Shown piece by piece: positions 1-64,000 of a stretch of DNA of 64,000 nucleotides (positions are counted from its first letter, which is position 1; each line of letters begins with the position of its first letter). The position numbers and the translations under genes are program-made. Where the stretch lies: positions 1 through 64,000 of the IMG/VR virus record IMGVR_UViG_3300014613_000002, one strand, 5' to 3'. The stretch is from a virus. Its lineage: Duplodnaviria; Caudoviricetes. The notes beneath the pieces were generated by a model. That model searched no databases and had not been told where the DNA came from. It worked only from the letters and a program-made list of their open reading frames with translations.

Positions 1-20
1 AAGTATCAGCAAGGAAGATA

Positions 21-239
21 ATGGAAGAGCTTGCTGTCACTGGCAACTACCAGTTGGTTGAAAGGTCGGATGGTAGCATCATATACAGCAAGGATGAGGA
101 TGGGAAGCATATCAGCTTATCCGTGCGCAAAAATACCACTCGAAAGAGTTTGCGCAGATGGGAGCTGGTAAAGACAACTGACATCCTTGAGGTTGGCAAG
201 GATAGCATTAAGGCAAGGACATTGAAAGGAGGAAAGTAA
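21..239 (+). CDS. hypothetical protein
   Basis: ORF with AAGGAAG upstream, abutting next + strand gene. Confidence 0.55.
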   Translation: MEELAVTGNYQLVERSDGSIIYSKDEDGKHISLSVRKNTTRKSLRRWELVKTTDILEVGKDSIKARTLKGGK

Positions 240-971
240 ATGCCAAGAACAACAAGGGAAGATTTCGAGTTAGAAACAGGATTAGCTGACGATTTTGATG
301 GGTTGATAGTTGGTGCATATTTTGGTGTTAAGTCAGAATATGCTGCTATTGCAGGCACTAGTGACCCAATGATTATGCTCCAGTTGGAGAACCCAGAATT
401 CGAGCAACCTGTAGAGCAAGGTTGGGCTTGTGGTGGAGCGAAGCAATGGGAAATAGGTGAGGGAGGAAAGGAAATTGTTTCTGGAACCCGTCCAGAGAGC
501 CACAGGTTCAATATGAACAGCCGTGCTGGAAAGTTAGTAACTGCTATGTTTGAGCTTGTCGGTGGGGGCAACAAAGTAAAGGGCCAGGAGTTCTTCCAGA
601 AGAGAGACAAGTTCATGACTGAGAGCGGCTTCTATACTGACCTTAATTTCCACTGGAAGAGAGTGCCAATGACCACAGTTAGCGGAGAATCCAGAGATGT
701 GCTGATGCCAAATGCCTATTTGGGTGAGGTCAAGACTGCCGCCAAAGCTACTGCTCCAACAAAGGAAGTATCAGGAGACCTAGTGGACAAAGTAATCGCT
801 CTAGCCGAAGGCAAAACCGCAAGAGAACTGAAGCAGACAGTTGTTAAGGAGCTTGATAAAGCGGCACCTGGGTACAAAGAGATTATTGCTCTGGTTCTCA
901 GTGGCAAGCTAATAGAGGACTTGAAGGCTCAGGACAAACTTACCGAAGGCCCCGACGGAAAATTCATTTGA
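240..971 (+). CDS. hypothetical early protein (possibly ssDNA-binding/recombination-associated)
   Basis: 243 aa ORF after GGAGG; beta-rich N-terminal part, Ala/Lys/Thr linker, helical C-terminus; function is a guess from context. Confidence 0.7.
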   Translation: MPRTTREDFELETGLADDFDGLIVGAYFGVKSEYAAIAGTSDPMIMLQLENPEFEQPVEQGWACGGAKQWEIGEGGKEIVSGTRPESHRFNMNSRAGKLVTAMFELVGGGNKVKGQEFFQKRDKFMTESGFYTDLNFHWKRVPMTTVSGESRDVLMPNAYLGEVKTAAKATAPTKEVSGDLVDKVIALAEGKTARELKQTVVKELDKAAPGYKEIIALVLSGKLIEDLKAQDKLTEGPDGKFI

Positions 972-980
972 ATTTTAGTT

Positions 981-1003
981 CTGGACAACCCAACCTTGTC
1001 CAG
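981..1003. terminator. 8-bp hairpin after gene 240-971 (possible terminator, no U-tract)
   Basis: CTGGACAA-7nt-TTGTCCAG. Confidence 0.35.
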
Positions 1004-1006
1004 GGC

Positions 1007-1035
1007 TTGACAAAGGGTGATGAGTGTGATATAAT
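1007..1035 (+). promoter_or_regulatory. consensus sigma70 promoter with extended -10
   Basis: TTGACA (1007-1012), 17 nt, TGn-TATAAT (1030-1035). Confidence 0.9.
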
Positions 1036-1040
1036 AGTTA

Positions 1041-1552
1041 TATTAAGAACATTAAAAACTGGATAGAGGTTAATGAAGCCAATGAGTCCATGCCGTAAGG
1101 ACAAAACTGGGCAACAACAATCGAGCAGTCAACACCCGAAAGGGAAATAAGTCCCAGGCTGCTGGCTGGCAAGGGCTGGCTACCCGAAAGGGCGTGACAA
1201 GCTAATCTGCTAGCCACAGGGACAAAATGCTTGAGGGGTAGGACAGGCTAACTACTAGCCAGCAGGGAATTGCCAGTCACCCGAAAGGGCAGTATCACAC
1301 GAGTTCGTGGGCAGAAGTTATACAAGAGTATGAATGGTCTATGCCTTGAGACTGGCTGGCAATTCCTAGCCTGAGCCGAGCAGTGGTAGGTGCTACTGGT
1401 GGAGGCAAAGGGAATTAAATCTCTGACCCCTCAAAAAATAGGTGTAGCGTGTAGGTTCAGACAAGACAGAGAGTGAGGGTGCAATACTTTAGAAATGGCG
1501 AGAATATTAGCTCATTGGAGTAAAGGCTCACCAGCCCTCACCCTAGTCTGAA
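1041..1552 (+). ncRNA. large structured RNA or leader, unassigned family
   Basis: No ORF >=60 aa; three CCCGAAAGGG hairpins (1135, 1183, 1280); helices 1107-1111/1153-1157, 1163-1170/1209-1216, 1266-1276/1356-1366, 1231-1239/1426-1434, 1456-1462/1546-1552, 1473-1479/1535-1541. Confidence 0.7.
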
Positions 1553-1565
1553 TAAGGAGGAGAAA

Positions 1566-1850
1566 ATGAGAGGACAATTAACAGAGGGAATACAAGAACT
1601 TGCTAAAGGGTTTTTGGGTAGAGAAATTACTATCAGAGAACTCAGACTTTACCCATATCTAGACTACGTTATGAAAAATGACCAAAAAATAGAACCTATC
1701 CATATCAACGGTGAAGAGAGGAAAATTCTCCGAAAATTGAAGGAAGAAAACCATATTGAGGGTGGAGCTTCTGGGTTATCAATGACCAAAGAGTTTTATG
1801 ATTATATAAATCAGGTTCTCTGGTTTAGTTATGTGGTAGATGTTTATTAA
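1566..1850 (+). CDS. hypothetical phage protein
   Basis: AAGGAGG SD, 94 aa. Confidence 0.75.
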   Translation: MRGQLTEGIQELAKGFLGREITIRELRLYPYLDYVMKNDQKIEPIHINGEERKILRKLKEENHIEGGASGLSMTKEFYDYINQVLWFSYVVDVY

Positions 1851-1859
1851 AGGAGGAGC

Positions 1860-2117
1860 ATGAAATCTGAAGATACGGTGATGAGCGACACAGAGTTAAT
1901 GTCTTGGCATTTCAAGTCTTTAGAATCAAGACAAAGAATTGCCCAAGCCCAAGCTGAAATCTCCTTCAAGGCAGGGATAGTGAAAGGATTACAGTTGGCG
2001 AATCAAGTAGGACTTAACCATTTTATAGGTGACTTTACGACAGGAGAACATCATCCTACTTGCCAAGCCTGCAAGTTACTCAAGGAATGGGGAATAATAG
2101 AAGTAACTGAATATTAA
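1860..2117 (+). CDS. hypothetical phage protein (AQAEISFKAG module, C-terminal His/Cys)
   Basis: SD, operon context. Confidence 0.7.
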   Translation: MKSEDTVMSDTELMSWHFKSLESRQRIAQAQAEISFKAGIVKGLQLANQVGLNHFIGDFTTGEHHPTCQACKLLKEWGIIEVTEY

Positions 2118-2127
2118 AGGAGGAAAA

Positions 2128-2493
2128 ATGGAAGCTAATTATAATATTTTAGATGCTCCTTGTGTTTTCTGTGGATACAACGGGAAAGGTTATTGGCAAG
2201 TAGGAACACACAGTAAAAAGTGTCCTTTCAATGCTCTTGGTGGTATGGAGGAGAGACGGGGTGCCTTTCGAGATATTCTAGTTTCAAAAGAAGCCCAGGC
2301 TAAAATCTCTTTCGAGGCGGGGAAGGAAGAAGAACGAGCAAAATGGATTATTGAGACTAAATCGGGAAGCAGTAAAGCTTTCCTAAGCCTACCTATAGAG
2401 GAACGTAGAACGATATTAGCAAAGCAAGCACGGGACTTGGCAGATAGTATGGCAGATAGCCAAGCTAAAGAAGATTTGAAGATAATGGACTAG
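2128..2493 (+). CDS. hypothetical protein with N-terminal CxxC..H..C zinc motif
   Basis: SD; CVFCG...HSKKC. Confidence 0.7.
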   Translation: MEANYNILDAPCVFCGYNGKGYWQVGTHSKKCPFNALGGMEERRGAFRDILVSKEAQAKISFEAGKEEERAKWIIETKSGSSKAFLSLPIEERRTILAKQARDLADSMADSQAKEDLKIMD

Positions 2494-2774
2494 TGGCGAA
2501 CCCAACTAAAGAAATGGGGGATATAATGAAACCAACTCTTGAGGAGCAAATAGCAATTAGCAAATTAACTGATGAAGAGTGTCTTAAGCTGTTGCTACCT
2601 CACACCTTGCTAGGCAAGATAGACTACTGGATACATAATCATGCCTTGCTACTCTGGCGTTTGTATCGCTGGAACTGGTTTAATACATGGACTGGAGAGT
2701 GGGGTTTTAGGTTGTTTGTTAAACACAAATTCAAGGAGTGGGAGGAGAACAGTGAAAGCAGGAATGAGAACTGA
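2493..2774 (+). CDS. hypothetical protein
   Basis: ORF coupled to upstream stop. Confidence 0.55.
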   Translation: MANPTKEMGDIMKPTLEEQIAISKLTDEECLKLLLPHTLLGKIDYWIHNHALLLWRLYRWNWFNTWTGEWGFRLFVKHKFKEWEENSESRNEN

Positions 2775-2940
2775 GGACGAAATTAGGCAAGCTACAAGAG
2801 TTAGAGGACACCCACCCCTCACATCAGGACACGCCAGACTGTGACACTTGCACTGAGATAAGCACTCTTCGGTGGGTGATTGGAGAAGAAGAGTGGTAGT
2901 TACTCAGGTTGGTAATGGGTAAAAGTGAAAGGAGGTAATA

Positions 2941-3231
2941 ATGACTGATTTATTATTCGAAGACGATGAACTCGTGGCAAAGAGATTCTCCTGTGGTTGC
3001 CTTGGGCCGGGACACATGCTTGATGTCAGTGTTGAGATGGCTGATGAGGGCAAAAGATTTGTCGAGTGCAGTTTCGAGTTCTATATAACCAGCTATTTGC
3101 CACGGAAGCTCAGGCTAAAGCGGGCATGGGATATGCTGCGTGGCAAGGAAACTTGTGTATGCGACTTTCTGCTAAGGCCTGAAGATGCTGGCGAGCTGAT
3201 TGAACTGCTTGAGAAGGTGAGAGTTAAATGA
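2941..3231 (+). CDS. hypothetical phage protein
   Basis: AAAGGAGG SD, 96 aa. Confidence 0.75.
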   Translation: MTDLLFEDDELVAKRFSCGCLGPGHMLDVSVEMADEGKRFVECSFEFYITSYLPRKLRLKRAWDMLRGKETCVCDFLLRPEDAGELIELLEKVRVK

Positions 3232-3350
3232 ATGTTTATCGAATGAGCAATGCTGGATGCCAGCGGGCAATAGCCGCAGAGAAATTGGGGATTATACAAT
3301 TGACAACAGATGTAGACATATATTACAATGGGAACAATAAGAATCGATAA
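3228..3350 (+). pseudogene. displaced 5' remnant of the Cas4-like exonuclease gene
   Basis: Manual translation MNVYRMSNAGCQRAIAAEKLG... resembles YCRISQCGQCSRVLVARRLD at the start of 4128-5087; ATGA-coupled to the upstream gene. Confidence 0.55.
3300..3329 (+). promoter_or_regulatory. sigma70-like promoter of the HNH cassette
   Basis: TTGACA-18-TACAAT. Confidence 0.5.
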
Positions 3351-3507
3351 TAATACTAAAAAGCAACTTGATGAACTACGGCACGAAGGGCAATCCTATA
3401 GAGGCATAATTCAGGAGCTATTGAACTTTTACCATAAGGAAAATATAAATGCACAAAAACTTCAAAAATCCCGAGTTACGAAACAAGCGAGTATCGGAGG
3501 GTCTTAA
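3328..3507 (+). CDS. small ribbon-helix-helix-like DNA-binding protein (59 aa, below ORF-track cutoff)
   Basis: MGTIRIDNNTKKQLDELRHEGQSYRGIIQELL fits the RHH strand-helix-helix pattern. Confidence 0.55.
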   Translation: MGTIRIDNNTKKQLDELRHEGQSYRGIIQELLNFYHKENINAQKLQKSRVTKQASIGGS

Positions 3508-4156
3508 GAAATTTTGGAATAATCTCTCACCAGTAGACCGCCAATCCTTTGTAGCTAAAATAACTCAAAACAGGAAATATAAACCGAGAAGGAGAGACAA
3601 AATTAGTAAAGAATTATTAACAGACCTCTATTATAATCAAGGTCTTTCCCTACCTCAAATATCACAACAATTAAATATACATGCTTGGGAGATTGAAGCA
3701 CGGATGGATAATTTAGGTCTGGCTAGAAGAAGCATAGCTGAAGGTATATCTCTCAGACACAAGAATGACAGAAAGCAAGGATTTAGCACAAATTACCGCT
3801 GGAAAGGCTGGAAGAAACAAAGATGCGATGGATATATATCTGTGGTAGACCCAAGATTTTTCCCAGAGGAGGTAATTTATATTCAAGAACACAGGTTAGT
3901 TTGGGAGCAAACCCACAACAGAAAATTAGCTAAGGGATGGATTGTTCATCATATAAATGGCACTAGGGATGACAACAGACCTGAAAATTTAATAGCTATG
4001 CCTGACAGAAGACACAAGGCTCTTTTAACGGTCAGAGCAGAAAAAATCAGGCATCTTGAAGCAGAAGTTGGGAAACTGCAGAAAGCACTTACAAGCAAAC
4101 AGTTAATTTTTGATATAGGAGTGCAAAATGTTTATAGAGCATCTACGGATAACTAG
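3449..4156 (+). CDS. HNH homing endonuclease (HNH_3 type)
   Basis: EHRLVWEQ...IVHHINGTRDDNRPENL. Confidence 0.9.
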   Translation: MHKNFKNPELRNKRVSEGLKKFWNNLSPVDRQSFVAKITQNRKYKPRRRDKISKELLTDLYYNQGLSLPQISQQLNIHAWEIEARMDNLGLARRSIAEGISLRHKNDRKQGFSTNYRWKGWKKQRCDGYISVVDPRFFPEEVIYIQEHRLVWEQTHNRKLAKGWIVHHINGTRDDNRPENLIAMPDRRHKALLTVRAEKIRHLEAEVGKLQKALTSKQLIFDIGVQNVYRASTDN

Positions 4157-5087
4157 TGAGCCTGAGACTCCTTACCAATATTGTAGAATAAGCCAATGTG
4201 GTCAATGTTCTAGAGTGCTGGTTGCTCGAAGGCTTGATTACGAGCCAATACCTTACTCGGCGACTCAACTTGCCATATTTAAGGATGGCAAAGCTATTGA
4301 AGATTCTATACTAACTGAACTAGAAGCTAAAGGAACACCAATTGCAGATAGGCAGAAAGAAGTCAAATATGTATTTTCTGAGATATTCCCTCCACTTATA
4401 GGACATATTGATGCTTTGTCTGGCAATACACTCATTGAGATTAAGAGCTTTAACCGATTCAGCTTTCAGAAACTACAAAGAGATAAATGGGATGCTATAC
4501 CAGAATATCTTGCTCAGATAAATACTTATTTGCTCTGCCTAAAAGATAATATAACCAAAGCTGTGCTTATAGGTAAATGCAAGGATACATCCGAACTCAT
4601 TGAGCTTGAGTGGGAATTTAATCAAGAATTAGCAGATAAAATCATAGACAAATTGATAAACATTGAGTTATACATTCAAGATGGGGAGCTACCCACTGGC
4701 GAATTTGAGGAAGGGAGCAACCAATGTCGTTGGTGCAAATTTAGGTTCTTGTGCTTGCGTGAGGAGAAAGAGGAGAAAGATGCCAAGGAAGAAACCTTGC
4801 CCAATTTAGTTGATGCTGCCTCCCAATATCGGGAGGGAGACGAGTTGGAGAAACAGGGCAAGTCCATGAAGGAGAGTGCCAAAGAAACCTTCCTTAATCA
4901 TGCCACAAGCAATAAAATCGATAAGTTCAAAACAGGCGGCGTAAGTATCAGCTACTTAGGCCAAAAGACGAAAGAATATTTTGACGAGAAGTTACTGAGA
5001 GAACTTGTCCCTAAGGAAATAATAGAGAAAGTCACCAAGGTAACAAAGCCATGGGAGGATATAAGAATCAGAATTTTGAAAGCTTAG
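4128..5087 (+). CDS. Cas4-like PD-(D/E)xK exonuclease with Cys cluster
   Basis: GHIDAL..LIEIKS, QINTY, N-terminal Cys plus CRWCKFRFLC. Confidence 0.85.
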   Translation: MFIEHLRITSEPETPYQYCRISQCGQCSRVLVARRLDYEPIPYSATQLAIFKDGKAIEDSILTELEAKGTPIADRQKEVKYVFSEIFPPLIGHIDALSGNTLIEIKSFNRFSFQKLQRDKWDAIPEYLAQINTYLLCLKDNITKAVLIGKCKDTSELIELEWEFNQELADKIIDKLINIELYIQDGELPTGEFEEGSNQCRWCKFRFLCLREEKEEKDAKEETLPNLVDAASQYREGDELEKQGKSMKESAKETFLNHATSNKIDKFKTGGVSISYLGQKTKEYFDEKLLRELVPKEIIEKVTKVTKPWEDIRIRILKA

Positions 5088-5096
5088 GAGGATAAA

Positions 5097-5435
5097 ATGA
5101 GTCAAGTAATAAGAACCTGGATTGATTTGATTTGCTCACAGTGCTACTCAGTTATCGATGCAAGAATGCCCAATGATGAATATGACAAATGGCTTAGAGA
5201 AGGTGATGGTACTATCTTCTGTGAAAAGTGCGGTGATTATGTCTTCCCGATAGATATTATGAAGCAGGAATACGATACTAGAGAATCGCCTTCCGAGGGA
5301 GCACAAGCTATCCAAGGAGACATTGAGCATGGTGTGGAGATACTCCACATAGGCGGTGCTGGTATAACCCACAATCTTGAGCCAGAGCCTACTGGAACTA
5401 TAAGTAGGACTTATCATTATAATGCAAATTTTTAG
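5097..5435 (+). CDS. zinc-finger protein
   Basis: CSQC...CEKC, SD. Confidence 0.65.
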   Translation: MSQVIRTWIDLICSQCYSVIDARMPNDEYDKWLREGDGTIFCEKCGDYVFPIDIMKQEYDTRESPSEGAQAIQGDIEHGVEILHIGGAGITHNLEPEPTGTISRTYHYNANF

Positions 5436-5447
5436 GAAGGAGGGAAA

Positions 5448-5981
5448 ATGAAAGCAATCCTAGACCAAGAAGCAATCAAGATAGCTTATATGGCTAGTAA
5501 GAAACCAGAAAGACCTGTCCTAACCTCTTGTAAAATAGGGGAAGGAAAGATAGTTGCCTGTGACGGTTATATATTAGCAGAAAGACCGATACCAACCGAA
5601 CCTGAAACTGGTGAATCAATTCTAGTAGGAGCCAATGATATTATAAGAGCAGCAAAAATGTGGAGAGTAAAGAATCTTACCATAGAATCTGTTGATGCTA
5701 GTCAAGCTACAATTTCCTATTCAGATGATATTTATAACTACAGTATGAAAACTCATCTCATACAAGGGCAGTATCCTCACTATGAGCGTAATTATCCCAC
5801 TACGGAAAGAAAAGCTTATGTAGCTTTGAATGCTCAATTATTGAATAGGATGCTTAAAGTTGCCGAATCAGGCACCATTATTATTAAACTGAAAATCAGA
5901 GAACCACATGAAATTGTTGAGTTCATTACTAATGAGACAAAAGGGCTGATAATGCCTATGAATGTTGGCGAAAACGACTAA
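5448..5981 (+). CDS. truncated DNA polymerase III beta-clamp-like protein
   Basis: RPVLTSC..., IVACDGYILA and LIQGQYPHYERNYP resemble DnaN ATDGHRLA and LIDG-YPDY motifs; 177 aa. Confidence 0.7.
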   Translation: MKAILDQEAIKIAYMASKKPERPVLTSCKIGEGKIVACDGYILAERPIPTEPETGESILVGANDIIRAAKMWRVKNLTIESVDASQATISYSDDIYNYSMKTHLIQGQYPHYERNYPTTERKAYVALNAQLLNRMLKVAESGTIIIKLKIREPHEIVEFITNETKGLIMPMNVGEND

Positions 5982-6387
5982 TAAAGGAGGAGAAATGACA
6001 ACAATGGAATGGGAAAAAGAACCAAATAGAATGGACTGGGAATATTGTGGATTCAAATGCTTAATTTTGAGGAGTCCTGAAATGAAGCATCTATGTGGAT
6101 ATGTGGGATTACCGAAATGGCATCCCTACTATAAGAAAGAGTATAATGATGTTGATGTTGAAGTTCATGGTGGATTAACTTTTTCTCGTGAAGGAAGTGG
6201 AGATAAATGGGAAAAAGATTACTGGTGGATTGGATTTGATTGTGCTCATATTGGCGATTTAGTGCCAGAAATGGAGAAAATAAGCAGGCAACTAAATTTC
6301 CCGAAAGGTTACGAAACATACCGAAACATAGACTATGTAAGAAACGAAACTGAAAGATTAGTTGAGCAGATAAAGGAGGGAAAATGA
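5962..6387 (+). CDS. conserved phage hypothetical protein (likely start 5994)
   Basis: HLCGYV...VHGGLTFS...WWIGFDCAH motif set seen in many phages. Confidence 0.8.
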   Translation: MLAKTTNKGGEMTTMEWEKEPNRMDWEYCGFKCLILRSPEMKHLCGYVGLPKWHPYYKKEYNDVDVEVHGGLTFSREGSGDKWEKDYWWIGFDCAHIGDLVPEMEKISRQLNFPKGYETYRNIDYVRNETERLVEQIKEGK

Positions 6388-7133
6388 AAGAAAGAATACT
6401 ACTTGAGGGACCGCCTGGCTCGGGGAAAAGCTACCAGCTGATAAAGTTGGCCCAATTCCTCAATGACTACAAAATCCCCATCTATGTGATAGACCTAGAG
6501 GACAAGCTGGAGGCCACCTTGCTGGGTCTCGGTGGAATCCCCGGCAATATGAAACTGTATGCCAGCTTCACCTGGGATGAGGCAATTGACGACAACATTG
6601 GGGGCATGAAGCAGGTTGTCGACAAAATAGGCGAAGCAGTACACCCTGGAGACTGGATTGCGGTAGACAGGGCCGACTTGATGTGGCCCAGGGTGCAGTC
6701 ATGGTTCACACAAGAAAAGTACAAGGAAAGTATGGCCGACAAGATGATGGAGACATCCAAGAAGATGACAAAATCCTCAATGTTTATACCCCGCTTTGAC
6801 CAAGGAAGCTGGCAAGTCATCAATGAGCAATATGACACTCTCATGTTTAAAATACTGTACAAGTCCAGATGCAATATCCTGCTAACCACTGGAATAAAAG
6901 GAGCTGATGAGAATAGCCCGACTGACATAGGAAGGCTGGGCATACTTCCAAGAGGGCAAAAAGAGATAGGCCACCAGCCTCATTCTGTGTTTTTGCTCAC
7001 CCAGCAGAAGAGAGGGAGAGATGTAACTTGGCACATCACGACGGACAAAGATTTGCCGGGCCGTGAGCTTTTTGAGCGTGATGAACTTTGGGATTTTAGT
7101 ATTCAATATTTAAGTTTACACTATACTCCTTAA
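6384..7133 (+). CDS. AAA-family ATPase (AAA_24-like, recombination-associated)
   Basis: Walker A GPPGSGKS; IAVD Walker-B-like; context with Cas4-like nuclease. Confidence 0.85.
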   Translation: MKERILLEGPPGSGKSYQLIKLAQFLNDYKIPIYVIDLEDKLEATLLGLGGIPGNMKLYASFTWDEAIDDNIGGMKQVVDKIGEAVHPGDWIAVDRADLMWPRVQSWFTQEKYKESMADKMMETSKKMTKSSMFIPRFDQGSWQVINEQYDTLMFKILYKSRCNILLTTGIKGADENSPTDIGRLGILPRGQKEIGHQPHSVFLLTQQKRGRDVTWHITTDKDLPGRELFERDELWDFSIQYLSLHYTP

Positions 7134-7170
7134 TTTGAATTTGTATTATATTCTTTAAAAAGGAAGGAAA

Positions 7171-8049
7171 ATGGGTTTTCCAAAAGGAAGCATTGAAGCT
7201 AAAAATATTGCTCTAAAAGCTTGGGAAACAAAGCGAAAAAGAGGAACAGACCACTGGATTTTATCCCAGTTAGCAAAAGATAATCATAGTAAAGCAATGC
7301 AAGGAAAAAATAAAGGACGAGTTCCCTGGAACAAAAACTTAACAAAAGAAGTCGATAGCAGAATAAGAAGTATCCTATGTCCTGGGGAAAAGAAAACCAA
7401 AATATCACTAGCTAATCTAAAAGTTTTAGGAACCAAAGAACACAAAAACCAACAATCAAAGATGATGAAAGAGATGTGGCAAACCCCCAACTATAAGAAG
7501 CATCATAGAGAAGCAGAACAAAAAAGACAAAAGGAAGGAAGATATAAATGGCAACCCAATAGTAAACAATGGGAAAGCTCTATTCGCTTTGGTAAGAAAA
7601 ATCCTAATTGGGGAAAACCTAGAACTAAGGAAACTAAAAGCAAAATAGGCAAAGCCAATTCAATACAGATGAAGAGATTGTGGCAAATTATAGAATATGC
7701 GACTAACCAGATGAAAGCAATTCATTCTAAACCAAATAAAGCTGAACTAGCTTTACAGGGTATATTAGATGATTGTTTTCCAAACGATTGGAGATATACA
7801 GGTGATGGCTCACTGATAATAGGTGGTAAGTGTCCAGATTTTAGCAATATCAATGGAAGGAAAGTCCTGATAGAATTGTTTGGTGACTATTGGCATAGAA
7901 ACGAAGACCCGCAAGATAAAATTAACTATTACAAAAAATACGGTTATGATTGCTTGGTGATATGGGAACACGAACTAAAAGATGAAGAAGCACTAAAGCA
8001 GAAGATTATGCAGTATTTGCCCCAGTATTATCAGCCAAGCAAGAAATAA
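7171..8049 (+). CDS. NUMOD3-repeat + Vsr/DUF559-like homing endonuclease
   Basis: GKKNPNWGK repeats; PDF..IELFGDYWH..GYDCLVIWEHEL. Confidence 0.85.
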   Translation: MGFPKGSIEAKNIALKAWETKRKRGTDHWILSQLAKDNHSKAMQGKNKGRVPWNKNLTKEVDSRIRSILCPGEKKTKISLANLKVLGTKEHKNQQSKMMKEMWQTPNYKKHHREAEQKRQKEGRYKWQPNSKQWESSIRFGKKNPNWGKPRTKETKSKIGKANSIQMKRLWQIIEYATNQMKAIHSKPNKAELALQGILDDCFPNDWRYTGDGSLIIGGKCPDFSNINGRKVLIELFGDYWHRNEDPQDKINYYKKYGYDCLVIWEHELKDEEALKQKIMQYLPQYYQPSKK

Positions 8050-8058
8050 GGAAAGGAG

Positions 8059-8268
8059 GTGAATATGGTAGAAGGCGAAATGTCAAAAAGGTTAGCACAG
8101 GTAGCGTACGATAAGGCCGAAGCACAAGCATGGGAAACCTACAACAAGGCCATAGAACAGGCAGATGCAGATTGTCAGAAGGCCAAGGTAGAGGCAGAGG
8201 CAACCTACTATAAGGTCAAAGCACAGGCACGGGAAATTTTCATGAAGGCGAAAGGAGGTGAACTATGA
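8059..8268 (+). CDS. hypothetical helical-repeat protein
   Basis: SD; ~11-residue Ala/Lys/Glu repeats. Confidence 0.65.
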   Translation: MNMVEGEMSKRLAQVAYDKAEAQAWETYNKAIEQADADCQKAKVEAEATYYKVKAQAREIFMKAKGGEL

Positions 8269-8465
8269 TAACAGCCTGTCCTAAAGGTTGCTGGCCTGAG
8301 TGCGATATTAAAATTGAGGAGGAACACGCTCTCAAAATGCTGCATGAGGTTAGAGATAAAATATATGAGGATTTATTAAAGAAAGGGGTAATTGATGGGA
8401 GTATCCCCAAAGAGCATTACTACCCAATTGATTTATGGAAAATAGCAGAAGGAGGCGGAAATTGA
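8265..8465 (+). CDS. hypothetical protein
   Basis: AAAGGAGGTG SD. Confidence 0.65.
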   Translation: MITACPKGCWPECDIKIEEEHALKMLHEVRDKIYEDLLKKGVIDGSIPKEHYYPIDLWKIAEGGGN

Positions 8466-8644
8466 CAATCGAAAAAGCTATCGAGATTAAACTCCGCACG
8501 GGAGAGGAATTTCTTAAAACTGACCCTGAAGATATAGATGAGGCTGATAGGCTCAGCATAGAAGCCATGAAACGCATTGTATACCTTCGTAAGGATATGG
8601 ATTGCCCTCATTGGATGACACTGCCAGGCGAGGCAAATAAATAG
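8435..8644 (+). CDS. hypothetical protein
   Basis: operon context. Confidence 0.5.
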   Translation: MENSRRRRKLTIEKAIEIKLRTGEEFLKTDPEDIDEADRLSIEAMKRIVYLRKDMDCPHWMTLPGEANK

Positions 8645-8659
8645 GAAAGGAGGTGAACT

Positions 8660-8893
8660 ATGATAATGACTTGCCCCAAATGTCATGGAAGTGGGAAGAT
8701 ATGGCCAGATGATGCTGATACTGTTACTGGAATTAGTTGGCATACCTGTCCTTCCTGTGGTGGGAAAGGATATGTAACTGATACCCCAGAGCTCACCAGA
8801 CATGATAGCAAGGTTTATCTTGGCCATAAGACAGTATTGGAATGCCCGTACTGCCATCAGGGAATCAATATTCATGCTACGATTGGAGAATAG
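8660..8893 (+). CDS. DnaJ-type CxxCxGxG zinc-finger protein
   Basis: CPKCHGSG, CPSCGGKG. Confidence 0.75.
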   Translation: MIMTCPKCHGSGKIWPDDADTVTGISWHTCPSCGGKGYVTDTPELTRHDSKVYLGHKTVLECPYCHQGINIHATIGE

Positions 8894-9087
8894 CTAAGGA
8901 GGTAAATATGAATCGGTTTTGGAAAATAGCAGACTACCTTATAATTATCTGTGCCTGCGTTATGGGTGTCCTTACTGCAATTACTAAAAGTGTTGAGCTA
9001 TGGTGGACAATATTCTTTTGGCTATTCATAGTAATTATATCAAGGATTGAAATTATTCTTATGACTAAAATCATAAACAAAAATTAG
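8842..9087 (+). CDS. small two-TM membrane protein (likely start 8908)
   Basis: SD before MNRFWK; two hydrophobic stretches. Confidence 0.6.
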   Translation: MPVLPSGNQYSCYDWRIAKEVNMNRFWKIADYLIIICACVMGVLTAITKSVELWWTIFFWLFIVIISRIEIILMTKIINKN

Positions 9088-9116
9088 GAGAGCAGCCTGC
9101 CAAGGAGGTTTAAGAT

Positions 9117-10148
9117 ATGAGTTCATTAACAACTGACCTATTGCTCGACATTGCATCAGAGAAGAACGGCTATCGCATTGGAGACCCTTGGCGTTTCTCC
9201 GAGTTCTCCCTGGTGGCAGTTATTCCTATCACTAGAGTGGTCGAGACGCCCAGAGCTTATCGCCTTCTCTCGGAAGTTAAGGATGAGGTTCGGATTAAGG
9301 ACACTGGCTCTATCAGCCAAATAGAGATAGAGAACAAGTATGAACTACCTGTGCTTCTGAAGTCTGGTGAGATTCTCTCTGGGGCAACCCAGGAGAGAAG
9401 TCTTACTATGTCTCAATTCTTAATGTCTGGAGAAAAGATAATGGCTTCGTGTGTTTGCGTTCACTCAAGCGAGGGGATTAGGGCAGGTCAGCAAGTTAAA
9501 CCAGATGGGTTTGTTCCAGCTCAAGTTAGGAGAACAGTTTTAACTAGACGACCAGATGTTAGCCCTCTTTACCGTGATTGGGGTTATGAGTCTGGTGACG
9601 GGCAGCCTAGCCAAAGCCAGGTTTGGGGTAGCATAAACAAAATGTCTGCTAGTATGTCTGATGCCACTTACAGAATGTGCTCCTATATGGCAGCTAGCGG
9701 AGATTACGGTACTATCCCAACTAGCAGTTGGACAACTTCATCTGACGACTTAGCTGGTCGGCTCAGGGAATCCAACAAGAAGTTTGAGGCCATCATCAAA
9801 AAGGTACCCAAAGCAGAAAACCAAGTTGGCTTCTGCCTAGTTACCATTGATGGTTTCGACACCCTCGATGTGTTCAACCACCCAGAATCTTGGGAGGCTA
9901 TTAGGAAGGACATCCTGAAGGCTGAGGTTACTAATATAGCCGATGTCCACAAGGACAATCCTTTCCAATACAATCCTGAGAAAGCTAAGGCAATCCTCAC
10001 TCAGCTCCTAAGTTCCAAATTTGAGGAAAAGAACATAGTGGAGAAGGAAAATACTACTACTGTTCTATTGGAAAGTGGGGAGCTGAAGGGTGAGGTCGTG
10101 ACCCTTTACGGATTGCCAATTCATCTTTCCCTATTAGGGAAGAGCTAA
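9117..10148 (+). CDS. ARPP-1/DUF6569-like protein
   Basis: VIPI..., IENKYELPVLLKSGEILSGATQERSL, VCVH pattern recalled for ARPP-1 domains. Confidence 0.6.
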   Translation: MSSLTTDLLLDIASEKNGYRIGDPWRFSEFSLVAVIPITRVVETPRAYRLLSEVKDEVRIKDTGSISQIEIENKYELPVLLKSGEILSGATQERSLTMSQFLMSGEKIMASCVCVHSSEGIRAGQQVKPDGFVPAQVRRTVLTRRPDVSPLYRDWGYESGDGQPSQSQVWGSINKMSASMSDATYRMCSYMAASGDYGTIPTSSWTTSSDDLAGRLRESNKKFEAIIKKVPKAENQVGFCLVTIDGFDTLDVFNHPESWEAIRKDILKAEVTNIADVHKDNPFQYNPEKAKAILTQLLSSKFEEKNIVEKENTTTVLLESGELKGEVVTLYGLPIHLSLLGKS

Positions 10149-10191
10149 AAGGGAAATGGCAGGCTGCTCTCAATAAAGGAGGAAAAACGAA

Positions 10192-10440
10192 ATGCTAACT
10201 TGCTTTGAATGTGGGAAAGAAACACCAATGACTAATTTCTATCTACTAAAGCAGTATAGTATTAGCTCCCATAGTCGTTATTGGCATTTTTGTAGTGCAG
10301 ATTGCTTATTAGAGTGGCTGAAAGAGCAAGACCATATAGCACGATTTGGTATCAATAAACCTAAGCTCATTACTTGGGATTGGGAGGGAAATAAAGGAAA
10401 GGAGATAGGGAGAAAATGCAAGGAACTCAATATGGACTGA
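10192..10440 (+). CDS. zinc-binding protein (TRASH/MYM-like)
   Basis: CFECG...HFCSADCL. Confidence 0.65.
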   Translation: MLTCFECGKETPMTNFYLLKQYSISSHSRYWHFCSADCLLEWLKEQDHIARFGINKPKLITWDWEGNKGKEIGRKCKELNMD

Positions 10441-10628
10441 ACGCTAAAGTTCTTCAACGCTGGTTATGTCGTTACAATGGAGGTTTTAATCTTCGTTATC
10501 CCTGCAAACATAAAGGTTGTATAAATAAACTACGGAATGGTAGATGTGGCTTAGATATGGCAAGACTAGAGATAGACGAACATAAAATATTAACAGGTAA
10601 GTGTCTTGATTTTGTAGCTACCCAGTAG
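10416..10628 (+). CDS. Cys-rich hypothetical protein
   Basis: C..C.HKGC..C..C pattern. Confidence 0.5.
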   Translation: MQGTQYGLNAKVLQRWLCRYNGGFNLRYPCKHKGCINKLRNGRCGLDMARLEIDEHKILTGKCLDFVATQ

Positions 10629-10646
10629 AAGAATAGGAGAATAAAG

Positions 10647-11054
10647 GTGGAGAATGAAGAACTAAATAAGAAAATAACAGAATGGCTAGGCTTGTGCTGG
10701 CACGAGTTCACAGAATCAGATGAGGGTGACCCTGTCACTTCCCACTGCAGCAAGTGTGGCAAGCCTGATTATGAATACGACTTGGAATTTAAAATTTGGG
10801 AACCAGCTAACCAAAATATTGAATTTACCAACAACCCCAATGCTTGCTTTGAGCAGATTGTGCCTGAGCTAAATAAACGAGGGTTGAGAATACGCATGCT
10901 AACACAATCACCCAAAAGGAAAAAATCAAAGGCTTATTTCTGCTCCATTGGTGGCAACTGGTTACCCCACCACACTGCCGATGCAGAGACTGCGTCTCTG
11001 GCAATTTGCAAAGCTGCTGAAAAGAGTATCAGTCGGCTCTGCAAAGGATATTGA
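10647..11054 (+). CDS. phage ABA-sandwich-like protein
   Basis: ELNKKITEWLG...FTNNPNACFEQIV...AETASLAICKAA. Confidence 0.55.
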   Translation: MENEELNKKITEWLGLCWHEFTESDEGDPVTSHCSKCGKPDYEYDLEFKIWEPANQNIEFTNNPNACFEQIVPELNKRGLRIRMLTQSPKRKKSKAYFCSIGGNWLPHHTADAETASLAICKAAEKSISRLCKGY

Positions 11055-11087
11055 TGAGGAGTCGCCCAAATGATATTGCTATATGAC

Positions 11088-11107
11088 AAAAGCCCCTCTC
11101 GGGGCCT
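11088..11107 (-). terminator. intrinsic terminator
   Basis: On minus strand GCCCC-GAGA-GGGGC followed by UUUU. Confidence 0.7.
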
Positions 11108-11153
11108 CTGCCGTTTGTTGGGCAATCTGTAATGGGCGAAGCCCATTAAGATT
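11088..11153 (-). ncRNA. ~66-nt small RNA with its own promoter and terminator
   Basis: Three hairpins between a consensus minus-strand promoter and an intrinsic terminator. Confidence 0.65.
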
Positions 11154-11159
11154 AAAACA

Positions 11160-11188
11160 AGTATAACATGATAAAAGGAATATGTCAA
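11160..11188 (-). promoter_or_regulatory. sigma70 promoter, extended -10, antisense to the early operon
   Basis: TTGACA (11188-11183), 17 nt, TGn-TATACT (11165-11160). Confidence 0.8.
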
Positions 11189-11204
11189 TTTTAAAGGAGG
11201 GAAA

Positions 11205-11369
11205 ATGGGATTAAGAGATATTTCAGCTTGTATTGCAATTGCTTCTTTCTGGTCTCTAATTACTTGTATTGCAGTGGAGGTAGGAATCAACCTTACCTTT
11301 GCGGTTATAATTGATTTGGTGGGTATTATAACAACAGTACTTGCAGTATCTAAGTGGATAATGCAGTAA
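11205..11369 (+). CDS. 54-aa two-TM membrane peptide (below track cutoff)
   Basis: AAAGGAGG SD; MGLRDISACIAIASFWSLITCIAVEVGINLTFAVIIDLVGIITTVLAVSKWIMQ. Confidence 0.65.
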   Translation: MGLRDISACIAIASFWSLITCIAVEVGINLTFAVIIDLVGIITTVLAVSKWIMQ

Positions 11370-12055
11370 TGTCAATTCTAGTGAGTTCCAATGAGCGCAA
11401 GCCAATCAAGCAGGCCCTAGGTGACTTTGGTATAGAAGCTAACATACCATACGACTTCAAGATATTTACCGAGAGGGGAATTATAGCTATTGAGAGAAAG
11501 AGATTCCCTGATGATTTATTGGCAAGTGTTGATGATGGTCGTTTGTCCAAAGAATTTGCTGCCATGCGAGAAGAAGGGGACTATCAGATACTAATATCTG
11601 AGGGCAGAGGAAGATACACCAGGGAAGGAAGACTGCTTTTGGGCAGGAGGCCTAGCAGATGGTTCAAGTCGGGGATAAGGTCGCTGTTCCGCTCTATAAG
11701 GTATGTTGAGGGCATAGACGTGGAATTCACTGACAACATTCCCGACACGGTAGAATGCTTGAAAGGGGTACAGCAATATTTCGACCAAGACAAGCATTTG
11801 TCCATCAGGACAAGGCTAAGCCCTGAGCCAAAGCTGTTCATCTTGACCAAGGAAGAAAGGTATCTTCACTTCCTTCAAGGCTTGCCCTCTATCAAAATTG
11901 TTCGTGCAATGGAGCTGGCAAAGGTGTTCAGGTCACCACTGGAATTGTTTGGAGCTGATATGCAGACGCTGAGAAGTGTTCCTGGGATTGGAAATGTGGT
12001 GGCTGAGGGAATCTACAACTTCTTGAGAGGATTTGACAAGCTGAAGGAAGTGTGA
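11354..12055 (+). CDS. ERCC4 (XPF/Mus81/Hef-like) nuclease with C-terminal HhH
   Basis: YDF...IAIERKRFPDDLLASVDDGRL; VPGIGNVVAE HhH. Confidence 0.85.
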   Translation: MDNAVMSILVSSNERKPIKQALGDFGIEANIPYDFKIFTERGIIAIERKRFPDDLLASVDDGRLSKEFAAMREEGDYQILISEGRGRYTREGRLLLGRRPSRWFKSGIRSLFRSIRYVEGIDVEFTDNIPDTVECLKGVQQYFDQDKHLSIRTRLSPEPKLFILTKEERYLHFLQGLPSIKIVRAMELAKVFRSPLELFGADMQTLRSVPGIGNVVAEGIYNFLRGFDKLKEV

Positions 12056-12061
12056 TATAAT
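12033..12061 (+). promoter_or_regulatory. consensus sigma70 promoter, extended -10
   Basis: TTGACA-17-TGn-TATAAT. Confidence 0.85.
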
Positions 12062-12089
12062 ACTTATATAATAAGATACAGGAAAGGAA

Positions 12090-12362
12090 ATGAGAACATT
12101 CTACGGTGTCAATTGGTGGCTTAAAGATAAAGACGACTTCAGAGATATTGATGGCTACACCACTCTTAAGCAAGCATTATCCAAAGCTAAAGCATTAAGA
12201 GAAAGTGGTAAAGGCTACCATTCCTTTATAATCTATGCTTATCATACAGAGTTAATTGATGCTGACTTCATAGAATCGGACATACTCTACCGTCGCCAAC
12301 GGTGGCAACGATTAGATGATGACTTTGAGAAATTATGGGATATAAATGGCGAACCTTTTTGA
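12090..12362 (+). CDS. hypothetical protein
   Basis: first ORF after promoter, GGAAAGG SD. Confidence 0.65.
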   Translation: MRTFYGVNWWLKDKDDFRDIDGYTTLKQALSKAKALRESGKGYHSFIIYAYHTELIDADFIESDILYRRQRWQRLDDDFEKLWDINGEPF

Positions 12363-12375
12363 AAGGAGATAGGAA

Positions 12376-12543
12376 ATGAAGCAATCCTTCTTGAGTCCTT
12401 CCTGGGTTTGTGAGAAGTGCAACACTCCTGTCTACGGGTGTCCAGGTCCGATTACAAAGTGTCCTGGCTGTGGTCACTATTATGACCCTCATAAGTATGG
12501 AAAAGACAAGTGCGATTGTAAATACTGTAAGGAGAGAAAATGA
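12376..12543 (+). CDS. 55-aa zinc-finger peptide (below cutoff)
   Basis: CEKC, CPGC, CDCKYC; SD. Confidence 0.6.
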   Translation: MKQSFLSPSWVCEKCNTPVYGCPGPITKCPGCGHYYDPHKYGKDKCDCKYCKERK

Positions 12544-12556
12544 AAGGAGGTAGGAA

Positions 12557-12727
12557 ATGAACAAACCAATCGATAATTGGGACTTCTGGGGTGTAGTATT
12601 GTTATTCCTAGCACCTACCTTGTGTTTAGTAATATGGCTTGTAATAATATCTGAAGTACGGAAACTGGATAGGAGATGGCAACAACATCATAGACATGAA
12701 AATAGGATTGGAGGTAAAGGAGAATGA
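12557..12727 (+). CDS. 56-aa single-TM peptide (below cutoff)
   Basis: AAAGGAGG SD; hydrophobic segment. Confidence 0.6.
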   Translation: MNKPIDNWDFWGVVLLFLAPTLCLVIWLVIISEVRKLDRRWQQHHRHENRIGGKGE

Positions 12728-12915
12728 AACCAACTAAAAAAAGAAAACCTATTATCGTTTGGAATCCAGATTACAATAGATACGATAAAATCTGGGTGTA
12801 GGAGGTAAAAGAGAGAGGGGAAATGAGTAAATATAGAGAAAAACAAATTTACTTAAGATTACGAAGGAAGGAAAACAGTAAGCGAATTGAGCAACTGAAG
12901 AAGGAGGGAAAGTAA

Positions 12916-13335
12916 ATGACAGGAAGGTCAAAAGATGTCGGAAATCCTATGTTGGTTAATCTTCCCCAAATTGGATATGAAGATTCGGGAGAAGGCGGTC
13001 TAGCTTTCTTTTTTGTGGTGAAGCAAAAACCGTGTGGGAGTGAGAGGCAAGTCTGTTTCGGGGGATATGTTATGTGGCCACTTCAAGATTGCCAAATAAA
13101 ACCTCGCAATTGGCCTCCATTTTTAGATAGGAAAAGAAGCTATACAGATTTTCCTCTTCAACCCATAGATGCTGGTGTTTTGGTTGGCAGCACAGGCTTA
13201 AGTCTTTGGTCGGATAATAAAGAGGAATACTTCACTCCCAATGTTACAGATTTAACTCCTGAAGGTAAGCGATTATACCATACACTTAAAAAGATATACG
13301 GTGAAGTAACAATAGTAACTTTGCTTGATACCTAG
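12916..13335 (+). CDS. hypothetical protein
   Basis: AAGGAGG SD, 139 aa. Confidence 0.7.
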   Translation: MTGRSKDVGNPMLVNLPQIGYEDSGEGGLAFFFVVKQKPCGSERQVCFGGYVMWPLQDCQIKPRNWPPFLDRKRSYTDFPLQPIDAGVLVGSTGLSLWSDNKEEYFTPNVTDLTPEGKRLYHTLKKIYGEVTIVTLLDT

Positions 13336-13353
13336 AAGGAGGGAAGATATTAA

Positions 13354-13671
13354 GTGGCTGAACTTGATAAACTGAAATCAAGAATGGAAGAAGCTCATTC
13401 CCAAAGGTGTGAAGGCGACTTTAGCCTCAACCAATACTATCGGGAGTGCTTGCTTGAGTATGCCAAGGAGCTGTTGCGGACTGAAGACATTGAGGAAATT
13501 GGAGAAATGATTACCAGGCTTGAGAAAGAGGCAGTTGTGATACAGGAGGAAATAGAAAATTTTTGGGGTATATGTGATGTTGGAGTATCTCTTGGCGAGC
13601 TGCAGGATGACTATTGTGAGCTAGTTAGTAAACATATTCGTCTCCTAGATTTGCTAGAGGTTTTGAAATGA
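13354..13671 (+). CDS. acidic helical hypothetical protein
   Basis: operon context. Confidence 0.65.
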   Translation: MAELDKLKSRMEEAHSQRCEGDFSLNQYYRECLLEYAKELLRTEDIEEIGEMITRLEKEAVVIQEEIENFWGICDVGVSLGELQDDYCELVSKHIRLLDLLEVLK

Positions 13672-13832
13672 AAAAAGAATTAGCTAGCGCAATCAAGCTC
13701 CTGGCTTCTGGCTACAAGCGAGTGGATGTAACTATCAAGATTGACAGCAAGGAGTATGAGGCAGTTTGCTATGAGATTCCAGGAGTTGGTGGCAGCATCA
13801 TTAGGATTGATTTGAAGGAGGTGAAGAAATGA
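13668..13832 (+). CDS. 54-aa hypothetical protein (below cutoff)
   Basis: ATGA overlaps at both ends. Confidence 0.55.
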   Translation: MKKELASAIKLLASGYKRVDVTIKIDSKEYEAVCYEIPGVGGSIIRIDLKEVKK

Positions 13833-14218
13833 AGGAGAATAAATTTAGAGTTTGGGATAAACTAAACCATAGATGGCTTGATTTATTCCAGTTGGTTTTT
13901 GCCAAAGATGGGACTATTATAGCTGTTAATACACTTGGCGAAACCTACGGCTTACACCAAGTAGATTTAGTTGAATATATAGGACGTAAGGACAAGAGTG
14001 GCAAGGAGATTTATGCTGGCGACCTTATCAATTGCCGAGTTAGCCAGTTTGAGGGGGTGCCTGATGAGCGACTTATATCACAGTTAGTTCATTATGACCG
14101 TAGGGGCAATTTGAAATTCGGTGACTATTGTGCTTGGTTTTGCTATGAAGAAGAAATCATTGGCAGTAAGTATGAGAATCCTAAGCTGCTAAAAGGAGGA
14201 GAAAGTGAGAAAGATTAA
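13829..14218 (+). CDS. YopX family protein
   Basis: KFRVWD, EYIGRKDKSGKEIYAGD, IIGSKYENPKLL. Confidence 0.9.
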   Translation: MKENKFRVWDKLNHRWLDLFQLVFAKDGTIIAVNTLGETYGLHQVDLVEYIGRKDKSGKEIYAGDLINCRVSQFEGVPDERLISQLVHYDRRGNLKFGDYCAWFCYEEEIIGSKYENPKLLKGGESEKD

Positions 14219-14564
14219 ATTTAGAGCCAAGGATAGGGAGACAGGGGAATGGGTATATTCTGGTAAATTTGGTTTAGCTGAGTTCTTCTATGGGATAGAG
14301 GATGGTCAACTTGATGGCGAAACATTAGGAGAGTACATAGGTCTCCCCGACAAGAATGGCAAGGAGATTTATGAGGGGGATTGGCTCAAATGGAGTGATA
14401 ACTTCTTTAAGATTATTTATGATACCTTCAATGGTTGTTGGTATGGCGAGCCACACATTGATAATCCCTTTATAGGAATACTTACAGCAAGAAGTTTTCC
14501 TAAATCAGAAATCATCGGCAATATCTATCAGGATAGTCATCTACTTGACAAATCAGAAGTTTAA
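14205..14564 (+). CDS. YopX family protein with non-canonical C-terminus
   Basis: KFRAKD, GEYIGLPDKNGKEIYEGD, IIGNIYQDSHLL. Confidence 0.9.
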   Translation: MRKIKFRAKDRETGEWVYSGKFGLAEFFYGIEDGQLDGETLGEYIGLPDKNGKEIYEGDWLKWSDNFFKIIYDTFNGCWYGEPHIDNPFIGILTARSFPKSEIIGNIYQDSHLLDKSEV

Positions 14565-14573
14565 TTATAAAAT
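14545..14573 (+). promoter_or_regulatory. promoter inside YopX 3' end; predicted leaderless HNH mRNA
   Basis: TTGACA-17-TAAAAT; ATG at 14580 is 7 nt after the -10. Confidence 0.6.
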
Positions 14574-14579
14574 AGGGTT

Positions 14580-15152
14580 ATGATAATAAAAGAACAAAAG
14601 CCAATAATTTTTGATAATCAGTGTAACTGTCAATTTAATTCTAAGTTATTGAGTGAGGCACTTATTTGGTATTTTTATCCTAAACCTATATATCATAAGA
14701 AGGTAATTTTCCTTTGGAGAGAATATCCTGCGGTAGAAGCTCGCAATGTTACTTTACATATTCATAGACTAATAGGTATGTACCTATTCCTAAAGAAAGT
14801 GGTAATAGGCAGGTCATCAAATTCTATCGTTATTCACCACAAGGATGAAAATCATCTAAATTGTTATGAGAGCAATCTTGAGGTAAGAATAAAGGGTGAG
14901 CATATATCATCTCACCTCCACGGGAGAAAGTTAAGCGAAGAGCATGGAAGGAAGATAGGTGAAGCAAATAGAAGACGAAAGGGAATAAAGCAAAAGAAAA
15001 GACGAAATATTCCGCTAGATGAGTTAGGACTAATGTTGCACGACAGAATGAGTATAAATTTGATTGCCAAGAAATTTGGTGTTGATTGGTCAACCATAAG
15101 AAACAGAATAGATGAAAACCCCGAGCTGAAGGAGACAGAGAATGAACATTGA
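14580..15152 (+). CDS. HNH homing endonuclease
   Basis: HIHRLIG...VIHHKDENHLNCYESNL; ends ENPEL. Confidence 0.85.
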   Translation: MIIKEQKPIIFDNQCNCQFNSKLLSEALIWYFYPKPIYHKKVIFLWREYPAVEARNVTLHIHRLIGMYLFLKKVVIGRSSNSIVIHHKDENHLNCYESNLEVRIKGEHISSHLHGRKLSEEHGRKIGEANRRRKGIKQKKRRNIPLDELGLMLHDRMSINLIAKKFGVDWSTIRNRIDENPELKETENEH

Positions 15153-15288
15153 AGCAACAGTAATAGAACTCTGGAACAAAGGATTGACCATACAGGATAT
15201 TGTAGTTGAGCTGCAGCTTGAGGAGGAGACTGTAGAAGATATTGTGGAAGCTATTCCGAACTATGTTGACAATATTTCGTCTTCATGA
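15142..15288 (+). CDS. 48-aa HTH-like acidic protein (below cutoff)
   Basis: AAGGAG SD; ELWNKGLTIQDIVVELQLEEETVEDI. Confidence 0.55.
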   Translation: MNIEATVIELWNKGLTIQDIVVELQLEEETVEDIVEAIPNYVDNISSS

Positions 15289-15294
15289 TAAACT
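15266..15294 (+). promoter_or_regulatory. promoter; predicted leaderless HNH mRNA
   Basis: TTGACA-17-TGn-TAAACT; ATG at 15301. Confidence 0.65.
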
Positions 15295-15300
15295 ATAAAT

Positions 15301-15786
15301 ATGACAAAGGCAGGTAATAGACGACGGCGTGAATGGTATGCAAGACACAGAGAACATGTTAAGAAATACCAAGCAGAATATTATGCAAAGCATAAAGAAC
15401 AAATTGCGCAAAGAGCTAAGGCAAGGATGGGGTGGGCAAAACGTAATCCGCATAGAGTTGCATTCTTTAACCGTAGATGTGGGATTAAGCTTAAGCAGGA
15501 AGTATTAGCTCACTATGGTGGGTGCAAATGTGTAATCTGTAAAGAGAGTAGGTTATCTTGCTTATCGCTTGACCATATTGGTGGTGGAGGCAATAAGGAA
15601 AGAAAAATGGGGAAGCTAGTAGGAACTAAGTTTTATCATTGGCTTAAGAAAAATAATTACCCTGATTTGCCTTTACGAGTGCTTTGTATGAATTGTCAAT
15701 TTATTGAAAGAGATGAACAACTGAAACATAAATATATGGATGTTCACCCAATAAGACTATGGCAACCAATCTCTAATACCAAATAA
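15301..15786 (+). CDS. HNH endonuclease (Cys-type)
   Basis: CVIC...LSLDHIGGGG...LRVLCMNC. Confidence 0.8.
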   Translation: MTKAGNRRRREWYARHREHVKKYQAEYYAKHKEQIAQRAKARMGWAKRNPHRVAFFNRRCGIKLKQEVLAHYGGCKCVICKESRLSCLSLDHIGGGGNKERKMGKLVGTKFYHWLKKNNYPDLPLRVLCMNCQFIERDEQLKHKYMDVHPIRLWQPISNTK

Positions 15787-15810
15787 ACTATCTCAATACG
15801 GAGGTGAAAA

Positions 15811-16500
15811 ATGAGCAAGATTGAGGAAGTGAAGAAGATAATTAACCCAGAATGCTTTGAGCCGTTTATACAAATATGTCCTATATGTCCTATACCTAAT
15901 AATCCAGCTTGCCAAAATTGTGAGAAGCAAGCCCACCAAATCTGCAAACTATTTGAGCCAAAGTCTGAAATGAAGAAATTAACTAACGAGGAAATGATGA
16001 AACTTCCAATGAGCGAAAGGCACAAAATCTTGGATGCACAAGTAAAGCAATTTGCCAAAGACCATCCTAACTACCCTGATACAGATGGTTGCATGTCTGG
16101 TGAGTCAACCTGTATACCAATAAAAGCTGATGAAGTTAAGCCAAAGCCTGATGAGAGTAGGTTGCTAACGGATGACGATTTTATTCAACTATTTACAGAA
16201 GAACAAAGGACACAAGGCGTTCCAGACAAATACAATTTCCCTGAAGCCATTGCTGGAAATGCTTGTTATCATCGGGTTCTAGCCAAAGCCCAAGATGCCA
16301 AGACAGCCTCCATCAAGGATGCTGAGTGCCAGCGAAGAGTGGAGAGGATATTTGAGGAGATTGAGGAGCATGACTTCAGTTATGACAGATATGGCAATCC
16401 TTTAATGAACCTAGATTTCCGAACCTCTGATGGTAGGCAATATGTAGCTCCTTGGTGGCAAGCTCTCAAGAAACGGGAGGCGAAAAATGTGGAGACCTAA
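15811..16500 (+). CDS. mosaic hypothetical protein
   Basis: SD; shares short modules with other early ORFs. Confidence 0.7.
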   Translation: MSKIEEVKKIINPECFEPFIQICPICPIPNNPACQNCEKQAHQICKLFEPKSEMKKLTNEEMMKLPMSERHKILDAQVKQFAKDHPNYPDTDGCMSGESTCIPIKADEVKPKPDESRLLTDDDFIQLFTEEQRTQGVPDKYNFPEAIAGNACYHRVLAKAQDAKTASIKDAECQRRVERIFEEIEEHDFSYDRYGNPLMNLDFRTSDGRQYVAPWWQALKKREAKNVET

Positions 16501-16738
16501 GGCAAAATGGCAGAATCCATTTCGCAAGACAGGCAATTTTGGCTGTGGTGAAGAAAGCTGGAATGAACAGCCAGAGTTTTCGGTCTATGAGGCTGGTGCT
16601 GATGCTGCACATCAGGCTGACATTGAGTGGCTTGAGTTAAATAAATCTTCAGCAACAACTGCAAAGGGTTATCATATCTTTGTAGTGTCCGATGAGGATT
16701 GGCAAGCCTTCAAAGGAGAGAAAAATGGATACAACTGA
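16487..16738 (+). CDS. hypothetical protein
   Basis: GGAGG SD; VYEAGADA. Confidence 0.65.
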   Translation: MWRPKAKWQNPFRKTGNFGCGEESWNEQPEFSVYEAGADAAHQADIEWLELNKSSATTAKGYHIFVVSDEDWQAFKGEKNGYN

Positions 16739-17171
16739 GAAATATATCAAGATGTGTGAGAAGGCAGAAGAGATACAAGGTCTCCTTGATGAGGAGGAGG
16801 ATGGTAATTATCTATACGTTAAGAAAACTCAATCTATAAAAATCACGGGGCATCCTTGGTTTTACTGGTTAGAGAACTATGGGAACGGCAATCCCTGCCA
16901 ACAATGGGTTAGCTATTACTGGGAGAGCGATTCCCCAGATTATTATGGTCAAGATGTTGTTTGGCTTCCTCGCCAAGACCAGTTACAGGAAATGATAGCA
17001 AAGCCTAAATATAACTTAGCGAAGCTAAGAGCAATTACTCACTTTATTATGAATGAATATGGAATATCAATTGATTGGTCAATGGAACAACTTTGGCTTG
17101 CCTTCGTAATGAAGGAACGTTGGAATAAGGTTTGGGATGGGGAGAAATGGGAAGAAAGCGTAAAGGATTAA
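16692..17171 (+). CDS. conserved phage hypothetical protein (likely start 16725)
   Basis: YIKMCEKAEEIQ...WLPRQDQLQEM...SMEQLWLAFVMKE. Confidence 0.75.
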   Translation: MRIGKPSKERKMDTTEKYIKMCEKAEEIQGLLDEEEDGNYLYVKKTQSIKITGHPWFYWLENYGNGNPCQQWVSYYWESDSPDYYGQDVVWLPRQDQLQEMIAKPKYNLAKLRAITHFIMNEYGISIDWSMEQLWLAFVMKERWNKVWDGEKWEESVKD

Positions 17172-17180
17172 GGAGGATAA

Positions 17181-17417
17181 ATGATACAGGATTTAATTGA
17201 TAAAGTCGTAATTGAGGAGGAAAGGGGAAAAGCGAAATGGGGAAGTGTTGACCGAACACCTATTGACTTAATGATTGCAATTCAAGAGGAAATAGGTGAG
17301 GTAGCTCATGCAATAAACCACCATGAAGGTCATAATAGGGTCGAACAGGAAATTGCAGAAGTGATAGGTCTGCTTAGTAGGCTATACGAAACACAATCAC
17401 TTAAGGTTGAAATTTGA
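17181..17417 (+). CDS. MazG-like nucleotide pyrophosphohydrolase
   Basis: IQEEIGEVAHAI...EQEIAEV acidic motif. Confidence 0.7.
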   Translation: MIQDLIDKVVIEEERGKAKWGSVDRTPIDLMIAIQEEIGEVAHAINHHEGHNRVEQEIAEVIGLLSRLYETQSLKVEI

Positions 17418-17466
17418 CAAATTTTTGTGGGTATAATATAATTTAGTTAAAATATAATTTAATTGA

Positions 17467-18354
17467 ATGATGAGAAATATACTAGATGATTACTATAACC
17501 ATATTGCAAGCAATAGGTTTGCTGAAGGTTCTATAGTTCAGTATAAAAATTGCTTGGAAAGGCTATATTCATACCTAAAATCTAGAAGTATTGATAGTTG
17601 GGATAAAGTAACTCCTTTTCATCTAGACAAATACAAAAGTTTCCTCAGCGAACGAAAAGGTAAAGGTGAGACAACATTCAAGGAGACAACACAGTTACAA
17701 CATGCAGCTTGCATTAGAGCCTTCTTTAAGTATTTACAGGAAATTAGAGAGATAAATAATAAGTCGGCCAATATCGTGTTTAGTAATCTAAAACTCAAGC
17801 AAGAACCAAAGCAAGATTTCCTTAACCCAGAAGAACTAAAACGACTTTGGGATGCCTGCAAAGATAATACATTGTATTTAGCCATACTACTAATTATGTT
17901 TTCTACGGGGTTGAGGCATAGTGAGGTCATAAATTGCGATGTAGATTCGGTTAGCATAGAAAGGAGAGAAATCAAAATTTTAGGTAAAGGCGGAATTCGG
18001 AGAAGAGTTTTACTTACTCCAGAATGTATTGAAGCTCTAGAAAGTTATCTTACCCAGAGAGAATTGAAGGTTGCTGAAAATGAGAAAGCATTATTTATAT
18101 CTTCTAGAGGCACTAGACTTACCTATAACCAACTATCTTACATATTCGCTAAGTTAAGAAAATATGTTCCGAGAATTTATCCGCATTTGCTCAGGCATAC
18201 TTTTGCCACATATTTATTGGAGACAGGCTCAACAATTAAGGAAGTTCAGCAGCAGTTGGGACATAAGCGATTAACAACAACTAGCAGATATGTTCATACC
18301 ATTGAAGAGGAAACTAAGAGGAAGCACGAGAAGCTTTCTGCTTATATGAAATAG
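17467..18354 (+). CDS. tyrosine recombinase (XerC/D-like)
   Basis: TGLRHSE, GKGG, HLLRHTFAT, LGHKRLTTTSRY (R-K-H-R-H-Y set). Confidence 0.95.
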   Translation: MMRNILDDYYNHIASNRFAEGSIVQYKNCLERLYSYLKSRSIDSWDKVTPFHLDKYKSFLSERKGKGETTFKETTQLQHAACIRAFFKYLQEIREINNKSANIVFSNLKLKQEPKQDFLNPEELKRLWDACKDNTLYLAILLIMFSTGLRHSEVINCDVDSVSIERREIKILGKGGIRRRVLLTPECIEALESYLTQRELKVAENEKALFISSRGTRLTYNQLSYIFAKLRKYVPRIYPHLLRHTFATYLLETGSTIKEVQQQLGHKRLTTTSRYVHTIEEETKRKHEKLSAYMK

Positions 18355-18356
18355 AG

Positions 18357-19142
18357 ATGATAATAGAAAATACCGAGCAAGTCAGCAAATACATTGAAAG
18401 GTACGCAGAGCGAATGTATCCACTTTTCTCTATAGAATTAGACAATCAGTGGTATATAGCAATAGGAACAAATAGGCCATTTGCTGTGGGTAAGCTGTTC
18501 CCATGTACTGAAGATTATGCCCTAATGAGTGAATATTTTCTTGGAGTGTTTGCTGCCTGTAATGACGAATTACCTTGTGAACTAGAAGAACTGAAGTCAT
18601 TAAGTGCGAATATCAGTAAGACCAATGAACGAGATGCTACCGAGCAGTTATATCGTTTGTTGCACAAGCATAGTATTCCGTGCAGAATTAACCTTCACAG
18701 CGGTCCCGATTTAACTCTTTACAATGGGTTTTATTTAGTTGAGATAAAGTCAAGATTTCCTAAGAATATGTATCTTCCCTTCATTCAAGTTATCGAGTAT
18801 CTTAACGAGTATGGGAATGCTAGGTTTGCTCTACTTTTGGAACTATACACTGGAAAATATTACCTTATTGAGAAAGAGAGAAAACATACTCTTGAAAAGT
18901 TTAATATAGGTACTGGAATAATAACAGATTGTATAAGGAGTGATTATGTTAAACTTATAATAGAAAGCAGTATATGTTGGCGATGTCCATTGCATCATTT
19001 TACTGGACAACTTTGGTGCCACCAGCAGGATTGTCCTGCTTATAAAGCTATAGAGGTGGTAGAAGAGAGGCAAGACTTTGAGCTTAAACTCAACTGGATT
19101 TCTGGGAAATTGACTGTAAATCGGAAAGCAGTTCCAATGTAA
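18357..19142 (+). CDS. hypothetical protein with PD-(D/E)xK-like motif
   Basis: GPDLTLYNGFYLVEIKS; C-terminal Cys/His cluster. Confidence 0.6.
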   Translation: MIIENTEQVSKYIERYAERMYPLFSIELDNQWYIAIGTNRPFAVGKLFPCTEDYALMSEYFLGVFAACNDELPCELEELKSLSANISKTNERDATEQLYRLLHKHSIPCRINLHSGPDLTLYNGFYLVEIKSRFPKNMYLPFIQVIEYLNEYGNARFALLLELYTGKYYLIEKERKHTLEKFNIGTGIITDCIRSDYVKLIIESSICWRCPLHHFTGQLWCHQQDCPAYKAIEVVEERQDFELKLNWISGKLTVNRKAVPM

Positions 19143-19162
19143 TGAGAAGACAGCTAAAGCAT

Positions 19163-19248
19163 GAGAGACAGGTGTGCGGAATGCTCTTCGACCGAGTATT
19201 CGGCCTCGCTTTACTTACCATTTTGCGAGACTCATGCACCTGTCTCTC
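19163..19248 (+). ncRNA. three-way-junction element with T-loop-like UUCGACC
   Basis: 12-bp outer stem 19163-74/19237-48; arms 19179-86/19194-201 and 19205-09/19225-29. Confidence 0.5.
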
Positions 19249-19290
19249 CACCCAAAATTACTATAAATTAGTATTGTAAGGAGGTAAAAG

Positions 19291-19467
19291 ATGGATATTT
19301 TGGAAATAAAAATATCTTTGGACGGAGACAAATGGTGTGCTCTTGTAGGTGAGGATTTGCAAGAAGGCATTGCTGGCTTTGGGGATACACCAATTGATGC
19401 TATCAGAGCATTGTGCGATGAACTTGAAACTAATCCGTGGAATCTACAGACACTCACGTTATGGTGA
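19291..19467 (+). CDS. 58-aa HicB-like-fold hypothetical protein (below cutoff)
   Basis: AAGGAGG SD; DGDKWCALVGEDLQEGIAGFGDTPIDAIRAL. Confidence 0.6.
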   Translation: MDILEIKISLDGDKWCALVGEDLQEGIAGFGDTPIDAIRALCDELETNPWNLQTLTLW

Positions 19468-19622
19468 GATAAGGAGGTAACAGATGGGGGAAGTAGATAA
19501 GAGTGACGAATTAGAGGAGCGTCGTGAGGCTGAAAGAGATGATGACTTGCTGTATTGGAAACTAGAAGCTATTGCTAGAAAGGACAAGGAGTTTTATGCT
19601 GACCAGCAGGAGGTGAAAGATA

Positions 19623-19853
19623 ATGACTAAGGTAATTCAGGTAATTGAGGGCAAACCAAAGATTGAGGATATTGATGCCTCCTTCTACACAGAGAGTCAT
19701 GATATTCCTATGCTCTGGATTGGGAAGCAGATTATTGATGTAGGTAATGGCTATGGTAGTTGGCCTAGTGATAAAGACGAGCAGCATCTAAGGTGGAAGC
19801 TAGACCCTAATAAAACCTATCGAGTGACAATTGAGGAGGTGAAAGATGACTAA
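19623..19853 (+). CDS. hypothetical protein
   Basis: GGAGGTG SD. Confidence 0.65.
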   Translation: MTKVIQVIEGKPKIEDIDASFYTESHDIPMLWIGKQIIDVGNGYGSWPSDKDEQHLRWKLDPNKTYRVTIEEVKDD

Positions 19854-20238
19854 GCAGGAAGAGATAAGAGAAGAATTGATACAAATAATATTAAGAATCC
19901 GTCAATACCTACTCAATACAGAATTTTGTCCCGAGCCATTTACAGAACCAATGAACCCTAATAAATTACGGGACGGTTTTTCCAAGGAAATATTAGAGTA
20001 TCTCTATTCTCAAGGTGTAGTGATAAAGGTTGGGGAGTTTGACATTTTAATGGACATTCCAATATACCCAGAAAAAGTTATAGGTGGTGAGTCTCCCTAC
20101 GAGAAGAGGACTCCGTATATGGAAGGATGGAACGAGGCACTGATAAAAGTAGGCAAGGAGGTGGTTAAGTCGGGACTTGACTTTGTAGCAGTAGCACCAT
20201 TGATAAAGGAGGCAAAAGATGTCAGAAATAAGGGATAA
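19846..20238 (+). CDS. hypothetical protein
   Basis: GGAGGTG SD. Confidence 0.7.
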   Translation: MTKQEEIREELIQIILRIRQYLLNTEFCPEPFTEPMNPNKLRDGFSKEILEYLYSQGVVIKVGEFDILMDIPIYPEKVIGGESPYEKRTPYMEGWNEALIKVGKEVVKSGLDFVAVAPLIKEAKDVRNKG

Positions 20239-20494
20239 AGCCAGAGAAAATTTAGAGGATAAACTATGGAAAATATATTCATGGGATTGGCACAGCGACC
20301 CTGACCAAGCTATGAAAGATGCTCTAGATGAAATCCTCTCTATCTCTGAGCTAGCCATAGTGGATAGGGTAGCAAAGCCTTTCGAGGGCGGAGAAGTGCC
20401 TACTATCTGGAATATGGCATACAGGGCTGCCATGAGGAATATGCTCAAAGATGGCTATGTGAAGGAGGTGATAGATAACTCTCACACCAAATGA
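20219..20494 (+). CDS. hypothetical protein
   Basis: AAGGAGG SD. Confidence 0.65.
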   Translation: MSEIRDKARENLEDKLWKIYSWDWHSDPDQAMKDALDEILSISELAIVDRVAKPFEGGEVPTIWNMAYRAAMRNMLKDGYVKEVIDNSHTK

Positions 20495-20672
20495 GCTGCA
20501 ACTCCTAAAGCTGCTAGCACAAGGGAGGTCAGACAAGTTGATTGCATTAGAGCTAGGCATAGGAGAGCAAACTGTGAGGAATGAGCTGCACACAATATAT
20601 CGGAAACTGGGAGTGAGGAACAGGACAGGTGCTGTGGTTAAGGCTATCAGGAGAGGATTGATAACAATATAG
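20475..20672 (+). CDS. solo LuxR/GerE-type HTH regulator, apparent ATA start
   Basis: ITLTPNELQLLKLLAQGRSDKLIALELGIGEQTVRNELHTIYRKLGVRNRTGAVVKAIRRGLI; AAGGAGGTG SD; in-frame TAG just upstream. Confidence 0.85.
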   Translation: MTLTPNELQLLKLLAQGRSDKLIALELGIGEQTVRNELHTIYRKLGVRNRTGAVVKAIRRGLITI

Positions 20673-20681
20673 GAGGTAAAA

Positions 20682-20978
20682 ATGAATAAATGGTTACTAT
20701 CACCCGAAGAGAGGTTGCAATTCAATCAAGAAGCCCATAGGCTGGCCAATGACTTAATTCAGAATACAGAGGGAGGTTTCAACAGTGAGGATATCGAGGC
20801 TATCTACAATAATGCTGACAGGGCTATGCTACAAGCCCAGGATGCCAAAACCCTCAAGGCAGTAGGGGAATGGCTGGAAAAGGCAATTTCTCCCGACGAG
20901 CTATGGGCATGGGAGCCAGATATTGAAACCTTAAAAAGTGGGGAGATGCCACAGGAGGTAAAAGATGGTGCAGAATAG
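20682..20978 (+). CDS. hypothetical protein
   Basis: AGGAGG SD. Confidence 0.7.
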   Translation: MNKWLLSPEERLQFNQEAHRLANDLIQNTEGGFNSEDIEAIYNNADRAMLQAQDAKTLKAVGEWLEKAISPDELWAWEPDIETLKSGEMPQEVKDGAE

Positions 20979-21103
20979 TCTCTATGAACACAACCCAGAA
21001 ACTAGATGTTGGTTTTATAATGGTGAAATAATTGTAGAATGGGATTCTGTTCTCCTAGTTTATCCTAATTTTTATGGCTATAATAATTTAGAGGAGACAA
21101 AAG

Positions 21104-21442
21104 ATGAACACAAATAGAGATAGCAGTTGGAACATTGGTAATACAAACAAAGATAGAGGTTGGAACACTAGAAATGGAGCAGCTGGTGATAGCAACAAAT
21201 TGAATATAGTGCCTGATGAGTCAGCTGAGAGAGGTAAGAGAATAAAGTGCAAAGCAACAATAGAATTTGGTGATGATTTTGGCGACAATACTTGCACTTT
21301 CCACTGTGAGCTTGAAAAAGGACACAAAGGACTTCACAAGGAAACAGGAACTCAATATGGCGTGCCTTATACCTTGACTTGGGGAACGATTGAACCTGAG
21401 GAAGCTAGAGAAGTTTCTGCTGAGGGAATAGTGAAAGTGTAG
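21104..21442 (+). CDS. hypothetical protein with C..C.L..GH.G.H zinc motif
   Basis: last + strand gene; its stop abuts the ATPase stop. Confidence 0.65.
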   Translation: MNTNRDSSWNIGNTNKDRGWNTRNGAAGDSNKLNIVPDESAERGKRIKCKATIEFGDDFGDNTCTFHCELEKGHKGLHKETGTQYGVPYTLTWGTIEPEEAREVSAEGIVKV

Positions 21443-22114
21443 TTAGGACTTACTAGGTAAGTCTATCCTAACTAGGCCTTTGTAATCTTGTGCGAAGACA
21501 AAGATATGCCGCTTTTGCTGGTATTCGCTCATCCTATCGTAAATAGGCATAATCTGCCGATATAATTTGGAAACGCTGCTCCGTTCCAAGTCGGCGAAAA
21601 GCAGATTTGCGGGCTTGAGAAGCACTAGGTCGGAATCGAGAACATATTTGTCGCTTTGCGCCGAGCTTTGTGAGGAGAATATTAATGTCAGTTTCCGCTT
21701 GTGCCGAACCATAGGAATCAGCTTTTCCAGTTGTTGCACTAGTATGTTGTAGTAGTCACGACTTCCCATATACACTGGCAAATCGTCACACAGAAGGGTT
21801 GAATATGGTGGAGGCTCAGTATCCAATTGCTCCAGCTTCAGTTCAGTTACCCAGCTTGGGGGTGTTTGCTCTGGGAAAATGGCATAGGTTGGCTTGCCTA
21901 TAATTTCAGCCAACCTTAATATAGTGACTGTTTTCCCAATGCCCCGCCTCCCTATAACTAGAATCACTGAGCCATCCTTATGCCTCAGTTTGATTATCGG
22001 CGCAATCTCGCCAAGCTCAGGAATCTGGGGCTTTTCTTCCTCTCCTTTATCTTTGCCAAACAGATATTGGTAGGCAAGCCCAAGGACAAAGTCTCCGATT
22101 GTTGGTTTGGTCAT
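21443..22114 (-). CDS. FtsK/HerA-superfamily (A32/P9-like) genome packaging ATPase
   Basis: Walker A GRRGIGKT, Walker B LLCDD, Arg finger RH, SSQ motif; end of the structural region. Confidence 0.85.
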   Translation of the reverse strand: MTKPTIGDFVLGLAYQYLFGKDKGEEEKPQIPELGEIAPIIKLRHKDGSVILVIGRRGIGKTVTILRLAEIIGKPTYAIFPEQTPPSWVTELKLEQLDTEPPPYSTLLCDDLPVYMGSRDYYNILVQQLEKLIPMVRHKRKLTLIFSSQSSAQSDKYVLDSDLVLLKPANLLFADLERSSVSKLYRQIMPIYDRMSEYQQKRHIFVFAQDYKGLVRIDLPSKS

Positions 22115-22755
22115 TTTATCTTTTGAGCGATAGTGCTCTCGCTTAATCTTTCTGTTAGTATTCTAACTTGTGTTTTCAGTAGCCTTATTTCCTTTTCTTG
22201 CTTCTTTAAGTCTCTCTTCAAATAGCATATAGATAAGTGCTCTGCTTGGATTGGGAATAACTCTAGATTTTCTATTCGGTTATCATCTTTAATACCATTC
22301 TTGTGGTGAACAACTTCGTGTTTTTCTAAACACCTGCCTAAGTGTTGTGCTACTATTAGCCTATGTTCACCTACCCAACCACTCTTGTCTGCTATATTGT
22401 AAAATGGGTTGTCTGAATAAATATGAATATAAGTATAGTATCCAGGTTTGCTCTTTCTTCCACCTTTCCATCCTGGATGTTTTTCTCCTTTTAGTGGGTA
22501 CGGATGTTTTTGAAAAGCAAGTTTTGTTGCCTCACTATGGGTTCGTCGAGGTATTTTAAATCTCCACAACCATGTAAATACTGTTCCCTCAACAACACCT
22601 TTAAGTTCACCAATTTCTCTAGCTGATAGTTGCTTATCCCAGTAAAGGGAATAGAGTTCACTTTTATCAACTTTAGCCTCAACACCTCTTCTAAGTGTAG
22701 CTTGCCTAATATTCTCCTTAGCTATAGCTGATAACTTGTATCCTTTTGGTGGCAT
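22111..22755 (-). CDS. HNH homing endonuclease (HNH_3)
   Basis: EHRLIVAQHLGR...VVHHKNGIKDDNRIENL. Confidence 0.9.
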   Translation of the reverse strand: MPPKGYKLSAIAKENIRQATLRRGVEAKVDKSELYSLYWDKQLSAREIGELKGVVEGTVFTWLWRFKIPRRTHSEATKLAFQKHPYPLKGEKHPGWKGGRKSKPGYYTYIHIYSDNPFYNIADKSGWVGEHRLIVAQHLGRCLEKHEVVHHKNGIKDDNRIENLELFPIQAEHLSICYLKRDLKKQEKEIRLLKTQVRILTERLSESTIAQKIK

Positions 22756-22989
22756 TTATTTTCCTTTCCCCTTGAAGATATCAAGGTATGCTTCTGCGGG
22801 TACATACTCTACTTTTGGGCCGAATATCGAGTGGTTAACAATCCACTCCCATCCTGTTAGGCCTCCTCTCATCCCACTCCGAAATATAGGGGTAATGAAG
22901 AATGCCACCGTTGCAAATACGGCAATTGTCTTCCAAGCATTACCCATATATCTCCAGATACGCTTCCCTGCATCTCTCAACTGCCTCAT
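22756..22989 (-). CDS. small virion membrane protein
   Basis: TM segment; EAYLDIF similar to EAYLEIY in 22940-23137. Confidence 0.6.
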   Translation of the reverse strand: MRQLRDAGKRIWRYMGNAWKTIAVFATVAFFITPIFRSGMRGGLTGWEWIVNHSIFGPKVEYVPAEAYLDIFKGKGK

Positions 22990-23137
22990 CTACTGGTAAG
23001 TGCAGTTGTGGGTCTGTGGCAAACGAATACATTAACTGCCACAAATTCAAAGGTTCGCCTACATTGGCTTTTCGCCAAATTGGGAAAGAACCTAAGATGA
23101 ACGCAACAGCCAGGGCTTTCTCACAAGTGAATTTCAA
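22940..23137 (-). CDS. small virion membrane protein (paralog of 22756-22989)
   Basis: TM segment; EAYLEIY. Confidence 0.55.
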   Translation of the reverse strand: MKFTCEKALAVAFILGSFPIWRKANVGEPLNLWQLMYSFATDPQLHLPVDEAVERCREAYLEIYG

Positions 23138-23138
23138 C

Positions 23139-23270
23139 TTAGCGTCTGCTGCGCTTTCGCCTTCTGGGATTTCTCCTCATCTTAGCAATGTGCTTCATCC
23201 AAAGCTTCCTCTTTGCTGACTTCGGGGGGCCGATTTTCCCATATTTGACTCTTGGTTTCCTTTTAGCCAT
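23139..23270 (-). CDS. 43-aa Arg/Lys-rich peptide containing RRNP (below cutoff)
   Basis: GGAGG SD; MAKRKPRVKYGKIGPPKSAKRKLWMKHIAKMRRNPRRRKRSRR. Confidence 0.75.
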   Translation of the reverse strand: MAKRKPRVKYGKIGPPKSAKRKLWMKHIAKMRRNPRRRKRSRR

Positions 23271-23721
23271 GATATACCTCCTTACTAAATAGTTCTTCCT
23301 GATACGGACTTAGCTTGCTTAATTCTACCCATTTCTCCTTCATCCGATTTCGCTTCAGTTGCCGAAGTTGCTGGTAGCATACTTCCTTATCATGCTTGCA
23401 CCATTTATTAGAGGGCAAGTCCAAATACCCTCGTAAAATTACTGCTTCTTGTTTTTTAGTAGTCAGGAAAGGAATTATGCTATCTAGGACATCGCTTATT
23501 AGTTGCTTTTTGTATATCCTCCAGCCCCAACAATTCTCTCTTATTTGCATACTACCCTTAGCTATATTGCCTTGTAACCAAGACATAAGTAATGGGTCTC
23601 CACACACGAAAATGCAGGGTTTGTAATGTACATGCGTTGCCTCACCATATTTACTAATATAGAGCGAGCCATCAGCATCAGTTACGCCAGCAAGATAAGC
23701 CCATTTAGCATCGTTAGTCAC
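23263..23721 (-). CDS. single-motif LAGLIDADG homing endonuclease
   Basis: WAYLAGVTDADGSLYI; PFLTTKKQEA. Confidence 0.9.
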   Translation of the reverse strand: MTNDAKWAYLAGVTDADGSLYISKYGEATHVHYKPCIFVCGDPLLMSWLQGNIAKGSMQIRENCWGWRIYKKQLISDVLDSIIPFLTTKKQEAVILRGYLDLPSNKWCKHDKEVCYQQLRQLKRNRMKEKWVELSKLSPYQEELFSKEVYHG

Positions 23722-23771
23722 TAAATCTACCCTACCTCATAGCCCATTTTAGACATTGTGTTCCTCAGTCT

Positions 23772-23846
23772 TTACCTTCTCCTCGGCATCTTGCAGCGGA
23801 CTCTCTTACCCTTGACCTTGCGGAAGTAGTATTTTCGCTTTGCCAT
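23772..23846 (-). CDS. 24-aa basic peptide (below cutoff)
   Basis: GGAGGTG SD; MAKRKYYFRKVKGKRVRCKMPRRR. Confidence 0.65.
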   Translation of the reverse strand: MAKRKYYFRKVKGKRVRCKMPRRR

Positions 23847-23880
23847 TTAATTCACCTCCTGAGATACTTTCTATTACCTT

Positions 23881-23994
23881 TTACCTTCTGGGCTTCTTTC
23901 GTCTGTAACCACGGACGGTAATCCTCTTGCCCTTGCGAACATAGGAATAGCCCTTCACGCCCACTGCTCCTCTACTTCGCTTCCTTTTAGCCAT
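23881..23994 (-). CDS. 37-aa basic beta-hairpin peptide (below cutoff)
   Basis: GGAGG SD; MAKRKRSRGAVGVKGYSYVRKGKRITVRGYRRKKPRR. Confidence 0.75.
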   Translation of the reverse strand: MAKRKRSRGAVGVKGYSYVRKGKRITVRGYRRKKPRR

Positions 23995-24004
23995 TTTTAA
24001 CCTC

Positions 24005-24589
24005 CTATATTTTATTTCCTAACAAGTTATTCTTATGAGATTTTCTATTTGGTCTTTTCCGAGTATAAGCAGGTGAACTTATAGTTACACCACTCTGACG
24101 AGTGTAAACACAAGCTCTAACTTTAACTGCTGTTCCTCTCTTATGTCCTTTTCTCTTATGTTGGTGGATTGGTATAACTATTTCAGATTCTTCCTTAGTA
24201 TATATGGTAGCTAATTTAGATACCTCTTTTGCTTGTTCTGGTATACTCGATTCTGATATTAAGGATAGTTGTTTATTTGCAGAATACATAATTATTCCAA
24301 GTTTTGGCAAGAATGGTAAAAATTTATTTAGTTCAGGAATATAGCTATCATCAATAACTAAATACGATTTATAACCATTGATTAACCCCTCTAAACATTG
24401 CATTAGACCTTGCCGTAGCTCACTATAGCTAATTAGTTCAGGCTTAATCTCATATACAGACACAATTTCATCATTAAGGAAAGCTAAATCAGGTCTCCAG
24501 TGTGAATTAGTTACTCTCACCCTCGTATAATTTTGGCTATTGAGCCAACCTACTAGTGTAAGCTCTACCTCAGAATGTGTTAGTGGCAC
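24005..24589 (-). CDS. PD-(D/E)xK nuclease-like protein with basic C-terminal tail
   Basis: RPDL...VYEIK...GLMQC; tail resembles neighbouring basic peptides. Confidence 0.7.
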   Translation of the reverse strand: MPLTHSEVELTLVGWLNSQNYTRVRVTNSHWRPDLAFLNDEIVSVYEIKPELISYSELRQGLMQCLEGLINGYKSYLVIDDSYIPELNKFLPFLPKLGIIMYSANKQLSLISESSIPEQAKEVSKLATIYTKEESEIVIPIHQHKRKGHKRGTAVKVRACVYTRQSGVTISSPAYTRKRPNRKSHKNNLLGNKI

Positions 24590-24696
24590 TAACTTCTCCT
24601 AGAACGCCGTTTGCGAAGGTAACTTTTAACATGAATTAGCTTACCTTTTCTACGCATAGTATATTCCTTAATCTTAGTTCTCCGTGCTTTAGCCAT
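24589..24696 (-). CDS. 35-aa basic beta-hairpin peptide (below cutoff)
   Basis: AAGGAG SD; MAKARRTKIKEYTMRRKGKLIHVKSYLRKRRSRRS. Confidence 0.7.
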   Translation of the reverse strand: MAKARRTKIKEYTMRRKGKLIHVKSYLRKRRSRRS

Positions 24697-24730
24697 TAGC
24701 TCACTCCTTCTATGTTTACTTTCATATTTA

Positions 24731-24759
24731 ATGATAACATAACCACTGAGCTATGTCAA
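24731..24759 (-). promoter_or_regulatory. sigma70 promoter, extended -10
   Basis: TTGACA-17-TGn-TATCAT on minus strand. Confidence 0.75.
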
Positions 24760-24801
24760 ATTATACTATGCTTAAATTTTAGCTCGTCTTATAATCTATA
24801 A

Positions 24802-25902
24802 CTACAGCCAACCTCTCCTTTTAGCTTCAACAGGACTAACTCCTCTCTTTCTCTTTCCCAAATATAGCTCTCCAGGCAAAAGTGGGTTGCCAGCCTCATT
24901 CAGAGGCACACCATTAGAACTCCTGACATAAGCACTAGGATTAGCTACTACTGGTGCAAAGCCAGAAGGCAGCCTGCGCTCCTTTCTAAAGGCTTCTCTC
25001 TGTGCTGGAGTCCAGCGCCACCAAATTCCACTGGCGATTCGGGCAAGTCTTGCCTTAGTCGCCTTCGGATAAGAAGCTCTCAGACCTGGCAGCATTTTGG
25101 CGAACCATTCACGAGGTGGGCGGGTTTCTTTCCCTTCTGGGTTAGCCATAGCTCTTGCTGGGACTCCAGCTCTTTTGAGGCTTGCACAAGTTTCGTGATA
25201 AACTCTGCCTTTGTAGCGAACCCCACCAGCGTGAACGGGTTCTCCGCAATATTCGCATGTTCCATATCCACCAGCTCTTTTCCTAGCTGCCCAAGTTCGC
25301 CTTGAGACTTCAGGACGAGTTATGCCATCTAGGTGACCGTATTTAACTGTCCTTGAGCTAGGATTATACTTTACCCAAGCAATAGAACCAGCAGGAATTC
25401 TGTGTATAACCTTTAGTTTATATCCTCTACTTTCAAGCTCTTTCTTGAGTTCAGAATACTCTTCTGGTTTAGCTGGTTTCCCTTTATAGTAGTAATCCAT
25501 AGATGCTTCACCATGTTGCCCTATGTGTTGATATGCCATTACCATACCCCAGTTTACAGGAACATCTGGTAGAAAGGCAGTAATGATATCATTAACCTTC
25601 TTAAAAACTACTCTATCCAATTTTGGATTCAATGCTCTTGCCCCATAAAACCTGTAAGCATCTCTTGGTTCTCCTCTCATAGCCCGCCTTGGGTTTCTTC
25701 CAATATGTCTAGGTTCTAAACCTATGCTAAAAGCCTCATAGCAACCTTTGTGCCAGGCTTTTCCTTGTGCACTTACTCCCCTAGCCCAAACTGGCTCCTT
25801 GCAGAAAAAGCAGATACCTTTATAGGCTCTCTCTCTTCTCCTTCTTTGCCATACAGCTCTAGATATTTTCGCTCTAGCTTCTCCTCGTAATACTGGATTC
25901 AT
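24802..25902 (-). CDS. basic NP-punctuated virion core polyprotein candidate
   Basis: 7 Asn-Pro motifs; two CxxC...HxxC zinc modules. Confidence 0.8.
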   Translation of the reverse strand: MNPVLRGEARAKISRAVWQRRRRERAYKGICFFCKEPVWARGVSAQGKAWHKGCYEAFSIGLEPRHIGRNPRRAMRGEPRDAYRFYGARALNPKLDRVVFKKVNDIITAFLPDVPVNWGMVMAYQHIGQHGEASMDYYYKGKPAKPEEYSELKKELESRGYKLKVIHRIPAGSIAWVKYNPSSRTVKYGHLDGITRPEVSRRTWAARKRAGGYGTCEYCGEPVHAGGVRYKGRVYHETCASLKRAGVPARAMANPEGKETRPPREWFAKMLPGLRASYPKATKARLARIASGIWWRWTPAQREAFRKERRLPSGFAPVVANPSAYVRSSNGVPLNEAGNPLLPGELYLGKRKRGVSPVEAKRRGWL

Positions 25903-25917
25903 TTTTCACCTCCTACA

Positions 25918-26121
25918 TTATTTCTTTCTTAAAACCCAAAGCAACAGCCCAACTCCTCCACCAACACCTAGAACCCACTTCCAGTTAGCTGTTAACCAAG
26001 TAGTTATATCGCCAACCTCAAATGGGTTGCCAATCCCACTAACTGGTAGCCGTTCTCCAGTTTCCCCACACTGGCTACATTGTTGGTATTGTGCTTCGTC
26101 TGTGACCTGTCTTACTGACAT
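25918..26121 (-). CDS. small C-terminal-TM virion membrane protein
   Basis: CSQC; GNP; TM followed by RKK. Confidence 0.7.
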   Translation of the reverse strand: MSVRQVTDEAQYQQCSQCGETGERLPVSGIGNPFEVGDITTWLTANWKWVLGVGGGVGLLLWVLRKK

Positions 26122-26132
26122 AATTCACCTCC

Positions 26133-27170
26133 TTAGAATTCTCTTACATCTCGACTAACAAATGCTTTCCTACATTTAGAACACCAGTAATAGGGCATAC
26201 CATGCTTGCTGAGATGATGCATTTCCATAAGCCTACCACAATGCGGACACTTCGCTCTAGGATTCTTGATACTTTTACTCCTTATCCTCTTCTTCCAAAG
26301 AACATACCACTTGCCACTAGGAACAGATGGATGTGGTTGAAACTCGATAGTTATTCGTGTCTTATAACCTTCGTCTGCAAGCTTCTTGGCGTATCTTTCT
26401 GCGTCATCTCTTTGGGTATATTCCCAATGTTTTCTAAATCGCTCATGATTGAAAATTCTTGTTTTCATCTGATAAAGCGTCTTAGGTTTTGGATTCCTCA
26501 TATTACCTCCTCTTGGATTCTTTTTGTCATAATGCCACTCTATAGATTTCTTGGTAGGGCGACCATTACTATAAAAAAATTTATCTAATTCCTTTTCTGT
26601 TCCCACTACTGCTCTTTTACCATCTGCTGATATTTCAAAAAATAAACCTTTTTTATCAGCGTATCTATCTGCCTCTTTTACACTATTAAAAAACTTTAAT
26701 GGATTCTTCACCCCCAGTATCCTCTTGACTGCCATACCTGAAGCAGCTAGGCCTGCCCCAAAGCCCAAACCTGTCACCATTCCTTCAAGCAAGGGGTTTA
26801 TCTCTTCATCAGTGTATTTGTTGAGAGCTTCCGTAGCTTCGATTAAACTGACTTTATCAGCATGACTTTCAATCTCCTTAGTATAAGTTCTTGCACCTTC
26901 AATATAACTTTTGTAATGTTCCAGTTCGTGTCTAACTGTTTGGTAAAATTCGTGAAAAGCTCTTATCTCTGAATATCTCTTTAGCCTTTCAATAAAACTA
27001 GGTGAAATGTAAATACAAAGATTCTTAGTACTAAACGCTCCACTTGCTCCAGCTATTTCCTTAAACAAAATAGGAATAGGTTTGAATCCATAGCTCCTAT
27101 AGAAACTATTAGCTATATCATGAGCTACATTAATTGAACTCACTCCTGTAGTTAACTGTTGTGCAATCAT
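26133..27170 (-). CDS. NP-punctuated protein with N-terminal zincin (HExxH) domain
   Basis: HELEH; 5 NP motifs; short hydrophobic segment; C-terminal CPHC..CSKC. Confidence 0.75.
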   Translation of the reverse strand: MIAQQLTTGVSSINVAHDIANSFYRSYGFKPIPILFKEIAGASGAFSTKNLCIYISPSFIERLKRYSEIRAFHEFYQTVRHELEHYKSYIEGARTYTKEIESHADKVSLIEATEALNKYTDEEINPLLEGMVTGLGFGAGLAASGMAVKRILGVKNPLKFFNSVKEADRYADKKGLFFEISADGKRAVVGTEKELDKFFYSNGRPTKKSIEWHYDKKNPRGGNMRNPKPKTLYQMKTRIFNHERFRKHWEYTQRDDAERYAKKLADEGYKTRITIEFQPHPSVPSGKWYVLWKKRIRSKSIKNPRAKCPHCGRLMEMHHLSKHGMPYYWCSKCRKAFVSRDVREF

Positions 27171-27919
27171 ATCATTAGCCCATACTTTTTATAGAATCTC
27201 AGTTTCTTTGGGAATGGCCAATCAAGACCTGGAGGTCTAGTTTTTTCTAGCTCTCTAATTACAGATTTAGGAAACTTCCGAATTGTTAGCATCTCAGATG
27301 GAGCTAAAATTCTAACTCTTGGTTCTGTAACTACTGGATTCTTTCTATACCATTTCCTAAACTCTGCTGGGTGAGCACGCTGATAATGCCTCCTGAGCCA
27401 AGCCATTCTCTCTGGAAACTTAGGATGCAGTAATAGGGATTTTGGGACACAACGACCGCAAATTGAGCAACAAAACCTTTCCAGTGGATTAGCAGTAAAA
27501 TACGCTCCAGCCTGCCCTCTCCAATATTCGGCAGCTTCAAGGTGGCCAGACTTCAGGTCTCCCCTATACCTTTTTAGCGACTCCAATGCTTCTGGGTGAA
27601 CTTTAACTGACACTTTAGTTGGATTATAAACCTTAGCTATCTTTCCCATTCCTACCGACCTCCCGTAATAGAATGAACTTTTAATCGGGTCATAACTGTA
27701 CCTCCTAGATATGTCGTATTGAACATTGGCTAATTTCTTGATTTGGTCTTTTTCAGATTTGGTTAGTGGATTTCCCTTTATAGTTCCCCATTCTATTGCT
27801 CTCTTGGCATTTTCCAAGGAACCGTATGTTGCTATATACTTCCCTGATTTGAATACAAGAAATTTGTCTTCTGATTTTACTATTGTATATCCGTAGTATT
27901 TATAAATTTTCTCTTTCAT
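27167..27919 (-). CDS. basic NP-punctuated protein
   Basis: 4 NP motifs; CSIC..H..H zinc finger. Confidence 0.75.
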   Translation of the reverse strand: MKEKIYKYYGYTIVKSEDKFLVFKSGKYIATYGSLENAKRAIEWGTIKGNPLTKSEKDQIKKLANVQYDISRRYSYDPIKSSFYYGRSVGMGKIAKVYNPTKVSVKVHPEALESLKRYRGDLKSGHLEAAEYWRGQAGAYFTANPLERFCCSICGRCVPKSLLLHPKFPERMAWLRRHYQRAHPAEFRKWYRKNPVVTEPRVRILAPSEMLTIRKFPKSVIRELEKTRPPGLDWPFPKKLRFYKKYGLMI

Positions 27920-27937
27920 AGCCCAAACCTTCTCTTA

Positions 27938-28951
27938 TCAAACTTCTACCGTAATTATTTCAAACGGCATAGGCACATAAGGTTCTAGTTCTCTAATATT
28001 AAATTGTCGAATAAGTTCTATAATTTCATCCTCACTTTTATTCATTAGGTTGTGTTCCCATATAATAAGACAATCATAATCAATAGAATGATAAGCATCT
28101 ATTTTCCCAGGTTCGCTTGCAGTAAATCTGCATCCAGTTACTTCAGCACTATGCCAATAATCACCAAAAAACTCTATAACTTTCCTTTTAGATTTATGAG
28201 TAAAATCAGGAATAAAAGTTTTGCCATCAACCTTTAACTGAATTTTGCCGTTACCAGTATATTCATACTCACTAGGGCAAGCTTCATCAATAATTTTGCC
28301 AAGCTGTAATTCGGATTTATTAGGTTTATCACGAACTAATCGCAAAAAAGTTCCTATACGCTTCCTTTTATACTCAGGATTTGCCCAAAGTTCCCTTGTC
28401 CTTTTATGAGCAGCTTCCACATTTGGTTTCCAGCCAGAAGCAATCAATTCTAACTTCTTAATTGAGACCTTATTTCGTTCCTCAGGATTACTAAACCTCT
28501 GTATCGCTGCAATAGATTGCTTTTTCTTTTCTTCCTCAGTTCTAACTCTGTAACTATTATGAGCAGTATTCTTTCGCATTGGAATATCAAAATATCTTAA
28601 ATAGTAAGCAGCCATACAACCTAACTTTTCATCAATTGCCCTAGTGCTTAATTTTTGGTTAATATACAGTTCTCTCAATAATTCTTCAGTAATACCTTTT
28701 TCTCTTAATTGTCTCATTTTTGTGACATGAAAACACTCGGGCATAGCTCGTCTAGGCATCTTATTCTCATCCATAAACTTCCAAATATTAGCTCCTGGGA
28801 ACATAGCACATATTGTATCCACACTCAACTTATCCTCATAATATAGTTTCGCTATTTTCTCTTTGGTTATACTATAATAACCTAGTTTTTCTTCATATTG
28901 TTTTCTAAGTCTTTTAGTATTAGCTTCTCTGTGTTCTTTTGTCCAACTCAT
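27938..28951 (-). CDS. Vsr/DUF559-like homing endonuclease
   Basis: PDF..IEFFGDYWH..DCLIIWEH. Confidence 0.85.
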   Translation of the reverse strand: MSWTKEHREANTKRLRKQYEEKLGYYSITKEKIAKLYYEDKLSVDTICAMFPGANIWKFMDENKMPRRAMPECFHVTKMRQLREKGITEELLRELYINQKLSTRAIDEKLGCMAAYYLRYFDIPMRKNTAHNSYRVRTEEEKKKQSIAAIQRFSNPEERNKVSIKKLELIASGWKPNVEAAHKRTRELWANPEYKRKRIGTFLRLVRDKPNKSELQLGKIIDEACPSEYEYTGNGKIQLKVDGKTFIPDFTHKSKRKVIEFFGDYWHSAEVTGCRFTASEPGKIDAYHSIDYDCLIIWEHNLMNKSEDEIIELIRQFNIRELEPYVPMPFEIITVEV

Positions 28952-29327
28952 TTAACGCTTCCTGTATATATTCCTGTGGCTTGCGAAGTTTCCTTCTACT
29001 TATCAAATCTTTATAAATTCTAGGACTCATTGTATCCTTATTAGGATAAGTTGAGAATCCTACTTTGTCCATATACTCGTTGTGATTCCACTTAAAAGCA
29101 TAATGCCCCCCCAATTCATGAGCTAGGCGTTTATGTCTTTCTTGAGAGCTTTGCTTCATCCACTCTCTCGTAACTGTAATTTTTGGCATTTGTCCGTCTA
29201 GAGAAATCCAAATGTCTGGGTATGTTTTCTTAGAGTCTGAAAATTCTAGCTTCAGCATTCGAACACCAAAATATTTCATTCCTTTTCGCAGGAATTTTCT
29301 ATCTTCTGGGCTTAGTAATTTTGACAT
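28920..29327 (-). CDS. hypothetical protein, possible zincin-like
   Basis: LAHELGGH...HN motif. Confidence 0.6.
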   Translation of the reverse strand: MSKLLSPEDRKFLRKGMKYFGVRMLKLEFSDSKKTYPDIWISLDGQMPKITVTREWMKQSSQERHKRLAHELGGHYAFKWNHNEYMDKVGFSTYPNKDTMSPRIYKDLISRRKLRKPQEYIQEALNELDKRTQRS

Positions 29328-29386
29328 CTCACAATCTTTCTGTTATAATACCTATTGCATTTGAAGGCTTCGCCTTCTAAATGCCC

Positions 29387-30412
29387 TCAAACGGGAGAGC
29401 CCTCAGCTTGCTGGGGGTTTTCCTCAATAAAGCAATCATCATTTTTGTTATTAAAATCCTTAATAATTCTGATAAGTTCTTCTTCTGTTTTCTCTTTTAA
29501 TTCGTGCTCCCATATAACTAGGCAACTGAAACCAAATCCAGCATATCTATTAATTTTATCTTGAGGATTTTCTCCTTCGTGGAAATAATCTCCAAACATC
29601 TCAATTACCTTTTTCTGACTATTACAGTTGGTGAAATCAGGATGCAAATTGGCGATTGTTACAGTTCCATCTCCTGTGAATTTATATTGGTTTGGGCAAG
29701 CAATATTTATCAAATTCAATAATAAAGATTCTGGTTTATTCGGATGAGAGCATAGTTTACTAAGAACCTTCTTAGAGTATTCTGGGTTTTGCCAATTCTC
29801 TTTCTGATGCTTGGATATTTTTGCTGCTCCTTTTATGGCATTTTCTTTTCCAGGCTTTGATATTCCTTTATGAGCTATTCCAATCTTTCGAGAGCGTTCT
29901 GTATTTGAGCTTACTAGTTTATTTCTTTCCTCGGTATGATGTTTCCCATAAAATCCGTTTCTTTCCCCTAGCTGTTCTTCCCTATTACTTCTTCTTGGCA
30001 TATCCCATTCATTCATTTTTTGACTTATAATACTTCCAGATGTTTGCAAGACTTTGGCAAATTTGCACATTGGTAAGCCTAACTCCCAATAATAGTGCTG
30101 AATATCTTGCGAAGTAAAATCTCTATTCAGAATGGGTGGTCTACCAAGTGGTTTCTTTTTCTTGTGAGTTATAACTTTACGGGGGATTTCTCTATATTTA
30201 TTAGTTAAATTGAATGATTCCAATCGAGTTCTTCTAGGTATATTATATCTTTTCATAAAACTCCAAACTGAGTTATCATTCGTTCCATAAAGAAATCCTA
30301 TATCAGCTAAAGTTAATTCCTGTATCCAGTAAAGATTCTCAACCGTAGCTTTATCTAGCTTAACTTCACGCTTGCCTTCAGATATATTATTACACCATTC
30401 AGTAGAACGCAT
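29387..30412 (-). CDS. Vsr/DUF559-like homing endonuclease with NUMOD3
   Basis: NGFYGKHHTEE; PDF..IEMFGDYFH..CLVIWEHEL. Confidence 0.85.
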   Translation of the reverse strand: MRSTEWCNNISEGKREVKLDKATVENLYWIQELTLADIGFLYGTNDNSVWSFMKRYNIPRRTRLESFNLTNKYREIPRKVITHKKKKPLGRPPILNRDFTSQDIQHYYWELGLPMCKFAKVLQTSGSIISQKMNEWDMPRRSNREEQLGERNGFYGKHHTEERNKLVSSNTERSRKIGIAHKGISKPGKENAIKGAAKISKHQKENWQNPEYSKKVLSKLCSHPNKPESLLLNLINIACPNQYKFTGDGTVTIANLHPDFTNCNSQKKVIEMFGDYFHEGENPQDKINRYAGFGFSCLVIWEHELKEKTEEELIRIIKDFNNKNDDCFIEENPQQAEGSPV

Positions 30413-30480
30413 TTTCTTGTTATAAGGTCCTCTTTTTATTTTAATGTTCTGAAGTTTGCTTATATCCTTTCTTGCACATT

Positions 30481-31305
30481 TCAGCCTTCAATGCCCCTTT
30501 CAGTGAATTTCGGACTCGACTTGTCCTCAATGACGAACAATCCCTTGCCATTCTTCCCTGTAGCGAGTATCGGTTTCTCTGGCAGCATCCTGGAACCAGT
30601 GTCCCCGAGCTTGTGAATGAAGGTCGTCCTTTTGCGCCTGGAGCTGCCATACGGCTGATATTCTATCGCTGTCAATCTACCAATGGATACAAGCTGTTCT
30701 CCCTTGTTCGGAACTCTAACCCTGACTTTTCGCACTTGGGGCGGATTTCCATGAAAAGATTCATAGAGTCCCTTGGGCTTGCCAAAGAGAGTATCAAATA
30801 TAATAGGGTTTTCTATTGCACCAGTTCTAAGATTTATCCATCCATTTACTTTGTTACCTATAATAACTCTTACCTGTTCACAAGTTCTTGATTTACGACA
30901 GTGAGTTATTGCTGCATTTTTATCCTCAAAATCAAGATGGTCATACTTATACTCAAGAAAAGGTTCATCTGGATAGTAGTGATATGCTCGATATTTAATT
31001 TTACTTGGATTCATTCTCGCTTTCACTGTTTCTATATGAGGGCAAGTCCTAACTCCTCCTTTCTTGAATATCCAGGCTGGGCAAGAACATAAGAGGTTTC
31101 CTTGCTCATCTGCCTTAACAGTATAGGTTTTGCTTGGGTCACTCTTGCTCCTGAAAGTAGTTACTGTTCGATAGACCTTCTTTGGGTTAGCAGTCCTAAA
31201 TCCACTTTTCCATTCCCTAGCAGCTATCCTCATAGCATCTTGAGGTAAGTAGCCCATACGGACTAATGTCTTGATTCTTTTCTTTATGTAGTCTCGATAT
31301 GTCAT
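30481..31305 (-). CDS. NP-punctuated protein with SWIM zinc finger and conserved C-terminal virion domain
   Basis: CSCPAW...TCPHI; YESFHG...LVSIGRLTAIEY...FIH...RGI. Confidence 0.75.
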   Translation of the reverse strand: MTYRDYIKKRIKTLVRMGYLPQDAMRIAAREWKSGFRTANPKKVYRTVTTFRSKSDPSKTYTVKADEQGNLLCSCPAWIFKKGGVRTCPHIETVKARMNPSKIKYRAYHYYPDEPFLEYKYDHLDFEDKNAAITHCRKSRTCEQVRVIIGNKVNGWINLRTGAIENPIIFDTLFGKPKGLYESFHGNPPQVRKVRVRVPNKGEQLVSIGRLTAIEYQPYGSSRRKRTTFIHKLGDTGSRMLPEKPILATGKNGKGLFVIEDKSSPKFTERGIEG

Positions 31306-31914
31306 CTAAATTTTTCCTCTAGTAAGCTTGCCAGCCTTGGTCTTGGGGATTGCATTTTTCATCCTCATTACTTTTTTATAGAGAGCTACAGTTGCTTGAT
31401 GTTCAGCCCTACCTGTAGGGTCGGACACCCAATCACGAGTAATATCAACTGCTGCATCTAGGATATCTATAGCTTCATCCAGTCGTTCTCTTGGGATAAA
31501 TAATGTATTTCCCTTTATAGTTACCCAATCATAACCCACATCAAAGAAACGGAAAGGAATGACTATATCTCTTTGTTTAGCTGATAAATATACTTTTATA
31601 ACCTCTGGGGTAACAGGACGAATTGGATTCCTGTAAGCATAGCTCCTAAAGCAACCCTGGCAAACATAAGCTCTCTTGCTGTCAAGCCTAACCTGAACAG
31701 CTTCCTCCCATGGAATCCAAGAACCGCAATCTATGCAGACTGGGTTCGCAACTTTCTTGATATAAATAGCCACCATTCTCCTAGCTTTTCTCCCAATGTA
31801 GGTAAAGGCTCTGACATTAGGTCTGCCGACCTGTCTGACCCAGAATGCCAACACTCTATCCTTGGCAGAATAAGGGATAGTTTCAATAAGGGAATATCCT
31901 TTTATTTTTAACAT
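31306..31914 (-). CDS. NP-punctuated protein with zinc finger
   Basis: ANP-CIDC...CQGC-RNP. Confidence 0.7.
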   Translation of the reverse strand: MLKIKGYSLIETIPYSAKDRVLAFWVRQVGRPNVRAFTYIGRKARRMVAIYIKKVANPVCIDCGSWIPWEEAVQVRLDSKRAYVCQGCFRSYAYRNPIRPVTPEVIKVYLSAKQRDIVIPFRFFDVGYDWVTIKGNTLFIPRERLDEAIDILDAAVDITRDWVSDPTGRAEHQATVALYKKVMRMKNAIPKTKAGKLTRGKI

Positions 31915-31915
31915 T

Positions 31916-32245
31916 CTATAGTCCTGGTGGTTTAATTCCAGACTTTGGGAAAATTCTTACATCACCACTAAATGTTCCAGGTTCTTCAGCATCGAACTCA
32001 AAGCTGTGTTCCGATTCATCAGTTTCCACTCCACCTACTGATAAGTAGGTATGTTGGTCTCCTGCTCTATCTATTAGATTCCCGCCAGACCAAACTTCAG
32101 CGAGAGTATAATACATTGAACCATAGAACAAACCCTGAACATCTACTGAATAATTAACAGTCATTCTTACAGTATCACCCACCCCATATTCTGATTTATC
32201 AAAGGTAATCACTATTGGGTTGTGTAGCTTAAATCCTGCTGCCAT
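31916..32245 (-). CDS. single Ig-like beta-sandwich protein
   Basis: FDKSEYGVGDTVRMTVNY...FEFDAEEPGTFSGDVRI. Confidence 0.65.
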   Translation of the reverse strand: MAAGFKLHNPIVITFDKSEYGVGDTVRMTVNYSVDVQGLFYGSMYYTLAEVWSGGNLIDRAGDQHTYLSVGGVETDESEHSFEFDAEEPGTFSGDVRIFPKSGIKPPGL

Positions 32246-32259
32246 ATTTACCTCCTATC

Positions 32260-32961
32260 TCAATTCAAGTCAAGTCCTATTTCATTACTCCATGACTGTT
32301 TGGAATCACGAATAACCATCACCTCAACCATAACTCTACCTGGCCCTAGAAAATTACCTATAGTTACATACGTTGGTGGGCCAGTGTCTCTACTAAGGTC
32401 TAGAGTTAATTTAGTTGCTGTTGAAGTATCAGGTATAACTGTTATTTCAGGATACCCCACTATGGCTTTACTGAGATGTATCCAAGTGTAGTTACCACTA
32501 AGGTTTCTGCCGTTGATGATAATTGTTCCACCTCTCCAACATGGGTCAGGTGTAATTGATTCGATATAGGGTTCTAGTGGAGGAGCTTCAGTAATTTCTA
32601 TACTAAATGCTCTCCTGCCTAGTTCCTCATTCCAGTCTTTCCAATCATTAGGTACTTCTGTTATACTAACGCTAAAACTTTTTCTCCCCAATTCTTCATT
32701 CCAATCTTTCCATTCAGTAGGTGGCGGCTCAGGGTAATGACATATTTCGATATTATCCTCTTCTGTTAGTACCCATTTGCCTTCTACAGAACAAGTGTAT
32801 AAATCATAATCTTTACACTTGGTATCTCCAGGTTTGCATGGGATAACTCCTTCTTCTTGGAGTAAACGATAGATACCGTAGCCAGCTGCCCCAGCTAAAC
32901 CAACGACTACTGCAACTTTACCAGCTTCTTCAATTGGTTTCTTTTTAGTTCTTTTAGCCAT
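32260..32961 (-). CDS. membrane-anchored protein: TM, Cys module, 2x 23-aa repeat, IPT/TIG-like domain
   Basis: CKPGDTKC; WKDWNEELGR x2; IESITPDPCWRGGTIIINGRNL. Confidence 0.8.
   Translation of the reverse strand: MAKRTKKKPIEEAGKVAVVVGLAGAAGYGIYRLLQEEGVIPCKPGDTKCKDYDLYTCSVEGKWVLTEEDNIEICHYPEPPPTEWKDWNEELGRKSFSVSITEVPNDWKDWNEELGRRAFSIEITEAPPLEPYIESITPDPCWRGGTIIINGRNLSGNYTWIHLSKAIVGYPEITVIPDTSTATKLTLDLSRDTGPPTYVTIGNFLGPGRVMVEVMVIRDSKQSWSNEIGLDLN
32587..32724 (-). repeat. two ~69-nt coding tandem repeats
   Basis: EWKDWNEELGRKSFSVSITE / DWKDWNEELGRRAFSIEITE. Confidence 0.8.
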
Positions 32962-33430
32962 GTCTTCCCCCGAGTATTTCTGTAAGAAGCTTTATACCGA
33001 ATATTCCTAATACTCCTATAGCTCCCCATTTTACTATCGTTGCCCAATCTCCAAAAATAGGTTTATCAACATCGCACCTAATGGTATAGATTAGTGCTGC
33101 CAGCCCAAGAGTAATTCCGATAGTAATTAAGCCAATGGCAAGCCAATGAGCTTTAATAAAGGCAAGAGCCGCTAATAAGAAAGCTGGGTCAGCTTCACAC
33201 TCAATGGTAGCCTGCGACCCACTGCCGTAAACATCAATCAAGTCTATGCCATCTGGCATAAATGGCCTAAAAATGTATTCAGCGCCAGGCAAACTAAATG
33301 CACTACCTACTGGCAATCTCAAGTCCATTACAAATCGAACTTTAGTTCCTTTGGGTAACTCTATGTCGGTAGTTAAGTCATCGCCCAAAGTTTCGATTCT
33401 ATCTGATTCTGCTACTGTTACCCAAGCCAT
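32954..33430 (-). CDS. virion membrane protein (2 TM)
   Basis: VAES and DP-then-TM layout shared with 33623-34000. Confidence 0.75.
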   Translation of the reverse strand: MAWVTVAESDRIETLGDDLTTDIELPKGTKVRFVMDLRLPVGSAFSLPGAEYIFRPFMPDGIDLIDVYGSGSQATIECEADPAFLLAALAFIKAHWLAIGLITIGITLGLAALIYTIRCDVDKPIFGDWATIVKWGAIGVLGIFGIKLLTEILGGRHG

Positions 33431-33436
33431 TGTCTT

Positions 33437-33619
33437 TTATCTCCTTTTCTTCTTCTTGCCTAATAGATAACCAACAAACCCACTACCCAGTATAGCTGGT
33501 AAAACTAAAGGACTTGCAAAGGCAATAGTTGCAAATGCTTTATCACCAGGAATTGTTTTCCCATCAACCTCCCATATTGTTTCTTCTAGTGGTTTGCCAT
33601 CAATTAGTATCTGTGCCAT
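33437..33619 (-). CDS. small TM protein
   Basis: C-terminal TM then KKKRR. Confidence 0.7.
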   Translation of the reverse strand: MAQILIDGKPLEETIWEVDGKTIPGDKAFATIAFASPLVLPAILGSGFVGYLLGKKKKRR

Positions 33620-33622
33620 TTT

Positions 33623-34000
33623 TTACCTCCTCAATGTAAATAATAAAAATCCAAGGCTAACTGCACCAATAGCCCAACCCCACCAAGGAATGCCCAACGG
33701 CTCCTTTTCCAGTTGCCAACCAATAACTGAACTCACTCCAGTAGCTATCACTGTAGCTGCTATAATTGCTAGAGGGTCGGTTGCCTTCTTAAACTTGATA
33801 AACACAATATGAGCTTCCTGCCTGATAGGTTCAGTTAGAATGACTCCTTGATTGCGCAGACTACTCTCAAACTCGTATAGGATATCTTCAGGTATTTTTC
33901 TATCAAGGTAAAGACGTAATTCACCTTTATCACCTTCAGCAAATAGGCTTTCAGCTTCAGGTAATTTATCTAATTCTAAACTTTCAGCAACCAATTCCAT
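33623..34000 (-). CDS. virion membrane protein (2 TM)
   Basis: two C-terminal TM segments then RR. Confidence 0.75.
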   Translation of the reverse strand: MELVAESLELDKLPEAESLFAEGDKGELRLYLDRKIPEDILYEFESSLRNQGVILTEPIRQEAHIVFIKFKKATDPLAIIAATVIATGVSSVIGWQLEKEPLGIPWWGWAIGAVSLGFLLFTLRR

Positions 34001-34033
34001 TTAGTTTACATCTATAAAACTCTACTCATTTGA

Positions 34034-35434
34034 TTATGCCCTTGCTACTATTATATTACCAGCTGTCCACTCTCGCATTGTAGATGTTCTATAAATGTCA
34101 CCATCATAGTATGAGTATCGTGCTCTGAACAGCAGGATATATTCTCCACTGGGTATTGGGCCTCTTTCAAATCTACTCTCTCCAAATGGGCCAAGGTTTA
34201 TATCAGCAAGGTCAATACCACCTGACGACAAATCCTCTATCTCAAATCCAGCAATATCACCTGGCCTGCCCCCATACTGGGTTCTCGGAGGTAATGGTTC
34301 AGGGTAAATTGCACAGCCAAGAGACCATCCAGAACTAGGACTTCTCGATACAGAAGTGCGGGCATTTAGATATTCAACAGGCGCAATAACTGCAACTGGT
34401 TGGAGGGCTGGTATAGCAGTCTCGTTATATATGTTCCAAGTTAGGCAAATGGGGCATGTCTTGACTGCCACCAACCTATCACTCCCAGGATGTTCATTTT
34501 GCTCCTCTGCTTGCGCTTCTATCCAATCTTCAATGAATACTTCTGCCTCGTGTGTCCACCATGGCATGACATAACCACACTTCTGGCAGACAACATCATA
34601 TCTAGTTGTGCTCCCCGCAGTTAGTTCAAGAGAAACATTGGTTAGCTCAATGCCTGTATTAACAAGATACTTTTCATATCTTATAATATGTTCCTCGTCA
34701 CAACTAATCCAGTTTTGTGTTCCAGGGTGTGTCAAGCAGTATTCTATTTCTGGGTATATATCATAAACAATCGTGATGGGAGTTTGCTCAATAGTTATCT
34801 CACTTGGCACTTCTGGTGGGAATGCTTCCACCGTCATTGACAAACCATCAATCTCAATATCATAGAAGCCAGGAGTAGGAGGAGTATAAGTAAAGGTTAC
34901 AGTGGTTCCTGCTGGCCATATATCCACTCTAACTAGAGTAACTTGTTGACTATCTATAACTTCACCATTTACAGTCAAAGCAACAGTTCTAGACACTTCT
35001 TCACCAACTGGAGCTATTTGTAGCATAGCAGTACAACTAATCTGGATAGGTGTACCTGCCGTGAATACTGGCGGCTCTACATTCAAGTGACTTAGCTCAA
35101 TGACAAATTCAGCGGTTTCCAAAACCATTTCGACGCTTCCTAAATCCTTTATCTGCCCTGCCGTTAGTGTTAAATTGACAGGACTATCCCTGTAGCCATC
35201 TACGCTTATTACACTGTAATATCCTGGAGTAATATTCTCTATAATGAAAAGGCCAAGTAAATCACTGACTCCACTGCTTCTAACACCGTCAAGGTATACA
35301 TACTTACCAGCGATTGCAGTCTTGCCACCTGTAGCTACATTCAGTTCCTTTATTGCTCCTGTCACAGTTGCTGGTACTGAAGCTAACGATACGTTTAATT
35401 CCTTTGCTTTACCTGCAGTTAATATTATTGACAT
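34034..35434 (-). CDS. surface protein: N-terminal donor strand, intact CarboxypepD_reg-like domain, CARDB-like Ig domain, Cys-rich region
   Basis: MSIILTAGKAKELNVSL; ENITPGYYSV..GY..LTLTAGQ; LNVEPPVFTAG..LTVNGEVIDSQQVTL..YDIEIDGL. Confidence 0.75.
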   Translation of the reverse strand: MSIILTAGKAKELNVSLASVPATVTGAIKELNVATGGKTAIAGKYVYLDGVRSSGVSDLLGLFIIENITPGYYSVISVDGYRDSPVNLTLTAGQIKDLGSVEMVLETAEFVIELSHLNVEPPVFTAGTPIQISCTAMLQIAPVGEEVSRTVALTVNGEVIDSQQVTLVRVDIWPAGTTVTFTYTPPTPGFYDIEIDGLSMTVEAFPPEVPSEITIEQTPITIVYDIYPEIEYCLTHPGTQNWISCDEEHIIRYEKYLVNTGIELTNVSLELTAGSTTRYDVVCQKCGYVMPWWTHEAEVFIEDWIEAQAEEQNEHPGSDRLVAVKTCPICLTWNIYNETAIPALQPVAVIAPVEYLNARTSVSRSPSSGWSLGCAIYPEPLPPRTQYGGRPGDIAGFEIEDLSSGGIDLADINLGPFGESRFERGPIPSGEYILLFRARYSYYDGDIYRTSTMREWTAGNIIVARA

Positions 35435-35443
35435 ATTTACCTC

Positions 35444-36274
35444 CTAAGAGTAGTTTCTCTCTTTCCAGTTTTCAAGTAATTGGGATTTATGCCCACTACA
35501 GAAGTAAAGTTTCATTCCCTGATTTACCCAATCTGTATAACTTAATGTGGGCTGAGCCATAACGCATGGTAAATTAGTACAGTGGCCTAACCCAAATAGG
35601 TGAGCCATCTCATGACTAAAGATACAACTGATAGCATAATCCTCGCCTTCCATTCCCCTCACATCTAACTCTGTCTTCAAACCACGAATTACTATAGTGT
35701 GTAAACCAGGGTAAGCAAGTAAGCCACTATGAAGGTTATCCTCAGTAATAATAACACACAAGTCCACATCATTATAGCCTTCTAAATTCTTTAGTACTCC
35801 ATACATAACAGACTTGTTATGAAAGTCATAGCCTTCTGCCGGTACTTCATGCTTTATAACAAATTCTATCGGCATTTCACCATCGCAGTAATTAGCTAAC
35901 AAATTCGCCTTGTAACCAACAATCCACCTACACCATTCATTCCAATTATCATGCCAGACATAAATGTCGCTACTTCCTTCAAATCCCTCAAGGTAGAAAT
36001 AATAAATACCCAATGTGTAAGTTTGGAGAGATGGTTTATAGACAGCACTAAATTGGACAAAGTCATAAATGTCAATAACACCATTATCGTCAAAATCGCC
36101 TATGGGATTGTAATTGGCGTCTCCTAACTTCGAGCCATAGCATTCTCTAAAGGCTATCCAGTCAGCCTCACCAATAGAACCATCACCATCAAAATCACCC
36201 TTTCTCTCTATTTCTGCAAGGGTTAAGATGGCATCTAACTTTCTTGGTTGTCCCTCTGTTAATTTTATTGCCAT
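35444..36274 (-). CDS. donor strand + dockerin-like domain + metzincin (M54-like) protease
   Basis: MAIKLTEGQPRKLD; GDFDGDG..GDFDDNG; HEMAHLFGLGHC..CVM. Confidence 0.8.
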   Translation of the reverse strand: MAIKLTEGQPRKLDAILTLAEIERKGDFDGDGSIGEADWIAFRECYGSKLGDANYNPIGDFDDNGVIDIYDFVQFSAVYKPSLQTYTLGIYYFYLEGFEGSSDIYVWHDNWNEWCRWIVGYKANLLANYCDGEMPIEFVIKHEVPAEGYDFHNKSVMYGVLKNLEGYNDVDLCVIITEDNLHSGLLAYPGLHTIVIRGLKTELDVRGMEGEDYAISCIFSHEMAHLFGLGHCTNLPCVMAQPTLSYTDWVNQGMKLYFCSGHKSQLLENWKERNYS

Positions 36275-36280
36275 AACTCA

Positions 36281-36547
36281 TCAGACTTCTTTTGTATCGT
36301 AATCTGGATGACTAAACCTAATAGTGTAAGTCCCTGCAGGAATATTAGTTATCTGGTAGCTACCATTAGAAATAGTATAGTCAGATAAACCCGTTCCCAC
36401 AACTTCGACCAACGCTCCACTTATTGCATAGCCAGACCCAGCTTCAGTTACTGTTCCATATAAAGTCGCTGGTTCTGGTGGAACATAAACTGGAGTTAGA
36501 CTGATATCTAGCTTCTTTGTTTGTCCTTCACTTAATGTTATCGACAT
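36281..36547 (-). CDS. 88-aa circularly permuted CarboxypepD_reg-like subunit (donor + acceptor)
   Basis: MSITLSEGQTKKLDISLTP then LYGTVTE..YQITNIPAGTYTIRFSHPDY, stopping before the last strands. Confidence 0.8.
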   Translation of the reverse strand: MSITLSEGQTKKLDISLTPVYVPPEPATLYGTVTEAGSGYAISGALVEVVGTGLSDYTISNGSYQITNIPAGTYTIRFSHPDYDTKEV

Positions 36548-36560
36548 AATTTATCTCCCT

Positions 36561-37055
36561 TTAGTATGTATTTACTTCCCAGAAATCAGTTTCATAAACA
36601 TCAGCAGCGGCAAGTTTATCAGCTCTAGACCGCCAGAATCTGAGATGCAGTGCAGAAACCAAGTATGTTCCGCCTAATTCACGTTCACGCCAAATGTAGG
36701 CATCATATTGTGGATTCCCTTCATAGATAGGGTGCCAAACTCCATCCCACTCGACCTCAAGTTGCATTAGACTTGTATAATTACTAGGCATAACTAAGTA
36801 TCTGACTTTACTGCAAAGTAGTGGTGTAGGGATTAACTCAAGCCAACCACTCCAGTTAGGCCCATAAATTATATTACACATTGCAAATGTTTGTTCATCA
36901 CCATCGTAAGCAGCTTCTGGAGGCCAGTTTGGATAACTACTCCAATCATTTTGGGGGTCGTTATATATTGTAGGTTTTACCCATCGAGCTTCTTTGATTG
37001 GTGTTAAAGAAACATCAACTCTTTTTGTTTTTCCTTCTTCTAATACTACTGTCAT
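36561..37055 (-). CDS. donor strand + discoidin/galactose-binding-like domain
   Basis: MTVVLEEGKTKRVDVSLTP; EAAYDGDEQT..WLEL..LHLRF..VYETDFW. Confidence 0.7.
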   Translation of the reverse strand: MTVVLEEGKTKRVDVSLTPIKEARWVKPTIYNDPQNDWSSYPNWPPEAAYDGDEQTFAMCNIIYGPNWSGWLELIPTPLLCSKVRYLVMPSNYTSLMQLEVEWDGVWHPIYEGNPQYDAYIWRERELGGTYLVSALHLRFWRSRADKLAAADVYETDFWEVNTY

Positions 37056-37466
37056 TTACATCACCTTCTCTTCATATCGTCCTAGTGGGTCGGTGAATGT
37101 CACAGTATAAGCACCTGGTGGAATGTTCTCTATCCTATAAGTCCCATCTAGGGCAGTAGTTCCAGGATAGCTATCACAGTTAACTGATATTCCTTCAATT
37201 GGACTCCCAGTTGTCTTATCAGTAACAGTTCCATAGAGAATAGCAGTTCCAGGTATTATAGGACATCGTACTTCATCATTTGGTACAATAACATCCCACT
37301 TGGTTCCCTCTGGATTGCATCTACACCAGTTAAGTCCTATGCACTTTTCGTCCCCTGGAGTGCATATAGCTACTGACGGCTTGAGATACTTGTAAGCAAC
37401 ATATCCACCAACTGCTGCTACTCCAACACTTAATGCGACCTTTTGTTCCTTTGTTAGCTTTACCAT
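37056..37466 (-). CDS. membrane-anchored protein: TM, Cys module, C-terminally incomplete CarboxypepD_reg-like domain
   Basis: TM; CTPGDEKC; LYGTVTDKTTGSPIEG..YRIENIPPGAYTVTF..GRYEEKVM stop. Confidence 0.8.
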   Translation of the reverse strand: MVKLTKEQKVALSVGVAAVGGYVAYKYLKPSVAICTPGDEKCIGLNWCRCNPEGTKWDVIVPNDEVRCPIIPGTAILYGTVTDKTTGSPIEGISVNCDSYPGTTALDGTYRIENIPPGAYTVTFTDPLGRYEEKVM

Positions 37467-37503
37467 GTTTCACCTCCGTTGATATTTTCTCATCTTTAAC
37501 AAC

Positions 37504-37746
37504 TTACTTTTTTGTCAACTCAATGTAGGTATGGACTGTTCCTTCTAGTTTAGCCAGGTTAACACTGACTTCAGATACCTTTCCCACTAGACCGTCTACC
37601 TTTTCCACTAGGCCGTCATCAACTTTTCCTTCTAAGTTTTTAACTTTTTGAGTCAGCCCACCATAGGTATATACCTTGGTGTAAACCCATCCGAAGACAT
37701 TCAGTAGTGTGACACCACCTAGTGCTATCCAACTTGTTAAGTCCAT
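37504..37746 (-). CDS. N-terminal TM + coiled-coil protein (holin/hemolysin-like layout)
   Basis: TM then heptad repeats. Confidence 0.65.
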   Translation of the reverse strand: MDLTSWIALGGVTLLNVFGWVYTKVYTYGGLTQKVKNLEGKVDDGLVEKVDGLVGKVSEVSVNLAKLEGTVHTYIELTKK

Positions 37747-38726
37747 TGTATTGCCTCCTTATAGCTTTTATCCAGTCCTAATTTTTGGGTTACATTAGAA
37801 AATCTATTGGCTATAGTTGTCGTGTTGCTTCCTGCAAAAAGCAAGCCCACAACCATGTTATCTTCAGTTAAAATTATTGAACCGCTGTCTCCACCCTCTG
37901 AAACAGGCCCCATAACGAATTGGTCAGTAAATATCGCAGTTTCGCCATTCATACCAACATTGACGGTAGCATCGACCGCTGTTATTTCACCGTGAGTTAA
38001 ACCAGTTGTCCGCCCGGATTTCTTAATCTTCATTCCAACTTCTGGCCCAATTACCTCTTTGGGTAATCCAACTTCTAGAATTGAACTCAGTATATTCTTA
38101 GCATTATTGGGTTTGGCTAGGGCGCAGTCAACCAAATTGTCATTATCAGCCATAGGAAATAATCTTGTCCTTCTGCCAAATGCCTTAGCGGTAAAGTTAA
38201 ATATCTTGGCGATAAAGTTAGCGGCTGGGCAGAAGCTGGACATCCACATATTGATAGGAACAAATTCAGCCAATTTCCCTATTTCGCAGTCGCCCATCTC
38301 CGTTGTAATATCATAGGGGCCTGGCTGCAGAATGGCATCTCCTATCTGCCCTTTGTTGCAGGCAGCGAGCACATGATTATTTGATAAAATATACTTTTCA
38401 CCATTCTTTTTAACAGTCATGCCCAAGGTTCCAGCAGTTATATCTTTATGTCCAATGGAAACACCACCTGGAGCTGGCCTCCACTTATCAGTTCTTTCCT
38501 TGTCAGCATCCAGCAGCCTTATCTCGCCTACCTCAACTATGTCTGTTTCCTTTCCCTTTATCTTCCTTGGGACAATATCCCGTTTCCTTAATAGCTCTAA
38601 AGGCAGCTTCTTAACTACACCGATGACTATGGCATCTCTGCCAGTGTCTACTCCACTGGTTATCTTTTTCCCTCTACCAACGAGAACCACATTGCTTTTT
38701 CTGAGTAGCTTTTTATCCCAATTCAT
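37737..38726 (-). CDS. chymotrypsin-like serine protease with prodomain
   Basis: GTLG..LSNNHVL (His), VDCAL (Asp), GDSGS (Ser). Confidence 0.9.
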   Translation of the reverse strand: MNWDKKLLRKSNVVLVGRGKKITSGVDTGRDAIVIGVVKKLPLELLRKRDIVPRKIKGKETDIVEVGEIRLLDADKERTDKWRPAPGGVSIGHKDITAGTLGMTVKKNGEKYILSNNHVLAACNKGQIGDAILQPGPYDITTEMGDCEIGKLAEFVPINMWMSSFCPAANFIAKIFNFTAKAFGRRTRLFPMADNDNLVDCALAKPNNAKNILSSILEVGLPKEVIGPEVGMKIKKSGRTTGLTHGEITAVDATVNVGMNGETAIFTDQFVMGPVSEGGDSGSIILTEDNMVVGLLFAGSNTTTIANRFSNVTQKLGLDKSYKEAIQWT

Positions 38727-38762
38727 AATATACCTCCAAATTCAAGCTCAAACATTTTTTAT

Positions 38763-38869
38763 CGGGCAAGGCACAAAATCCCACCACTTTGTAAGTGGGA
38801 GAAAGGAGGAAGCGGATGAAAAACCCAAAGCCTGGCGACTTCAGGAAAAGACCGCCTGTGCCTTGCCCG
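38763..38869. other. structured element closed by a 13-bp inverted repeat, in the protease leader
   Basis: CGGGCAAGGCACA / TGTGCCTTGCCCG; inner hairpins. Confidence 0.6.
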
Positions 38870-38870
38870 C

Positions 38871-39026
38871 TCACTTCGTCTCCTTAAATTGCAACATAAT
38901 ATTCTCATCGCCCTTATCAGAATATGTTATCTCCTGCTTACATACCATACAGTATATCCTGTAACCTTTCACAATAAAAGGTTGGTATTCACGGCAATTC
39001 GGACACCACGCCTTTCTTTCTGCCAA
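38871..39026 (-). CDS. 51-aa zinc-ribbon peptide (TTG start, below cutoff)
   Basis: WCPNC...YCMVC. Confidence 0.55.
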   Translation of the reverse strand: MAERKAWCPNCREYQPFIVKGYRIYCMVCKQEITYSDKGDENIMLQFKETK

Positions 39027-39027
39027 C

Positions 39028-39207
39028 TTACCTTCTTAGTTTTCTAATCTTGAGTGTTACTAGTGTTCCACCTACGCCTGCAATTGCTCCTATGATACCT
39101 ATTATAGCGTAGAGCAGTTTTGACCCTTCAGGCTGTGTGTAGGAAACAGCTATGCCCAAGAGTGTCAAGCAGACTATTGCTACTACTAAAACTACTTCAC
39201 TTCTCAT
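39028..39207 (-). CDS. 59-aa two-TM holin-like peptide (below cutoff)
   Basis: AAGGAG SD; two TMs, basic C-terminus KIRKLRR. Confidence 0.65.
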   Translation of the reverse strand: MRSEVVLVVAIVCLTLLGIAVSYTQPEGSKLLYAIIGIIGAIAGVGGTLVTLKIRKLRR

Positions 39208-39217
39208 GTCACTCCTT

Positions 39218-40063
39218 TTACTTCATTTTGTTAATCCCAAGTGCGCCATCAAAGATAGATGCTTTTGGCTCATGACCTTTCCCAACTCCCACATGGTCGC
39301 CTTGGTCTACCACCGTTCCAGCATCATAATCTACTTTGAGAGCATGGCCTATTCGGTCTACGAATGTTATGTAAGCGGTCTGGTACATTGGTGGATACCC
39401 CAAATCTCCAGCACAAAAGATATGCCCATTCTGAGGTTCGAGAATATACCAGCTAGTCAGGTCATGCCAATCGCCACCCACATAAAATATGTTGTAGGCA
39501 TGATTGCCTTTGCTCACTGAATCTCCACGAAGAATACATCCAGCACCCAATCCCTTGTAAGATGCCATTGCTGTGTCGGCGGAGAATCCACCACACATCA
39601 TATCGTGGTATTCTGAAATCTTAGTCCAAGAGCCAGCATTCCCCTCAAACTCATCAATTCCATCTATCTTGAGCTTGATTAGATATAGTGGTATATCCTC
39701 CGTGTGTGGAAAGTGTGGTTCTTTGTAGGTCATATCTATTCCATACTCAGTCCTTATGTTGCTGCGAATTACTCCTAAGTCCTTACCACCAGCAATACCA
39801 TCACCATCCTCGTCATAGTCCACTTCTTCGATGGGAAGATAAGGTGCTGATTGGTCAATGAAAGGCAAGTGGAGTATCTTCTGGTAGGTCTTGCCATAGA
39901 CTTTAGCAAACAGAACAAAATCAAATATATTTACCTTCCCATCATTGTTGAAATCTGCCCTTGAATCAAACTTCTTGTCTCCCTTCTTGGAGTTATAGCA
40001 AGAGGCAAACCTCACAAAATCATGAATGCCTATCTTGCCATCGTTGTCAAAGTCGCCCTTCAT
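39218..40063 (-). CDS. dockerin-like domain + papain/transglutaminase-like cysteine protease
   Basis: GDFDNDG..ADFNNDG; MCGGFS..HAYN..LEPQ (Cys-His-Glu). Confidence 0.7.
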   Translation of the reverse strand: MKGDFDNDGKIGIHDFVRFASCYNSKKGDKKFDSRADFNNDGKVNIFDFVLFAKVYGKTYQKILHLPFIDQSAPYLPIEEVDYDEDGDGIAGGKDLGVIRSNIRTEYGIDMTYKEPHFPHTEDIPLYLIKLKIDGIDEFEGNAGSWTKISEYHDMMCGGFSADTAMASYKGLGAGCILRGDSVSKGNHAYNIFYVGGDWHDLTSWYILEPQNGHIFCAGDLGYPPMYQTAYITFVDRIGHALKVDYDAGTVVDQGDHVGVGKGHEPKASIFDGALGINKMK

Positions 40064-40064
40064 G

Positions 40065-40265
40065 CTACTCCTTGCTTTCCTCTTTTGCCATTATCATGTC
40101 ATAATGCCAGTGAATACACCTAAGCTCATTGAGTATTAAAACCAGAGCTGCCTCCATTTCAGGTATCCTCTGAGTCTGGGCGTAGCCCTCAATAGCACCA
40201 CGTGTTCCCTCTATGATCTCAATCATAGTCTTAGGGTGTTCTATTTCTTTCTTTCCGTTTACCAT
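40065..40265 (-). CDS. hypothetical protein
   Basis: GGAGG SD. Confidence 0.65.
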   Translation of the reverse strand: MVNGKKEIEHPKTMIEIIEGTRGAIEGYAQTQRIPEMEAALVLILNELRCIHWHYDMIMAKEESKE

Positions 40266-40274
40266 TTTATCCTC

Positions 40275-41795
40275 CTATGCCTTTTGAATAAAGATTACTT
40301 CATAATACGCTGGTCTTCCCTCATCTGTGCTCCAAGGATTATGTGTATGGTCGCCAGGGTCACTTAATGTTGTATGAGTATGAGCATTCTCGCTATTATA
40401 AGTATGTGAGTGATTACCAGCAGCCAATTGCGAAGTTGGATAATTAGCACCACCTCCTGCTGCCTCAAAGTTAGTTGTGGTATGTGTATGGTTTCCTAAG
40501 GTGTTCGTAGCAGCGTGTTGATGTGCTCCAGCCGAAGTCTGTGAATGTGCTGAATGAGCACCAGCATTTTGGTCGGTATGAGTGTGGGTATCAGAGCCTC
40601 CTCCCCCACCAGGGTCAACTCCTGCATTTGAACCTCTAAGGAACTTACTCAGCATATTGGGTCTGGTATCGCCACCATCACACTGATTATATCCTACAGG
40701 GATATTTGCCAAAAGACCTGTCCATACCACGATGCCATTTGCAGGAATTGATGTTGCTCCTCCATCGTTAATGATATATGCCACATCATAATAAGCAGGG
40801 AGAGAGGAGGCAACAACTACAGTGTGAGCGTGGCTACCATCATCACCCATAGGATTATGATTGTGGGTATCTATAGTATTACTATTAGCATGAGTATGGT
40901 CTCCAGCATGAGTATCAGTTTGTAGTAGTATAGTGGTATCTGTCCCGATTAGACCATACTCGTCATTATGGGTATGCGTCCAGGTAAAGGCACTAAATGT
41001 ATGGAAATGGGCAGCGGCATTATCCATCGTGTGGCTATGAGCAGCTTGGGCAGTCTCAGTATGTAAATGTGTTGCTGTTCCACCAGTCGTGCCAGGTTCA
41101 GTGACATTTGTATTAACCCCTCTAATAAAGCGAGAGCGTAAGTCTGGTCTTCCATCACCACTATCACAAAGCGACCAGCCAGCAGGTATAGCAGCTAATG
41201 TTCCTGCCCAAATAATTATTAAATTGGCTGCCACTGCTGCACCAGCACCTGCCTGTATAAAAGCTACTTCATAATAAGGAGGACGACCATCATCAGTGCT
41301 CAAGAGATGAGTGTGGTCGAGAGTTGCATCCATCGTGTGTGAATGCACTGCTGAATTTGTTGTGTGCTGATGTGCACCAGCACCATCACCATTAAATCTA
41401 GTTGAGCCATCACTAGCTACTCCAGTAGTAGCAGTCCTATGTACGTGAACGCCTGCACTAACTACTACATGAGTATGAGACTGGTCTGCAGTAGTATGAG
41501 TATGTGCTCCTGCAGCAGTCATAGTAGCATGGGTATGAGTATCTGCTCCACCAGTAGTTCCTGCTTCAGTAGCAGCAGGTGCACCTCTTATAAACCTTGC
41601 AACGAGATTGGGTGTAGTACCACCACCGTCACAGAGAGTCCAGTTTGCAGGAATATTACCAAGCGTACCACTCCACATAACAACAACTTCTTGTGCTAGA
41701 GGAATAGCCCATATTACCCCTTTTACCTTAGCTATATTGGCTGCAAGCACTCCCATTATTTTGGCTGGATTAGTCACACCACTTATTTTAGCCAT
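40275..41795 (-). CDS. fibre protein with three tandem tail-collar + HxH repeat units
   Basis: 3x W.G....IP.[GN][WY]..CD....P.[LM]..[RK]F.RG; many HTH/HSH; 3x P[PA]YY.V.[FY]I. Confidence 0.85.
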   Translation of the reverse strand: MAKISGVTNPAKIMGVLAANIAKVKGVIWAIPLAQEVVVMWSGTLGNIPANWTLCDGGGTTPNLVARFIRGAPAATEAGTTGGADTHTHATMTAAGAHTHTTADQSHTHVVVSAGVHVHRTATTGVASDGSTRFNGDGAGAHQHTTNSAVHSHTMDATLDHTHLLSTDDGRPPYYEVAFIQAGAGAAVAANLIIIWAGTLAAIPAGWSLCDSGDGRPDLRSRFIRGVNTNVTEPGTTGGTATHLHTETAQAAHSHTMDNAAAHFHTFSAFTWTHTHNDEYGLIGTDTTILLQTDTHAGDHTHANSNTIDTHNHNPMGDDGSHAHTVVVASSLPAYYDVAYIINDGGATSIPANGIVVWTGLLANIPVGYNQCDGGDTRPNMLSKFLRGSNAGVDPGGGGGSDTHTHTDQNAGAHSAHSQTSAGAHQHAATNTLGNHTHTTTNFEAAGGGANYPTSQLAAGNHSHTYNSENAHTHTTLSDPGDHTHNPWSTDEGRPAYYEVIFIQKA

Positions 41796-42292
41796 TAAGC
41801 AATCTCCACAAGTTCCAGTGAAGGATTAAAATAAATTATATGAACTCCAATTATGCACTTACCAAGACACTGCACCTGCTCGCCACTATCCGCAGGTAAT
41901 ACATTATCAAAAGCACCAGCAACAGTATCACTCACATAGAGCATATCGCCAAGAGTAAAGGTAAGTATGGTATCCTCTCGGAAGAAACCAATAAGTAGAA
42001 ATTCCCCCCAAGCATCAGCAGCAAGTGTGGCCTCACAAGCCATGGCTATGGCAGGCATCGTACCCGCTGCATTGGACTGAGCTAACCACAGTTTACCATC
42101 GTTCTTCACATAGACAAGCTCGGTTCTGGTTATTATTTCACCAGCCTGTAATGTAGCAGTAAGCCCCGACCAGGTTTGGTCAGAAGTAAGGTTTGCGATT
42201 AGGTTTATGTTCATGCCTGAAGCTAAGTCAAGGCCAGCAGCTTCACAGGCTGATACTGCCCCAGCAGCAGTTACTAAAGCTCCTATCTTCAT
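41795..42292 (-). CDS. capsid-cement/DUF2190-like beta protein
   Basis: AGEII..LVYVKNDG..AMACEA..GEFLLIG; resembles C-terminus of 42826-44172. Confidence 0.55.
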   Translation of the reverse strand: MKIGALVTAAGAVSACEAAGLDLASGMNINLIANLTSDQTWSGLTATLQAGEIITRTELVYVKNDGKLWLAQSNAAGTMPAIAMACEATLAADAWGEFLLIGFFREDTILTFTLGDMLYVSDTVAGAFDNVLPADSGEQVQCLGKCIIGVHIIYFNPSLELVEIA

Positions 42293-42308
42293 TATCTACT
42301 CTACTCCT

Positions 42309-42824
42309 TCACATATCATACTTTAGGCATATATCAATGACTATCACCCCAGCCACATAGCCAGCAGCACCAACATTGGCTGTCCTGCTCAAGGTTACGG
42401 AGACATTATCCCCGTAAGCAATTGGGCAGGTGGCGTGGTCGTAATCCAGGACTATTGGCACCATATGGAAGCTGCCAGCGCCATTATAGGCCTCGATATT
42501 ATGATTTACTCCTGGAGTCTGTGTTGCAGCAGTATCCACATCCTCGTGGTCGGCAACGCTTATTATCGATGTCTCCCAGTCTATCAGGTCATTGGCAGTC
42601 TCATCCGCATCAAGCACGCAGTGGAGTATAAGTTCAAGGTCACTCTCACCATTCCAACCTTTAGGAATGCAGAATTGGACATAGAGGATTTCCGCATCAG
42701 CGGAGAATAAGAAGCCAGCAACCCCATTGCGCACGGCTGCCACAGGTGACGCAACGCCCTTCCTGAAGTTCTCCATTGGGAGCCTTTCTGTTACGCCTTC
42801 CAATTTCCAGTCTCCCACTTTCAT
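42309..42824 (-). CDS. jelly-roll-like vertex/spike accessory protein
   Basis: Resembles C-terminal domain of 44562-46448 (F.IP..., V...L.R, L.Y). Confidence 0.55.
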   Translation of the reverse strand: MKVGDWKLEGVTERLPMENFRKGVASPVAAVRNGVAGFLFSADAEILYVQFCIPKGWNGESDLELILHCVLDADETANDLIDWETSIISVADHEDVDTAATQTPGVNHNIEAYNGAGSFHMVPIVLDYDHATCPIAYGDNVSVTLSRTANVGAAGYVAGVIVIDICLKYDM

Positions 42825-42825
42825 T

Positions 42826-44172
42826 TTAATCCCACGGGCTTATTATGTAGGCGTCAATGACCCCATTGCTGTCATCGGTAGCGTATGCCTCAAGTGCCAA
42901 TGCGAATCCCTGGTCACCAGCGGCAGCCTTCATAGCTATACAAGCAGTGGTAAATGCCCCCAGTATGTCGTCAATGGCAATGTCAATAGTTCCGTTAACC
43001 TTGAGTACAGCCGTGAAACCCTTTACCAGCACATAGCCACTGGCATCATCCTCAATCGTTTCGGCGACCATGCCGTAAACCTTGTCATCTCCTTGCGTGA
43101 CTGTTGTGGTAAACTCGACTGCTGTCGCTATCCCCTTAATGATTACCACATCACCAGCCACTCTCTGGGAGCCAGAAGTGTTTTTGACATGGATGTAATG
43201 CTTATACTGGATTACATCAATCTCACGGTTGTCGTCTTGGACTATTGTCAGAGTCCCAGCGTCATTGAAGTTGGCTGTCTTGCCTGCATCGTGGAGGTCA
43301 TTGCCCTGGATGATGTTCTTATCGCTGGCAACATCCGATATGTTAATTCCATACCTTGGCTTATTTCCAAGAGCACCTTGCCTGCATACATTATTAGCGA
43401 TGAGGTTGTAGTCGCTACCACCAAGGAAAATATTATCATATGTATTATCTGCTGCCTGCGAATTCTCAAGACAGGTATTCCCTATGATGGTGTTGCTGTT
43501 GCTGTCGACGAGATAAATCCCGTAGCTATTCTCCTGACAAGTGTTGCCAATAATAGTGTTGTTACCGTTGATGAAAAAGTAAATTCCCACCCCGTCATTC
43601 CCCTGACAAGTGTTGCCACTAATAGTATTGTTATTGCTATTGGTAGGACAAATTCCACGGTTGTTCTCCTGACAGATATTGTTCACTATCTGGTTGAAGT
43701 CTGAATTGTCGAGATAAACACCACTATAATAATCGCTGCCGTTATGCCTTCTTGAGTAGACATTTTGGATAAGGGAGTAGTCTACATACTCGAAGTAGAT
43801 TCCACAGTTGCTTACCCTCCCAACACCACCATCAATTTGCAAGTCAGCAATGACTATATGCACCTTCTCAGTACCAGCACCACCCACAGCACTAAGGAAC
43901 ACAAGGTCAGCAGTAGAAGTAGTCAGGATAGTATTCCTACCGCACCCTCTGAGGGTTTGGTAAGAGTCAAGGTCAATTTGGACTTCACAGTTGTAAGTTC
44001 CATCAAGCAGGAATACCTCCCCACCAGTAGCAGGGAGGGCATCCAGGGCTTCCTGAATAGCCAAATGGTCATTTACGCCTGTGCATACTAGGTTAGCCGC
44101 ACTCTTATTCAAGCTATCACTGGCAGCTATCACCAGTGTGGCAGTCATTGCGCCTTTGTTCTCAATTGTCAT
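42826..44172 (-). CDS. right-handed beta-helix (NosD/pectate-lyase-like) spike protein
   Basis: repeated N.I.GNTC..N...GIY coils. Confidence 0.85.
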   Translation of the reverse strand: MTIENKGAMTATLVIAASDSLNKSAANLVCTGVNDHLAIQEALDALPATGGEVFLLDGTYNCEVQIDLDSYQTLRGCGRNTILTTSTADLVFLSAVGGAGTEKVHIVIADLQIDGGVGRVSNCGIYFEYVDYSLIQNVYSRRHNGSDYYSGVYLDNSDFNQIVNNICQENNRGICPTNSNNNTISGNTCQGNDGVGIYFFINGNNTIIGNTCQENSYGIYLVDSNSNTIIGNTCLENSQAADNTYDNIFLGGSDYNLIANNVCRQGALGNKPRYGINISDVASDKNIIQGNDLHDAGKTANFNDAGTLTIVQDDNREIDVIQYKHYIHVKNTSGSQRVAGDVVIIKGIATAVEFTTTVTQGDDKVYGMVAETIEDDASGYVLVKGFTAVLKVNGTIDIAIDDILGAFTTACIAMKAAAGDQGFALALEAYATDDSNGVIDAYIISPWD

Positions 44173-44173
44173 A

Positions 44174-44374
44174 TTACATCTCCGCCTTCACTGAATGTCC
44201 GTCACTGCATTTTATTGCTATACTATTTCCGCTGCTATTCTTGCCCAGAGACAGTGTTGACTTGCCATTCTGCATCAGCTTAACACCGTTATCATTCCTA
44301 ATAACTTGTGCTGTTAGCTTATGGCATACAGGGCAAAATATCATTTTGTTGGTAGCCAATTTAATCCTCTGCAC
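44174..44374 (-). CDS. small zinc-ribbon protein
   Basis: CPVCH...CSDGH. Confidence 0.65.
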   Translation of the reverse strand: MQRIKLATNKMIFCPVCHKLTAQVIRNDNGVKLMQNGKSTLSLGKNSSGNSIAIKCSDGHSVKAEM

Positions 44375-44546
44375 CTTTCAGAACTGCTTCCTTTATCAAT
44401 AGGATTTGGTTACTGATACAATATGTGCCTTTCTTTATAGGCATAGTAATTGTAGGAATAGGCATACCGTATTTACGGTGTATCTCCCGTATATCTAGTT
44501 GGCACTGGTTAAGGTCTTCTACTCTTACCTCATAATTCTTGCCCAT
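44361..44546 (-). CDS. hypothetical protein
   Basis: GGAGGTG SD. Confidence 0.6.
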   Translation of the reverse strand: MGKNYEVRVEDLNQCQLDIREIHRKYGMPIPTITMPIKKGTYCISNQILLIKEAVLKGAED

Positions 44547-44561
44547 TTCACCTCCTTTGTT

Positions 44562-46448
44562 TTAGACATATTGCAACCTCAATCCTAATAAATAACAATT
44601 AGCATCAACAGTATCAAGAGCATCACTGGCTTCTCTGGTAAATGTCATACCAACCAGGTCACCAGCAGCTATAGGGTCTAATGCACCACTCACATCAATG
44701 CAGTTAATATCATTAATAGTTACTGCTACTTGCCCAGCAGCTATGGTATCCGTGTGGTTATTGTAATTTTCACCAGTGCAAACTTTACCCCAATTAGCAG
44801 TAAATGTTCTCCTTAAATTACCTGCGCCACCTGGCACTATCATCACTTGGGCTCTTACAAGCTCTGTGAAATTGTTTGGGATATAGAACTCAAACCTGCT
44901 CATCACATCTATGCCATCAGTCAACAACTCGGCAGGATGAGTCCCTATGCTAGAGCTGGGGTTGGGCACTGGGACAAAGATATAAGGAAGAACTGTAGTG
45001 GTTCCACTATCAAGAATCTGGCCAGTGACATTAGCCAGTAGTTTGTTGTTCTCGACCACATTATTGATACAGCTTGCGGCAACTATCTCAATGCCATAAT
45101 CATCATTTACATCGCAGTAGTTATCCTTAATTAGACAGTCACTGTTGTTAGCCATAAGAGCAATACCACTTCCCATACCCTTGTAGCAACGATTACCTAT
45201 AATTTGCGCCTCGTTAGCTCCATCTTCAAGCTGGATACCATCTTCTTGCCTTGTGCCATCGCCTGAGCAGAAGTTACTATTTATCTGGCATCTATCCGCA
45301 CCACTACTAAGGTTGATTCCATGGTAAGTACCAGCAACAAGATAGCTGTTCTGGTAGCAGTAATTATCGTTTATGCTACACTCGACACCATCGGTATTTA
45401 TGCCATGCTGAGTATTCTGGTGGCAGATATTATTATTGAGGGAGTTTCTACTACCACCATTACGGATTCCATCAAGAGAACTGGTACAACAATGATTCCC
45501 TTCTACTATATTATCTTCCGAAGCACCATCTAGGTAAATACCACTTGAAGCATTACCATAGCAGTTATTACCTGAAATAATACATCTGATGGAAGTAGAT
45601 AATTCTATACCATCGTCACCGTTGCCATAGCAGGTATTGTCAGTTATGCCACAGTAGTTAGAAGTACCAAGCAGAATGCCCTCTGCGATTGAAGCAAGGC
45701 ACAAATTACCGCTTATCTCAGAATTGCTCGTGTCTAGTAGCTGTATCGCACGGTCACCGGCCTGATAGATGATGTTATCAGCTATAGTGCAATAGTTTTG
45801 ATTCCCGGTATTGCCAAAGAAAATTCCAGTGCTACCTGTGCCGACAATAGTGTTGAGGGTTATCTGTGCTCGCAATAGTGCGTTGGCACCATCCATATCG
45901 GCATATATGCCATGGACATCGGCATCCTCTATCGTAACATCGTGAATGGATAGGTCGTAAATTGTAGTGCCCTCAATGTGGATGGCATCACTATCGCTGT
46001 TTACAATGACAATCTCTTCAATATGGCAATTGTTAGAGCCGTCCTCGATAAATATGCAGTGACAGACCTTCCCACCACCATCCTCGGTCTGTATAGCTAG
46101 ATTCTTAACGATGCAATCAGCTACACTTGAAATGACAATGCCGTGCTCGCCAGTAGCAAGCCCATCTCCATCTATGAAAGTGGAGCGACCTTGGCCCTCT
46201 AAAGTGATATTATTTGCTGGAATGATGATAGGGTTAGCTAGATTGAAAGTGCCCTCGGATAGAATTACCCTTCCTTCACTGGCAGGGAGAGCATTAAGAG
46301 CTAGGTTGATTTGAACATCATCTGCCACTCCATCGCAAAGGAAATCAGCTTGTGCCCTTGACCTGTCAAGAGCATTATTTGCGGCAACAAATAGCGTAGC
46401 TACTCTCGGAGGCAGCCACATTCCTTGAGGAACACTTTCTCCTGGCAT
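44562..46448 (-). CDS. long right-handed beta-helix spike protein with C-terminal jelly-roll-like domain
   Basis: N-terminus paralogous to 42826-44172; ~15 NN.C..N..GI coils. Confidence 0.85.
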   Translation of the reverse strand: MPGESVPQGMWLPPRVATLFVAANNALDRSRAQADFLCDGVADDVQINLALNALPASEGRVILSEGTFNLANPIIIPANNITLEGQGRSTFIDGDGLATGEHGIVISSVADCIVKNLAIQTEDGGGKVCHCIFIEDGSNNCHIEEIVIVNSDSDAIHIEGTTIYDLSIHDVTIEDADVHGIYADMDGANALLRAQITLNTIVGTGSTGIFFGNTGNQNYCTIADNIIYQAGDRAIQLLDTSNSEISGNLCLASIAEGILLGTSNYCGITDNTCYGNGDDGIELSTSIRCIISGNNCYGNASSGIYLDGASEDNIVEGNHCCTSSLDGIRNGGSRNSLNNNICHQNTQHGINTDGVECSINDNYCYQNSYLVAGTYHGINLSSGADRCQINSNFCSGDGTRQEDGIQLEDGANEAQIIGNRCYKGMGSGIALMANNSDCLIKDNYCDVNDDYGIEIVAASCINNVVENNKLLANVTGQILDSGTTTVLPYIFVPVPNPSSSIGTHPAELLTDGIDVMSRFEFYIPNNFTELVRAQVMIVPGGAGNLRRTFTANWGKVCTGENYNNHTDTIAAGQVAVTINDINCIDVSGALDPIAAGDLVGMTFTREASDALDTVDANCYLLGLRLQYV

Positions 46449-46457
46449 ATCATCTCC

Positions 46458-47132
46458 TTATTGGGTAGCAGCAACTATCTCCTGTAATCTCAAAACTTGG
46501 CAGGTCGTATTAATCGAATAAACATAATTTATAGTATCACCAGCTGAAACTAGCAAATCAAAGAAAAATAACGACCCTGCTGTTAATACAACCCCATGAT
46601 TAAAAGCTAAAGTTTGCGTATTTCCGCCACGAATAATCGTTGCTGAAAAAACTCCAGCTCCCAAAAAGCCAACTTGCACCCTGAAAAGGCATGGTGTATT
46701 AAGTGGGGCAATAGCTGCACCTAGAATGGCAACGCCCCCAACTACAGCTACGTTATGTACTTCAGCCCGAGCCAGTGGGCTAAGTGGGCTGGCTACTCTT
46801 TTTATCGAGTAAGTATCACCTGCAACAACCGCTGCAGGTAAGGGATTGGTGGCAAAATTCAGGGTGTTAGCAGCATTGGAATCAAGCTCTCTGGTGTATG
46901 AAATGCCGGTAGAAATGTCCAGTATCTCGACCATAGCATCTTCCCATATATTAACCTGCCAGCCTTTGGTAGTATCAATAAGGGTGCTGATAGTTCCACC
47001 AGTAGCTACGCCAGAATCAATGGCAGTATCAGCCACAGTAACAAAAAGACTCCCATCTGGCCCAACTCTAACTGGTATCCAAGTTACTCCTGTTGCTGGT
47101 GTTTCACATCCCCAAATCTTTACTCCTGGCAT
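46458..47132 (-). CDS. beta-rich virion structural protein
   Basis: GVATGGTISTLIDT; C-terminal beta-sandwich pattern. Confidence 0.7.
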   Translation of the reverse strand: MPGVKIWGCETPATGVTWIPVRVGPDGSLFVTVADTAIDSGVATGGTISTLIDTTKGWQVNIWEDAMVEILDISTGISYTRELDSNAANTLNFATNPLPAAVVAGDTYSIKRVASPLSPLARAEVHNVAVVGGVAILGAAIAPLNTPCLFRVQVGFLGAGVFSATIIRGGNTQTLAFNHGVVLTAGSLFFFDLLVSAGDTINYVYSINTTCQVLRLQEIVAATQ

Positions 47133-47143
47133 TTCAATCTCCT

Positions 47144-47926
47144 TTATTCCACTGGATTAGCTGGCTCATTCTGAGTGATGATAGCACTATCCACGTATGC
47201 TGTTGACACATTATCACTGTTATTGGTTATTGCGAAAGACATATAAAGGTATGGTGGGACAGGAGACCCAAAAGACTGAATAGCTATACCTGACATATCA
47301 AAAGCTGTATTATTGATTATAAACCTTACATACTCATCTTTAGTAAAGTCTATCACCAGTTTCATGACATTAAATACATCATCATATGTGGTAACAGTCC
47401 CTTCCAATGGTACATAGACTCCTCCAGAGTTGCGATACCAGCACAAGTCAGAGACTCTATCGTAGTGAACACTACCAAAGTGTTGTAGGACACCATCATA
47501 CAGTATGATATTCATGTGGACTCTAGATAGGAAGTGGTCGTGCTGAGTAGCAATCTCAAATCCTATCTTACTAAGAACAGGGTAAGCACATCGCTTTGCT
47601 ATCTGGTAGGAATAACCTTCAAGGTCATTTGTGTAAAGTTTAAGACAAAAACCTCCATGAAGTGCATGATTGCCTTCCCAGGCGATACCTCCTCCAGCAC
47701 CTCCAGTAGGTTCCCATTTAAGTATTCCATCTTCAAAGCTATCTAAGAAGATGATATTGCCCCTGCGGTCAAACGTATCTATGCTCTTTAGTCTAGCAGC
47801 CAGCTCGCCTACATCAGTTGAGGTGTAAACTGGGCCAACAGCCACCTGCCCTGTAGGCTGTGGCTGGGCATAGTCGGGAAGTCCATAGCCTCTTGTTCTT
47901 ACTGTGTAAGTTTCTATTACTGCCAT
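47144..47926 (-). CDS. virion protein with lectin/ConA-like beta-sandwich
   Basis: beta-rich; FLDSFEDG..; YVDSAIIT. Confidence 0.6.
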   Translation of the reverse strand: MAVIETYTVRTRGYGLPDYAQPQPTGQVAVGPVYTSTDVGELAARLKSIDTFDRRGNIIFLDSFEDGILKWEPTGGAGGGIAWEGNHALHGGFCLKLYTNDLEGYSYQIAKRCAYPVLSKIGFEIATQHDHFLSRVHMNIILYDGVLQHFGSVHYDRVSDLCWYRNSGGVYVPLEGTVTTYDDVFNVMKLVIDFTKDEYVRFIINNTAFDMSGIAIQSFGSPVPPYLYMSFAITNNSDNVSTAYVDSAIITQNEPANPVE

Positions 47927-47927
47927 C

Positions 47928-48446
47928 TTAATTTCCCTCTATTGTGACAATACACGATACTGTATGAGCAGCAGCACCATCGTGATTATCCATTATGCAC
48001 CAAACAGCCTCTTCCCGCTTGCACATCTCAGAAGTGGGGAAAGTAGGGCAAGCGTCGTTAAGGGCAATAAAGCCAGAGATGGGGCATATTTGCTTATATC
48101 CATGCCCAAAGGCCATATCCACATTCCCGTTACAGTTTAAGGGAAAGTGCATTGTGACTGATGTTATGGCACCGTCAAGCGGCACCATATCCTCAAGTCT
48201 TACTCCCTGATTTATCGCTAATGTCTGTTGAAAAACTATTTGCTGTGTTTGTAACGGCATAATGTATCCTACCTCCTTTAGCTCACGGAGCAAGCTACCA
48301 AGTGATTCGACTGGGGCTTGAATGGCAAGAAGTTGCTTGACAGCAAAGTCCAACCGTTCATCAGCCCCAGTCAGATTGTCTCCAATCGACTCAAGCCAGC
48401 TAACATTCTGCTTGAGGTAGTTCTCGTACTCCTCGTAAGAAGCCAT
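47928..48446 (-). CDS. coiled-coil + small jelly-roll-like virion protein
   Basis: helical N-terminus; GAITSVTMHFP..CNGNVDM. Confidence 0.6.
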   Translation of the reverse strand: MASYEEYENYLKQNVSWLESIGDNLTGADERLDFAVKQLLAIQAPVESLGSLLRELKEVGYIMPLQTQQIVFQQTLAINQGVRLEDMVPLDGAITSVTMHFPLNCNGNVDMAFGHGYKQICPISGFIALNDACPTFPTSEMCKREEAVWCIMDNHDGAAAHTVSCIVTIEGN

Positions 48447-48458
48447 TTGCTACCTCCT

Positions 48459-48812
48459 TTAGCCTATGTCGTCAACTTCTATGAGCACATCCATTGTTGT
48501 GCCAACACCAGCGTTGGCAGACCTAGCATAGATGTTGCTCTGGAACTCATACTGAGGAATCTCCCACTCACTAAGCTGCTCATCAAAAGGAGTAAGGATG
48601 TAAATTTCAGGCATCCTCGGAGTCCATACAGCAGCAATAACCTCGCCAAAAATCACTGTGTCATTGGCTCCAGTGTTGTTCATCAGCATGATTTTCTTGA
48701 TTTTGGCAGTTCTGCCTTGACTGAGTGTGTAGATTAAGGCCTCATTTCCTGCTCCTGCGGCAGCAATGCTTACAAGCTGGGAAGTTTTTCTAACATGCGT
48801 TATTTCTTCCAT
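48459..48812 (-). CDS. small single-jelly-roll-like virion protein
   Basis: IYTLSQGRTAKIKKIMLMNN..VLIEV alternating strands. Confidence 0.6.
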   Translation of the reverse strand: MEEITHVRKTSQLVSIAAAGAGNEALIYTLSQGRTAKIKKIMLMNNTGANDTVIFGEVIAAVWTPRMPEIYILTPFDEQLSEWEIPQYEFQSNIYARSANAGVGTTMDVLIEVDDIG

Positions 48813-48827
48813 TTAATCATTACCTCC

Positions 48828-49406
48828 TTAGAATCCTCCGCTCGATGCGAATGTGATTGGACCCAGTACTTTCCTCGCTTCTGTTGCAGTGTGGAATGTC
48901 CTGAGAGAAGCACTGTCTAGGGCATACCTATAGCCAAAGAAAGCCACTCTCGATTGCACTAGAGCAACAGCAGTCGGGTTGAAGATGTTTATGAACGGGT
49001 TGCTGCTGGTCAGAATCACAACCTCAGTCGAGTGCAGGGACGGGTCAACTTGCATGGTGAATATGTCCGCCCTGGCTGTCTGTCTGGCGGTCATGAACCT
49101 GGTGTCAGCGTTGCCGATGAAGAACAGCACCTCAATATCATCCAGCGGGTAGAACCTGAGCTGCATAGCTTCAGGCGGGGTTAGTCGTTGCTGTAATGTT
49201 GCAGCAGTGTCAGTGGCTCCAGTCCATGCCCCAGCAGCTACAGGACCAAAGTTGAAGACGAACTGTCGTGAGCGAGGGATGGGCTCGTAGTGGTTGACCT
49301 TGTAGCACTGCCACTGGGTAAGGAGCCAGATGCCAATCCACTCATCGACCAATGCGAGTGGAGCTATTGGCCCTGGTCTTGCGTAATACCTTTCTTCGTT
49401 TGCCAT
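48828..49406 (-). CDS. candidate single-jelly-roll major capsid protein 2
   Basis: 192 aa; strands FVFNFG, MQLRFY, IEVLFF, EVVIL, FINIFNP, VAFFGYRY; inferred fold. Confidence 0.5.
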   Translation of the reverse strand: MANEERYYARPGPIAPLALVDEWIGIWLLTQWQCYKVNHYEPIPRSRQFVFNFGPVAAGAWTGATDTAATLQQRLTPPEAMQLRFYPLDDIEVLFFIGNADTRFMTARQTARADIFTMQVDPSLHSTEVVILTSSNPFINIFNPTAVALVQSRVAFFGYRYALDSASLRTFHTATEARKVLGPITFASSGGF

Positions 49407-49451
49407 TATTATAACCTCCTATCTAATCTTCTCTGAGATTATTTTATTCTC

Positions 49452-49748
49452 CTAATTATTAAAACCTCTACCAATTACAGGACGAGTTTGGTCTAAACTC
49501 TTTGCCATAGCTTGCCCATAGCGTGGTCTGTGCGTATCGCCACCAGGAAAGGTATAGCCACCTTTTTCCTTGTTAAGAGTCTGTAGCACCTTATCTCTAC
49601 CTGTTTCTGATATAGTGAAGCTAGCAAGTGAGAACCTTCGTCTCATTACTTGCCCACAGCTACACCCCTGCTCCCTACCTGCTTCACTAAAAGGGAGCAT
49701 TATCTCCTTTTCAGCTCCACATTCGCACTCAAACTCATAGATTGGCAT
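49452..49748 (-). CDS. FmdB-family zinc-ribbon protein
   Basis: MPIYEFECECG...CSCGQVMRRRFS. Confidence 0.8.
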   Translation of the reverse strand: MPIYEFECECGAEKEIMLPFSEAGREQGCSCGQVMRRRFSLASFTISETGRDKVLQTLNKEKGGYTFPGGDTHRPRYGQAMAKSLDQTRPVIGRGFNN

Positions 49749-49766
49749 TTTATTCCCTTCTTATGG

Positions 49767-50657
49767 TTAAGCTGGACCAGCACTTAAAGCAGGGCCAGCA
49801 TAATTGCCACACCATCCATTCGCTTCAGCTCCAGCAACCCCACTATCATCATTATATGGGTTTACGGCACAGGCAGCTCCAGTTATCCCTGCTAGGTTAC
49901 CATGAACCCAGTTGTTGGTAGATGTTGCATCAAGGTTTACCGCCCATCCTGCCAGCGCCAAGCCATCAGCGAAAGCTGAGAAGAACTGATTACCAAAGAT
50001 GCCGACACCAAAACTACCAGCGAAGGGGGTAATACATCCCACTCCTGGATTACGGAATATGTTGTTGAATATTAATCCAGTGTTAAAGTAAGCAGTAATG
50101 GCAATATTGGTGAAATTAGGACCAAAGTAGTTGTTGTTTATAGACGGGTATATCAACGCACCACCACCAGTAAAGCCAATACAATCCGTACAAGAATAGT
50201 TCCAACCTAATGTACAATGATGAAGATGGAGCCTATTGCATTGGCCGGTCGGGTCTACGGCCATAGCAGAGCCGTCATTGCCCAAGTTAAATCCAGCAAG
50301 CTCAAAGTCAGTAGCATTATCTGTGAGTTCAATGGAAGCAAGTACGCCCCCATCTATATCGTTACCATTGTCGAAATTACCCCCACCCAGAGAAATAATG
50401 TGGAGGTCCTCAATATCAATAGTAAGCGGAGGGGCAGTTAATGTCCAGAAGTCCTGTACGAATATGTAGTCACCTCTCTGGTGTTCACACAATAAGTATG
50501 CTGTTTCAAGGTCAGCTACTGGGAATTGCGGGTCAGTACCCTCGTTGCTGTTATTACCGTGGCGACAATCGACATAGAATATCTTGCCACCCTGAGGATT
50601 TATTCCCTTAGATTGGTCAAAAGACTTTAAAGTTAAACTACCTAGAAGGTCAAACAT
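49767..50657 (-). CDS. beta-helix spike paralog C
   Basis: IFYVD..G.N.N.G..P..P..DYI head shared by three tandem genes. Confidence 0.8.
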   Translation of the reverse strand: MFDLLGSLTLKSFDQSKGINPQGGKIFYVDCRHGNNSNEGTDPQFPVADLETAYLLCEHQRGDYIFVQDFWTLTAPPLTIDIEDLHIISLGGGNFDNGNDIDGGVLASIELTDNATDFELAGFNLGNDGSAMAVDPTGQCNRLHLHHCTLGWNYSCTDCIGFTGGGALIYPSINNNYFGPNFTNIAITAYFNTGLIFNNIFRNPGVGCITPFAGSFGVGIFGNQFFSAFADGLALAGWAVNLDATSTNNWVHGNLAGITGAACAVNPYNDDSGVAGAEANGWCGNYAGPALSAGPA

Positions 50658-50670
50658 TTTATTATCCTCC

Positions 50671-51609
50671 TTATATTCCTACTGGTTCTATTACTTGGTT
50701 GCCACGATAGTTCATTGCCCAAGCATTCTGGGTGTTACCGTTCAAATCCCTGAATGGGTTGAAGGTATATCCAGCATTTAACATGCCCATGCCTGCGACA
50801 TTGCCCTTGATAAAGTTACCGTGAGTTACACCTCCTACGAGGTCTAAAGTAATTGCCTCACCGTTGACAGCATCAGGGACTGAGAAAACATTATCCTGAA
50901 TAACCATGGAACTAGTTAGGTCAATATAAATGCCACAGGCAGGTATCCCTTGGAACATACAGTTGCGTATTACTGACCAGCCGAAGCTCACGGCACCTGG
51001 GGCACCAGCTGTGGTTATGCCATGAATGCCGATACAACCACCAGCATTAGCATCCTGTCCGAGAAAATGGCAGTCTTCAACTAGACAGAAGGTATTGGAG
51101 TCGGCATAAACTGAAATGCCGTAAATAGGCAGCCCTCCTGCTTTGTTTGCCTCTACGCTTCCGAACTGGCAATGGTGAATCCAGCAGTTCCTGCCCTGAC
51201 TAAGCTCAACACCACCATGGTCATCACCAGAACCAAAGTCAAAGCCAGCAATCTCCACGTAGTCACCAGTAACATTCATCACGGCAGTATTAGTAGCATC
51301 TGGCGGCTTTATCTTGGTGTAGGGTGCGTTGGGGGAAGTCATGCCTACGATATGTACTCTGTCCACAGAGACAGGAATTGGCCATGTCTCAGTAGCTTCA
51401 GCCCAGCAGTCCAACACTACAATGTAGTCGTTGCGGTTAGCAACACACTGAGTTAAAGCATAAGTGATAGTCAGGAAGGGAGTGCCTGGGTCAATACCAT
51501 TATTAGTATCAGCGCCTGGAGCAAAATGGCTGACATAGTAAACTCTGCCAAGTGCAGGTGGTCGCCTAACGGTAAGTGTTTCTTGTGGTCCAAATTCAGT
51601 TATAATCAT
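50671..51609 (-). CDS. beta-helix spike paralog B
   Basis: VYYVS..GADTNNG..P..TITYALTQC..NDYI. Confidence 0.8.
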   Translation of the reverse strand: MIITEFGPQETLTVRRPPALGRVYYVSHFAPGADTNNGIDPGTPFLTITYALTQCVANRNDYIVVLDCWAEATETWPIPVSVDRVHIVGMTSPNAPYTKIKPPDATNTAVMNVTGDYVEIAGFDFGSGDDHGGVELSQGRNCWIHHCQFGSVEANKAGGLPIYGISVYADSNTFCLVEDCHFLGQDANAGGCIGIHGITTAGAPGAVSFGWSVIRNCMFQGIPACGIYIDLTSSMVIQDNVFSVPDAVNGEAITLDLVGGVTHGNFIKGNVAGMGMLNAGYTFNPFRDLNGNTQNAWAMNYRGNQVIEPVGI

Positions 51610-51622
51610 CTATCATTCCTCC

Positions 51623-52534
51623 TTATGCAGGATAAATCACCGCATTGCCCGATATGTTATTTGACCAATGGTTGCTATCCAGAGCGGCTCCATCAAGATA
51701 TGGATTTGCGGCCATGGCATTCTCGCCAAACTGTGCTCTGTTGTCCACGACAAAGAAGTCACCACAAGTGGCTCCCAGCGTGATAGCTGACCCCTGAGTA
51801 TCCGCATCACAGGCGAAAACATTGTCTTTAATGGTTATGCCACCAGTGCCAGCACTTACGCTAACAAAGTTTATGCCGCTGCCTGGGCATCCTATGAACT
51901 GGTTGTTTATAATAGTGCCATTTAGAGGGTCGGCTGCGCTTGCCCAGTATATGCCGTCTCGTGACAATGTCCCACCAGCCGCATTCCCATAAAAGCTGCA
52001 GTTCTCTACCCGTATGGCAGTTGCGTTAAGTGCAACACGGATTCCATCCTGCGGCGTGTTGGCAGCAAGACTATGCCCAAACTGGCAATCATGGATATAC
52101 AGCCCTTCTGGAGTTCCAGCAGTATTCTCAATGCCAGCATGAGTTGCACCACCACCAAAGCTAAAGCCAGCTATTTCGCAATCACTGCTTGCTGCGGTGA
52201 CTGTAAAAATAGCAGTAGCGCCAGCAGCGTTCATCTGGACAAACGAGTGGCTGGGATTGCTGGATACTCCTATAATGTGAACCTGTGCTACACTTATGGC
52301 TACAACTTCCTGCCAGTGGTTAAGGACAATAATGTAGTCATCATTGTTATCGACGCACTGGGTTAAAGCATAGGTGATAGTCAGCCAAGGTGCAGTTGGG
52401 ATTGTACCAACATTCGCATTGTCACCAGCGACACCATCCACGAAAAAGACATTTCCCGTTGCCCACGGAAAACATCCAACCCCTGCCATCAACTTCAGGT
52501 AAATTGCTTTTTCTAAAGTATTTGCGCTTCCCAT
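51623..52534 (-). CDS. beta-helix spike paralog A
   Basis: VFFVDGVAGDNANVG..P..TITYALTQC..NDDYI. Confidence 0.8.
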   Translation of the reverse strand: MGSANTLEKAIYLKLMAGVGCFPWATGNVFFVDGVAGDNANVGTIPTAPWLTITYALTQCVDNNDDYIIVLNHWQEVVAISVAQVHIIGVSSNPSHSFVQMNAAGATAIFTVTAASSDCEIAGFSFGGGATHAGIENTAGTPEGLYIHDCQFGHSLAANTPQDGIRVALNATAIRVENCSFYGNAAGGTLSRDGIYWASAADPLNGTIINNQFIGCPGSGINFVSVSAGTGGITIKDNVFACDADTQGSAITLGATCGDFFVVDNRAQFGENAMAANPYLDGAALDSNHWSNNISGNAVIYPA

Positions 52535-52568
52535 ATAACCTCCTGTCTATTCTCCTTCGAGATTATTT

Positions 52569-52796
52569 TTAGATTTTTAAGTTTCCTAAGCCCAGATTTT
52601 GTGGAGGAGCCATCATCATCTTTGGTGAGCTGCTGACCAGTAATAGTGCCTTGAAGATGCACATGCCCTCCTTCTGTGGCGCTATCATACCTGGCTTACC
52701 CACCGCTATTTCTATCCACTGCTCGCACTCATCTCCTATACACGGCTCCCCACTAAACCTACATATCTTTGCCTTTTCATGGTGATTATCGTTCAT
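52569..52796 (-). CDS. small Cys-rich protein
   Basis: CRFSGEPCIGDECEQW..GMCI. Confidence 0.65.
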   Translation of the reverse strand: MNDNHHEKAKICRFSGEPCIGDECEQWIEIAVGKPGMIAPQKEGMCIFKALLLVSSSPKMMMAPPQNLGLGNLKI

Positions 52797-52818
52797 CCTA
52801 TCTCCTTTCAGGTAAGTT

Positions 52819-53316
52819 TTATGCAGCAGCCTCTATGTATGCCCCCAAATCAAGGGGATAATACACTATTGTCCAGGTGACTTCCCCAGTAGTATCATTT
52901 GCACCACCCACACCTTCTGCCATATTGAGGATTATTACTCCAGGCAGTAAAACTTGCGGATTAGTGCCAAAGCTAGGCACTGCTAATCCTGTTGCGACAC
53001 CCACCATTGCAACACCTACAGCACCAGTAACAGTGTATAGTTCTCCAATGGTATGAGCTTTAATATCTAGCGTATCACACATATCAGTTGCAGCATAACC
53101 TGCAGCAGTTGGGTCAAGTGTAAGCTTAATATCAATGCTGGCTGCACTACTAGTAACATCATCACTTGTTAGTTCACCCAATATCGAAACCAACTGGACA
53201 TTACCACCAGCCACAGTGAATAAATTATCAGTTCCAGCTGTAGTTGGTAAAACTCCCACCTTCTGCACTGCAGCTCCAAAAAGTGTTCCTATCTGTTCAT
53301 TTGCTGGAATAGGCAT
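52819..53316 (-). CDS. jelly-roll-like vertex paralog 5
   Basis: LFTVAGGNVQLVSILGE..VTWTIVYYPLD. Confidence 0.75.
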   Translation of the reverse strand: MPIPANEQIGTLFGAAVQKVGVLPTTAGTDNLFTVAGGNVQLVSILGELTSDDVTSSAASIDIKLTLDPTAAGYAATDMCDTLDIKAHTIGELYTVTGAVGVAMVGVATGLAVPSFGTNPQVLLPGVIILNMAEGVGGANDTTGEVTWTIVYYPLDLGAYIEAAA

Positions 53317-53332
53317 ATCATTTACCTCCTTA

Positions 53333-53824
53333 TTATGCGGCAGCTTCTATGTAAGCTCCAAAGTCAAGTGGGTAGTACACTACCGTCCAAGTTATTTCTC
53401 CAGCGGTATCAGCTTCAACACCTGCATTGGCCATATTAAGAAGTATTACCCCAGGCAGTGTGATTTGCGTGTTAGTGACAAAACTGGCTACCGCTACTCC
53501 TGTTATTGAAACTACCATCGCATTAGTAGGGTCACCAGTGATAGTGTATAATTGATGAGTGGTGTCACCCTTGATATCTAACCCAGTACACATATTAGTC
53601 GCAGCAAGTGCACCAGTCGGGTCAAGCTGGAGACTGATAGTAACAGTAGCAGAAGTGCCACCAATAGCAGCAACACTTGTCACTTCTCCTAATACTGAAA
53701 CCAATTGGACATTACCAACTACCGTAAACAGGTCATCAGTTCCAGTTGCGCCTGGCAAAACTCCTACTTTCTGTACCGCAATCCCAACAAGAGTTCCTAT
53801 TTGCTCATTCGCTGGTATAGGCAT
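53333..53824 (-). CDS. jelly-roll-like vertex paralog 4
   Basis: LFTVVGNVQLVSVLGE..ITWTVVYYPLD. Confidence 0.75.
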   Translation of the reverse strand: MPIPANEQIGTLVGIAVQKVGVLPGATGTDDLFTVVGNVQLVSVLGEVTSVAAIGGTSATVTISLQLDPTGALAATNMCTGLDIKGDTTHQLYTITGDPTNAMVVSITGVAVASFVTNTQITLPGVILLNMANAGVEADTAGEITWTVVYYPLDFGAYIEAAA

Positions 53825-53839
53825 ATTTTACCTCCTCGC

Positions 53840-54340
53840 TTATGTTACGTGAGCTTCTGGGTCTATCGGCACATAGCGCATTGTCCACTGGACAGAGCCA
53901 GTACCAGCAGCGGCATCTTCGTTCCACTGGATGGTTCCAGGTGGAATAATCCAGCCATGAGTGTTCATGCCAGTTGCCAAAAGACCACCAGACATTCCAG
54001 CCTGCACAGCAAGGCCAGCATAACAAGCGTCAGCAGGATTGCCAGTGAAGGTGTAGATTGTGCCTACAATATCGGCATCAATCACTGTAGCAGCACAAAA
54101 TGCTACTACACCACCAGCAGTCGGGTTAATTCGGATAGACAGGTTCGAAGCACCAGCTGCCTGAGCTATTGTCCTCTCACCGACCAGTATAGTCATTAGA
54201 ACAAGACCACCTGATACGGTGAAAAGAGTTGTCCAGACAGCGCCTGTTGGGCAGACGGTAGCAGGAAGGAACACCCTCGTGCCTAAAGTGCCACCTGATT
54301 GGCTTGCTGCTAAGGATTTAACATTACTACCTAATCCCAT
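53840..54340 (-). CDS. jelly-roll-like vertex paralog 3
   Basis: LFTVSGGLVLMTILVGE..VQWTMRYVPID. Confidence 0.75.
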   Translation of the reverse strand: MGLGSNVKSLAASQSGGTLGTRVFLPATVCPTGAVWTTLFTVSGGLVLMTILVGERTIAQAAGASNLSIRINPTAGGVVAFCAATVIDADIVGTIYTFTGNPADACYAGLAVQAGMSGGLLATGMNTHGWIIPPGTIQWNEDAAAGTGSVQWTMRYVPIDPEAHVT

Positions 54341-54361
54341 TATTTTAACCTCCTAAATTTA

Positions 54362-54841
54362 TTATGCAACCACTATCTCAGAGTTGGCGTCCATCCGATA
54401 GTAGACGACATAGAAAACTAGCGTCGAAGTCAGATTCCCGTTGATAGTCAAGGCAATGTTACCTGGCCCTGCCAGTTGCCCACCTATAAAGTTATTAACT
54501 ACTGCACCTGTCGTCGGCATTGGATTTGACGCCACGTTCGGGACAATGACACTACCAGCAGTAGCCTCAAGCGGCCACATGATTATGTCGTCCAGTGTAC
54601 TATTTAGTATCACGGCACCAGTCTGGGCACCAACAAGATTTATTGTTATTGCGCCAGTAAAGCCACTGGTTTCGCCAATAACTGTAACATGAGCGAAAAG
54701 ACCTGTTATCCAGACTAGCCCGCCAACTATGGTGAACAGGTTGCCAGGAGCGTAGTTAGCGACAAGGTATATCTCGCCTGGCCTTATAGCCACCTCCATC
54801 ACATCAAGGGATATTCTTTTAACTGTAGCTCCTAATCCCAT
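54362..54841 (-). CDS. jelly-roll-like vertex paralog 2
   Basis: LFTIVGGLVWITGLF..VFYVVYYRMD. Confidence 0.75.
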   Translation of the reverse strand: MGLGATVKRISLDVMEVAIRPGEIYLVANYAPGNLFTIVGGLVWITGLFAHVTVIGETSGFTGAITINLVGAQTGAVILNSTLDDIIMWPLEATAGSVIVPNVASNPMPTTGAVVNNFIGGQLAGPGNIALTINGNLTSTLVFYVVYYRMDANSEIVVA

Positions 54842-54884
54842 ATTTTTTAATCTCCTTCCGCTTTTCTACAAGCGATTATTATTT

Positions 54885-55361
54885 TTATGCTACATCTATA
54901 TTGGAGTTGGGGTTCATTCGATAGTAGACACAGTAGAAACTGCACATTCCAACAGTAGAAGCAGTAGTGACAGCAAGAGTGATGTCACCAGGGCTTGCTA
55001 ACTGACCAAAACAGTTGGCTGCAACACCCAATATGGTCGGCATGGGGTTAGCCAACACATTCGGGATTGGAACAACTCCTGTTATTAAAGGCCAAACACA
55101 AATGCCATTTATAACTGTTGACACAATAGTAGGAACAGCACTATCTGCAGGCACGCCACATATCTGTATTTCCATTGTGGTGCCTGTTCCAGCGTTGTCA
55201 ACCGCTTCATCAGCGAAGAAGAAAAGGCCCTTTATCCAGACTGGCCCACCGACAATTGTGAAGATAGGAGCCGCAGCAGCGATCCCATAAACCTGAGGCG
55301 GCCTCTTCACCACCTCCATTACATCCATGGATATGTTCTTTACAACATTACTAAGTCCCAT
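54885..55361 (-). CDS. jelly-roll-like vertex paralog 1
   Basis: IFTIVGGPVWIKGLF..SFYCVYYRMN. Confidence 0.75.
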   Translation of the reverse strand: MGLSNVVKNISMDVMEVVKRPPQVYGIAAAAPIFTIVGGPVWIKGLFFFADEAVDNAGTGTTMEIQICGVPADSAVPTIVSTVINGICVWPLITGVVPIPNVLANPMPTILGVAANCFGQLASPGDITLAVTTASTVGMCSFYCVYYRMNPNSNIDVA

Positions 55362-55440
55362 AGTTTTACCTCCTTACCACCATTCTATGGTGTTCTTTTG
55401 TTTTGGGAGAGGCCATTAAGACCTCTCCCTTAACTTACTA

Positions 55441-55983
55441 TTAACTTACTACCATGCCACGAGGCTCAATCACATAGCCCAGAAACTTAATATATTCTGG
55501 GGCATGAATTGCGTCAGCCGCTATGTCCACGATAACCAGTTCGCTTGGGTCGTAGACAACTGGCTCGCTGAGCATTCCTGCACAATAGGTGAAGCCTCGA
55601 CAATTCTGCAGGTCGACCAGCATCTTAGTTGTTCCACCAAGAAGAGCAGTCCTGAAAGTGACCAAGGTGGCCATAGGAGCAGTATCATAATCGTCTATTC
55701 CATAGAAGACGATTATTCTGTTAGCTGGAAGGGCTGCACTCGTGATGGCGCCAACATTGGCACCAGCTGCTGCTAAGTTGAGACCCCACTCATCCTCATT
55801 CACCGTGCCAACAGCAAGGTCAGCAAAAGCCCTAATATCCCTGACAACCAAATTGGCATCAGTTGTCGTCAGAGCTAGGCGAAGCATATGGGTGACGCCA
55901 GCTGCAATCGCAGCCTGCTTGTAACTCTTAATATCAGTAAGAGTCATTGTTTCCATAGGCACTAAAAAACTTGTTCCGTACAT
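55441..55983 (-). CDS. candidate single-jelly-roll major capsid protein 1
   Basis: 180 aa; strands LVVRDI, IIVFYGI, TLVTFR, MLVDL, EPVVYDPSELVIVDI, IKFLGYVIEP; strong SD; second gene of the capsid block. Confidence 0.6.
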   Translation of the reverse strand: MYGTSFLVPMETMTLTDIKSYKQAAIAAGVTHMLRLALTTTDANLVVRDIRAFADLAVGTVNEDEWGLNLAAAGANVGAITSAALPANRIIVFYGIDDYDTAPMATLVTFRTALLGGTTKMLVDLQNCRGFTYCAGMLSEPVVYDPSELVIVDIAADAIHAPEYIKFLGYVIEPRGMVVS

Positions 55984-56018
55984 TTATTTAACCTCCAAAA
56001 GTTATATTTTATTCGGAG

Positions 56019-56498
56019 TTACACGGCCTTTGGCCATGTGTCCACTATGTTCTTTGGCTGGGCTGGATAGCTGCCCACACCTGGATGTCCTCTGCCTAGC
56101 ATTCTTGGCCCAGACCTGCCGATTTCAATATCTGTGAAAGCAGCCAAGCCTTGAGACAACGCCCCCGCCATTCCTCCAGCAACAGCCGCCCTAGCTCCAC
56201 TTACACCTCCGAGTGATTTGGCAGCAAGGCCAACTAAGCCAGCACTACCAAGAGCTAACAGGAATTTGCCGAACTTCTGTCCCCTAGTTGCAGCATCCTT
56301 GATTATCATTCCAGGCAGCATTATCGCCCCAGCGAATCCGCCAAGGGCAAGACCAGCATCCATCGGGCTAATTCCCTGCCAGAATTCTGCGAGACCTTTT
56401 GGCATAGCCAAAGCAGCAGCAGGGTTTCTCCTACTCCTACTCCTTCGGCGCTTCCTGCGGTAAGGATTCTCCTGCAAAAGTATTTCTGAATAACCCAT
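56019..56498 (-). CDS. major virion membrane protein candidate
   Basis: ENPYRRKRRRSRSRRNP basic head followed by ~3 Gly/Ala-rich TM segments; directly upstream of the MCP. Confidence 0.75.
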   Translation of the reverse strand: MGYSEILLQENPYRRKRRRSRSRRNPAAALAMPKGLAEFWQGISPMDAGLALGGFAGAIMLPGMIIKDAATRGQKFGKFLLALGSAGLVGLAAKSLGGVSGARAAVAGGMAGALSQGLAAFTDIEIGRSGPRMLGRGHPGVGSYPAQPKNIVDTWPKAV

Positions 56499-56533
56499 GT
56501 TTAACCTCCTAAATTATTCCTTCCTCACCTAAT

Positions 56534-56561
56534 AAAAAAAGGTGAGCCTTTCGACTCACCT
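56534..56561 (-). terminator. strong intrinsic terminator
   Basis: AGGTGAGTC-GAAA-GGCTCACCT followed by a U-tract on minus strand. Confidence 0.85.
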
Positions 56562-56636
56562 ATGCGATTTCGCCTTCGGTTAAGTTCTATTTCGTCCTAG
56601 GAGATGTCTCCTTCAGACTCAATATTCAATTACATA

Positions 56637-56665
56637 ATTATAAAACAGTTAAGAAATTTTGTCAA
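56637..56665 (-). promoter_or_regulatory. consensus sigma70 promoter
   Basis: TTGACA (56665-56660), 17 nt, TATAAT (56642-56637). Confidence 0.85.
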
Positions 56666-56740
56666 ATCAAAAGAGGAAGGAGTTAACCCCAACTTTAGAT
56701 TTTAATATTAAAGGGAATCTTAGATTCCTCCTTCCTCTCA

Positions 56741-56947
56741 TTAGAATTTAACCCCAATACCAACAGGTGGCTCGCCTTTATCAAATCTCACCTTCGGCTT
56801 AGCTCCCAGCAGCTCAACGGGTGCCCCAGCAGCAAACTTCACACTTAAATCAGATTCGGGATAGGTCGTTTGAACATACTGTATGAAGTTGAGCCACTGC
56901 TTGCCTATTTTGAATCCTTCGGCGGTTATGATTTCTGATTCCTGCAT
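56741..56947 (-). CDS. hypothetical protein
   Basis: coupled to upstream stop. Confidence 0.65.
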   Translation of the reverse strand: MQESEIITAEGFKIGKQWLNFIQYVQTTYPESDLSVKFAAGAPVELLGAKPKVRFDKGEPPVGIGVKF

Positions 56948-57229
56948 TTAGTCTCCTTCTAGCTCTGCAAAGATAGATAGTCCATCTCCACCAACTGTTG
57001 CATTTAGCCACAAGTTATCCATTCGGGTTGCCTTCAGCGGGATATCTATGTTTGGCGCTATTTCATATCGTGTGCCTGGGGTTAGTGTCTCAGAGCTATC
57101 GCTGGCGATAAAGATATTCCCACCATTACCCAGAGTGGAAACTCGCATCTCATTGAATGTAAGCTTTCCCTTCGGAAATTCGACTGGGACTCCTGCTACG
57201 GGAGCGTTTACTCGGTAACATTTTATCAT
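56948..57229 (-). CDS. small beta-rich (jelly-roll-like) protein
   Basis: NGGNIFIAS..YEIAP..LWLNATVGGDGLSIF. Confidence 0.6.
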   Translation of the reverse strand: MIKCYRVNAPVAGVPVEFPKGKLTFNEMRVSTLGNGGNIFIASDSSETLTPGTRYEIAPNIDIPLKATRMDNLWLNATVGGDGLSIFAELEGD

Positions 57230-57309
57230 GGCATTATATTATCCAAAGGTCTATTTGTACAGTGTTCTCCAATAGTGATTACCTTTGATTTCTGCACTTA
57301 AGTATCTTC

Positions 57310-58374
57310 TCATTTCTTATTAAATAATTGAATTTGCTTTATTAGTTCATCGTCTGTCTTATTTCGCAAATCGTGCTCCCAGATAACTAAACAATCGAAA
57401 CCTAACGAGTTATAAGCCATTATGCGCCCTAATTCACTCCTGCGCCAATTATCATTCGCATTATGAAAATAATCACCAAAAGCTTCAATAAGCTTCTTTT
57501 TCCCATTGACATTGGCGAAGTCAGGATTCAATCCATTTATAATGAGGGAGGCATCTCCGGTATACTTATATTCATTAGGGCAAGCAACTTTAATTAAATG
57601 TAGTATCTTTGATTCAAACTTATTGGGCCTTAATCCTGTAGCTTCCCTCGACTTTTTGGCCATCTTTTCTATGTGCAAGTTTTTCTCTTCGGCAGACAAA
57701 GAAGCCCAATATCTTTTTAATGCTTTCTGCCTTTTAGACTTGTTTAACTTTAGTGCTTTTGATATATTAGCACAATGCTCAACAGAGAGTGGTTTACCTA
57801 GATGAGCAATGGACATTTTTGCTTTAGAAGACATGCTATATTTTCTCCCTTTTGCCCAAGGTCGAGGTCGTTTGGCAAATTCAGTGAGCTGTTCTCGAAA
57901 ATATAAATTTTTCCAAAGGTTCTTCATACGCTTAGATGTAGACTCTTTGCGTTCTGGCAGAGAAGCTGACATCTTAAATATATTAATCATTTTCTGTCTA
58001 TAATTTTTATCTTGCCATCTATTCTTGGCAATACTAGACATTTTATCTTTAGCTTCTTTTGTATGGTGGCTACCTTTACCAAAACTGTTTAAGCGTTGCT
58101 TCCTTTTAGCTTCTTCACTATATAGACTATTCCTCATTATTTGCTCATAACTTGGATTTTTCCAAAGTTCTTTTAATGAATTAGATATTTTTTGCTTAGT
58201 TATATTGCTAACTTTATGGTCTTTCAGACTATTGCTAACTTTTCTAGAAATGGATTGTTTATATTTACTATCTGCCCAGCGTTTTCGGGAAGCCTCGCCA
58301 ATTTTCTGTTTACTTTCCTCGGTATAAGATTTCATAACGTAATATCTACAATCTTTGAGTATTCTGTTCTCCAC
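57310..58374 (-). CDS. NUMOD3-repeat + Vsr/DUF559-like homing endonuclease
   Basis: HTKEAKDKMS repeats; PDF..IEAFGDYFH..DCLVIWEH. Confidence 0.85.
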   Translation of the reverse strand: MENRILKDCRYYVMKSYTEESKQKIGEASRKRWADSKYKQSISRKVSNSLKDHKVSNITKQKISNSLKELWKNPSYEQIMRNSLYSEEAKRKQRLNSFGKGSHHTKEAKDKMSSIAKNRWQDKNYRQKMINIFKMSASLPERKESTSKRMKNLWKNLYFREQLTEFAKRPRPWAKGRKYSMSSKAKMSIAHLGKPLSVEHCANISKALKLNKSKRQKALKRYWASLSAEEKNLHIEKMAKKSREATGLRPNKFESKILHLIKVACPNEYKYTGDASLIINGLNPDFANVNGKKKLIEAFGDYFHNANDNWRRSELGRIMAYNSLGFDCLVIWEHDLRNKTDDELIKQIQLFNKK

Positions 58375-58805
58375 CCAATGGGCCTTTCTGAAGTTAAATC
58401 AAGAAAAATCCAATCATTTATTTCTGGAGAAAATACTTGAGCTATGGCATGGTCGTATTCCCCATCAAGATTGCAGTCCAAAATTGAGATTTTGGTTTCA
58501 TGACCAATTGAACCCAACAAACTTGAAATAAGCAAAGCTGCTGATTCACAATCCTCGTGCATTTTGCTAGTAGCTTGATACTGCTCTAAGAGCTTCCTCG
58601 GGGAAGTAAGTAGCTCCCTTCCGTGCGGGTCAGCGACATATTCAAAATTGGATTTCGCCCAGTTAAAAATCGAGGCTATCTCATCGCCTTCTTGTCTGGC
58701 TGAAATAGCCGCATCTCTTACCTCAGAACAACGAATGCCGTCATTGAGCATTCTCCTAAGTTCTGTTTTGATTGTCTCCAAACTTGCTTCGGGAATAATT
58801 TTCAT
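58332..58805 (-). CDS. transglutaminase-like cysteine protease/hydrolase
   Basis: IFNWAKSNFEYVADP..EDCES..HAIAQV..WIFLD (Cys-His-Asp). Confidence 0.85.
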   Translation of the reverse strand: MKIIPEASLETIKTELRRMLNDGIRCSEVRDAAISARQEGDEIASIFNWAKSNFEYVADPHGRELLTSPRKLLEQYQATSKMHEDCESAALLISSLLGSIGHETKISILDCNLDGEYDHAIAQVFSPEINDWIFLDLTSERPIGWRTEYSKIVDITL

Positions 58806-58987
58806 TTGATAGGCCTGCTAAAGGTAATTAATCCATCCTTGCTTACCTTTCTCGCTTCGCCGCAGAACTTGCAAACCTGCTCTGAATCCTCAGCAACCCA
58901 CCAATGGGCTTTTGTTGGACTTTTATCGCACTTCCAGCTTCCAGAGTTGACATATTGCTGAAAACTCCTGTCTTTCGGGTAAGTCAT
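58802..58987 (-). CDS. small zinc-binding protein
   Basis: WKC..AHWW..CKFC. Confidence 0.65.
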   Translation of the reverse strand: MTYPKDRSFQQYVNSGSWKCDKSPTKAHWWVAEDSEQVCKFCGEARKVSKDGLITFSRPIK

Positions 58988-59172
58988 TGCTTTGTCATCC
59001 TCTCGGTCACAATTTTCATTATCATTGGTGCCAAAGCTGATAGCGACATTTCACCTGCAATTTTCACCTTCCCTTCATCGAGATACAACAGCACATGACC
59101 TGAAAGTCTGTACCTTTGGGCTAGCGAACCTATGGCTTCTGTTAGCTCTAGTTTTTCACTTGGTGATAACAT
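58984..59172 (-). CDS. hypothetical protein
   Basis: AGGAG SD; ATGA coupling. Confidence 0.6.
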   Translation of the reverse strand: MLSPSEKLELTEAIGSLAQRYRLSGHVLLYLDEGKVKIAGEMSLSALAPMIMKIVTERMTKQ

Positions 59173-59238
59173 TCTAAACTCCTAAGAATTTACTTACTTA
59201 AATATTGTTAAAGTTTCCAAATTCTAGGTCAACCAAGC

Positions 59239-59565
59239 TTAATTAACCTCACAATAACTCCCATAATGACTACCAATTGGGCAACCACTCCCACCAGGCA
59301 AACTTCTATCACCACCACAAACAGGACATCTGTCTGCAAATTCGTATCCTGACCCTTTATAGTAATCAGGATTGTAATTGGGGGTCTCCAAATTTAAGAT
59401 TGGGGTATCCTCAGCTACTTCAACCCAGCCTTTCCCACCACAACTTCTGCATTGCTCTGGATTAACACGTGAAGATACCCAAAATGGACAATCACCACCA
59501 CGATTGTAAAAACCAGCAGATACTTGACCTACCCCATTGCATACAGGACATATTACTGCTTTCAT
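59239..59565 (-). CDS. DnaJ-type zinc-finger protein
   Basis: CPVCNGVG, CRSCGGKG, CPVCGG. Confidence 0.7.
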   Translation of the reverse strand: MKAVICPVCNGVGQVSAGFYNRGGDCPFWVSSRVNPEQCRSCGGKGWVEVAEDTPILNLETPNYNPDYYKGSGYEFADRCPVCGGDRSLPGGSGCPIGSHYGSYCEVN

Positions 59566-60353
59566 TTATCCTCCTCAAATGCTTTTACTCGTTGGATAAC
59601 TTTGTCTTTATCTTTAAGCTCGTGTTCCCAAATAACCAGACAATCAAACCCATACGAGTTATATATATACATTTTACCTATCTCACTGTATTCCCAATGG
59701 TCTTTTATAACTTCCCAAGAGTGCCAATAGTCTCCAAACATCTCTATTACTTTCTTTTTTCCGTTTATATTGATAAAATCAGGATATAAATTACCTATCT
59801 TCACATTTCCATTGCCACAGTAAACATATCTGTTAGGATAAATGTCATTAAGTAAATTACCCAATTCCAATTCTACCTTGTTTGGCTCTGGATGTTTCTG
59901 TCTCCATTGAGCTGCGGCTATACTTCCAGCTTCTATAAAATTTCTAAGCCATACCTCTTTCTTTTCTGGAGATACAGTTAGCCAGTATTTTTTCATAGTG
60001 TTAGACAGCTGTTCTAACTTTTCAGGGGTATAACTATTGGTTAAAACGACTGATAATGTTCGAGATGAACTCATCACACGAGAATCTGATTCCTTCGTTA
60101 AACCTTTGTTCCAAGGAATACTTCCTTTTTGATAAGCGTTCTTAGGTGGTTTCTTGTGAAGTCGGCAACAGGAAGGACATACTATAGAACTTCTAGGCTC
60201 TCCTCTTACTGATTGAACCCAACGACATTTATTACATACAGGACAAGAAACCCAAATGTATTGCCCCCATCCTTTCTTACCAATCTCGCAAGCTTTCCTA
60301 ATTTCACCAAGTTCTGGCATTATATACTCTTTATAAATTTTTTGGCTATCCAT
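59562..60353 (-). CDS. zinc finger + Vsr/DUF559-like homing endonuclease
   Basis: PDF..IEMFGDYWH..DCLVIWEHEL. Confidence 0.85.
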   Translation of the reverse strand: MDSQKIYKEYIMPELGEIRKACEIGKKGWGQYIWVSCPVCNKCRWVQSVRGEPRSSIVCPSCCRLHKKPPKNAYQKGSIPWNKGLTKESDSRVMSSSRTLSVVLTNSYTPEKLEQLSNTMKKYWLTVSPEKKEVWLRNFIEAGSIAAAQWRQKHPEPNKVELELGNLLNDIYPNRYVYCGNGNVKIGNLYPDFININGKKKVIEMFGDYWHSWEVIKDHWEYSEIGKMYIYNSYGFDCLVIWEHELKDKDKVIQRVKAFEEDK

Positions 60354-60637
60354 GAACTCACTGCTGCTCCTGCTATAGCTGCTGGAACATCCCCAATATG
60401 TACTGATAGATAGCGTTGGATTAGTCCAGTTCCTGTTCCAGTCACGAAAGACCGCAAGTTCCTGGCTTGCTTCTCGTTCAGCGACAGCTCGCTGATTATG
60501 TTTTCTGGATTTTGGAAGATTTTTACCAGGTCAGTGCCGCCTCCACCGCTAAGGCGCTTGATTTCTTGCTCTAGTTGGTCAATTCGCTCACTGCTGGATA
60601 TTACCTCTGGCTCATCATATTCATAATCTTGTTCCAT
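60320..60637 (-). CDS. hypothetical protein with C-terminal hydrophobic helices
   Basis: operon context. Confidence 0.65.
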   Translation of the reverse strand: MEQDYEYDEPEVISSSERIDQLEQEIKRLSGGGGTDLVKIFQNPENIISELSLNEKQARNLRSFVTGTGTGLIQRYLSVHIGDVPAAIAGAAVSSWIAKKFIKSI

Positions 60638-60855
60638 TATTTATCTCCCGATTCTTTAATTTCTGCTCCCTTTAGACTCTCATCTAATTCCCATTCTCTA
60701 GTAAATATTGCTTCATCTTCACCTGCAATACCACTTATATCGAAAGTTACTCCAGCTTTTAATAGTTGTGATTCAGCTTCCCAGACATACTTTAGCTGTT
60801 CTTTTGATTTTATTGGAATTACTAGTCTAGCCACTAACGCTCCTATAATACTCAA
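60637..60855 (-). CDS. hypothetical protein
   Basis: operon context. Confidence 0.55.
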   Translation of the reverse strand: MSIIGALVARLVIPIKSKEQLKYVWEAESQLLKAGVTFDISGIAGEDEAIFTREWELDESLKGAEIKESGDK

Positions 60856-61879
60856 TAGCTATTTGCAGCCACTCCTCATCTGCCTGTTTCCGCTCCAGCT
60901 TCTCGACTATCCTCCTATATTCCTCATTTGCCTTAAATGGCTGCAGCATCTTGATTATTGTATCAGCGTCATTCTCAATCATCAAGTTCAGTGCAAACAT
61001 GGCCTCTGGGCTGTCGTTCTGCTGAAGCTCTATCAGAGAGTCAATGAAGGGTATCGGCTCACCATCCAGATAGTCAGCCAAGAGGCTCAAGTCCAATTCC
61101 AGCACAGGCCTTGGCTCCTCAAGCTCCTCAACTGCTGGTTTAGTCTCTTCAAGCTTAGGTTCCTCTTCTGGTTTTACCTCAGCTTTTTCTGGTTTCTTGC
61201 CTGCTTCCAGTCTCTTTAATTCTCTTTGCTCAAGGAGACGCTTGTAGCCCACAGCATCCATTTCCCTCAGTTGTCCGTTAACTTCGACTACATAAGTTGT
61301 TGGCTGAATTGGAGGCTGTCTTCCTTGGAGCAGGGCTAAGATATTCGGTACTTGCTTGGCAAGTTCGGTTAGAAGTTCAGCATTGATTAAGCCGCCCAAC
61401 GGCCCAGATTTACCGCCAAACCTTGATTTTAGTTCCTCATAGTTATCGAGTTCTTCCAAGACTTGGCCAATGGCAGTGCCTTGTGGGTATTCCTCGTCTT
61501 CTTTTCCCTCGGGAATTTCACCTACTATACTTTCAAGTCGCTTTCGTGCAAATTCTTTAGTTAATTCAGGGTCGTTCTTTATTTCTTCTAAGGCTTGCCT
61601 GGTAATTATGGAATCAATTTCATGTTTTTGCTTATCTTCTGGTCTAGGTGCTGGCGGTAATTCTAGTTTATATTTAGAAGCAATCATGCTCCTGTAAACT
61701 TCTTCATCACTAGATAGCTGTTGTATCATTCGCTGATGTAGAACTTTGTCTGTTTCCATTTGCTGTTCTACTTTCTCAGTTTCAGCTTCAACCTTCTTAC
61801 TATCCAATTTTTGCTTGGGGCCAGGTTCTCTGGTTGTTGGGTATTTCCTTTTCCTAAAAAATCTCATGTTACCTCTCAA
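60827..61879 (-). CDS. acidic coiled-coil protein, first gene of the minus-strand unit
   Basis: 350 aa helical; follows the promoter at 61885-61913. Confidence 0.8.
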   Translation of the reverse strand: MRGNMRFFRKRKYPTTREPGPKQKLDSKKVEAETEKVEQQMETDKVLHQRMIQQLSSDEEVYRSMIASKYKLELPPAPRPEDKQKHEIDSIITRQALEEIKNDPELTKEFARKRLESIVGEIPEGKEDEEYPQGTAIGQVLEELDNYEELKSRFGGKSGPLGGLINAELLTELAKQVPNILALLQGRQPPIQPTTYVVEVNGQLREMDAVGYKRLLEQRELKRLEAGKKPEKAEVKPEEEPKLEETKPAVEELEEPRPVLELDLSLLADYLDGEPIPFIDSLIELQQNDSPEAMFALNLMIENDADTIIKMLQPFKANEEYRRIVEKLERKQADEEWLQIAIEYYRSVSG

Positions 61880-61884
61880 TTTGT

Positions 61885-61913
61885 AGTATAATACAAAGGG
61901 AATTATTTGTCAA
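61885..61913 (-). promoter_or_regulatory. sigma70 promoter (divergent pair, leftward)
   Basis: TTGACA-17-TATACT. Confidence 0.8.
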
Positions 61914-61915
61914 AT

Positions 61916-61945
61916 TTGCATTTTAGCTCTTATACATTGTATAAT
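61916..61945 (+). promoter_or_regulatory. sigma70 promoter (divergent pair, rightward)
   Basis: TTGCAT-18-TATAAT. Confidence 0.55.
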
Positions 61946-61956
61946 TATAGGAGAAA

Positions 61957-62148
61957 ATGAAACAAGAAGACAAAATTCAGCAATATATGAAAACTCCTAG
62001 ATTTGGTGAAAGGAGAACTACGCTTCAGGTAGGTATAGGAACTCATATACTGGTAATTGCTTATGCTAGACGCCATAACTTTAGTGTTAGGGAAGCCACA
62101 GAGAAACTAATTACTGCAGGTCTTATGCTTGAGGAGAATATAAAGTGA
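61957..62148 (+). CDS. ribbon-helix-helix-like regulator
   Basis: RRTTLQVG..LVIAYARRHNFSVREATEKLI. Confidence 0.6.
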   Translation: MKQEDKIQQYMKTPRFGERRTTLQVGIGTHILVIAYARRHNFSVREATEKLITAGLMLEENIK

Positions 62149-62717
62149 ACTGGAAATTTTGGAAGAAAGAAGTAATACCTGATGTTACCAGAGCTACTAA
62201 TTACCAAACGATATTTAGAAGAGATGAAAAACTACCATTAGAAGTTTGGACTTACCTAGTCAAGAGAAGAGCAGGATTTAGATGTGAAGTCTGCCATACT
62301 CACAAGAAATTGCAATCTCACCATATTAAACCAACCTACCAATATGGTAAAAATATAATGAGAAACGGGAAGTGTCTTTGTACCAAATGTCACGGTATGG
62401 AGAAAACATTTTTTCAAGAGAACAGTAAATTCCACCTTTCGCTTTGTGAGCGATTTGGCAATGAAAGAGGAACTACCATGTTGTATAAACTTTGGGAAGC
62501 GAAATCAGTAAGAAAAATGGAAAGAATCTTTGCTGAAACTATTAGTCAACAACAGCTAGAACTTGCAGAATCACAAATAAAACCAAAGAGAGAACTAGAT
62601 AAGAAAGAAATTTATGCTCTTGCGAAGGAATATGCAGAGCGTAAACTCAAACTAAACAAGATACTTACTGACCCTGATAAATTTTACGACTGGATAAATA
62701 AGGGAATGCCAGTATAA
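62145..62717 (+). CDS. HNH endonuclease
   Basis: RCEVC..LQSHHIKP..NGKCLCTKCH. Confidence 0.85.
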   Translation: MNWKFWKKEVIPDVTRATNYQTIFRRDEKLPLEVWTYLVKRRAGFRCEVCHTHKKLQSHHIKPTYQYGKNIMRNGKCLCTKCHGMEKTFFQENSKFHLSLCERFGNERGTTMLYKLWEAKSVRKMERIFAETISQQQLELAESQIKPKRELDKKEIYALAKEYAERKLKLNKILTDPDKFYDWINKGMPV

Positions 62718-62958
62718 GAGAAAACTTAGAAATAAAGGAGGAGAAATGAAGCCCTATTATCAGAAATCAGGTTATTGGTGTCAGATATGTCAACACTTGC
62801 ATCGTAATTATAGCAAAATAGGTAAAGCTCATACATTCGCCATAGACCACAGGAAAACAGAACAGATACGGGGACAAAAGTAATAAAAAGAAGGTTCAAT
62901 GATTGAATAAGTCATATTATCAAGATAAATGGGTAACTATATATAACAGAGGATTAAG

Positions 62959-63192
62959 ATGAGAGATTGTAAGAAAGAAGGACATAATCTAAAAGAAGTA
63001 ATGGCTGTAGTAGGCTATCGGTGTAAGTCTTGTGGAGATTATATCAGAAGTGATGCTATACATAGATACGGACTTGGTAGGTGTCCCAAATGTAATGCAC
63101 CGCAAAAGAAATTAGAAGCTCATTTTTCAGGTTCGGAGTATATAAAATATGATTGTAAGAATTGTGGGCATAGTTGGAGAGAGTTAATGTGA
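62959..63192 (+). CDS. zinc-ribbon protein
   Basis: CKSC, CPKC, CKNC. Confidence 0.7.
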   Translation: MRDCKKEGHNLKEVMAVVGYRCKSCGDYIRSDAIHRYGLGRCPKCNAPQKKLEAHFSGSEYIKYDCKNCGHSWRELM

Positions 63193-63238
63193 GATTTCAG
63201 CTAGGCGATATTCACAAGAGACCTTGATTTAGGGAACA

Positions 63239-63535
63239 TTGAGTCAATTAAAGGAGGACCGAATGAAAGGTGCATTCCACCACTACCGTCCAACAGACGA
63301 TGAATTTATGCAAGCCCAAGAGCTTGCCGACAGTTGTGCCTCCGAGCACTTCTTCCCGTGCAAGGAAGCCGAGAATGACTGCGACTACTGCCCAACCAAG
63401 AGGGACTGCGATGAACTCTGGGACAATGTTGTGACCAACTACCCTGTCTTCAGCAGCTCCCTCACCAACGGCAGTTACCTAGAGACGATAAGGCAGAAGT
63501 TCGAGGAGTTTAGGGAGAGGAAGCGGCAGGGCTGA
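63239..63535 (+). CDS. Cys-rich hypothetical protein
   Basis: C..C.DCDYC...C; likely start 63263. Confidence 0.65.
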   Translation: MSQLKEDRMKGAFHHYRPTDDEFMQAQELADSCASEHFFPCKEAENDCDYCPTKRDCDELWDNVVTNYPVFSSSLTNGSYLETIRQKFEEFRERKRQG

Positions 63536-63536
63536 T

Positions 63537-63565
63537 TTGACAAAGACTTTAGTTTATGTTATATT
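63537..63565 (+). promoter_or_regulatory. sigma70 promoter, extended -10
   Basis: TTGACA-17-TGn-TATATT. Confidence 0.7.
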
Positions 63566-63586
63566 TGCATATTAGCACATATAACA

Positions 63587-63814
63587 ATGGGAAAGAAGAA
63601 GGGAAGACCAAAGAAAACTAAGAAACCAACCGCCTATGGTGGAACTAGAAGAATAATACGGTTGGGTGGTTCTCTGGCTATAACATTCCCTCCTGAGTTC
63701 ATTGCAGCGCATCATTTAAAAGAAGGTGATGACCTCCCTTACGCAGCTAATCACATAATTAAATATATTCCAATGCCTGAAGAACACTATGATGAATCTT
63801 CTGAAGAAAAGTAA
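63587..63814 (+). CDS. AbrB/MazE-type DNA-binding protein
   Basis: RRIIRLGGSLAITFPPEF...LKEGDDL. Confidence 0.8.
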   Translation: MGKKKGRPKKTKKPTAYGGTRRIIRLGGSLAITFPPEFIAAHHLKEGDDLPYAANHIIKYIPMPEEHYDESSEEK

Positions 63815-64000
63815 ATGAGAGGTATTTGTTTTGATTGCAGAGAAGAAGTGGACAGAATATGCCATCACCATCTGGATGGCAATCATGACAATGATGACCC
63901 GAGCAACATTATGCTGCTATGTAATCGTTGCCACTTAAGAAGGCATCATGCAGGTAAGGTTTCAAGTGAAGTTATTCTTGATGATGAAATAAGAGAGCAG
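63815..64000 (+). CDS. HNH endonuclease, 3' truncated by window end
   Basis: CFDC..HHHLDGNHDNDDPSNIMLLCNRCH. Confidence 0.85.
   Translation, partial: MRGICFDCREEVDRICHHHLDGNHDNDDPSNIMLLCNRCHLRRHHAGKVSSEVILDDEIREQ

Follow-up and report, generated by a model that had tools for sequence, protein, structure and literature searches.

GNRA loops are typical tertiary-contact elements of RNA. The boxB site of phage lambda, which lies just behind the early promoters, is a short hairpin with a G/C stem and a loop in the GNRA fold. In phage T7, the map of Dunn and Studier places an RNase III site in the early leader, ahead of gene 0.3. Phage RNAs of the GOLLD and ROOL type are among the least understood RNAs, and each new example adds to the number available for testing. 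Large phage RNAs of this kind are reported to form RNA-only multimers (10.1101/2024.12.08.627333).

Here we analyzed a window of 64,000 nucleotides, comprising bases 1-64000 of a 74,930-bp IMG/VR virus record that is rated complete. We read positions ~1042-1553 as a structured noncoding RNA that is transcribed from the plus strand as the 5' leader of the operon of a small gene, p94, and that belongs to a lineage-specific cassette and is not a conserved regulator of p94. We give this reading about an even chance of being correct.

Genome setting, promoter and coding potential

The phage genome carries a direct terminal repeat of 123 bp. Its annotation is very poor, with few matches to PHROGs (a Cas4-like exonuclease, an integrase, tail proteins, and a protease), and the first ~23 kb, filled by plus-strand genes, look like the early region. 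The RNA stretch was present in five groundwater runs (X1-X5); the listed runs that contain it are groundwater metagenomes from several studies, none of them recorded as RNA. When contigs from three of these runs (X2-X4) were compared across positions 600-2200, the RNA was found without a single difference, and since the groundwater copies are identical, the population data are uninformative on constraint.

A sigma-70-type promoter with an extended -10 element lies on the plus strand at 1007-1035 and consists of TTGACA (1007-1012), a 17-nt spacer, TG (1027-1028), and TATAAT (1030-1035). It matched at 12 of 12 positions, with the TG in addition, and was the best-scoring promoter in the first 4 kb; the perfect TTGACA-17-TGnTATAAT promoter claimed in the preliminary description thus stands. 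Judged from the sequence, transcription would start at ~1041-1043. The promoter belongs to a class with a common extended -10 block that recurs at 12033 and 69488 and, in variant form, at ~66571, and because it is a member of the genome's own promoter class, we argue that it is a working phage promoter. In this early promoter family, GTGTGATATAATA and the bases that follow it are common around the -10 element, beyond the hexamers themselves. The sister promoters (12033, 69488, and ~66571) have a start codon within ~20 to 30 nt, which makes a leader of 525 nt exceptional in this tightly packed genome. No terminator with a U tract was found on the plus strand of the leader, and the RNA would therefore form the leader of the p94 operon transcript, unless later cleavage separates the two.

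The stretch at ~1042-1553 is noncoding. Between 1036 and 1565 there is no open reading frame (ORF) of at least 60 amino acids, the longest being one of 59 amino acids on the minus strand, and the earlier claim that ~525 nt behind the promoter lack an ORF of 60 amino acids or more was borne out. With TGA read as W or TAG read as Q, no plus-strand ORF exceeded 63 amino acids; alternative genetic codes were rejected, as they opened no longer frame. Neither Pfam nor PHROGs gave a signal in any frame of the leader, and a pseudogene remnant was rejected for that reason. An exact look-up of five candidate ORFs of the stretch in a collection of 15 billion proteins found none recorded as a called gene, a word-indexed protein search with a 69-amino-acid frame gave no match, and an HMMER search of 1.84 billion proteins with a 60-amino-acid frame gave a single match, to an unrelated repeat protein. 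A 25-codon ATG ORF at 1073-1150 crosses the first of the hairpins described below, with GAGG at a poor spacing of just 3 nt upstream; it has no homologues and is probably not translated.

To the left, the stretch is bordered by p243 (240-971, plus strand), an upstream ORF of 243 amino acids. It is full length in comparison with 25 homologues of 234 to 268 amino acids, had no match in Pfam or PHROGs, and no locus for it was found in IMG/VR. Its AF2 model (pLDDT, 83.7) has a beta-rich N-terminal part and a helical C-terminal part, and the Foldseek matches of this model were weak and resembled OB-fold single-strand binders (OB/SSB-like). To the right, a Shine-Dalgarno (SD) run at 1554-1562 precedes p94 (plus strand, 1566-1850, ATG at 1566; together 1554-1850). 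This gene encodes a widely conserved small early protein with 205 homologues at 60 to 89% identity, and it is full length relative to them (92 to 127 amino acids). The AF2 model of p94 (pLDDT, 82.4) is small and helical with a beta-hairpin wing, and Foldseek returned weak MarR-type winged-helix matches (E values of 0.2 to 1); on this modeled fold, p94 looks like a winged-helix DNA binder. The fold matches of p94 and p243 do not account for the RNA.

Farther downstream, a piece of ~35 nt at 1941-1979, within the ORF at 1860-2117, reached a summed contig depth of up to 350 in run X2, against ~7 in its flanks, and dozens of contigs diverged on both sides of it, at 1941-1945 and 1975-1979. This piece codes for an AQAEISFKAG-type peptide, and the next gene (ORF 2128-2493) has a similar AQAKISFEAG; it may be a short motif common to many differing genes or a recombination joint.

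Predicted fold and the GAAA hairpins

Pair probabilities (P) were taken from a partition-function fold of 1042-1565, and the anatomy described below was taken from the maximum-expected-accuracy (MEA) structure. The plus-strand leader had a minimum free energy (MFE) of -170 kcal/mol (z score, -3.06; 1 of 100 shuffles as good) versus -150.1 kcal/mol for its reverse complement (z score, -1.44), so that the plus strand was better by 20 kcal/mol. The core at 1095-1440 reached a z score of -3.62, with none of 100 shuffles as good. Sliding windows of 200 nt gave z scores of -1.3 to -1.8 here, and other sites in the first 5 kb score lower; the thermodynamic case for the predicted fold is moderate, not decisive. 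Eighteen of the 148 predicted pairs are G-U, which on the opposite strand would be A-C mismatches, and the GC content of the leader is 0.50 versus 0.37 to 0.45 in the flanks. The stretch also holds an 11-nt exact direct repeat (1162/1352) and three CTAGCC-type copies. Repeated words of the GCUGGC/GCCAGC type permit several mutually exclusive pairings, and the drawn structure is therefore not unique.

All parts of the fold described here lie on the plus strand. Domain I (1042-1134) is A-rich and weakly structured, with small hairpins at 1060-1090 whose helices have P values of 0.5 to 0.7. Domain II (1151-1223) is a stacked irregular stem capped by the second GAAA hairpin (1183-1192) and built of helices 1151-55/1219-23, 1160-71/1208-18, and 1174-77/1200-03, for which the GCUGGC-type words allow alternative registers; the P values of its central helix are 0.96 to 0.98. 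Domain III (1231-1434) is multi-branched and closed by the long-range helix 1231-39/1426-34, nine perfect base pairs with a P of 0.91. Its branches are 1246-1260, a module that we call module 3, 1369-1406, and 1409-1424. Module 3 (1265-1367) has a 15-bp stem (1265-79/1353-67; P, 0.96 to 1.0) that encloses the third GAAA hairpin (1280-1289) and two small hairpins at 1298-1309 and 1318-1333. Domain IV (1455-1553) is a long irregular hairpin adjoining the ribosome-binding site, with helices at P values of 0.8 to 1.0 (0.80 for 1456-62/1546-52 and 1.0 for 1473-79/1535-41) and a z score of -1.7 when folded alone; it may be a processing or stabilizing element. It ends at 1552-1553, immediately before the SD run, and in neither the MFE nor the centroid fold is this run or the AUG paired.

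The sequence CCCGAAAGGG occurs at 1135, 1183, and 1280 and has no further copy in the window or in the 74.9-kb genome. Three copies compare with 0.06 expected, and none of 100 shuffles reached three. All three GAAA loops are read on the plus strand, and the hairpins lie 100 to 250 nt behind the promoter. Their 3-bp stems have pair probabilities of only 0.47 to 0.64, and the identity spans 10 to 12 nt, with the surrounding contexts otherwise unrelated. The first hairpin (1135-1144, plus strand), which has a 3-bp C/G stem and a hairpin P of 0.57, is without a supported closing helix.

These results bear on several structural claims of the preliminary description. The identical tetraloop hairpins at 1135, 1183, and 1280 were confirmed and are the sole three copies in the genome, and the long-range 9-bp helix and the final long hairpin just before the SD run were both recovered in the predicted ensemble. 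That each hairpin sits inside its own closing helix held for two of the three: helix 1163-70/1209-16 (helix B, 8 bp including one G-U; mean P, 0.98) and helix 1266-76/1356-66 (11 perfect base pairs, extending to 15; P, ~1.0). The helix proposed around the first hairpin, 1107-11/1153-57, is complementary but has an ensemble P of 0.01, and 1151-55 pairs with 1219-23 instead (P, 0.61).

The three hairpins do not form a regular repeat array. Only the 10- to 12-nt hairpin is identical, the best pair of 29-nt repeats is 72% alike, and the spacing is irregular (48 and 97 nt). A repeat-array RNA, such as CRISPR-like solitary repeats (Racr) or a type III antitoxin RNA, was rejected, as there are no near-identical direct repeats of ~28 to 37 nt. 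Among the bacterial genome contigs, 23 loci (L143-L165) are unrelated tandem-repeat arrays with periods of ~17 to 52 nt whose unit contains the CCCGAAAGGG hairpin; the hairpin is a common building block of repeats and is therefore not diagnostic alone. For the identical hairpins of the leader, recognition by one factor is a better explanation than the demands of folding alone; no particular stem is required for a GNRA loop.

One 12-nt word of the leader (window 1391-1404) turns up again in the tail-gene region at 41546-41557, 44021-44032, and 46995-47006, oriented like the late transcripts of the minus strand, and two of these recurrences are near the 5' ends of tail or fiber genes. We regard this as a probable single chance match to a gene motif that is itself repeated. 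A search for antisense targets found that the longest complement elsewhere in the genome was 13 nt, about the chance level.

Relatives and the cassette

The covariance-model check that had been proposed earlier returned no match at the gathering score in the whole window (Rfam 15), and at E values up to 10 there were only two chance hits of 10 to 15 bits, to eukaryotic long noncoding RNA models. The unmatched families include GOLLD, ROOL, group I and II introns, riboswitches, RNase P, tmRNA, 6S RNA, and small ribozymes. A tRNA or tmRNA was rejected, since none was found by search, and a group I or II intron was rejected because p243 and p94 are each full length and the promoter lies between them.

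A blastn search of 50,697 GenBank phages with the RNA gave no match. In IMG/VR, a pattern of two hairpins had 85 matches, none of them related by blastn or nhmmer, a pattern of hairpin plus junction word had 3 unrelated matches, and a pattern for the junction 19-mer had one chance match inside a coding region. A three-hairpin pattern searched in 185,579 species genomes had 23 matches, all of which were tandem-repeat arrays and none related. By blastn and nhmmer, the RNA was in none of 48 loci with p94 homologues from IMG/VR and JGI metagenomes, where small ORFs are found directly upstream of p94 and there is no leader. It was also in none of five related viral contigs searched as whole records. 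Diverged p94 contigs of other phages begin to match the window, with a jump in summed depth, at ~1555-1564. With its sharp right border at the ribosome-binding site and the RNA missing elsewhere, the promoter plus RNA therefore looks, from the sequence comparisons, like a lineage-specific cassette between p243 and p94.

Two traces point beyond this lineage. An 85-nt core of the RNA (1175-1259, plus strand) recurs with 3 differences (96% identity) in a contig of a sediment metagenome (run X6); this contig is 317 nt long, and its own flanks are unlike the window. A second contig of the same run fuses ~1168-1193 directly to 1358-1380. The other trace came from a pattern scan and is a 55-kb provirus, IMGVR_UViG_3300006226_001677 (L166), which carries an element of ~110 nt (1516-1630) behind TTGACA-type promoters and just before a gene for a ribbon-helix-helix (RHH) protein, the first early gene. 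The predicted fold of the element (z score, -3.1) is a Y-shaped stem bearing a CCC-GAAA-GGG hairpin, and the element terminates with seven U. Between the part of the L166 leader upstream of the motif used in the search and window positions 1190-1279, collinear words gave a chained score of 53.6 versus 30.0 ± 5.0, and none of 1,000 GC-matched natural segments scored as high. Relative to the stem of module 3, the L166 stem has two one-sided and two compensatory pair changes (G-C to C-G and U-G to A-U), as counted in one hand-registered pairwise comparison in which the order of the inner hairpins differs. We take both traces as hints of selection, and the L166 comparison is suggestive of a modular RNA family.

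Positions 1446-1531 of L166 gave a weak match to the Rfam model RAGATH-30 (26.5 bits; E value, 0.004; gathering score, 59.5). The matched segment is the promoter region just upstream of the Y-shaped element with the GAAA hairpin.

Interpretation and comparison with known systems

In the reading that we favor, the strong early promoter would transcribe the leader on the plus strand at the head of the operon that begins with p94. The RNA would comprise four parts: a loose 5' region, a GAAA-capped stem, a multi-branch domain closed over a long range, and a terminal hairpin beside the ribosome-binding site. The three identical ACCCGAAAGGG-type hairpins are putative repeated docking sites for one factor, and the candidate factor would be a protein, in a contact like that of lambda N with boxB, or the surface of a partner RNA. 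The terminal hairpin would mark a putative processing or stabilizing site, through which the mRNA could be separated from the RNA upstream. The preliminary description had proposed an unassigned large noncoding RNA or a complex regulatory leader. The noncoding character, the early-class promoter, the plus-strand fold, the lack of an Rfam match, and the exceptional length agree with that proposal, while the closing helix of the first hairpin fell away. We infer a functional structured leader RNA; as an orphan structured RNA without a known family, it is credible but unproven, and it is a single-lineage candidate with a putative function.

Other explanations account for parts of the same evidence. 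The hairpins could be boxB-like sites in a nut-like antitermination leader, bringing a factor, from phage or host, to RNA polymerase for read-through of the ~10-kb early operon. Their position directly behind an early promoter, where a long plus-strand operon begins, fits this explanation, as do the likeness to lambda boxB, a G/C-stemmed hairpin with a loop of the GNRA fold, and the L166 relative, which is located in a provirus early leader with a stem, then seven U, before the first early gene. However, none of the 14 neighboring ORFs encodes an N-like arginine-rich small protein, and the plus strand of the leader has no boxA-like word, which counts only weakly, as the boxA of the host may differ. 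Across the first 20 kb, shuffled sequence yields more terminator-like sites than the phage does, and the operon is free of them up to ~11.27 kb. Moreover, the other early promoters have no such GAAA hairpin behind them, nut sites need ~40 nt and not 500, and the L166 provirus has a single copy only, and antitermination appears to us distinctly unlikely. Another possibility is a free-standing "ornate" RNA of the GOLLD/ROOL kind that is cut at the terminal hairpin and acts in trans, whether as scaffold, as decoy, or by self-assembly into a particle. The size of ~400 to 500 nt, the multi-domain fold, the phage origin, and the strong promoter are all consistent with such an RNA, and GNRA loops are what tertiary contacts typically use. 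Domain IV is placed like the RNase III site before T7 gene 0.3, and such a site would provide a 3' end in the absence of a terminator. The multimers reported for large phage RNAs of this kind (10.1101/2024.12.08.627333) also favor it. Against it, the RNA matches no Rfam model, has no defined 3' end, and belongs to no family that we found; no tetraloop receptor was recognized by eye, and tertiary docking does not require three identical stems. A free-standing RNA is in our view clearly improbable.

The two remaining explanations place the function in the mRNA or in the DNA. A cis-regulatory leader (a riboswitch, a thermometer, or an element controlling translation or stability) that adjusts expression of p94 and its downstream genes would explain why the leader is contiguous with the ribosome-binding site, with the terminal hairpin ending 1 to 3 nt before it, and why alternative pairings exist. 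The features expected of a riboswitch or other cis-regulatory leader were not found: the 48 p94 loci are without a leader, the predicted folds leave the SD run and start codon unpaired, no U-tract terminator is present, and no riboswitch model matches. Since p94 elsewhere lies directly behind small ORFs, leaderless, and the ribosome-binding site here is free, classical cis-regulation of p94 is unlikely, and for cis-regulation in general we see very little likelihood. Alternatively, the stretch could act as DNA (an origin, an operator cluster, or a packaging signal ~1 kb from the terminal repeat) or be functionless filler left by recombination or gene decay. Its repeated words (the 11-nt direct repeat and the CTAGCC-type copies), the nearby 123-bp terminal repeat, its restriction to one lineage, the only modest local fold z scores, and the winged-helix appearance of the p94 product would all suit an element of this kind. 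The strand asymmetry of 20 kcal/mol with its many G-U pairs does not, and neither do the identical orientation of three loops, the strong promoter reading into the stretch, and a GC content that is above the flanks and not AT-rich. In addition, no frame holds a protein-family remnant, and the core was kept at 96% in a foreign context. We consider a DNA-level element or filler unlikely.

The structured leader RNA could also be part of something larger. It may be the largest known member of an undescribed family of modular phage early-leader RNAs, in which a GAAA hairpin sits in a Y-shaped or multi-branch junction and modules are shuffled between groundwater and sediment phages. The identical hairpins would then be multivalent docking sites that load a factor onto the transcribing polymerase or soak up a host RNA-binding defense or decay protein early in infection. 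This is a conjecture to which we attach little likelihood.

At ~0.5 kb, the RNA is small enough to be transcribed and probed in vitro, its host-type promoter should work in common laboratory bacteria, and the three identical GAAA hairpins are a simple, mutable feature. If the hairpins recruit one factor, they would represent a new phage means of controlling or protecting early transcripts. If they do not, the locus would still document promoter-plus-RNA cassettes that move between phages like protein-coding morons.

Compared with the GOLLD and ROOL RNAs, the leader is likewise large, multi-domain, and phage-borne, with GNRA-capped helices. However, it is smaller and is unmatched by the covariance models of either family, it lacks a terminator and is joined to an mRNA as its leader, no tRNA genes are near it, and it has no family to show conservation; the comparison is one of analogy only. 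The leader has some likeness to the lambda nut sites in that short, G/C-stemmed, GNRA-type hairpins lie just behind an early promoter; in the leader they are repeated, with one and the same sequence. In contrast to the 5-nt loops of known boxB sites, its loops are 4-nt GAAA on 3-bp stems, and the three copies lie inside ~500 nt of further structure; boxA, an N-like protein, and downstream terminators were not found for it. Relative to the leader, the L166 element is only ~110 nt long, has permuted inner hairpins and a U7 terminator, and belongs to a temperate element. Nevertheless, the two share collinear short words, the same stem of 9 to 13 bp around a CCC-GAAA-GGG hairpin, and a location between TTGACA-type promoters and the first early gene, and their possible homology rests on one pairwise comparison. 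The T7 early region differs in that the promoter here comes after two genes, the leader has much more structure, and its sequence has no similarity to that of any GenBank phage. In both phages, however, strong host-type promoters are located near the left terminal repeat, an untranslated leader extends over several hundred nucleotides, and a long irregular hairpin stands immediately before the first ribosome-binding site.

Follow-up and report, generated by a model that had tools for sequence, protein, structure and literature searches.

A cluster of basic proteins encoded between positions 23139 and 32245 of a virus genome is punctuated by the dipeptide Asn-Pro (NP), and the locus raises the question of what a mark of two residues does there. 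The virus is uncultured and its source habitat is groundwater; the window, meaning the whole stretch of DNA that was analysed, is 64,000 nucleotides long. The original prediction took the NP-rich proteins for polyproteins cut at NP. We found no paper describing such NP seams.

NP is enriched, and the constraint acts on the protein

NP occurs seven times in the protein encoded at 24802–25902, five times in 26133–27170, four times each in 27167–27919 and 30481–31305, and twice each in 31306–31914 and 56019–56498, while 31916–32245, 25918–26121 and 23139–23270 have one each. The counts of the original prediction were exact in every case, and the observation is stronger than first stated. For the first five proteins in this list (the focal proteins), their own composition predicts 0.84, 0.57, 0.41, 0.68 and 0.27 NP, respectively, and the fractions of 5000 shuffles reaching the observed number were 0, 0, 0.001, 0.003 and 0.027. 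The comparison with shuffled sequences thus upholds the enrichment in the focal proteins, which together contain 22 NP versus 2.77 expected (7.9-fold). Pro comes next after 22 of their 46 Asn, and NP is their sole dipeptide enriched more than fourfold, with no excess of DP (3 observed, 2.7 expected), SP (3 and 4.8) or TP (2 and 3.8). The single-NP proteins are individually non-significant (p 0.06–0.14). NP is only 1.6-fold enriched in the rest of the genome (67 versus 41.3 expected) and about 1.3-fold in unrelated viral loci.

Such an excess could be a by-product of composition, of an AAYCC motif in the DNA, or of common descent from a few repeats. In line with this, CCA is used at 16 of the 22 NP sites in the window versus 41% genome-wide, and many sites are homologous, so that the counts are not independent. 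Against it, composition-keeping shuffles never attain the counts of the richest proteins, AAYCC falls in codon frame 0 in 22 of 26 occurrences (two in each other frame) with no enrichment on the antisense strand (nine occurrences, evenly spread over frames), codon choice at NP over 12 loci equals that at other Asn and Pro codons (chi-square p = 0.29), and unrelated module families are flanked by NP. The shuffles, the frame data and the codon comparison leave this explanation with a negligible probability and we reject it. Because AAYCC is mostly in frame 0, and because every Asn/Pro codon combination is found at NP sites, the constraint acts on the protein, as had been proposed.

Architecture of the NP proteins in the window

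All genes described in this section lie on the minus strand. The 366-aa basic multi-module protein (24802–25902) has NP at residues 2, 70, 92, 180, 254, 321 and 339. These delimit, in order, an M-N leader, a Zn finger, a conserved peptide of about 20 aa and an 88-aa insert in the first half, then a second Zn finger, an HMG-box-like module, an 18-aa segment and a C-terminal 'LLPGE..RRGWL' module. In the AF2 model the confident domains are at about 1–68, 201–250 and 255–311; all seven NP are in coil immediately ahead of helices or strands, and all but the NP at residue 2 are in or beside low-pLDDT stretches. The HMG-box-like module (residues 255–320; 24943–25140), with NP on both sides, is modelled as three helices. 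Its profile matched HMG boxes alone among PDB sequences (14 hits, best E 8e-4), and Pfam HMG_box matches 7 of the 12 members of the module (best 1.2e-5), the window copy scoring 14.8 bits, below the gathering score of 25.4 bits.

The 345-aa protein (26133–27170; 5 NP) consists of an N-terminal 124-aa HELEH domain, with a weak SprT match around this motif (E 0.013), a glycine-zipper hydrophobic helix, three variable segments and a C-terminal Zn ribbon that recurs in P0005 after '..RRGWL-NP'. In the related locus L004 a single 449-aa protein combines its modules with those of the 250-aa protein (27167–27919; 4 NP). The 274-aa protein (30481–31305; 4 NP), which has a CxC..CxH pattern and no match in Pfam or PHROG, ends in an 87-aa module common to L004 and L009. 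The two NP of the 202-aa protein (31306–31914) surround a 39-aa CxxC..CxxC module, which is fused to the modules of the 274-aa protein in L004.

The NP of the 43-aa protein (23139–23270; Lys+Arg 49%) marks the point at which the conserved part gives way to an additional RRRKRSRR tail, and the L004 homologue ends at the NP position. The 67-aa protein with a C-terminal membrane helix (25918–26121) has one NP, and its L004 homologue none. Two ultra-basic proteins carry no NP: one of 37 aa (23881–23994; pI 12), within the basic-protein cluster and with a homologue in L004, and its 35-aa paralogue (24589–24696). In the structural region, a 159-aa basic protein (56019–56498) has two NP versus 0.19 expected (p = 0.01), and begins with a 10-aa leader, NP, a 12-aa Arg-rich peptide and NP. 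It is doubtful that the 109-aa acidic protein (31916–32245; pI 4.5), with one NP at residue 9 (p = 0.14), belongs to the system.

NP is a seam between autonomous modules

A profile search recovered 71 relatives of the query. Pooled over the 76 proteins formed by the query's relatives and P0006–P0009, NP occurs 242 times versus 34 expected. When these chains are divided at N|P, they yield recurrent modules: a LIM-like Zn finger, an HMG-box-like domain, the conserved peptide of about 20 aa, Zn ribbons, glycine-zipper membrane helices and Arg-rich peptides. The segments (up to 16 per chain, with up to 15 NP; median length 51 aa) group into families whose members keep the same length; eleven families have at least three members, and they appear in many orders. 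Pfam, PHROG and PDB-sequence profile searches recognised no enzymatic effector among the modules. They are basic (pI 9.7–12) and, with their Zn fingers, ribbons and HMG-box-like domain, they look DNA-binding, fitting DNA-associated small proteins, and this part of the original prediction is supported.

The Zn-finger and HMG-like modules are the two commonest, and NP is found at 116 of their 124 internal borders (about 94%); two of the eight NP-free borders read N-S. Alignment indels start and stop at NP, and 27–31% of BLAST HSP ends are within 3 aa of NP, an excess of more than 20 SD over the 12% obtained with random positions. NP columns are conserved in 28/29 to 29/29 sequences with flanks 20–29% identical, and N70, P71, N164 and P165 are invariant in alignment A7. 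Comparison of module order between related genomes shows that modules are gained, lost and reshuffled at NP, although order is partly kept, with the Zn finger first and the HMG-like module later. Both the placement of NP at module borders and its role as a shuffling junction, which had been predicted, are borne out. In a clade of groundwater viruses, selection maintains NP as the two-residue seam by which small autonomous modules are linked into basic multi-module proteins.

Stand-alone small proteins made of the same modules end or begin at the position of NP in the fusions: P0039 ends in ..HIGR, where NP follows in the fusions, and P0064, P0071, P0076 and P0060 start with Met-Pro. NP is within the first eight residues of eleven proteins in an 80-protein set, nine of them with leaders of 1–5 residues (including MNP, MSNP and MANP; MTNP and METNP are found in further loci). 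Tandem seams 0–6 residues apart occur, and lone hydrophobic helices are internal, with Zn-binding basic modules on either side. Specificity around NP is weak (KL 0.07–0.39 bits): R, V, L and I are favoured after NP, with no other residue preference.

Are the seams cut?

The reading that we favour, to which we give somewhat less than an even chance, takes the seams for sites of proteolytic processing and the genes for polyprotein genes, with the cut most likely between Asn and Pro and made by a zincin. A basic multi-module chain would be translated as a polyprotein and cut at NP into small DNA-binding and membrane-associated products, which might pack or anchor the genome inside a membrane-containing particle. 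The Asn|Pro bond is the likely cut because the new chains would then begin with Pro, which is stabilising; cleavage one residue later would in many cases leave Arg, Leu, Val or Ile as the first residue. The enrichment of NP and not of DP, SP or TP counts for cutting. So do seams that coincide with module borders, nearly always occupied and near-invariant while their flanks drift, stand-alone modules that stop or start where the fusions have NP, and the short leaders before N-terminal NP. The predicted location of NP in coil between folded domains points the same way, and an internal membrane helix between Zn-binding basic modules would be topologically awkward in an uncut chain.

The seam might instead never be cut. 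NP would then be a structural joint (an Asx-Pro turn, an N-cap or a rigid hinge) that insulates small domains and travels with shuffled modules, as beads on a string, a reading that we consider rather unlikely. Asn-Pro is known to form turns and caps, and its position in the AF2 model, in coil directly before helices or strands, suits this role. The partly kept module order also fits an uncut multi-domain protein and counts against cutting, as does the mild enrichment in the genome's other proteins, where NP is not avoided; cleavage itself is inferred. DP, SP and TP also cap or turn, yet show no enrichment, and NP may be followed by a helix, a strand or an extended segment. Its occupancy and near-invariance are above a generic linker preference, it is absent from stand-alone modules, and tandem seams and tiny N-terminal leaders have no obvious structural use, all of which argues against an uncut joint. 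For the leaders, we estimate that NP near N-termini is no more frequent than overall NP density would give, which counts against cutting.

NP could also be a short mark that some factor recognises and leaves intact, such as one for packaging, docking, isomerisation or modification. A strictly conserved pair with free flanks, found also at N-termini and beside Arg-rich peptides, is compatible with this. A docking signal, however, would need neither every module border nor up to 15 copies per chain, and no candidate reader was found; we consider this explanation very improbable. For the processing that we favour, the lack of further flank specificity is unusual for a protease site and counts against.

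A candidate processing enzyme

A 135-aa zincin-like metallopeptidase without NP is encoded within the NP-protein cluster (28920–29327, minus strand). H70, E71 and H82 are invariant in its family (alignment A3), with HExxxH in the window copy and four others and HExxHxxGxxH in relatives. Its AF2 model (pLDDT 90; order H, E, E, E, H, H) has the three-stranded sheet, N-terminal helix and active-site helices of the zincin scheme. The best fold matches are zinc peptidases or YbeY only (abylysin, jannalysin, selecase, Wss1, HtpX, SPRTN and MMPs), at modest scores (Z 5–7, Foldseek E 0.01–0.3). The gene has the same position in L004 and L015, and in one relative the zincin is the first module of the 15-NP protein P0026 (hhalign 98%). 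This zincin, found among NP genes in three relatives and fused in front of one such protein, would be the most likely agent of cleavage, and the model, the invariant H-E..H residues, the synteny and the fusion count for cutting. On the other side, the fragmentary contigs L009/L010, L014 and L016 show no HExxH protein despite their NP proteins, so that co-occurrence of zincin and seam is not established, and we know of no zincin that cuts before Pro with Asn at P1. We nevertheless regard 28920–29327 as a better candidate than the three proteases first named: 37737–38726 is supported (PHROG protease, 5e-60; weak trypsin match), while 58332–58805 has no match and 39218–40063 has a dockerin domain alone.

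The association with a zincin is shared with the polyvalent proteins of phages and conjugative elements, which often contain, or lie next to, a zincin (HExxxH variant included) that is proposed to process the multi-domain chain (Iyer, Burroughs, Anand, de Souza, Aravind 2017; PMC5512222). Both are viral multi-domain chains of freely recombining modules. The 'two to fifteen unrelated domains' in many architectures that define polyvalent proteins (PMC5512222) compare with up to 16 segments and eleven families here, and their embedded or associated zincin with the one fused in P0026 and neighbouring NP genes in the window, L004 and L015. The differences are that polyvalent modules are mostly large enzymatic effectors, serving in conflict and delivered at invasion, whereas those of NP proteins are DNA-binding, peptide or membrane modules of 20–90 aa with strict Asn-Pro joints, and that the paper gives no junction motif, mentions asparagine in other contexts only, and contains neither 'linker' nor an HMG term (PMC5512222).

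Comparison with other cleavage systems

The cut could be protease-free and follow asparagine peptide lyase chemistry, in which Asn attacks its own peptide bond through the side chain. The scissile pair is identical to that of three known self-cleaving systems, chemistry needing only N-P predicts the absence of flank specificity, and NP proteins are present on contigs where the zincin is not seen. Yet uncatalysed Asn-Pro cleavage is slow, with no help from heat in a groundwater habitat. Moreover, known cases require folded, strained surroundings, whereas the seams are in flexible, unconserved linkers. Self-cleavage by Asn cyclisation seems quite improbable, and less likely than the zincin. Asn|Pro is the scissile bond of FlhB/YscU (MEROPS N6), reovirus mu1/aquareovirus VP5 (N7) and RsgI anti-sigma factors (PMC3207474, PMC10328401), an analogy that counts for cutting as such. 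In two of the three this is a viral or bacterial maturation event. These proteins have one site each in a conserved fold (NPTH loop, mu1 fold, RsgI beta-turn), in contrast to the up to 15 sites per NP protein, and there is no relation in sequence or fold. The FlhB/YscU site is in a four-stranded sheet surrounded by four helices (PMC3207474), whereas the NP in the model of the 366-aa protein are in coil between unrelated small domains. N-P-T-H is found at 1 of 345 NP sites, with no conserved flank; this and the coil location rule against an FlhB/YscU-type domain.

In picornavirus 2A StopGo (..NPG|P), an Asn-Pro-containing mark likewise splits the products of one frame, but it requires about 18 residues ending in NPGP and eukaryotic ribosomes. 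D(V/I)ExNPGP is not found here: NPGP is present at 1 of 345 NP sites and the upstream contexts are unrelated and unconserved, which rules against a 2A peptide. Adenovirus pVII and pX, cut by adenain, and ASFV pp220 and pp62, cut at Gly-Gly-X, are precursor core proteins and core polyproteins of eukaryotic DNA viruses with jelly-roll capsids. Like the proposed NP polyproteins, they are basic and DNA-associated, and a viral protease processes the precursors at a very short motif while the particle matures. They differ in relying on cysteine proteases and another motif in eukaryotic viruses, and their cleavage is demonstrated, whereas that of the NP system is inferred. In T4-like and giant phages, head and ejection proteins mature by cleavage at one short motif (e.g. 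L/I-x-E or S/A/G-x-E) that marks many cuts in virion-interior proteins; these cuts are made after Glu by the prohead serine protease of tailed phages, and we found neither such a protease nor its Glu motif for the NP system.

Significance

More broadly, and more tentatively than cleavage itself, NP may be an undescribed cut-here code of a polyprotein strategy in prokaryotic dsDNA viruses. In what might be one widespread system, dozens of small genome-packing and membrane proteins would be released by a Pro-at-P1' zincin or by lyase chemistry in flexible linkers, and the shortness of the mark would let modules pass freely from one virus to another. Polyproteins are textbook knowledge in RNA viruses and in a few large DNA viruses of eukaryotes; for phage-like viruses they are, to our knowledge, essentially undescribed. 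The HMG box is, as far as we know, generally regarded as eukaryotic, and an HMG-box-like domain, alone and in chains, in a likely bacterial virus is of interest. NP seams offer a simple way of parsing hundreds of unannotated viral proteins into units. If uncut, so strict a two-residue joint would be a rule of protein modularity that explains how modules of 20–90 aa are shuffled and stay intact. If the seams are cut, DNA viruses of prokaryotes would have a polyprotein strategy whose processing code is shorter than any other known, perhaps with a protease of unusual Asn|Pro specificity that could serve as a tool.

An Asn-Pro excess constrained at the protein level

This analysis shows that the Asn-Pro pair (NP) is under selection in the protein, as a seam where autonomous modules join and exchange. 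In the five focal proteins, all encoded on the minus strand (24802-25902, 366 aa; 26133-27170; 27167-27919; 30481-31305; 31306-31914), NP is the sole strongly enriched dipeptide, with 22 occurrences against 2.77 expected, and 22 of the 46 Asn residues are followed by Pro. The four richest proteins carry 7, 5, 4 and 4 NPs where their own composition predicts 0.84, 0.57, 0.41 and 0.68, and at most 0.3% of 5000 shuffles match these counts; the NP counts of the original prediction were all right, and the enrichment it proposed to check against shuffled sequences is real. NP is only 1.6-fold enriched in the remainder of the genome. Of the 26 AAYCC pentamers, 22 are in codon frame 0, the opposite strand shows no enrichment of AAYCC, NP sites employ every Asn and Pro codon, and codon choice at these sites is the same as elsewhere (12 loci, p = 0.29). 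The constraint therefore acts on the protein, as had been supposed from the varied codons. A DNA motif or composition as the source of the excess was rejected on the shuffles, the AAYCC frame and codon use, and a preference of a general kind for N-caps or Asx-Pro is not sufficient alone, because DP, SP and TP, which should be just as suitable for capping helices or making turns, are at or under expectation in the five proteins.

Modules between the seams

The NP proteins matched no Pfam or PHROG family. When the 366-aa protein is aligned with its homologues, entire 20-110-residue blocks are either there or missing, and the block ends are NPs. The Zn ribbon that ends 26133-27170 recurs in the related protein P0005, joined behind the usual C-terminus '..RRGWL' via an extra N-P. 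The 9-kb syntenic contig L004 has matching modules in an unchanged gene order with different fusions, the modules of 31306-31914 and 30481-31305 forming one protein and those of 27167-27919 and 26133-27170 another; its NP counts are 5, 9 and 9 versus about 1 expected. A full HMMER profile search yielded 71 relatives, and a pool of 76 proteins comprising these and P0006-P0009 from prior searches contains 242 NPs versus 34 expected. Twelve further metagenome loci show the same pattern. When all proteins are cut in silico at N|P, the 347 resulting segments (median 51 aa) group into families, each with a constant segment length. The two commonest are a LIM-like CxxC..HxxC finger, present 54 times, and an HMG-box-like domain, present 48 times; a conserved peptide '..PRDAFRYFGA..L' recurs 17 times. 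Other families are a 'GAAWH' helical module, Zn ribbons of three kinds, a hydrophobic glycine-zipper helix and an 'LLPGERYLG..RRGWL' tail. The modules occur in dozens of different orders. The homologue alignments, L004 and the segment families thus bear out the proposal that NP lies at module borders and that modules are regrouped between relatives, the comparison of module order between NP junctions giving the same modules in many orders, fused differently in L004. The SWIM assignment fared less well: the CxC..CxH pattern of 30481-31305 fits it, but HMM support is absent.

Other searches were less productive. A word-indexed search with 26133-27170 gave two partial relatives only, an IMG/VR scan with a single protein gave nothing, and IMG/VR scans with two alignments (A3, the family of the zincin-like protein 28920-29327, and A5) gave only the distant loci L005-L008, which lack NP proteins. 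L002, an unrelated high-GC phage contig without NP seams, encodes (gene 10001-10642) a homologue of the variable 88-aa insert ('..HIGQHG..KPEEYSELKKELES.GY') in the 366-aa protein; the family has therefore probably taken up this module from elsewhere.

Occupancy of the seams was measured from independent anchors within the two commonest modules. Among Zn fingers with sequence beyond them, 33/35 have NP 14-19 residues past the last ligand, and NP is found upstream of 41/44 HMG-like domains that are not at a protein start, directly as NPRPP in 21 cases. Overall, NP occupies 116/124 internal borders of these two modules, and two exceptions are N-S. BLAST alignment ends within 3 residues of NP are 2.3-2.5 times commoner than for random positions. 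An alignment of 38 sequences has its NP columns conserved in 28/29 to 29/29 sequences, versus 20-29% identity for the ten flanking columns; with the border counts, this conservation in homologues is contrary to what would have spoken against the original prediction. The seam flanks hold almost zero information, and NPGP and NPTH each occur at 1/345 sites.

Both core modules, Zn finger and HMG-like, also occur as complete small proteins, and the NP-delimited segments are therefore autonomous units. The related protein P0039 terminates in '..HIGR', exactly at the spot that precedes NP in the fusions, and several HMG-like proteins start with Met-Pro-Arg-Arg-Pro-Pro, or with Met-Pro and other residues ahead of the Arg-Pro-Pro core. 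In NP-type genomes even the first module often has an NP ahead of it, behind a short leader: NP lies inside the first 8 residues of 11/80 proteins, and MTNP and METNP occur in additional loci. NP density near the N-terminus is about that predicted by overall density, so that this point is qualitative only. In the AlphaFold model of the 366-aa protein (mean pLDDT 67; confident domains about 1-68, 201-250 and 255-311), all seven NPs are coil between folded domains. NP70, 180, 321 and 339 lie within low-confidence stretches (69-83, 95-97, 163-200 and 312-339), NP92 and NP254 border such a stretch or coincide with a dip in confidence, and NP2 is at the N-terminus.

Probable DNA-binding character of the modules

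The module set looks like one of DNA-binding and DNA-bending proteins with short membrane helices. The NP proteins have a pI of 9.7-10.5, and the neighbouring protamine-like proteins of 35-43 aa (23881-23994, 24589-24696 and 23139-23270, minus strand) have a pI of 12 and 46-49% Lys+Arg. Two of the latter share a 'KGY..R+GK+..V+.Y.RK' pattern with the C-terminus of the 194-aa protein 24005-24589, and L004 holds homologues of the protamine-like proteins. Searched against PDB sequences, a profile of the 'RPPxxWF..YP..GIWW' module had HMG boxes as its only matches (best E 8e-4), Pfam HMG_box matches 7/12 members of the module (best 1.2e-5), and one eukaryotic multi-HMG protein (P0054) is among the profile matches. 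The HMG box usually counts as a eukaryotic domain, and literature searches for it in phages yielded nothing pertinent. Here a prokaryotic virus carries an HMG-box-like domain (24943-25140, minus strand); the domain is present both within chains and as stand-alone proteins of 54-100 aa, and P0064, P0068, P0071 and P0076 also have it.

Virus and gene neighbourhood

The virus record is complete (74,930 bp with direct terminal repeats), the window covering its first 64 kb. It comes from groundwater metagenomes of four studies, and the sample names of related contigs are also groundwater; no RNA run is listed among the sequencing runs that contain the virus. No close relative was found among deposited phage genomes by megablast with the region or tblastn with the 366-aa protein. 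The coding strand is plus over 1-21.4 kb, minus over 21.4-61.9 kb and plus again beyond 62 kb, and GC and AT skew flip sign at these switches, near 22000 and near 62000. The minus-strand genes for the NP proteins lie downstream of the large structural block, and the end of their cluster is adjoined by a small P-loop ATPase (21443-22114) and an HNH endonuclease gene (22111-22755, minus strand; HNH_3, 5e-13). The latter, two endonuclease-like paralogous ORFs of 337/341 aa with a C-terminal '..PDF..K..IE.FGDYWH..W.H' (27938-28951 and 29387-30412, minus strand) and a LAGLIDADG-like ORF (23263-23721, minus strand) interrupt the cluster. All four are missing from L004 and therefore look like mobile insertions; HMM support exists only for 22111-22755, the other three having no Pfam match at E 0.01.

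Are the seams cut?

We put the odds of enzymatic cutting at the seams slightly below even. A cut at N|P would give each new N-terminus a Pro, while one behind the Pro would put Arg, Leu, Val or Ile at many of the termini, and some of these residues are destabilising in bacteria. The strict use of Asn and not of other capping residues, the almost full occupancy of module borders by NP, the existence of stand-alone equivalents, tandem seams spaced by 0-6 residues and the lone hydrophobic helices with Zn-binding basic modules on either side all argue for cutting. Against it, the seam flanks lack specificity, NP is not avoided in the rest of the genome, module order is conserved in part, and we know of no zincin with Asn|Pro specificity. 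An uncut chain, in which NP would be a structural joint, is a doubtful but appreciable alternative, and a pair that is read and not cut is very unlikely.

Asn|Pro is the scissile bond in FlhB/YscU, reovirus mu1 and RsgI, which is a precedent for cutting (PMC3207474, PMC10328401). Self-cleavage of the seams, which the original prediction had also considered, is less likely, indeed rather improbable, because the known cases require a strained folded context, the seams here are flexible and the habitat is cold. Heat-driven spontaneous cleavage is likewise unlikely in a groundwater habitat. Other explanations or an artefact take the small remainder.

For enzymatic cutting, the candidate peptidase is a zincin-like protein of 135 aa (28920-29327, minus strand; H70, E71 and H82 invariant) whose gene lies between those of the NP proteins, with an inserted endonuclease-like gene on either side. 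Its model has a pLDDT of 90, and its best structural matches (abylysin, jannalysin, selecase, Wss1, HtpX, SPRTN, MMPs and YbeY) are without exception minimal zinc peptidases or proteins related to them, with modest scores (Foldseek E 0.01-0.3, Z 5-7). The active site is the textbook HExxHxxGxxH in relatives. Five members, the window copy among them, have HExxxH instead, a form reported previously from peptidases within the polyvalent proteins of phages (PMC5512222). Across the family (28920-29327, P0078-P0083, L004, L015 and P0026), HExxHxxGxxH and HExxxHx6H are each kept within their own subgroup. L004 and the distant locus L015 likewise have this gene in the midst of NP proteins, and in P0026 (727 aa, 15 NPs) the zincin is the first module, directly followed by NP (hhalign probability 98%). 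This association or fusion agrees with what Iyer et al. proposed for polyvalent proteins (PMC5512222). No HExxH protein was found on the fragments L009/L010, L014 and L016, which counts against this candidate.

The protein 26133-27170 opens with a second HExxH domain (first 125 residues, 26796-27170, minus strand), followed at once by NP and then by a glycine-zipper helix. It may be a peptidase, its only support being a HELEH motif and a weak SprT match; hhalign found no relation to the zincin family, and the domain is also present in P0008. Elsewhere, the beta-helix spike-like genes have among them those for a trypsin-like protease (37737-38726, minus strand; PHROG protease, 5e-60) and for a protein bearing a dockerin domain at its N-terminus (39218-40063, minus strand).

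Relation to known systems

Full-text literature searches turned up no account of Asn-Pro seams in viruses of prokaryotes. Among described concepts, the polyvalent proteins of phages and conjugative elements come nearest; their modules are mostly large enzymes (PMC5512222). Polyvalent proteins and NP chains have in common modular chains with embedded zincins and a predicted self-processing; however, no junction motif was reported for the former (PMC5512222), whereas the seam here is strictly Asn-Pro. We place the NP chains with modular viral polyproteins or polyvalent proteins, set apart by this strict two-residue seam.

Follow-up and report, generated by a model that had tools for sequence, protein, structure and literature searches.

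The question raised by this locus is why four adjacent virus proteins should begin with the same peptide of about 19 residues, and why two proteins should end in a β-sandwich that stops just before its last two strands. The locus lies in a window of 64,000 nucleotides (the whole stretch of DNA that was analysed) from the 74.9-kb genome of an uncultured groundwater virus. The explanation that we consider probable is that its five genes encode a modular assembly, or kit, joined by complementation of a split β-sandwich, in which the truncated domains would act as sockets and the shared peptide as the donor, or plug, that completes them. No viral report of a split-domain complementation kit of this kind was found in the literature.

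Genes of the locus and their neighbours

The five open reading frames, all on the minus strand, were verified with the coordinates and termini originally assigned to them. The anchor (136 aa; 37056..37466), a socket gene recognised by the Pfam profile PF13620 and by 18 homologues, carries a hydrophobic helix near its N-terminus (residues ~10-28; 37383-37439), which bears out the earlier description of this protein as membrane-anchored, then a Cys-rich stalk with five invariant cysteines (residues 35-68; 37263-37364), for which PDB sequences gave no meaningful match, and finally a truncated CarboxypepD_reg domain (residues 75-136; 37059-37244) ending 5 residues past the invariant Tyr131. Its homologues are 132-171 aa long, share 47-73% identity and end at the identical position; 17 of the 18 contain six cysteines, a conservation that suggests the ectodomain may be extracytoplasmic and disulfide-bonded. 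This poses a topology problem, since the donor proteins begin straight at the hairpin, with no hydrophobic signal sequence. The adaptor (88 aa; 36281..36547) carries both a donor and a socket: its donor hairpin (36491-36547) is followed by a PVYVPPEP linker and by a truncated CarboxypepD_reg/X-module-like domain (36284-36469) that ends 5 residues past the invariant Tyr83. Sixteen proteins, 87-93 aa long, make up the adaptor family (counted after correcting one mis-called start), with exactly one adaptor gene per locus.

The remaining three proteins, termed tips, carry a plug only. Tip 1 (164 aa; 36561..37055), whose start codon abuts the TAA of the anchor gene, opens with the donor hairpin MTVVLEEGKTKRVDVSLTP (36999-37055), and its Atlas model resembles an F5/8-type-C (discoidin)-like fold (TM 0.66 over residues 22-163), while a Pfam scan of it gave no match. 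In tip 2 (276 aa; 35444..36274) the donor hairpin (36218-36274) precedes a dockerin-like pair of Ca-binding repeats (residues 25-84; 36023-36202), namely DFDGDGSIGEADW and DFDDNGVIDIYDF, sharing 47% identity with a dockerin that Pfam detects in the protein at 39218-40063, and a zincin region with the sequence HEMAHLFGLGH, of the motif HExxHxxGxxH (about 35522-35617). Tip 3 (466 aa; 34034..35434) has its donor hairpin at 35378-35434 and an intact CarboxypepD_reg copy at 35141-35323; the remainder, about 360 residues, is of uncertain fold, with a weak CARDB-like lead. As leads, the cargoes named in the original prediction thus fit, discoidin-like and dockerin plus metalloprotease for the first two tips, the CARDB-like one weakly.

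The kit genes sit in the late/structural region of the genome. Directly upstream of the anchor region, also on the minus strand, are genes for an 80-aa membrane and coiled-coil protein (37504-37746) and for a Nal1/trypsin-like serine protease (37737-38726; phrog_20754 'protease', E 4.9e-60). Similar genes lie directly upstream of the anchor in loci L003 and L009, and in L019 the upstream position is occupied by an 84-aa membrane protein sharing the internal motif of the 80-aa one; these neighbours are taken here as context only. About 40 proteins were scanned with PHROG and Pfam; tail-spike and tail-fibre-like proteins were recognised among them, but no capsid, portal or terminase. Cultured phages yielded no match to the anchor, and for the tail-fibre-like 506-aa protein a single weak one, from a marine virus; in IMG/VR no relatives were retrieved with the 88-aa protein, with the protease or with the anchor alignment as query (the window's own kin possibly lying outside the search). 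A host assignment by way of L063 (a Limnocylindrales MAG) was rejected, its single genome-contig match being a chance match in an unrelated large bacterial enzyme gene.

Position and conservation of the split

The break in the domain falls at a constant structural position and is kept in every related locus. The PF13620 profile has 82 positions, of which a Pfam scan aligned only 2-56 to the anchor and 1-63 to the adaptor (each single protein nevertheless passes the gathering score). With the stops read through, the anchor match extends to 3-82 and rises from 41.6 to 50.3 bits, while that of the adaptor extends to 1-81 and rises from 51.7 to 55.9 bits; the profile is matched over its full length only across gene boundaries, and a six-frame search of the genome likewise recovered CarboxypepD_reg domains spanning stops. 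The spacing argument first put forward for the junctions also holds, the distance from Tyr to Gly being 12 residues in the intact copy within 34034-35434 and in both joined pairs once Met is removed. Excision of that Met is compatible with the second residue of the donor, which is small (S, T, A, P or V) in 20 of 21 cases. The donor motif equals the last hairpin of the intact domains in sister proteins, and its residues I3, L5, L13, I15 and L17 alternate as expected of a buried hairpin face. It was correctly foreseen that the sockets stop before their last two strands and that the shared motif is the missing hairpin.

That four adjacent proteins share this start, as had been noticed, can be put quantitatively: a donor HMM trained only on 17 donors from other loci placed the four donors of the window first to fourth among 1635 candidate N-termini from the whole 74.9-kb genome (42.5, 38.7, 30.4 and 16.1 bits, against 6.1 for the next best). 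The donors are conserved as protein and not as DNA, their codons differing freely, which points to selection on the donor peptide; many synonymous differences also rule out recent gene conversion among the four.

Conservation at the socket end is equally strict. All 34 sockets (18 anchors and 16 adaptors, 47-76% identical to the copies in the window) end exactly 5 residues after the invariant Tyr, and the gene that follows the anchor, visible in 12 related loci, opens with the donor motif in all 12. The spacing between anchor and donor genes is -4, -1, 0, 1, 11, 17 or 19 nt, and each of the three relative frames occurs. Among the longer proteins examined none was a fused form, and P0108, alone among long proteins in having a match that extends past the domain, lacks the Cys-rich stalk; an exhaustive profile search with the anchor alignment returned mostly giant multi-repeat CarboxypepD_reg proteins, and is in itself weak evidence against fused forms. 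Had homologues always been fused, the original prediction would have been undermined; they are split in all 12 loci. The fixed socket end, the 12 loci, the variable spacings and frames and the lack of fusion in effect exclude sequencing error, recent decay and read-through, and the particulars for each are as follows.

That the split reflects an error of sequencing or assembly, or the recent decay of one long fibre gene, is suggested by nothing more than how odd it is, a priori, for a stop codon to interrupt a domain, and seems to us scarcely credible. Contigs from other studies' runs span all four junctions: three of these, within 36494-37121 and 36165-36362, show zero differences, and the fourth (35434/35444) is covered by a 3,373-nt contig whose three differences fall elsewhere. 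In addition, the same architecture occurs in at least 12 independent metagenomic loci. Three short identical contigs lying within the 88-aa and 276-aa genes were also seen in a metatranscriptome run; they are not counted as evidence of expression, as DNA carry-over is possible.

Fused products could alternatively arise through stop-codon read-through, frameshifting or an alternative genetic code, as might be imagined from the fact that four of the five open reading frames in the window are in frames joinable by read-through, and that the anchor TAA abuts the ATG that follows. We nevertheless regard this as very improbable, given that the stops of the kit genes (TAA, TAA, TGA-TGA and TAG) are of three kinds and include a double one, that the homologous junctions vary in frame as listed above, that a clear purine-rich ribosome-binding site (AGGTGA, AGGGAG or GGAGGT) precedes three of the four donor genes (that of the 276-aa gene is weak), and that other genes of the window end normally under table 11.

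A subtler proposal is that modular gene shuffling left the split behind as a neutral scar: tandem CarboxypepD_reg repeats would serve as recombination points, gene starts would fall by chance inside a repeat, and reassembly would be needless. It accounts well for the fact that the tips behind the donor motif change from locus to locus, as in cassette exchange, and for the intact domains with the same hairpin that occur inside several tips. It sits badly, however, with an end residue that is identical in 34 diverged sockets and with the retention at 21 N-termini of an exposed amphipathic hairpin conserved at the protein level, and selection would be expected to remove a half-domain whose hydrophobic core is left open, unless something completes it. 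For these reasons we consider it decidedly unlikely.

Models of the joined domain and its single-chain counterpart

In models, socket and donor are structurally complementary. The AF2 model of the adaptor (pLDDT 94.9), taken alone, aligns with 61 of the 81 residues of the 5aq0_A domain (382-442 of 382-462; Z 9.8, rmsd 1.1) and lacks the last 20 residues of that fold. With the donor of the next gene appended, all 81 residues align (Z 14.4, rmsd 1.2), although this joined AlphaFold model, built with a 3-residue artificial linker, is a cis proxy for two separate chains. The appended donor forms three short strands, the block 101-110 (10 residues) having a mean pLDDT of 92, and superposition on the X-module of 4u3s_B gives Z 10.1 and rmsd 1.7 over 83 aligned residues. 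The adaptor's own N-terminus has a pLDDT of 91 in the monomer but 64-67 when another donor is appended, and self-capping in cis is therefore possible.

A two-chain prediction gives a weak hint that socket and donor may also bind in trans. Residues 70-136 of the anchor with a donor 32-mer scored 0.49, as against 0.04 for the best of 3 controls, with at least 96% of contacts in agreement and a partner pLDDT of at least 64 in these runs. Of 80 solved complexes, 58 attained the mark used for such predictions, as did 2 of 110 mismatched pairs; those attaining it with a score of 0.60 or under comprised only 7 of the 80 solved complexes, and both of the passing mismatches. These benchmark counts are rough, as custom alignments were used.

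A further line of evidence, new here, is a homology at the sequence level between the adaptor/276-aa pair and the XDoc (X-module plus dockerin) chains of cellulosomes. The 88-aa protein and the N-terminus of the 276-aa protein form one unbroken HMMER alignment, crossing the 36281/36274 gene boundary, with the chains 4u3s_B, 4wi0_B, 2b59_B and 3kcp_A (E 1.8e-10 to 1.9e-7); the best match, to 4u3s_B, has E 1.8e-10 and aligns query positions 14-137 with 50-171 of the chain. The order of an XDoc, an X-module followed directly by a dockerin with two Ca-binding repeats, recurs here but is spread over two polypeptides. From this alignment it follows that a single-chain counterpart of the joined pair exists and folds, and that the split domain is a known single-chain module that has undergone fission.

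These results bear on another explanation of the shared peptide, namely that it is a targeting or docking signal for some other partner (a vertex or capsid protein), or a propeptide removed by the neighbouring serine protease, and that the truncated domains are stable alone as five-strand variants. It would be in keeping with the protease gene lying just upstream both in this locus and in L003 and L009, with an excess of donors over sockets (four genes against two at this locus), and with the conserved N-terminal anchor peptides that phages usually have on interchangeable receptor-binding proteins. The motif, however, exactly completes both the Pfam profile and the 5aq0_A fold, matches the closing hairpin of the intact sister domains and adjoins the socket gene in all 12 loci, while in L002, L006 and L008 other genes replace the protease, so that we think this explanation unlikely.

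Proposed assembly by complementation and its relation to known systems

If the domain is indeed rebuilt from two proteins, each downstream protein would present, after Met removal, the amphipathic hairpin missing from the socket, and insertion of that hairpin into the open socket would restore a complete domain. Two polypeptides would thereby be joined non-covalently, with the geometry of a continuous multidomain fibre containing a nick. As it carries both plug and socket, the adaptor could extend the chain by at least one unit, and might polymerise head-to-tail. The 164-, 276- and 466-aa proteins would be alternative, competing tips, bearing respectively a discoidin-like domain, a dockerin with a zincin, and an intact sandwich with a further domain. 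This order of assembly, and display on the virion surface, we infer.

Donor-strand complementation is known from several fibres, including those of TasA (PMC9674648), archaeal threads (bioRxiv 10.1101/2022.04.26.489512) and archaeal bundling pili (PMC12337348). As in the kit, the subunits of donor-strand fibres (chaperone-usher and type V pili, TasA and archaeal) have a C-terminally incomplete β-sandwich. In these fibres the gap is filled by an N-terminal extension of the following subunit, as the donors of the kit would do, and the resulting non-covalent chains are very stable; the 88-aa protein, with its plug and socket, could in principle polymerise likewise. The kit differs from them in several respects: its donor is a two-strand hairpin in native topology rather than a single strand, the fold is CarboxypepD_reg/transthyretin-like with no sequence relationship to pilins, and the chain is heterotypic (an anchor, an adaptor and several different tips) and encoded by a virus. 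No chaperone- or usher-like families were found in Pfam scans of the neighbouring proteins tested and the donors lack signal sequences, hence the kit is not a member of the chaperone-usher family. The analogy first drawn with donor-strand systems therefore stands for the joining logic but not for the donor itself, whose native hairpin topology makes fragment complementation of a nicked domain the closer parallel.

In the cellulosomal XDoc modules (A. cellulolyticus ScaA, 4u3s_B; C. thermocellum CipA, 2b59_B), where the relationship is one of true sequence homology (E 1.8e-10 to 7.8e-8) with the same order of sandwich and dockerin, the whole is one polypeptide, whereas the viral backbone is cut inside the X-module before the last hairpin and the halves are separate genes. 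The SpyTag/SpyCatcher pair, engineered by splitting CnaB2, is based on a related prealbumin-like sandwich (8bdw_A, Z 10.6) and similarly has a short C-terminal strand segment that, as a separate tag, docks to a truncated domain; it is, however, man-made and locked by a Lys-Asp isopeptide bond. An Asp or Asn is near-universal in the viral donors (20 of 21), but neither the anchor nor the adaptor socket domains contain an invariant or nearly invariant Lys or Glu. The joint of the kit is therefore presumably non-covalent, and a covalent isopeptide lock (the triad of Lys, Asp/Asn and catalytic Glu) is ruled out on sequence grounds. Finally, in the branched tailspike sets of CBA120-like or K1-5-like phages, different distal proteins with a shared N-terminal anchor provide several specificities. 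There too a common adaptor takes the short conserved N-terminus of the distal proteins, but that N-terminus is a folded domain binding a complete partner, whereas in the kit it is itself a missing piece of the partner's fold.

The dockerin tip raises the idea that the virus may exploit host cohesins; cohesin itself (PF00963) is absent from the 74.9-kb virus genome. A fuller reading, on which we would place only a small probability, is that of a chaperone-free donor-hairpin kit present across a groundwater virus clade, with fibres nucleated by the anchor, a shaft of variable length polymerised from the 88-aa protein and competing tip caps, one form being an XDoc that docks the particle, or a zincin, onto cohesin-bearing proteins of the host surface. 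If true, this would be the first viral donor-strand polymerisation and the first viral cohesin-dockerin recognition.

Should the halves join, the kit would be a natural counterpart of split-domain tags such as SpyTag/SpyCatcher and split GFP, in which a short genetic plug, already tested by evolution on many cargo domains, fixes any cargo to a small socket with neither enzyme nor chaperone. For protein evolution, the locus offers an unusually clean example of a gene split within a domain, the cut having stayed at one exact position through deep divergence, with the single-chain homologue XDoc available for comparison. For virology, if the halves join, it would represent a new way of giving one particle several interchangeable distal proteins, swappable as whole genes behind a 19-residue adaptor.

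A domain divided between adjacent genes

The window spans bases 1-64000 of an IMG/VR virus genome of 74,930 bp, a complete record bounded by direct terminal repeats, and groundwater metagenomes from several studies contain DNA near-identical to this virus. Reading of the ORFs gives five adjacent genes on the minus strand (37466-34034), encoding proteins of 136 (the anchor, 37056-37466), 164 (first tip, 36561-37055), 88 (the adaptor, 36281-36547), 276 (second tip, 35444-36274) and 466 residues (third tip, 34034-35434). The genes are tightly packed and distinct, with gaps of 0, 13, 6 and 9 nt and with TAA, TAA, TGA-TGA and TAG as stop codons at the junctions. A purine-rich ribosome-binding site is clear before three of the four downstream genes and weak before the 276-residue one, while the anchor stop abuts the start codon of the first tip (TAAATG), which suggests that these two may be translationally coupled.

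The original prediction held that anchor and adaptor both end in a CarboxypepD_reg domain (the socket) lacking its last hairpin, and that the adaptor and tips share an N-terminal donor motif that could supply it; both observations are borne out. Taken alone, the 136-residue protein matches PF13620 (CarboxypepD_reg) over profile positions 2-56 of 82 only and the 88-residue protein over 1-63 of 82, but if the stops are read through into the next gene the match becomes full length (3-82, 50.3 bits, and 1-81, 55.9 bits, respectively); in an independent six-frame search of the genome the domain spans "one TAA" and "two TGA". Nor is the resemblance among the four N-terminal motifs due to chance, since an HMM trained on 17 donors of other loci only, those of the window being left out, ranks them 1-4 of the genome's 1635 possible N-termini (42.5, 38.7, 30.4 and 16.1 bits, with the next best N-terminus at 6.1). 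The second residue is small in 20 of 21 donors, as Met excision requires, and the originally noted Tyr-to-Gly spacing of 12 proved correct in the intact copy and, with Met removed, in both joined pairs.

Conservation of the split

Homologues of the anchor (n = 17, 132-171 aa, 47-73% identity) all end at one position, 5 residues past the invariant Tyr, and homologues of the adaptor (n = 15, 87-93 aa after correction of one mis-called start) retain both its plug and its truncated C-terminus. The neighbourhood was recovered in 12 loci (the related metagenomic loci L002, L003, L006-L009, L014, L015 and L017-L019, together with the window), and in 12 of 12 the donor motif opens the gene that follows the anchor, at spacings from a 4-nt overlap up to 19 nt and in all three relative frames. 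Sets usually comprise an anchor, an adaptor and between one and three tips; the smallest is that of L007 (anchor, 87-aa adaptor and a single 399-aa tip). It had been recognised at the outset that homologous loci might always be single fused ORFs; on checking, the genes are separate in all 12, and no fused anchor/donor form was found among longer proteins or in an exhaustive profile search, the latter being crowded by generic repeat proteins. All four window junctions are also covered by contigs of other studies, three of them without any difference. Because the split is conserved, the frames vary, no fused form was found and the junctions are re-covered, read-through is excluded as an explanation, as are sequencing error and recent decay, and on this comparison of sequences the split is old and under selection.

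The corrected adaptor, that of L009 (9956-10234), had been called 15 codons too late as a 77-aa protein (P0031); its true start, MPVTLPSGQTRLDITM, has a GGAGGT site upstream and restores the donor hairpin, so automatic annotation can mask this architecture. The same locus holds a shorter, 101-aa anchor variant (8663-8968), which overlaps a GTG-started donor gene by 1 nt and keeps the helix and truncated socket without the Cys-rich stalk, so that the split does not depend on the stalk. Shuffling extends to the modules behind the plug: a zincin tip with a dockerin occurs in the window (35444-36274) and in L017, and one without it in L015 (4444-5097, 217 aa), where the zincin part follows the donor directly. 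In L002 (12157-13117) two adjacent genes share another N-terminal motif, MPxxxxxxxxTAxxxxTxTPxGxxCxxExxL, and may represent another family of shared plugs in this virus group.

Structural models and the XDoc relationship

The AlphaFold2 monomer of the 88-residue protein (pLDDT 94.9) has as its best structural match 5aq0_A, the transthyretin-like domain of human carboxypeptidase D (residues 382-462); the alignment extends over 382-442 (Z 9.8, rmsd 1.1, 61 aligned), the last hairpin being absent. In a second model, in which the protein continues past its stop (TGA as Gly) into residues 1-22 of the 276-residue protein, the appended donor formed strands at 94-96, 101-103 and 106-108, with a mean pLDDT of 92 over the 10-residue block 101-110, and 81 of 81 residues of 5aq0_A were matched (Z 14.4, rmsd 1.2). 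In this model the pLDDT of the adaptor's own N-terminal donor falls from 91 alone to 64-67, which hints that own and appended donors may compete for one site.

The multimer check proposed in the original prediction was carried out for the anchor and one donor (anchor residues 70-136 with a 32-residue donor, both as alignments), and gave a score of 0.49 against 0.04 for the best of three controls, with at least 96% of contacts agreeing between runs and a partner pLDDT of at least 64. This lends the pairing weak support: of 80 solved complexes 58 passed the mark, as did 2 of 110 mismatched pairs, and at 0.60 or under lie 7 of the 80 together with both passing mismatches (rough counts, the author's own alignments having been used).

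The completed domain also resembles the X-module of 4u3s_B, a type II cohesin-binding X-dockerin dyad (Z 10.1, rmsd 1.7, 83 aligned, 29% identity), and a single HMMER stretch to XDoc chains (query 14-137 against chain 50-171) runs from the 88-residue domain across the gene boundary into the donor and the dockerin-like repeats of the 276-residue protein; the chains matched belong to Acetivibrio cellulolyticus ScaA and Clostridium thermocellum CipA (E 1.8e-10 to 1.9e-7). Since the alignment is unbroken, the two viral genes are jointly homologous to a module that is single-chain elsewhere. It provides direct evidence that a domain has undergone fission, and it means that the joined pair has a counterpart among existing folds.

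Proposed assembly and its setting

In the proposed scheme the anchor's N-terminal helix, assigned by hydropathy, would sit in a membrane and present an open socket, into which cytoplasmic hairpin-bearing proteins would insert their hairpin to complete the sandwich; the adaptor would contribute one further socket, and different tips would compete for sockets. A discoidin-like fold in the first tip is at present a lead; the second carries a dockerin and an HExxHxxGxxH zincin motif, and the third an intact sandwich with domains of uncertain kind. That such trans-complementation is the function of the split domain seems probable, a location on the virion surface is about evenly balanced, and polymerisation of the adaptor is rather doubtful. 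No signal peptide was found on the donor proteins, while the six conserved Cys of the anchor (five in its stalk and one in its socket) could reflect a disulfide-bonded ectodomain; the membrane sides of donor and socket therefore do not obviously match. A 233-aa protein (32260-32961, minus strand) appears to be another type of membrane anchor built on this stalk: it has the anchor's N-terminal module (basic N-terminus, Gly/Ala-rich helix and CxPGDxKC...C...GxW motif; 38% identity over 74 aa, E 1e-8), and in place of the socket it carries a pair of 22-residue WKDWNEELGR repeats together with an IPT/TIG-like domain.

Immediately preceding the anchor gene, in the window (37504-38726, minus strand) as in L003 and L009, are genes for a serine protease of Nal1/trypsin-like type (phrog_20754, E 4.9e-60) and a membrane/coiled-coil protein of about 80 aa; L019 has an 84-aa membrane protein with the same internal motif, and in L002 a papain-like peptidase replaces the protease. 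Three large fibre/spike-like proteins lie at 40275-46448 (minus strand), two of NosD/beta-helix type and one with matches to tail-collar and to a phrog "tail protein" (E 1.1e-40). Proteins of tail-spike and tail-fibre-like kind are recognised, no capsid, portal or terminase was found among the scanned proteins, and small membrane proteins are numerous.

In its logic the kit matches donor-strand complementation as known from pili, TasA fibres and archaeal threads, but the viral donor is a hairpin of native topology and the fold differs, and neither chaperone nor usher was recognised among the neighbouring proteins scanned. Full-text literature searches yielded donor-strand assembly in bacterial and archaeal filaments and none for virus or phage structural proteins; phage attachment through dockerins was likewise not found there. 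Relative to SpyTag/SpyCatcher, the kit would be a natural and apparently non-covalent counterpart, since inspection of the alignments shows no conserved Lys/Glu triad in the socket families.

The dockerin part of the second tip shares 47% identity with the dockerin at the N-terminus of a 281-aa protein (39218-40063, minus strand), in which a type I dockerin stands at the very start (residues 2-51, Pfam Dockerin_1, E 2.5e-7) and donor hairpin and X-module are both absent; its orthologue sits after the tip genes in L017. A search of the genome found no cohesin, and the dockerins of this virus would therefore probably target a host protein.
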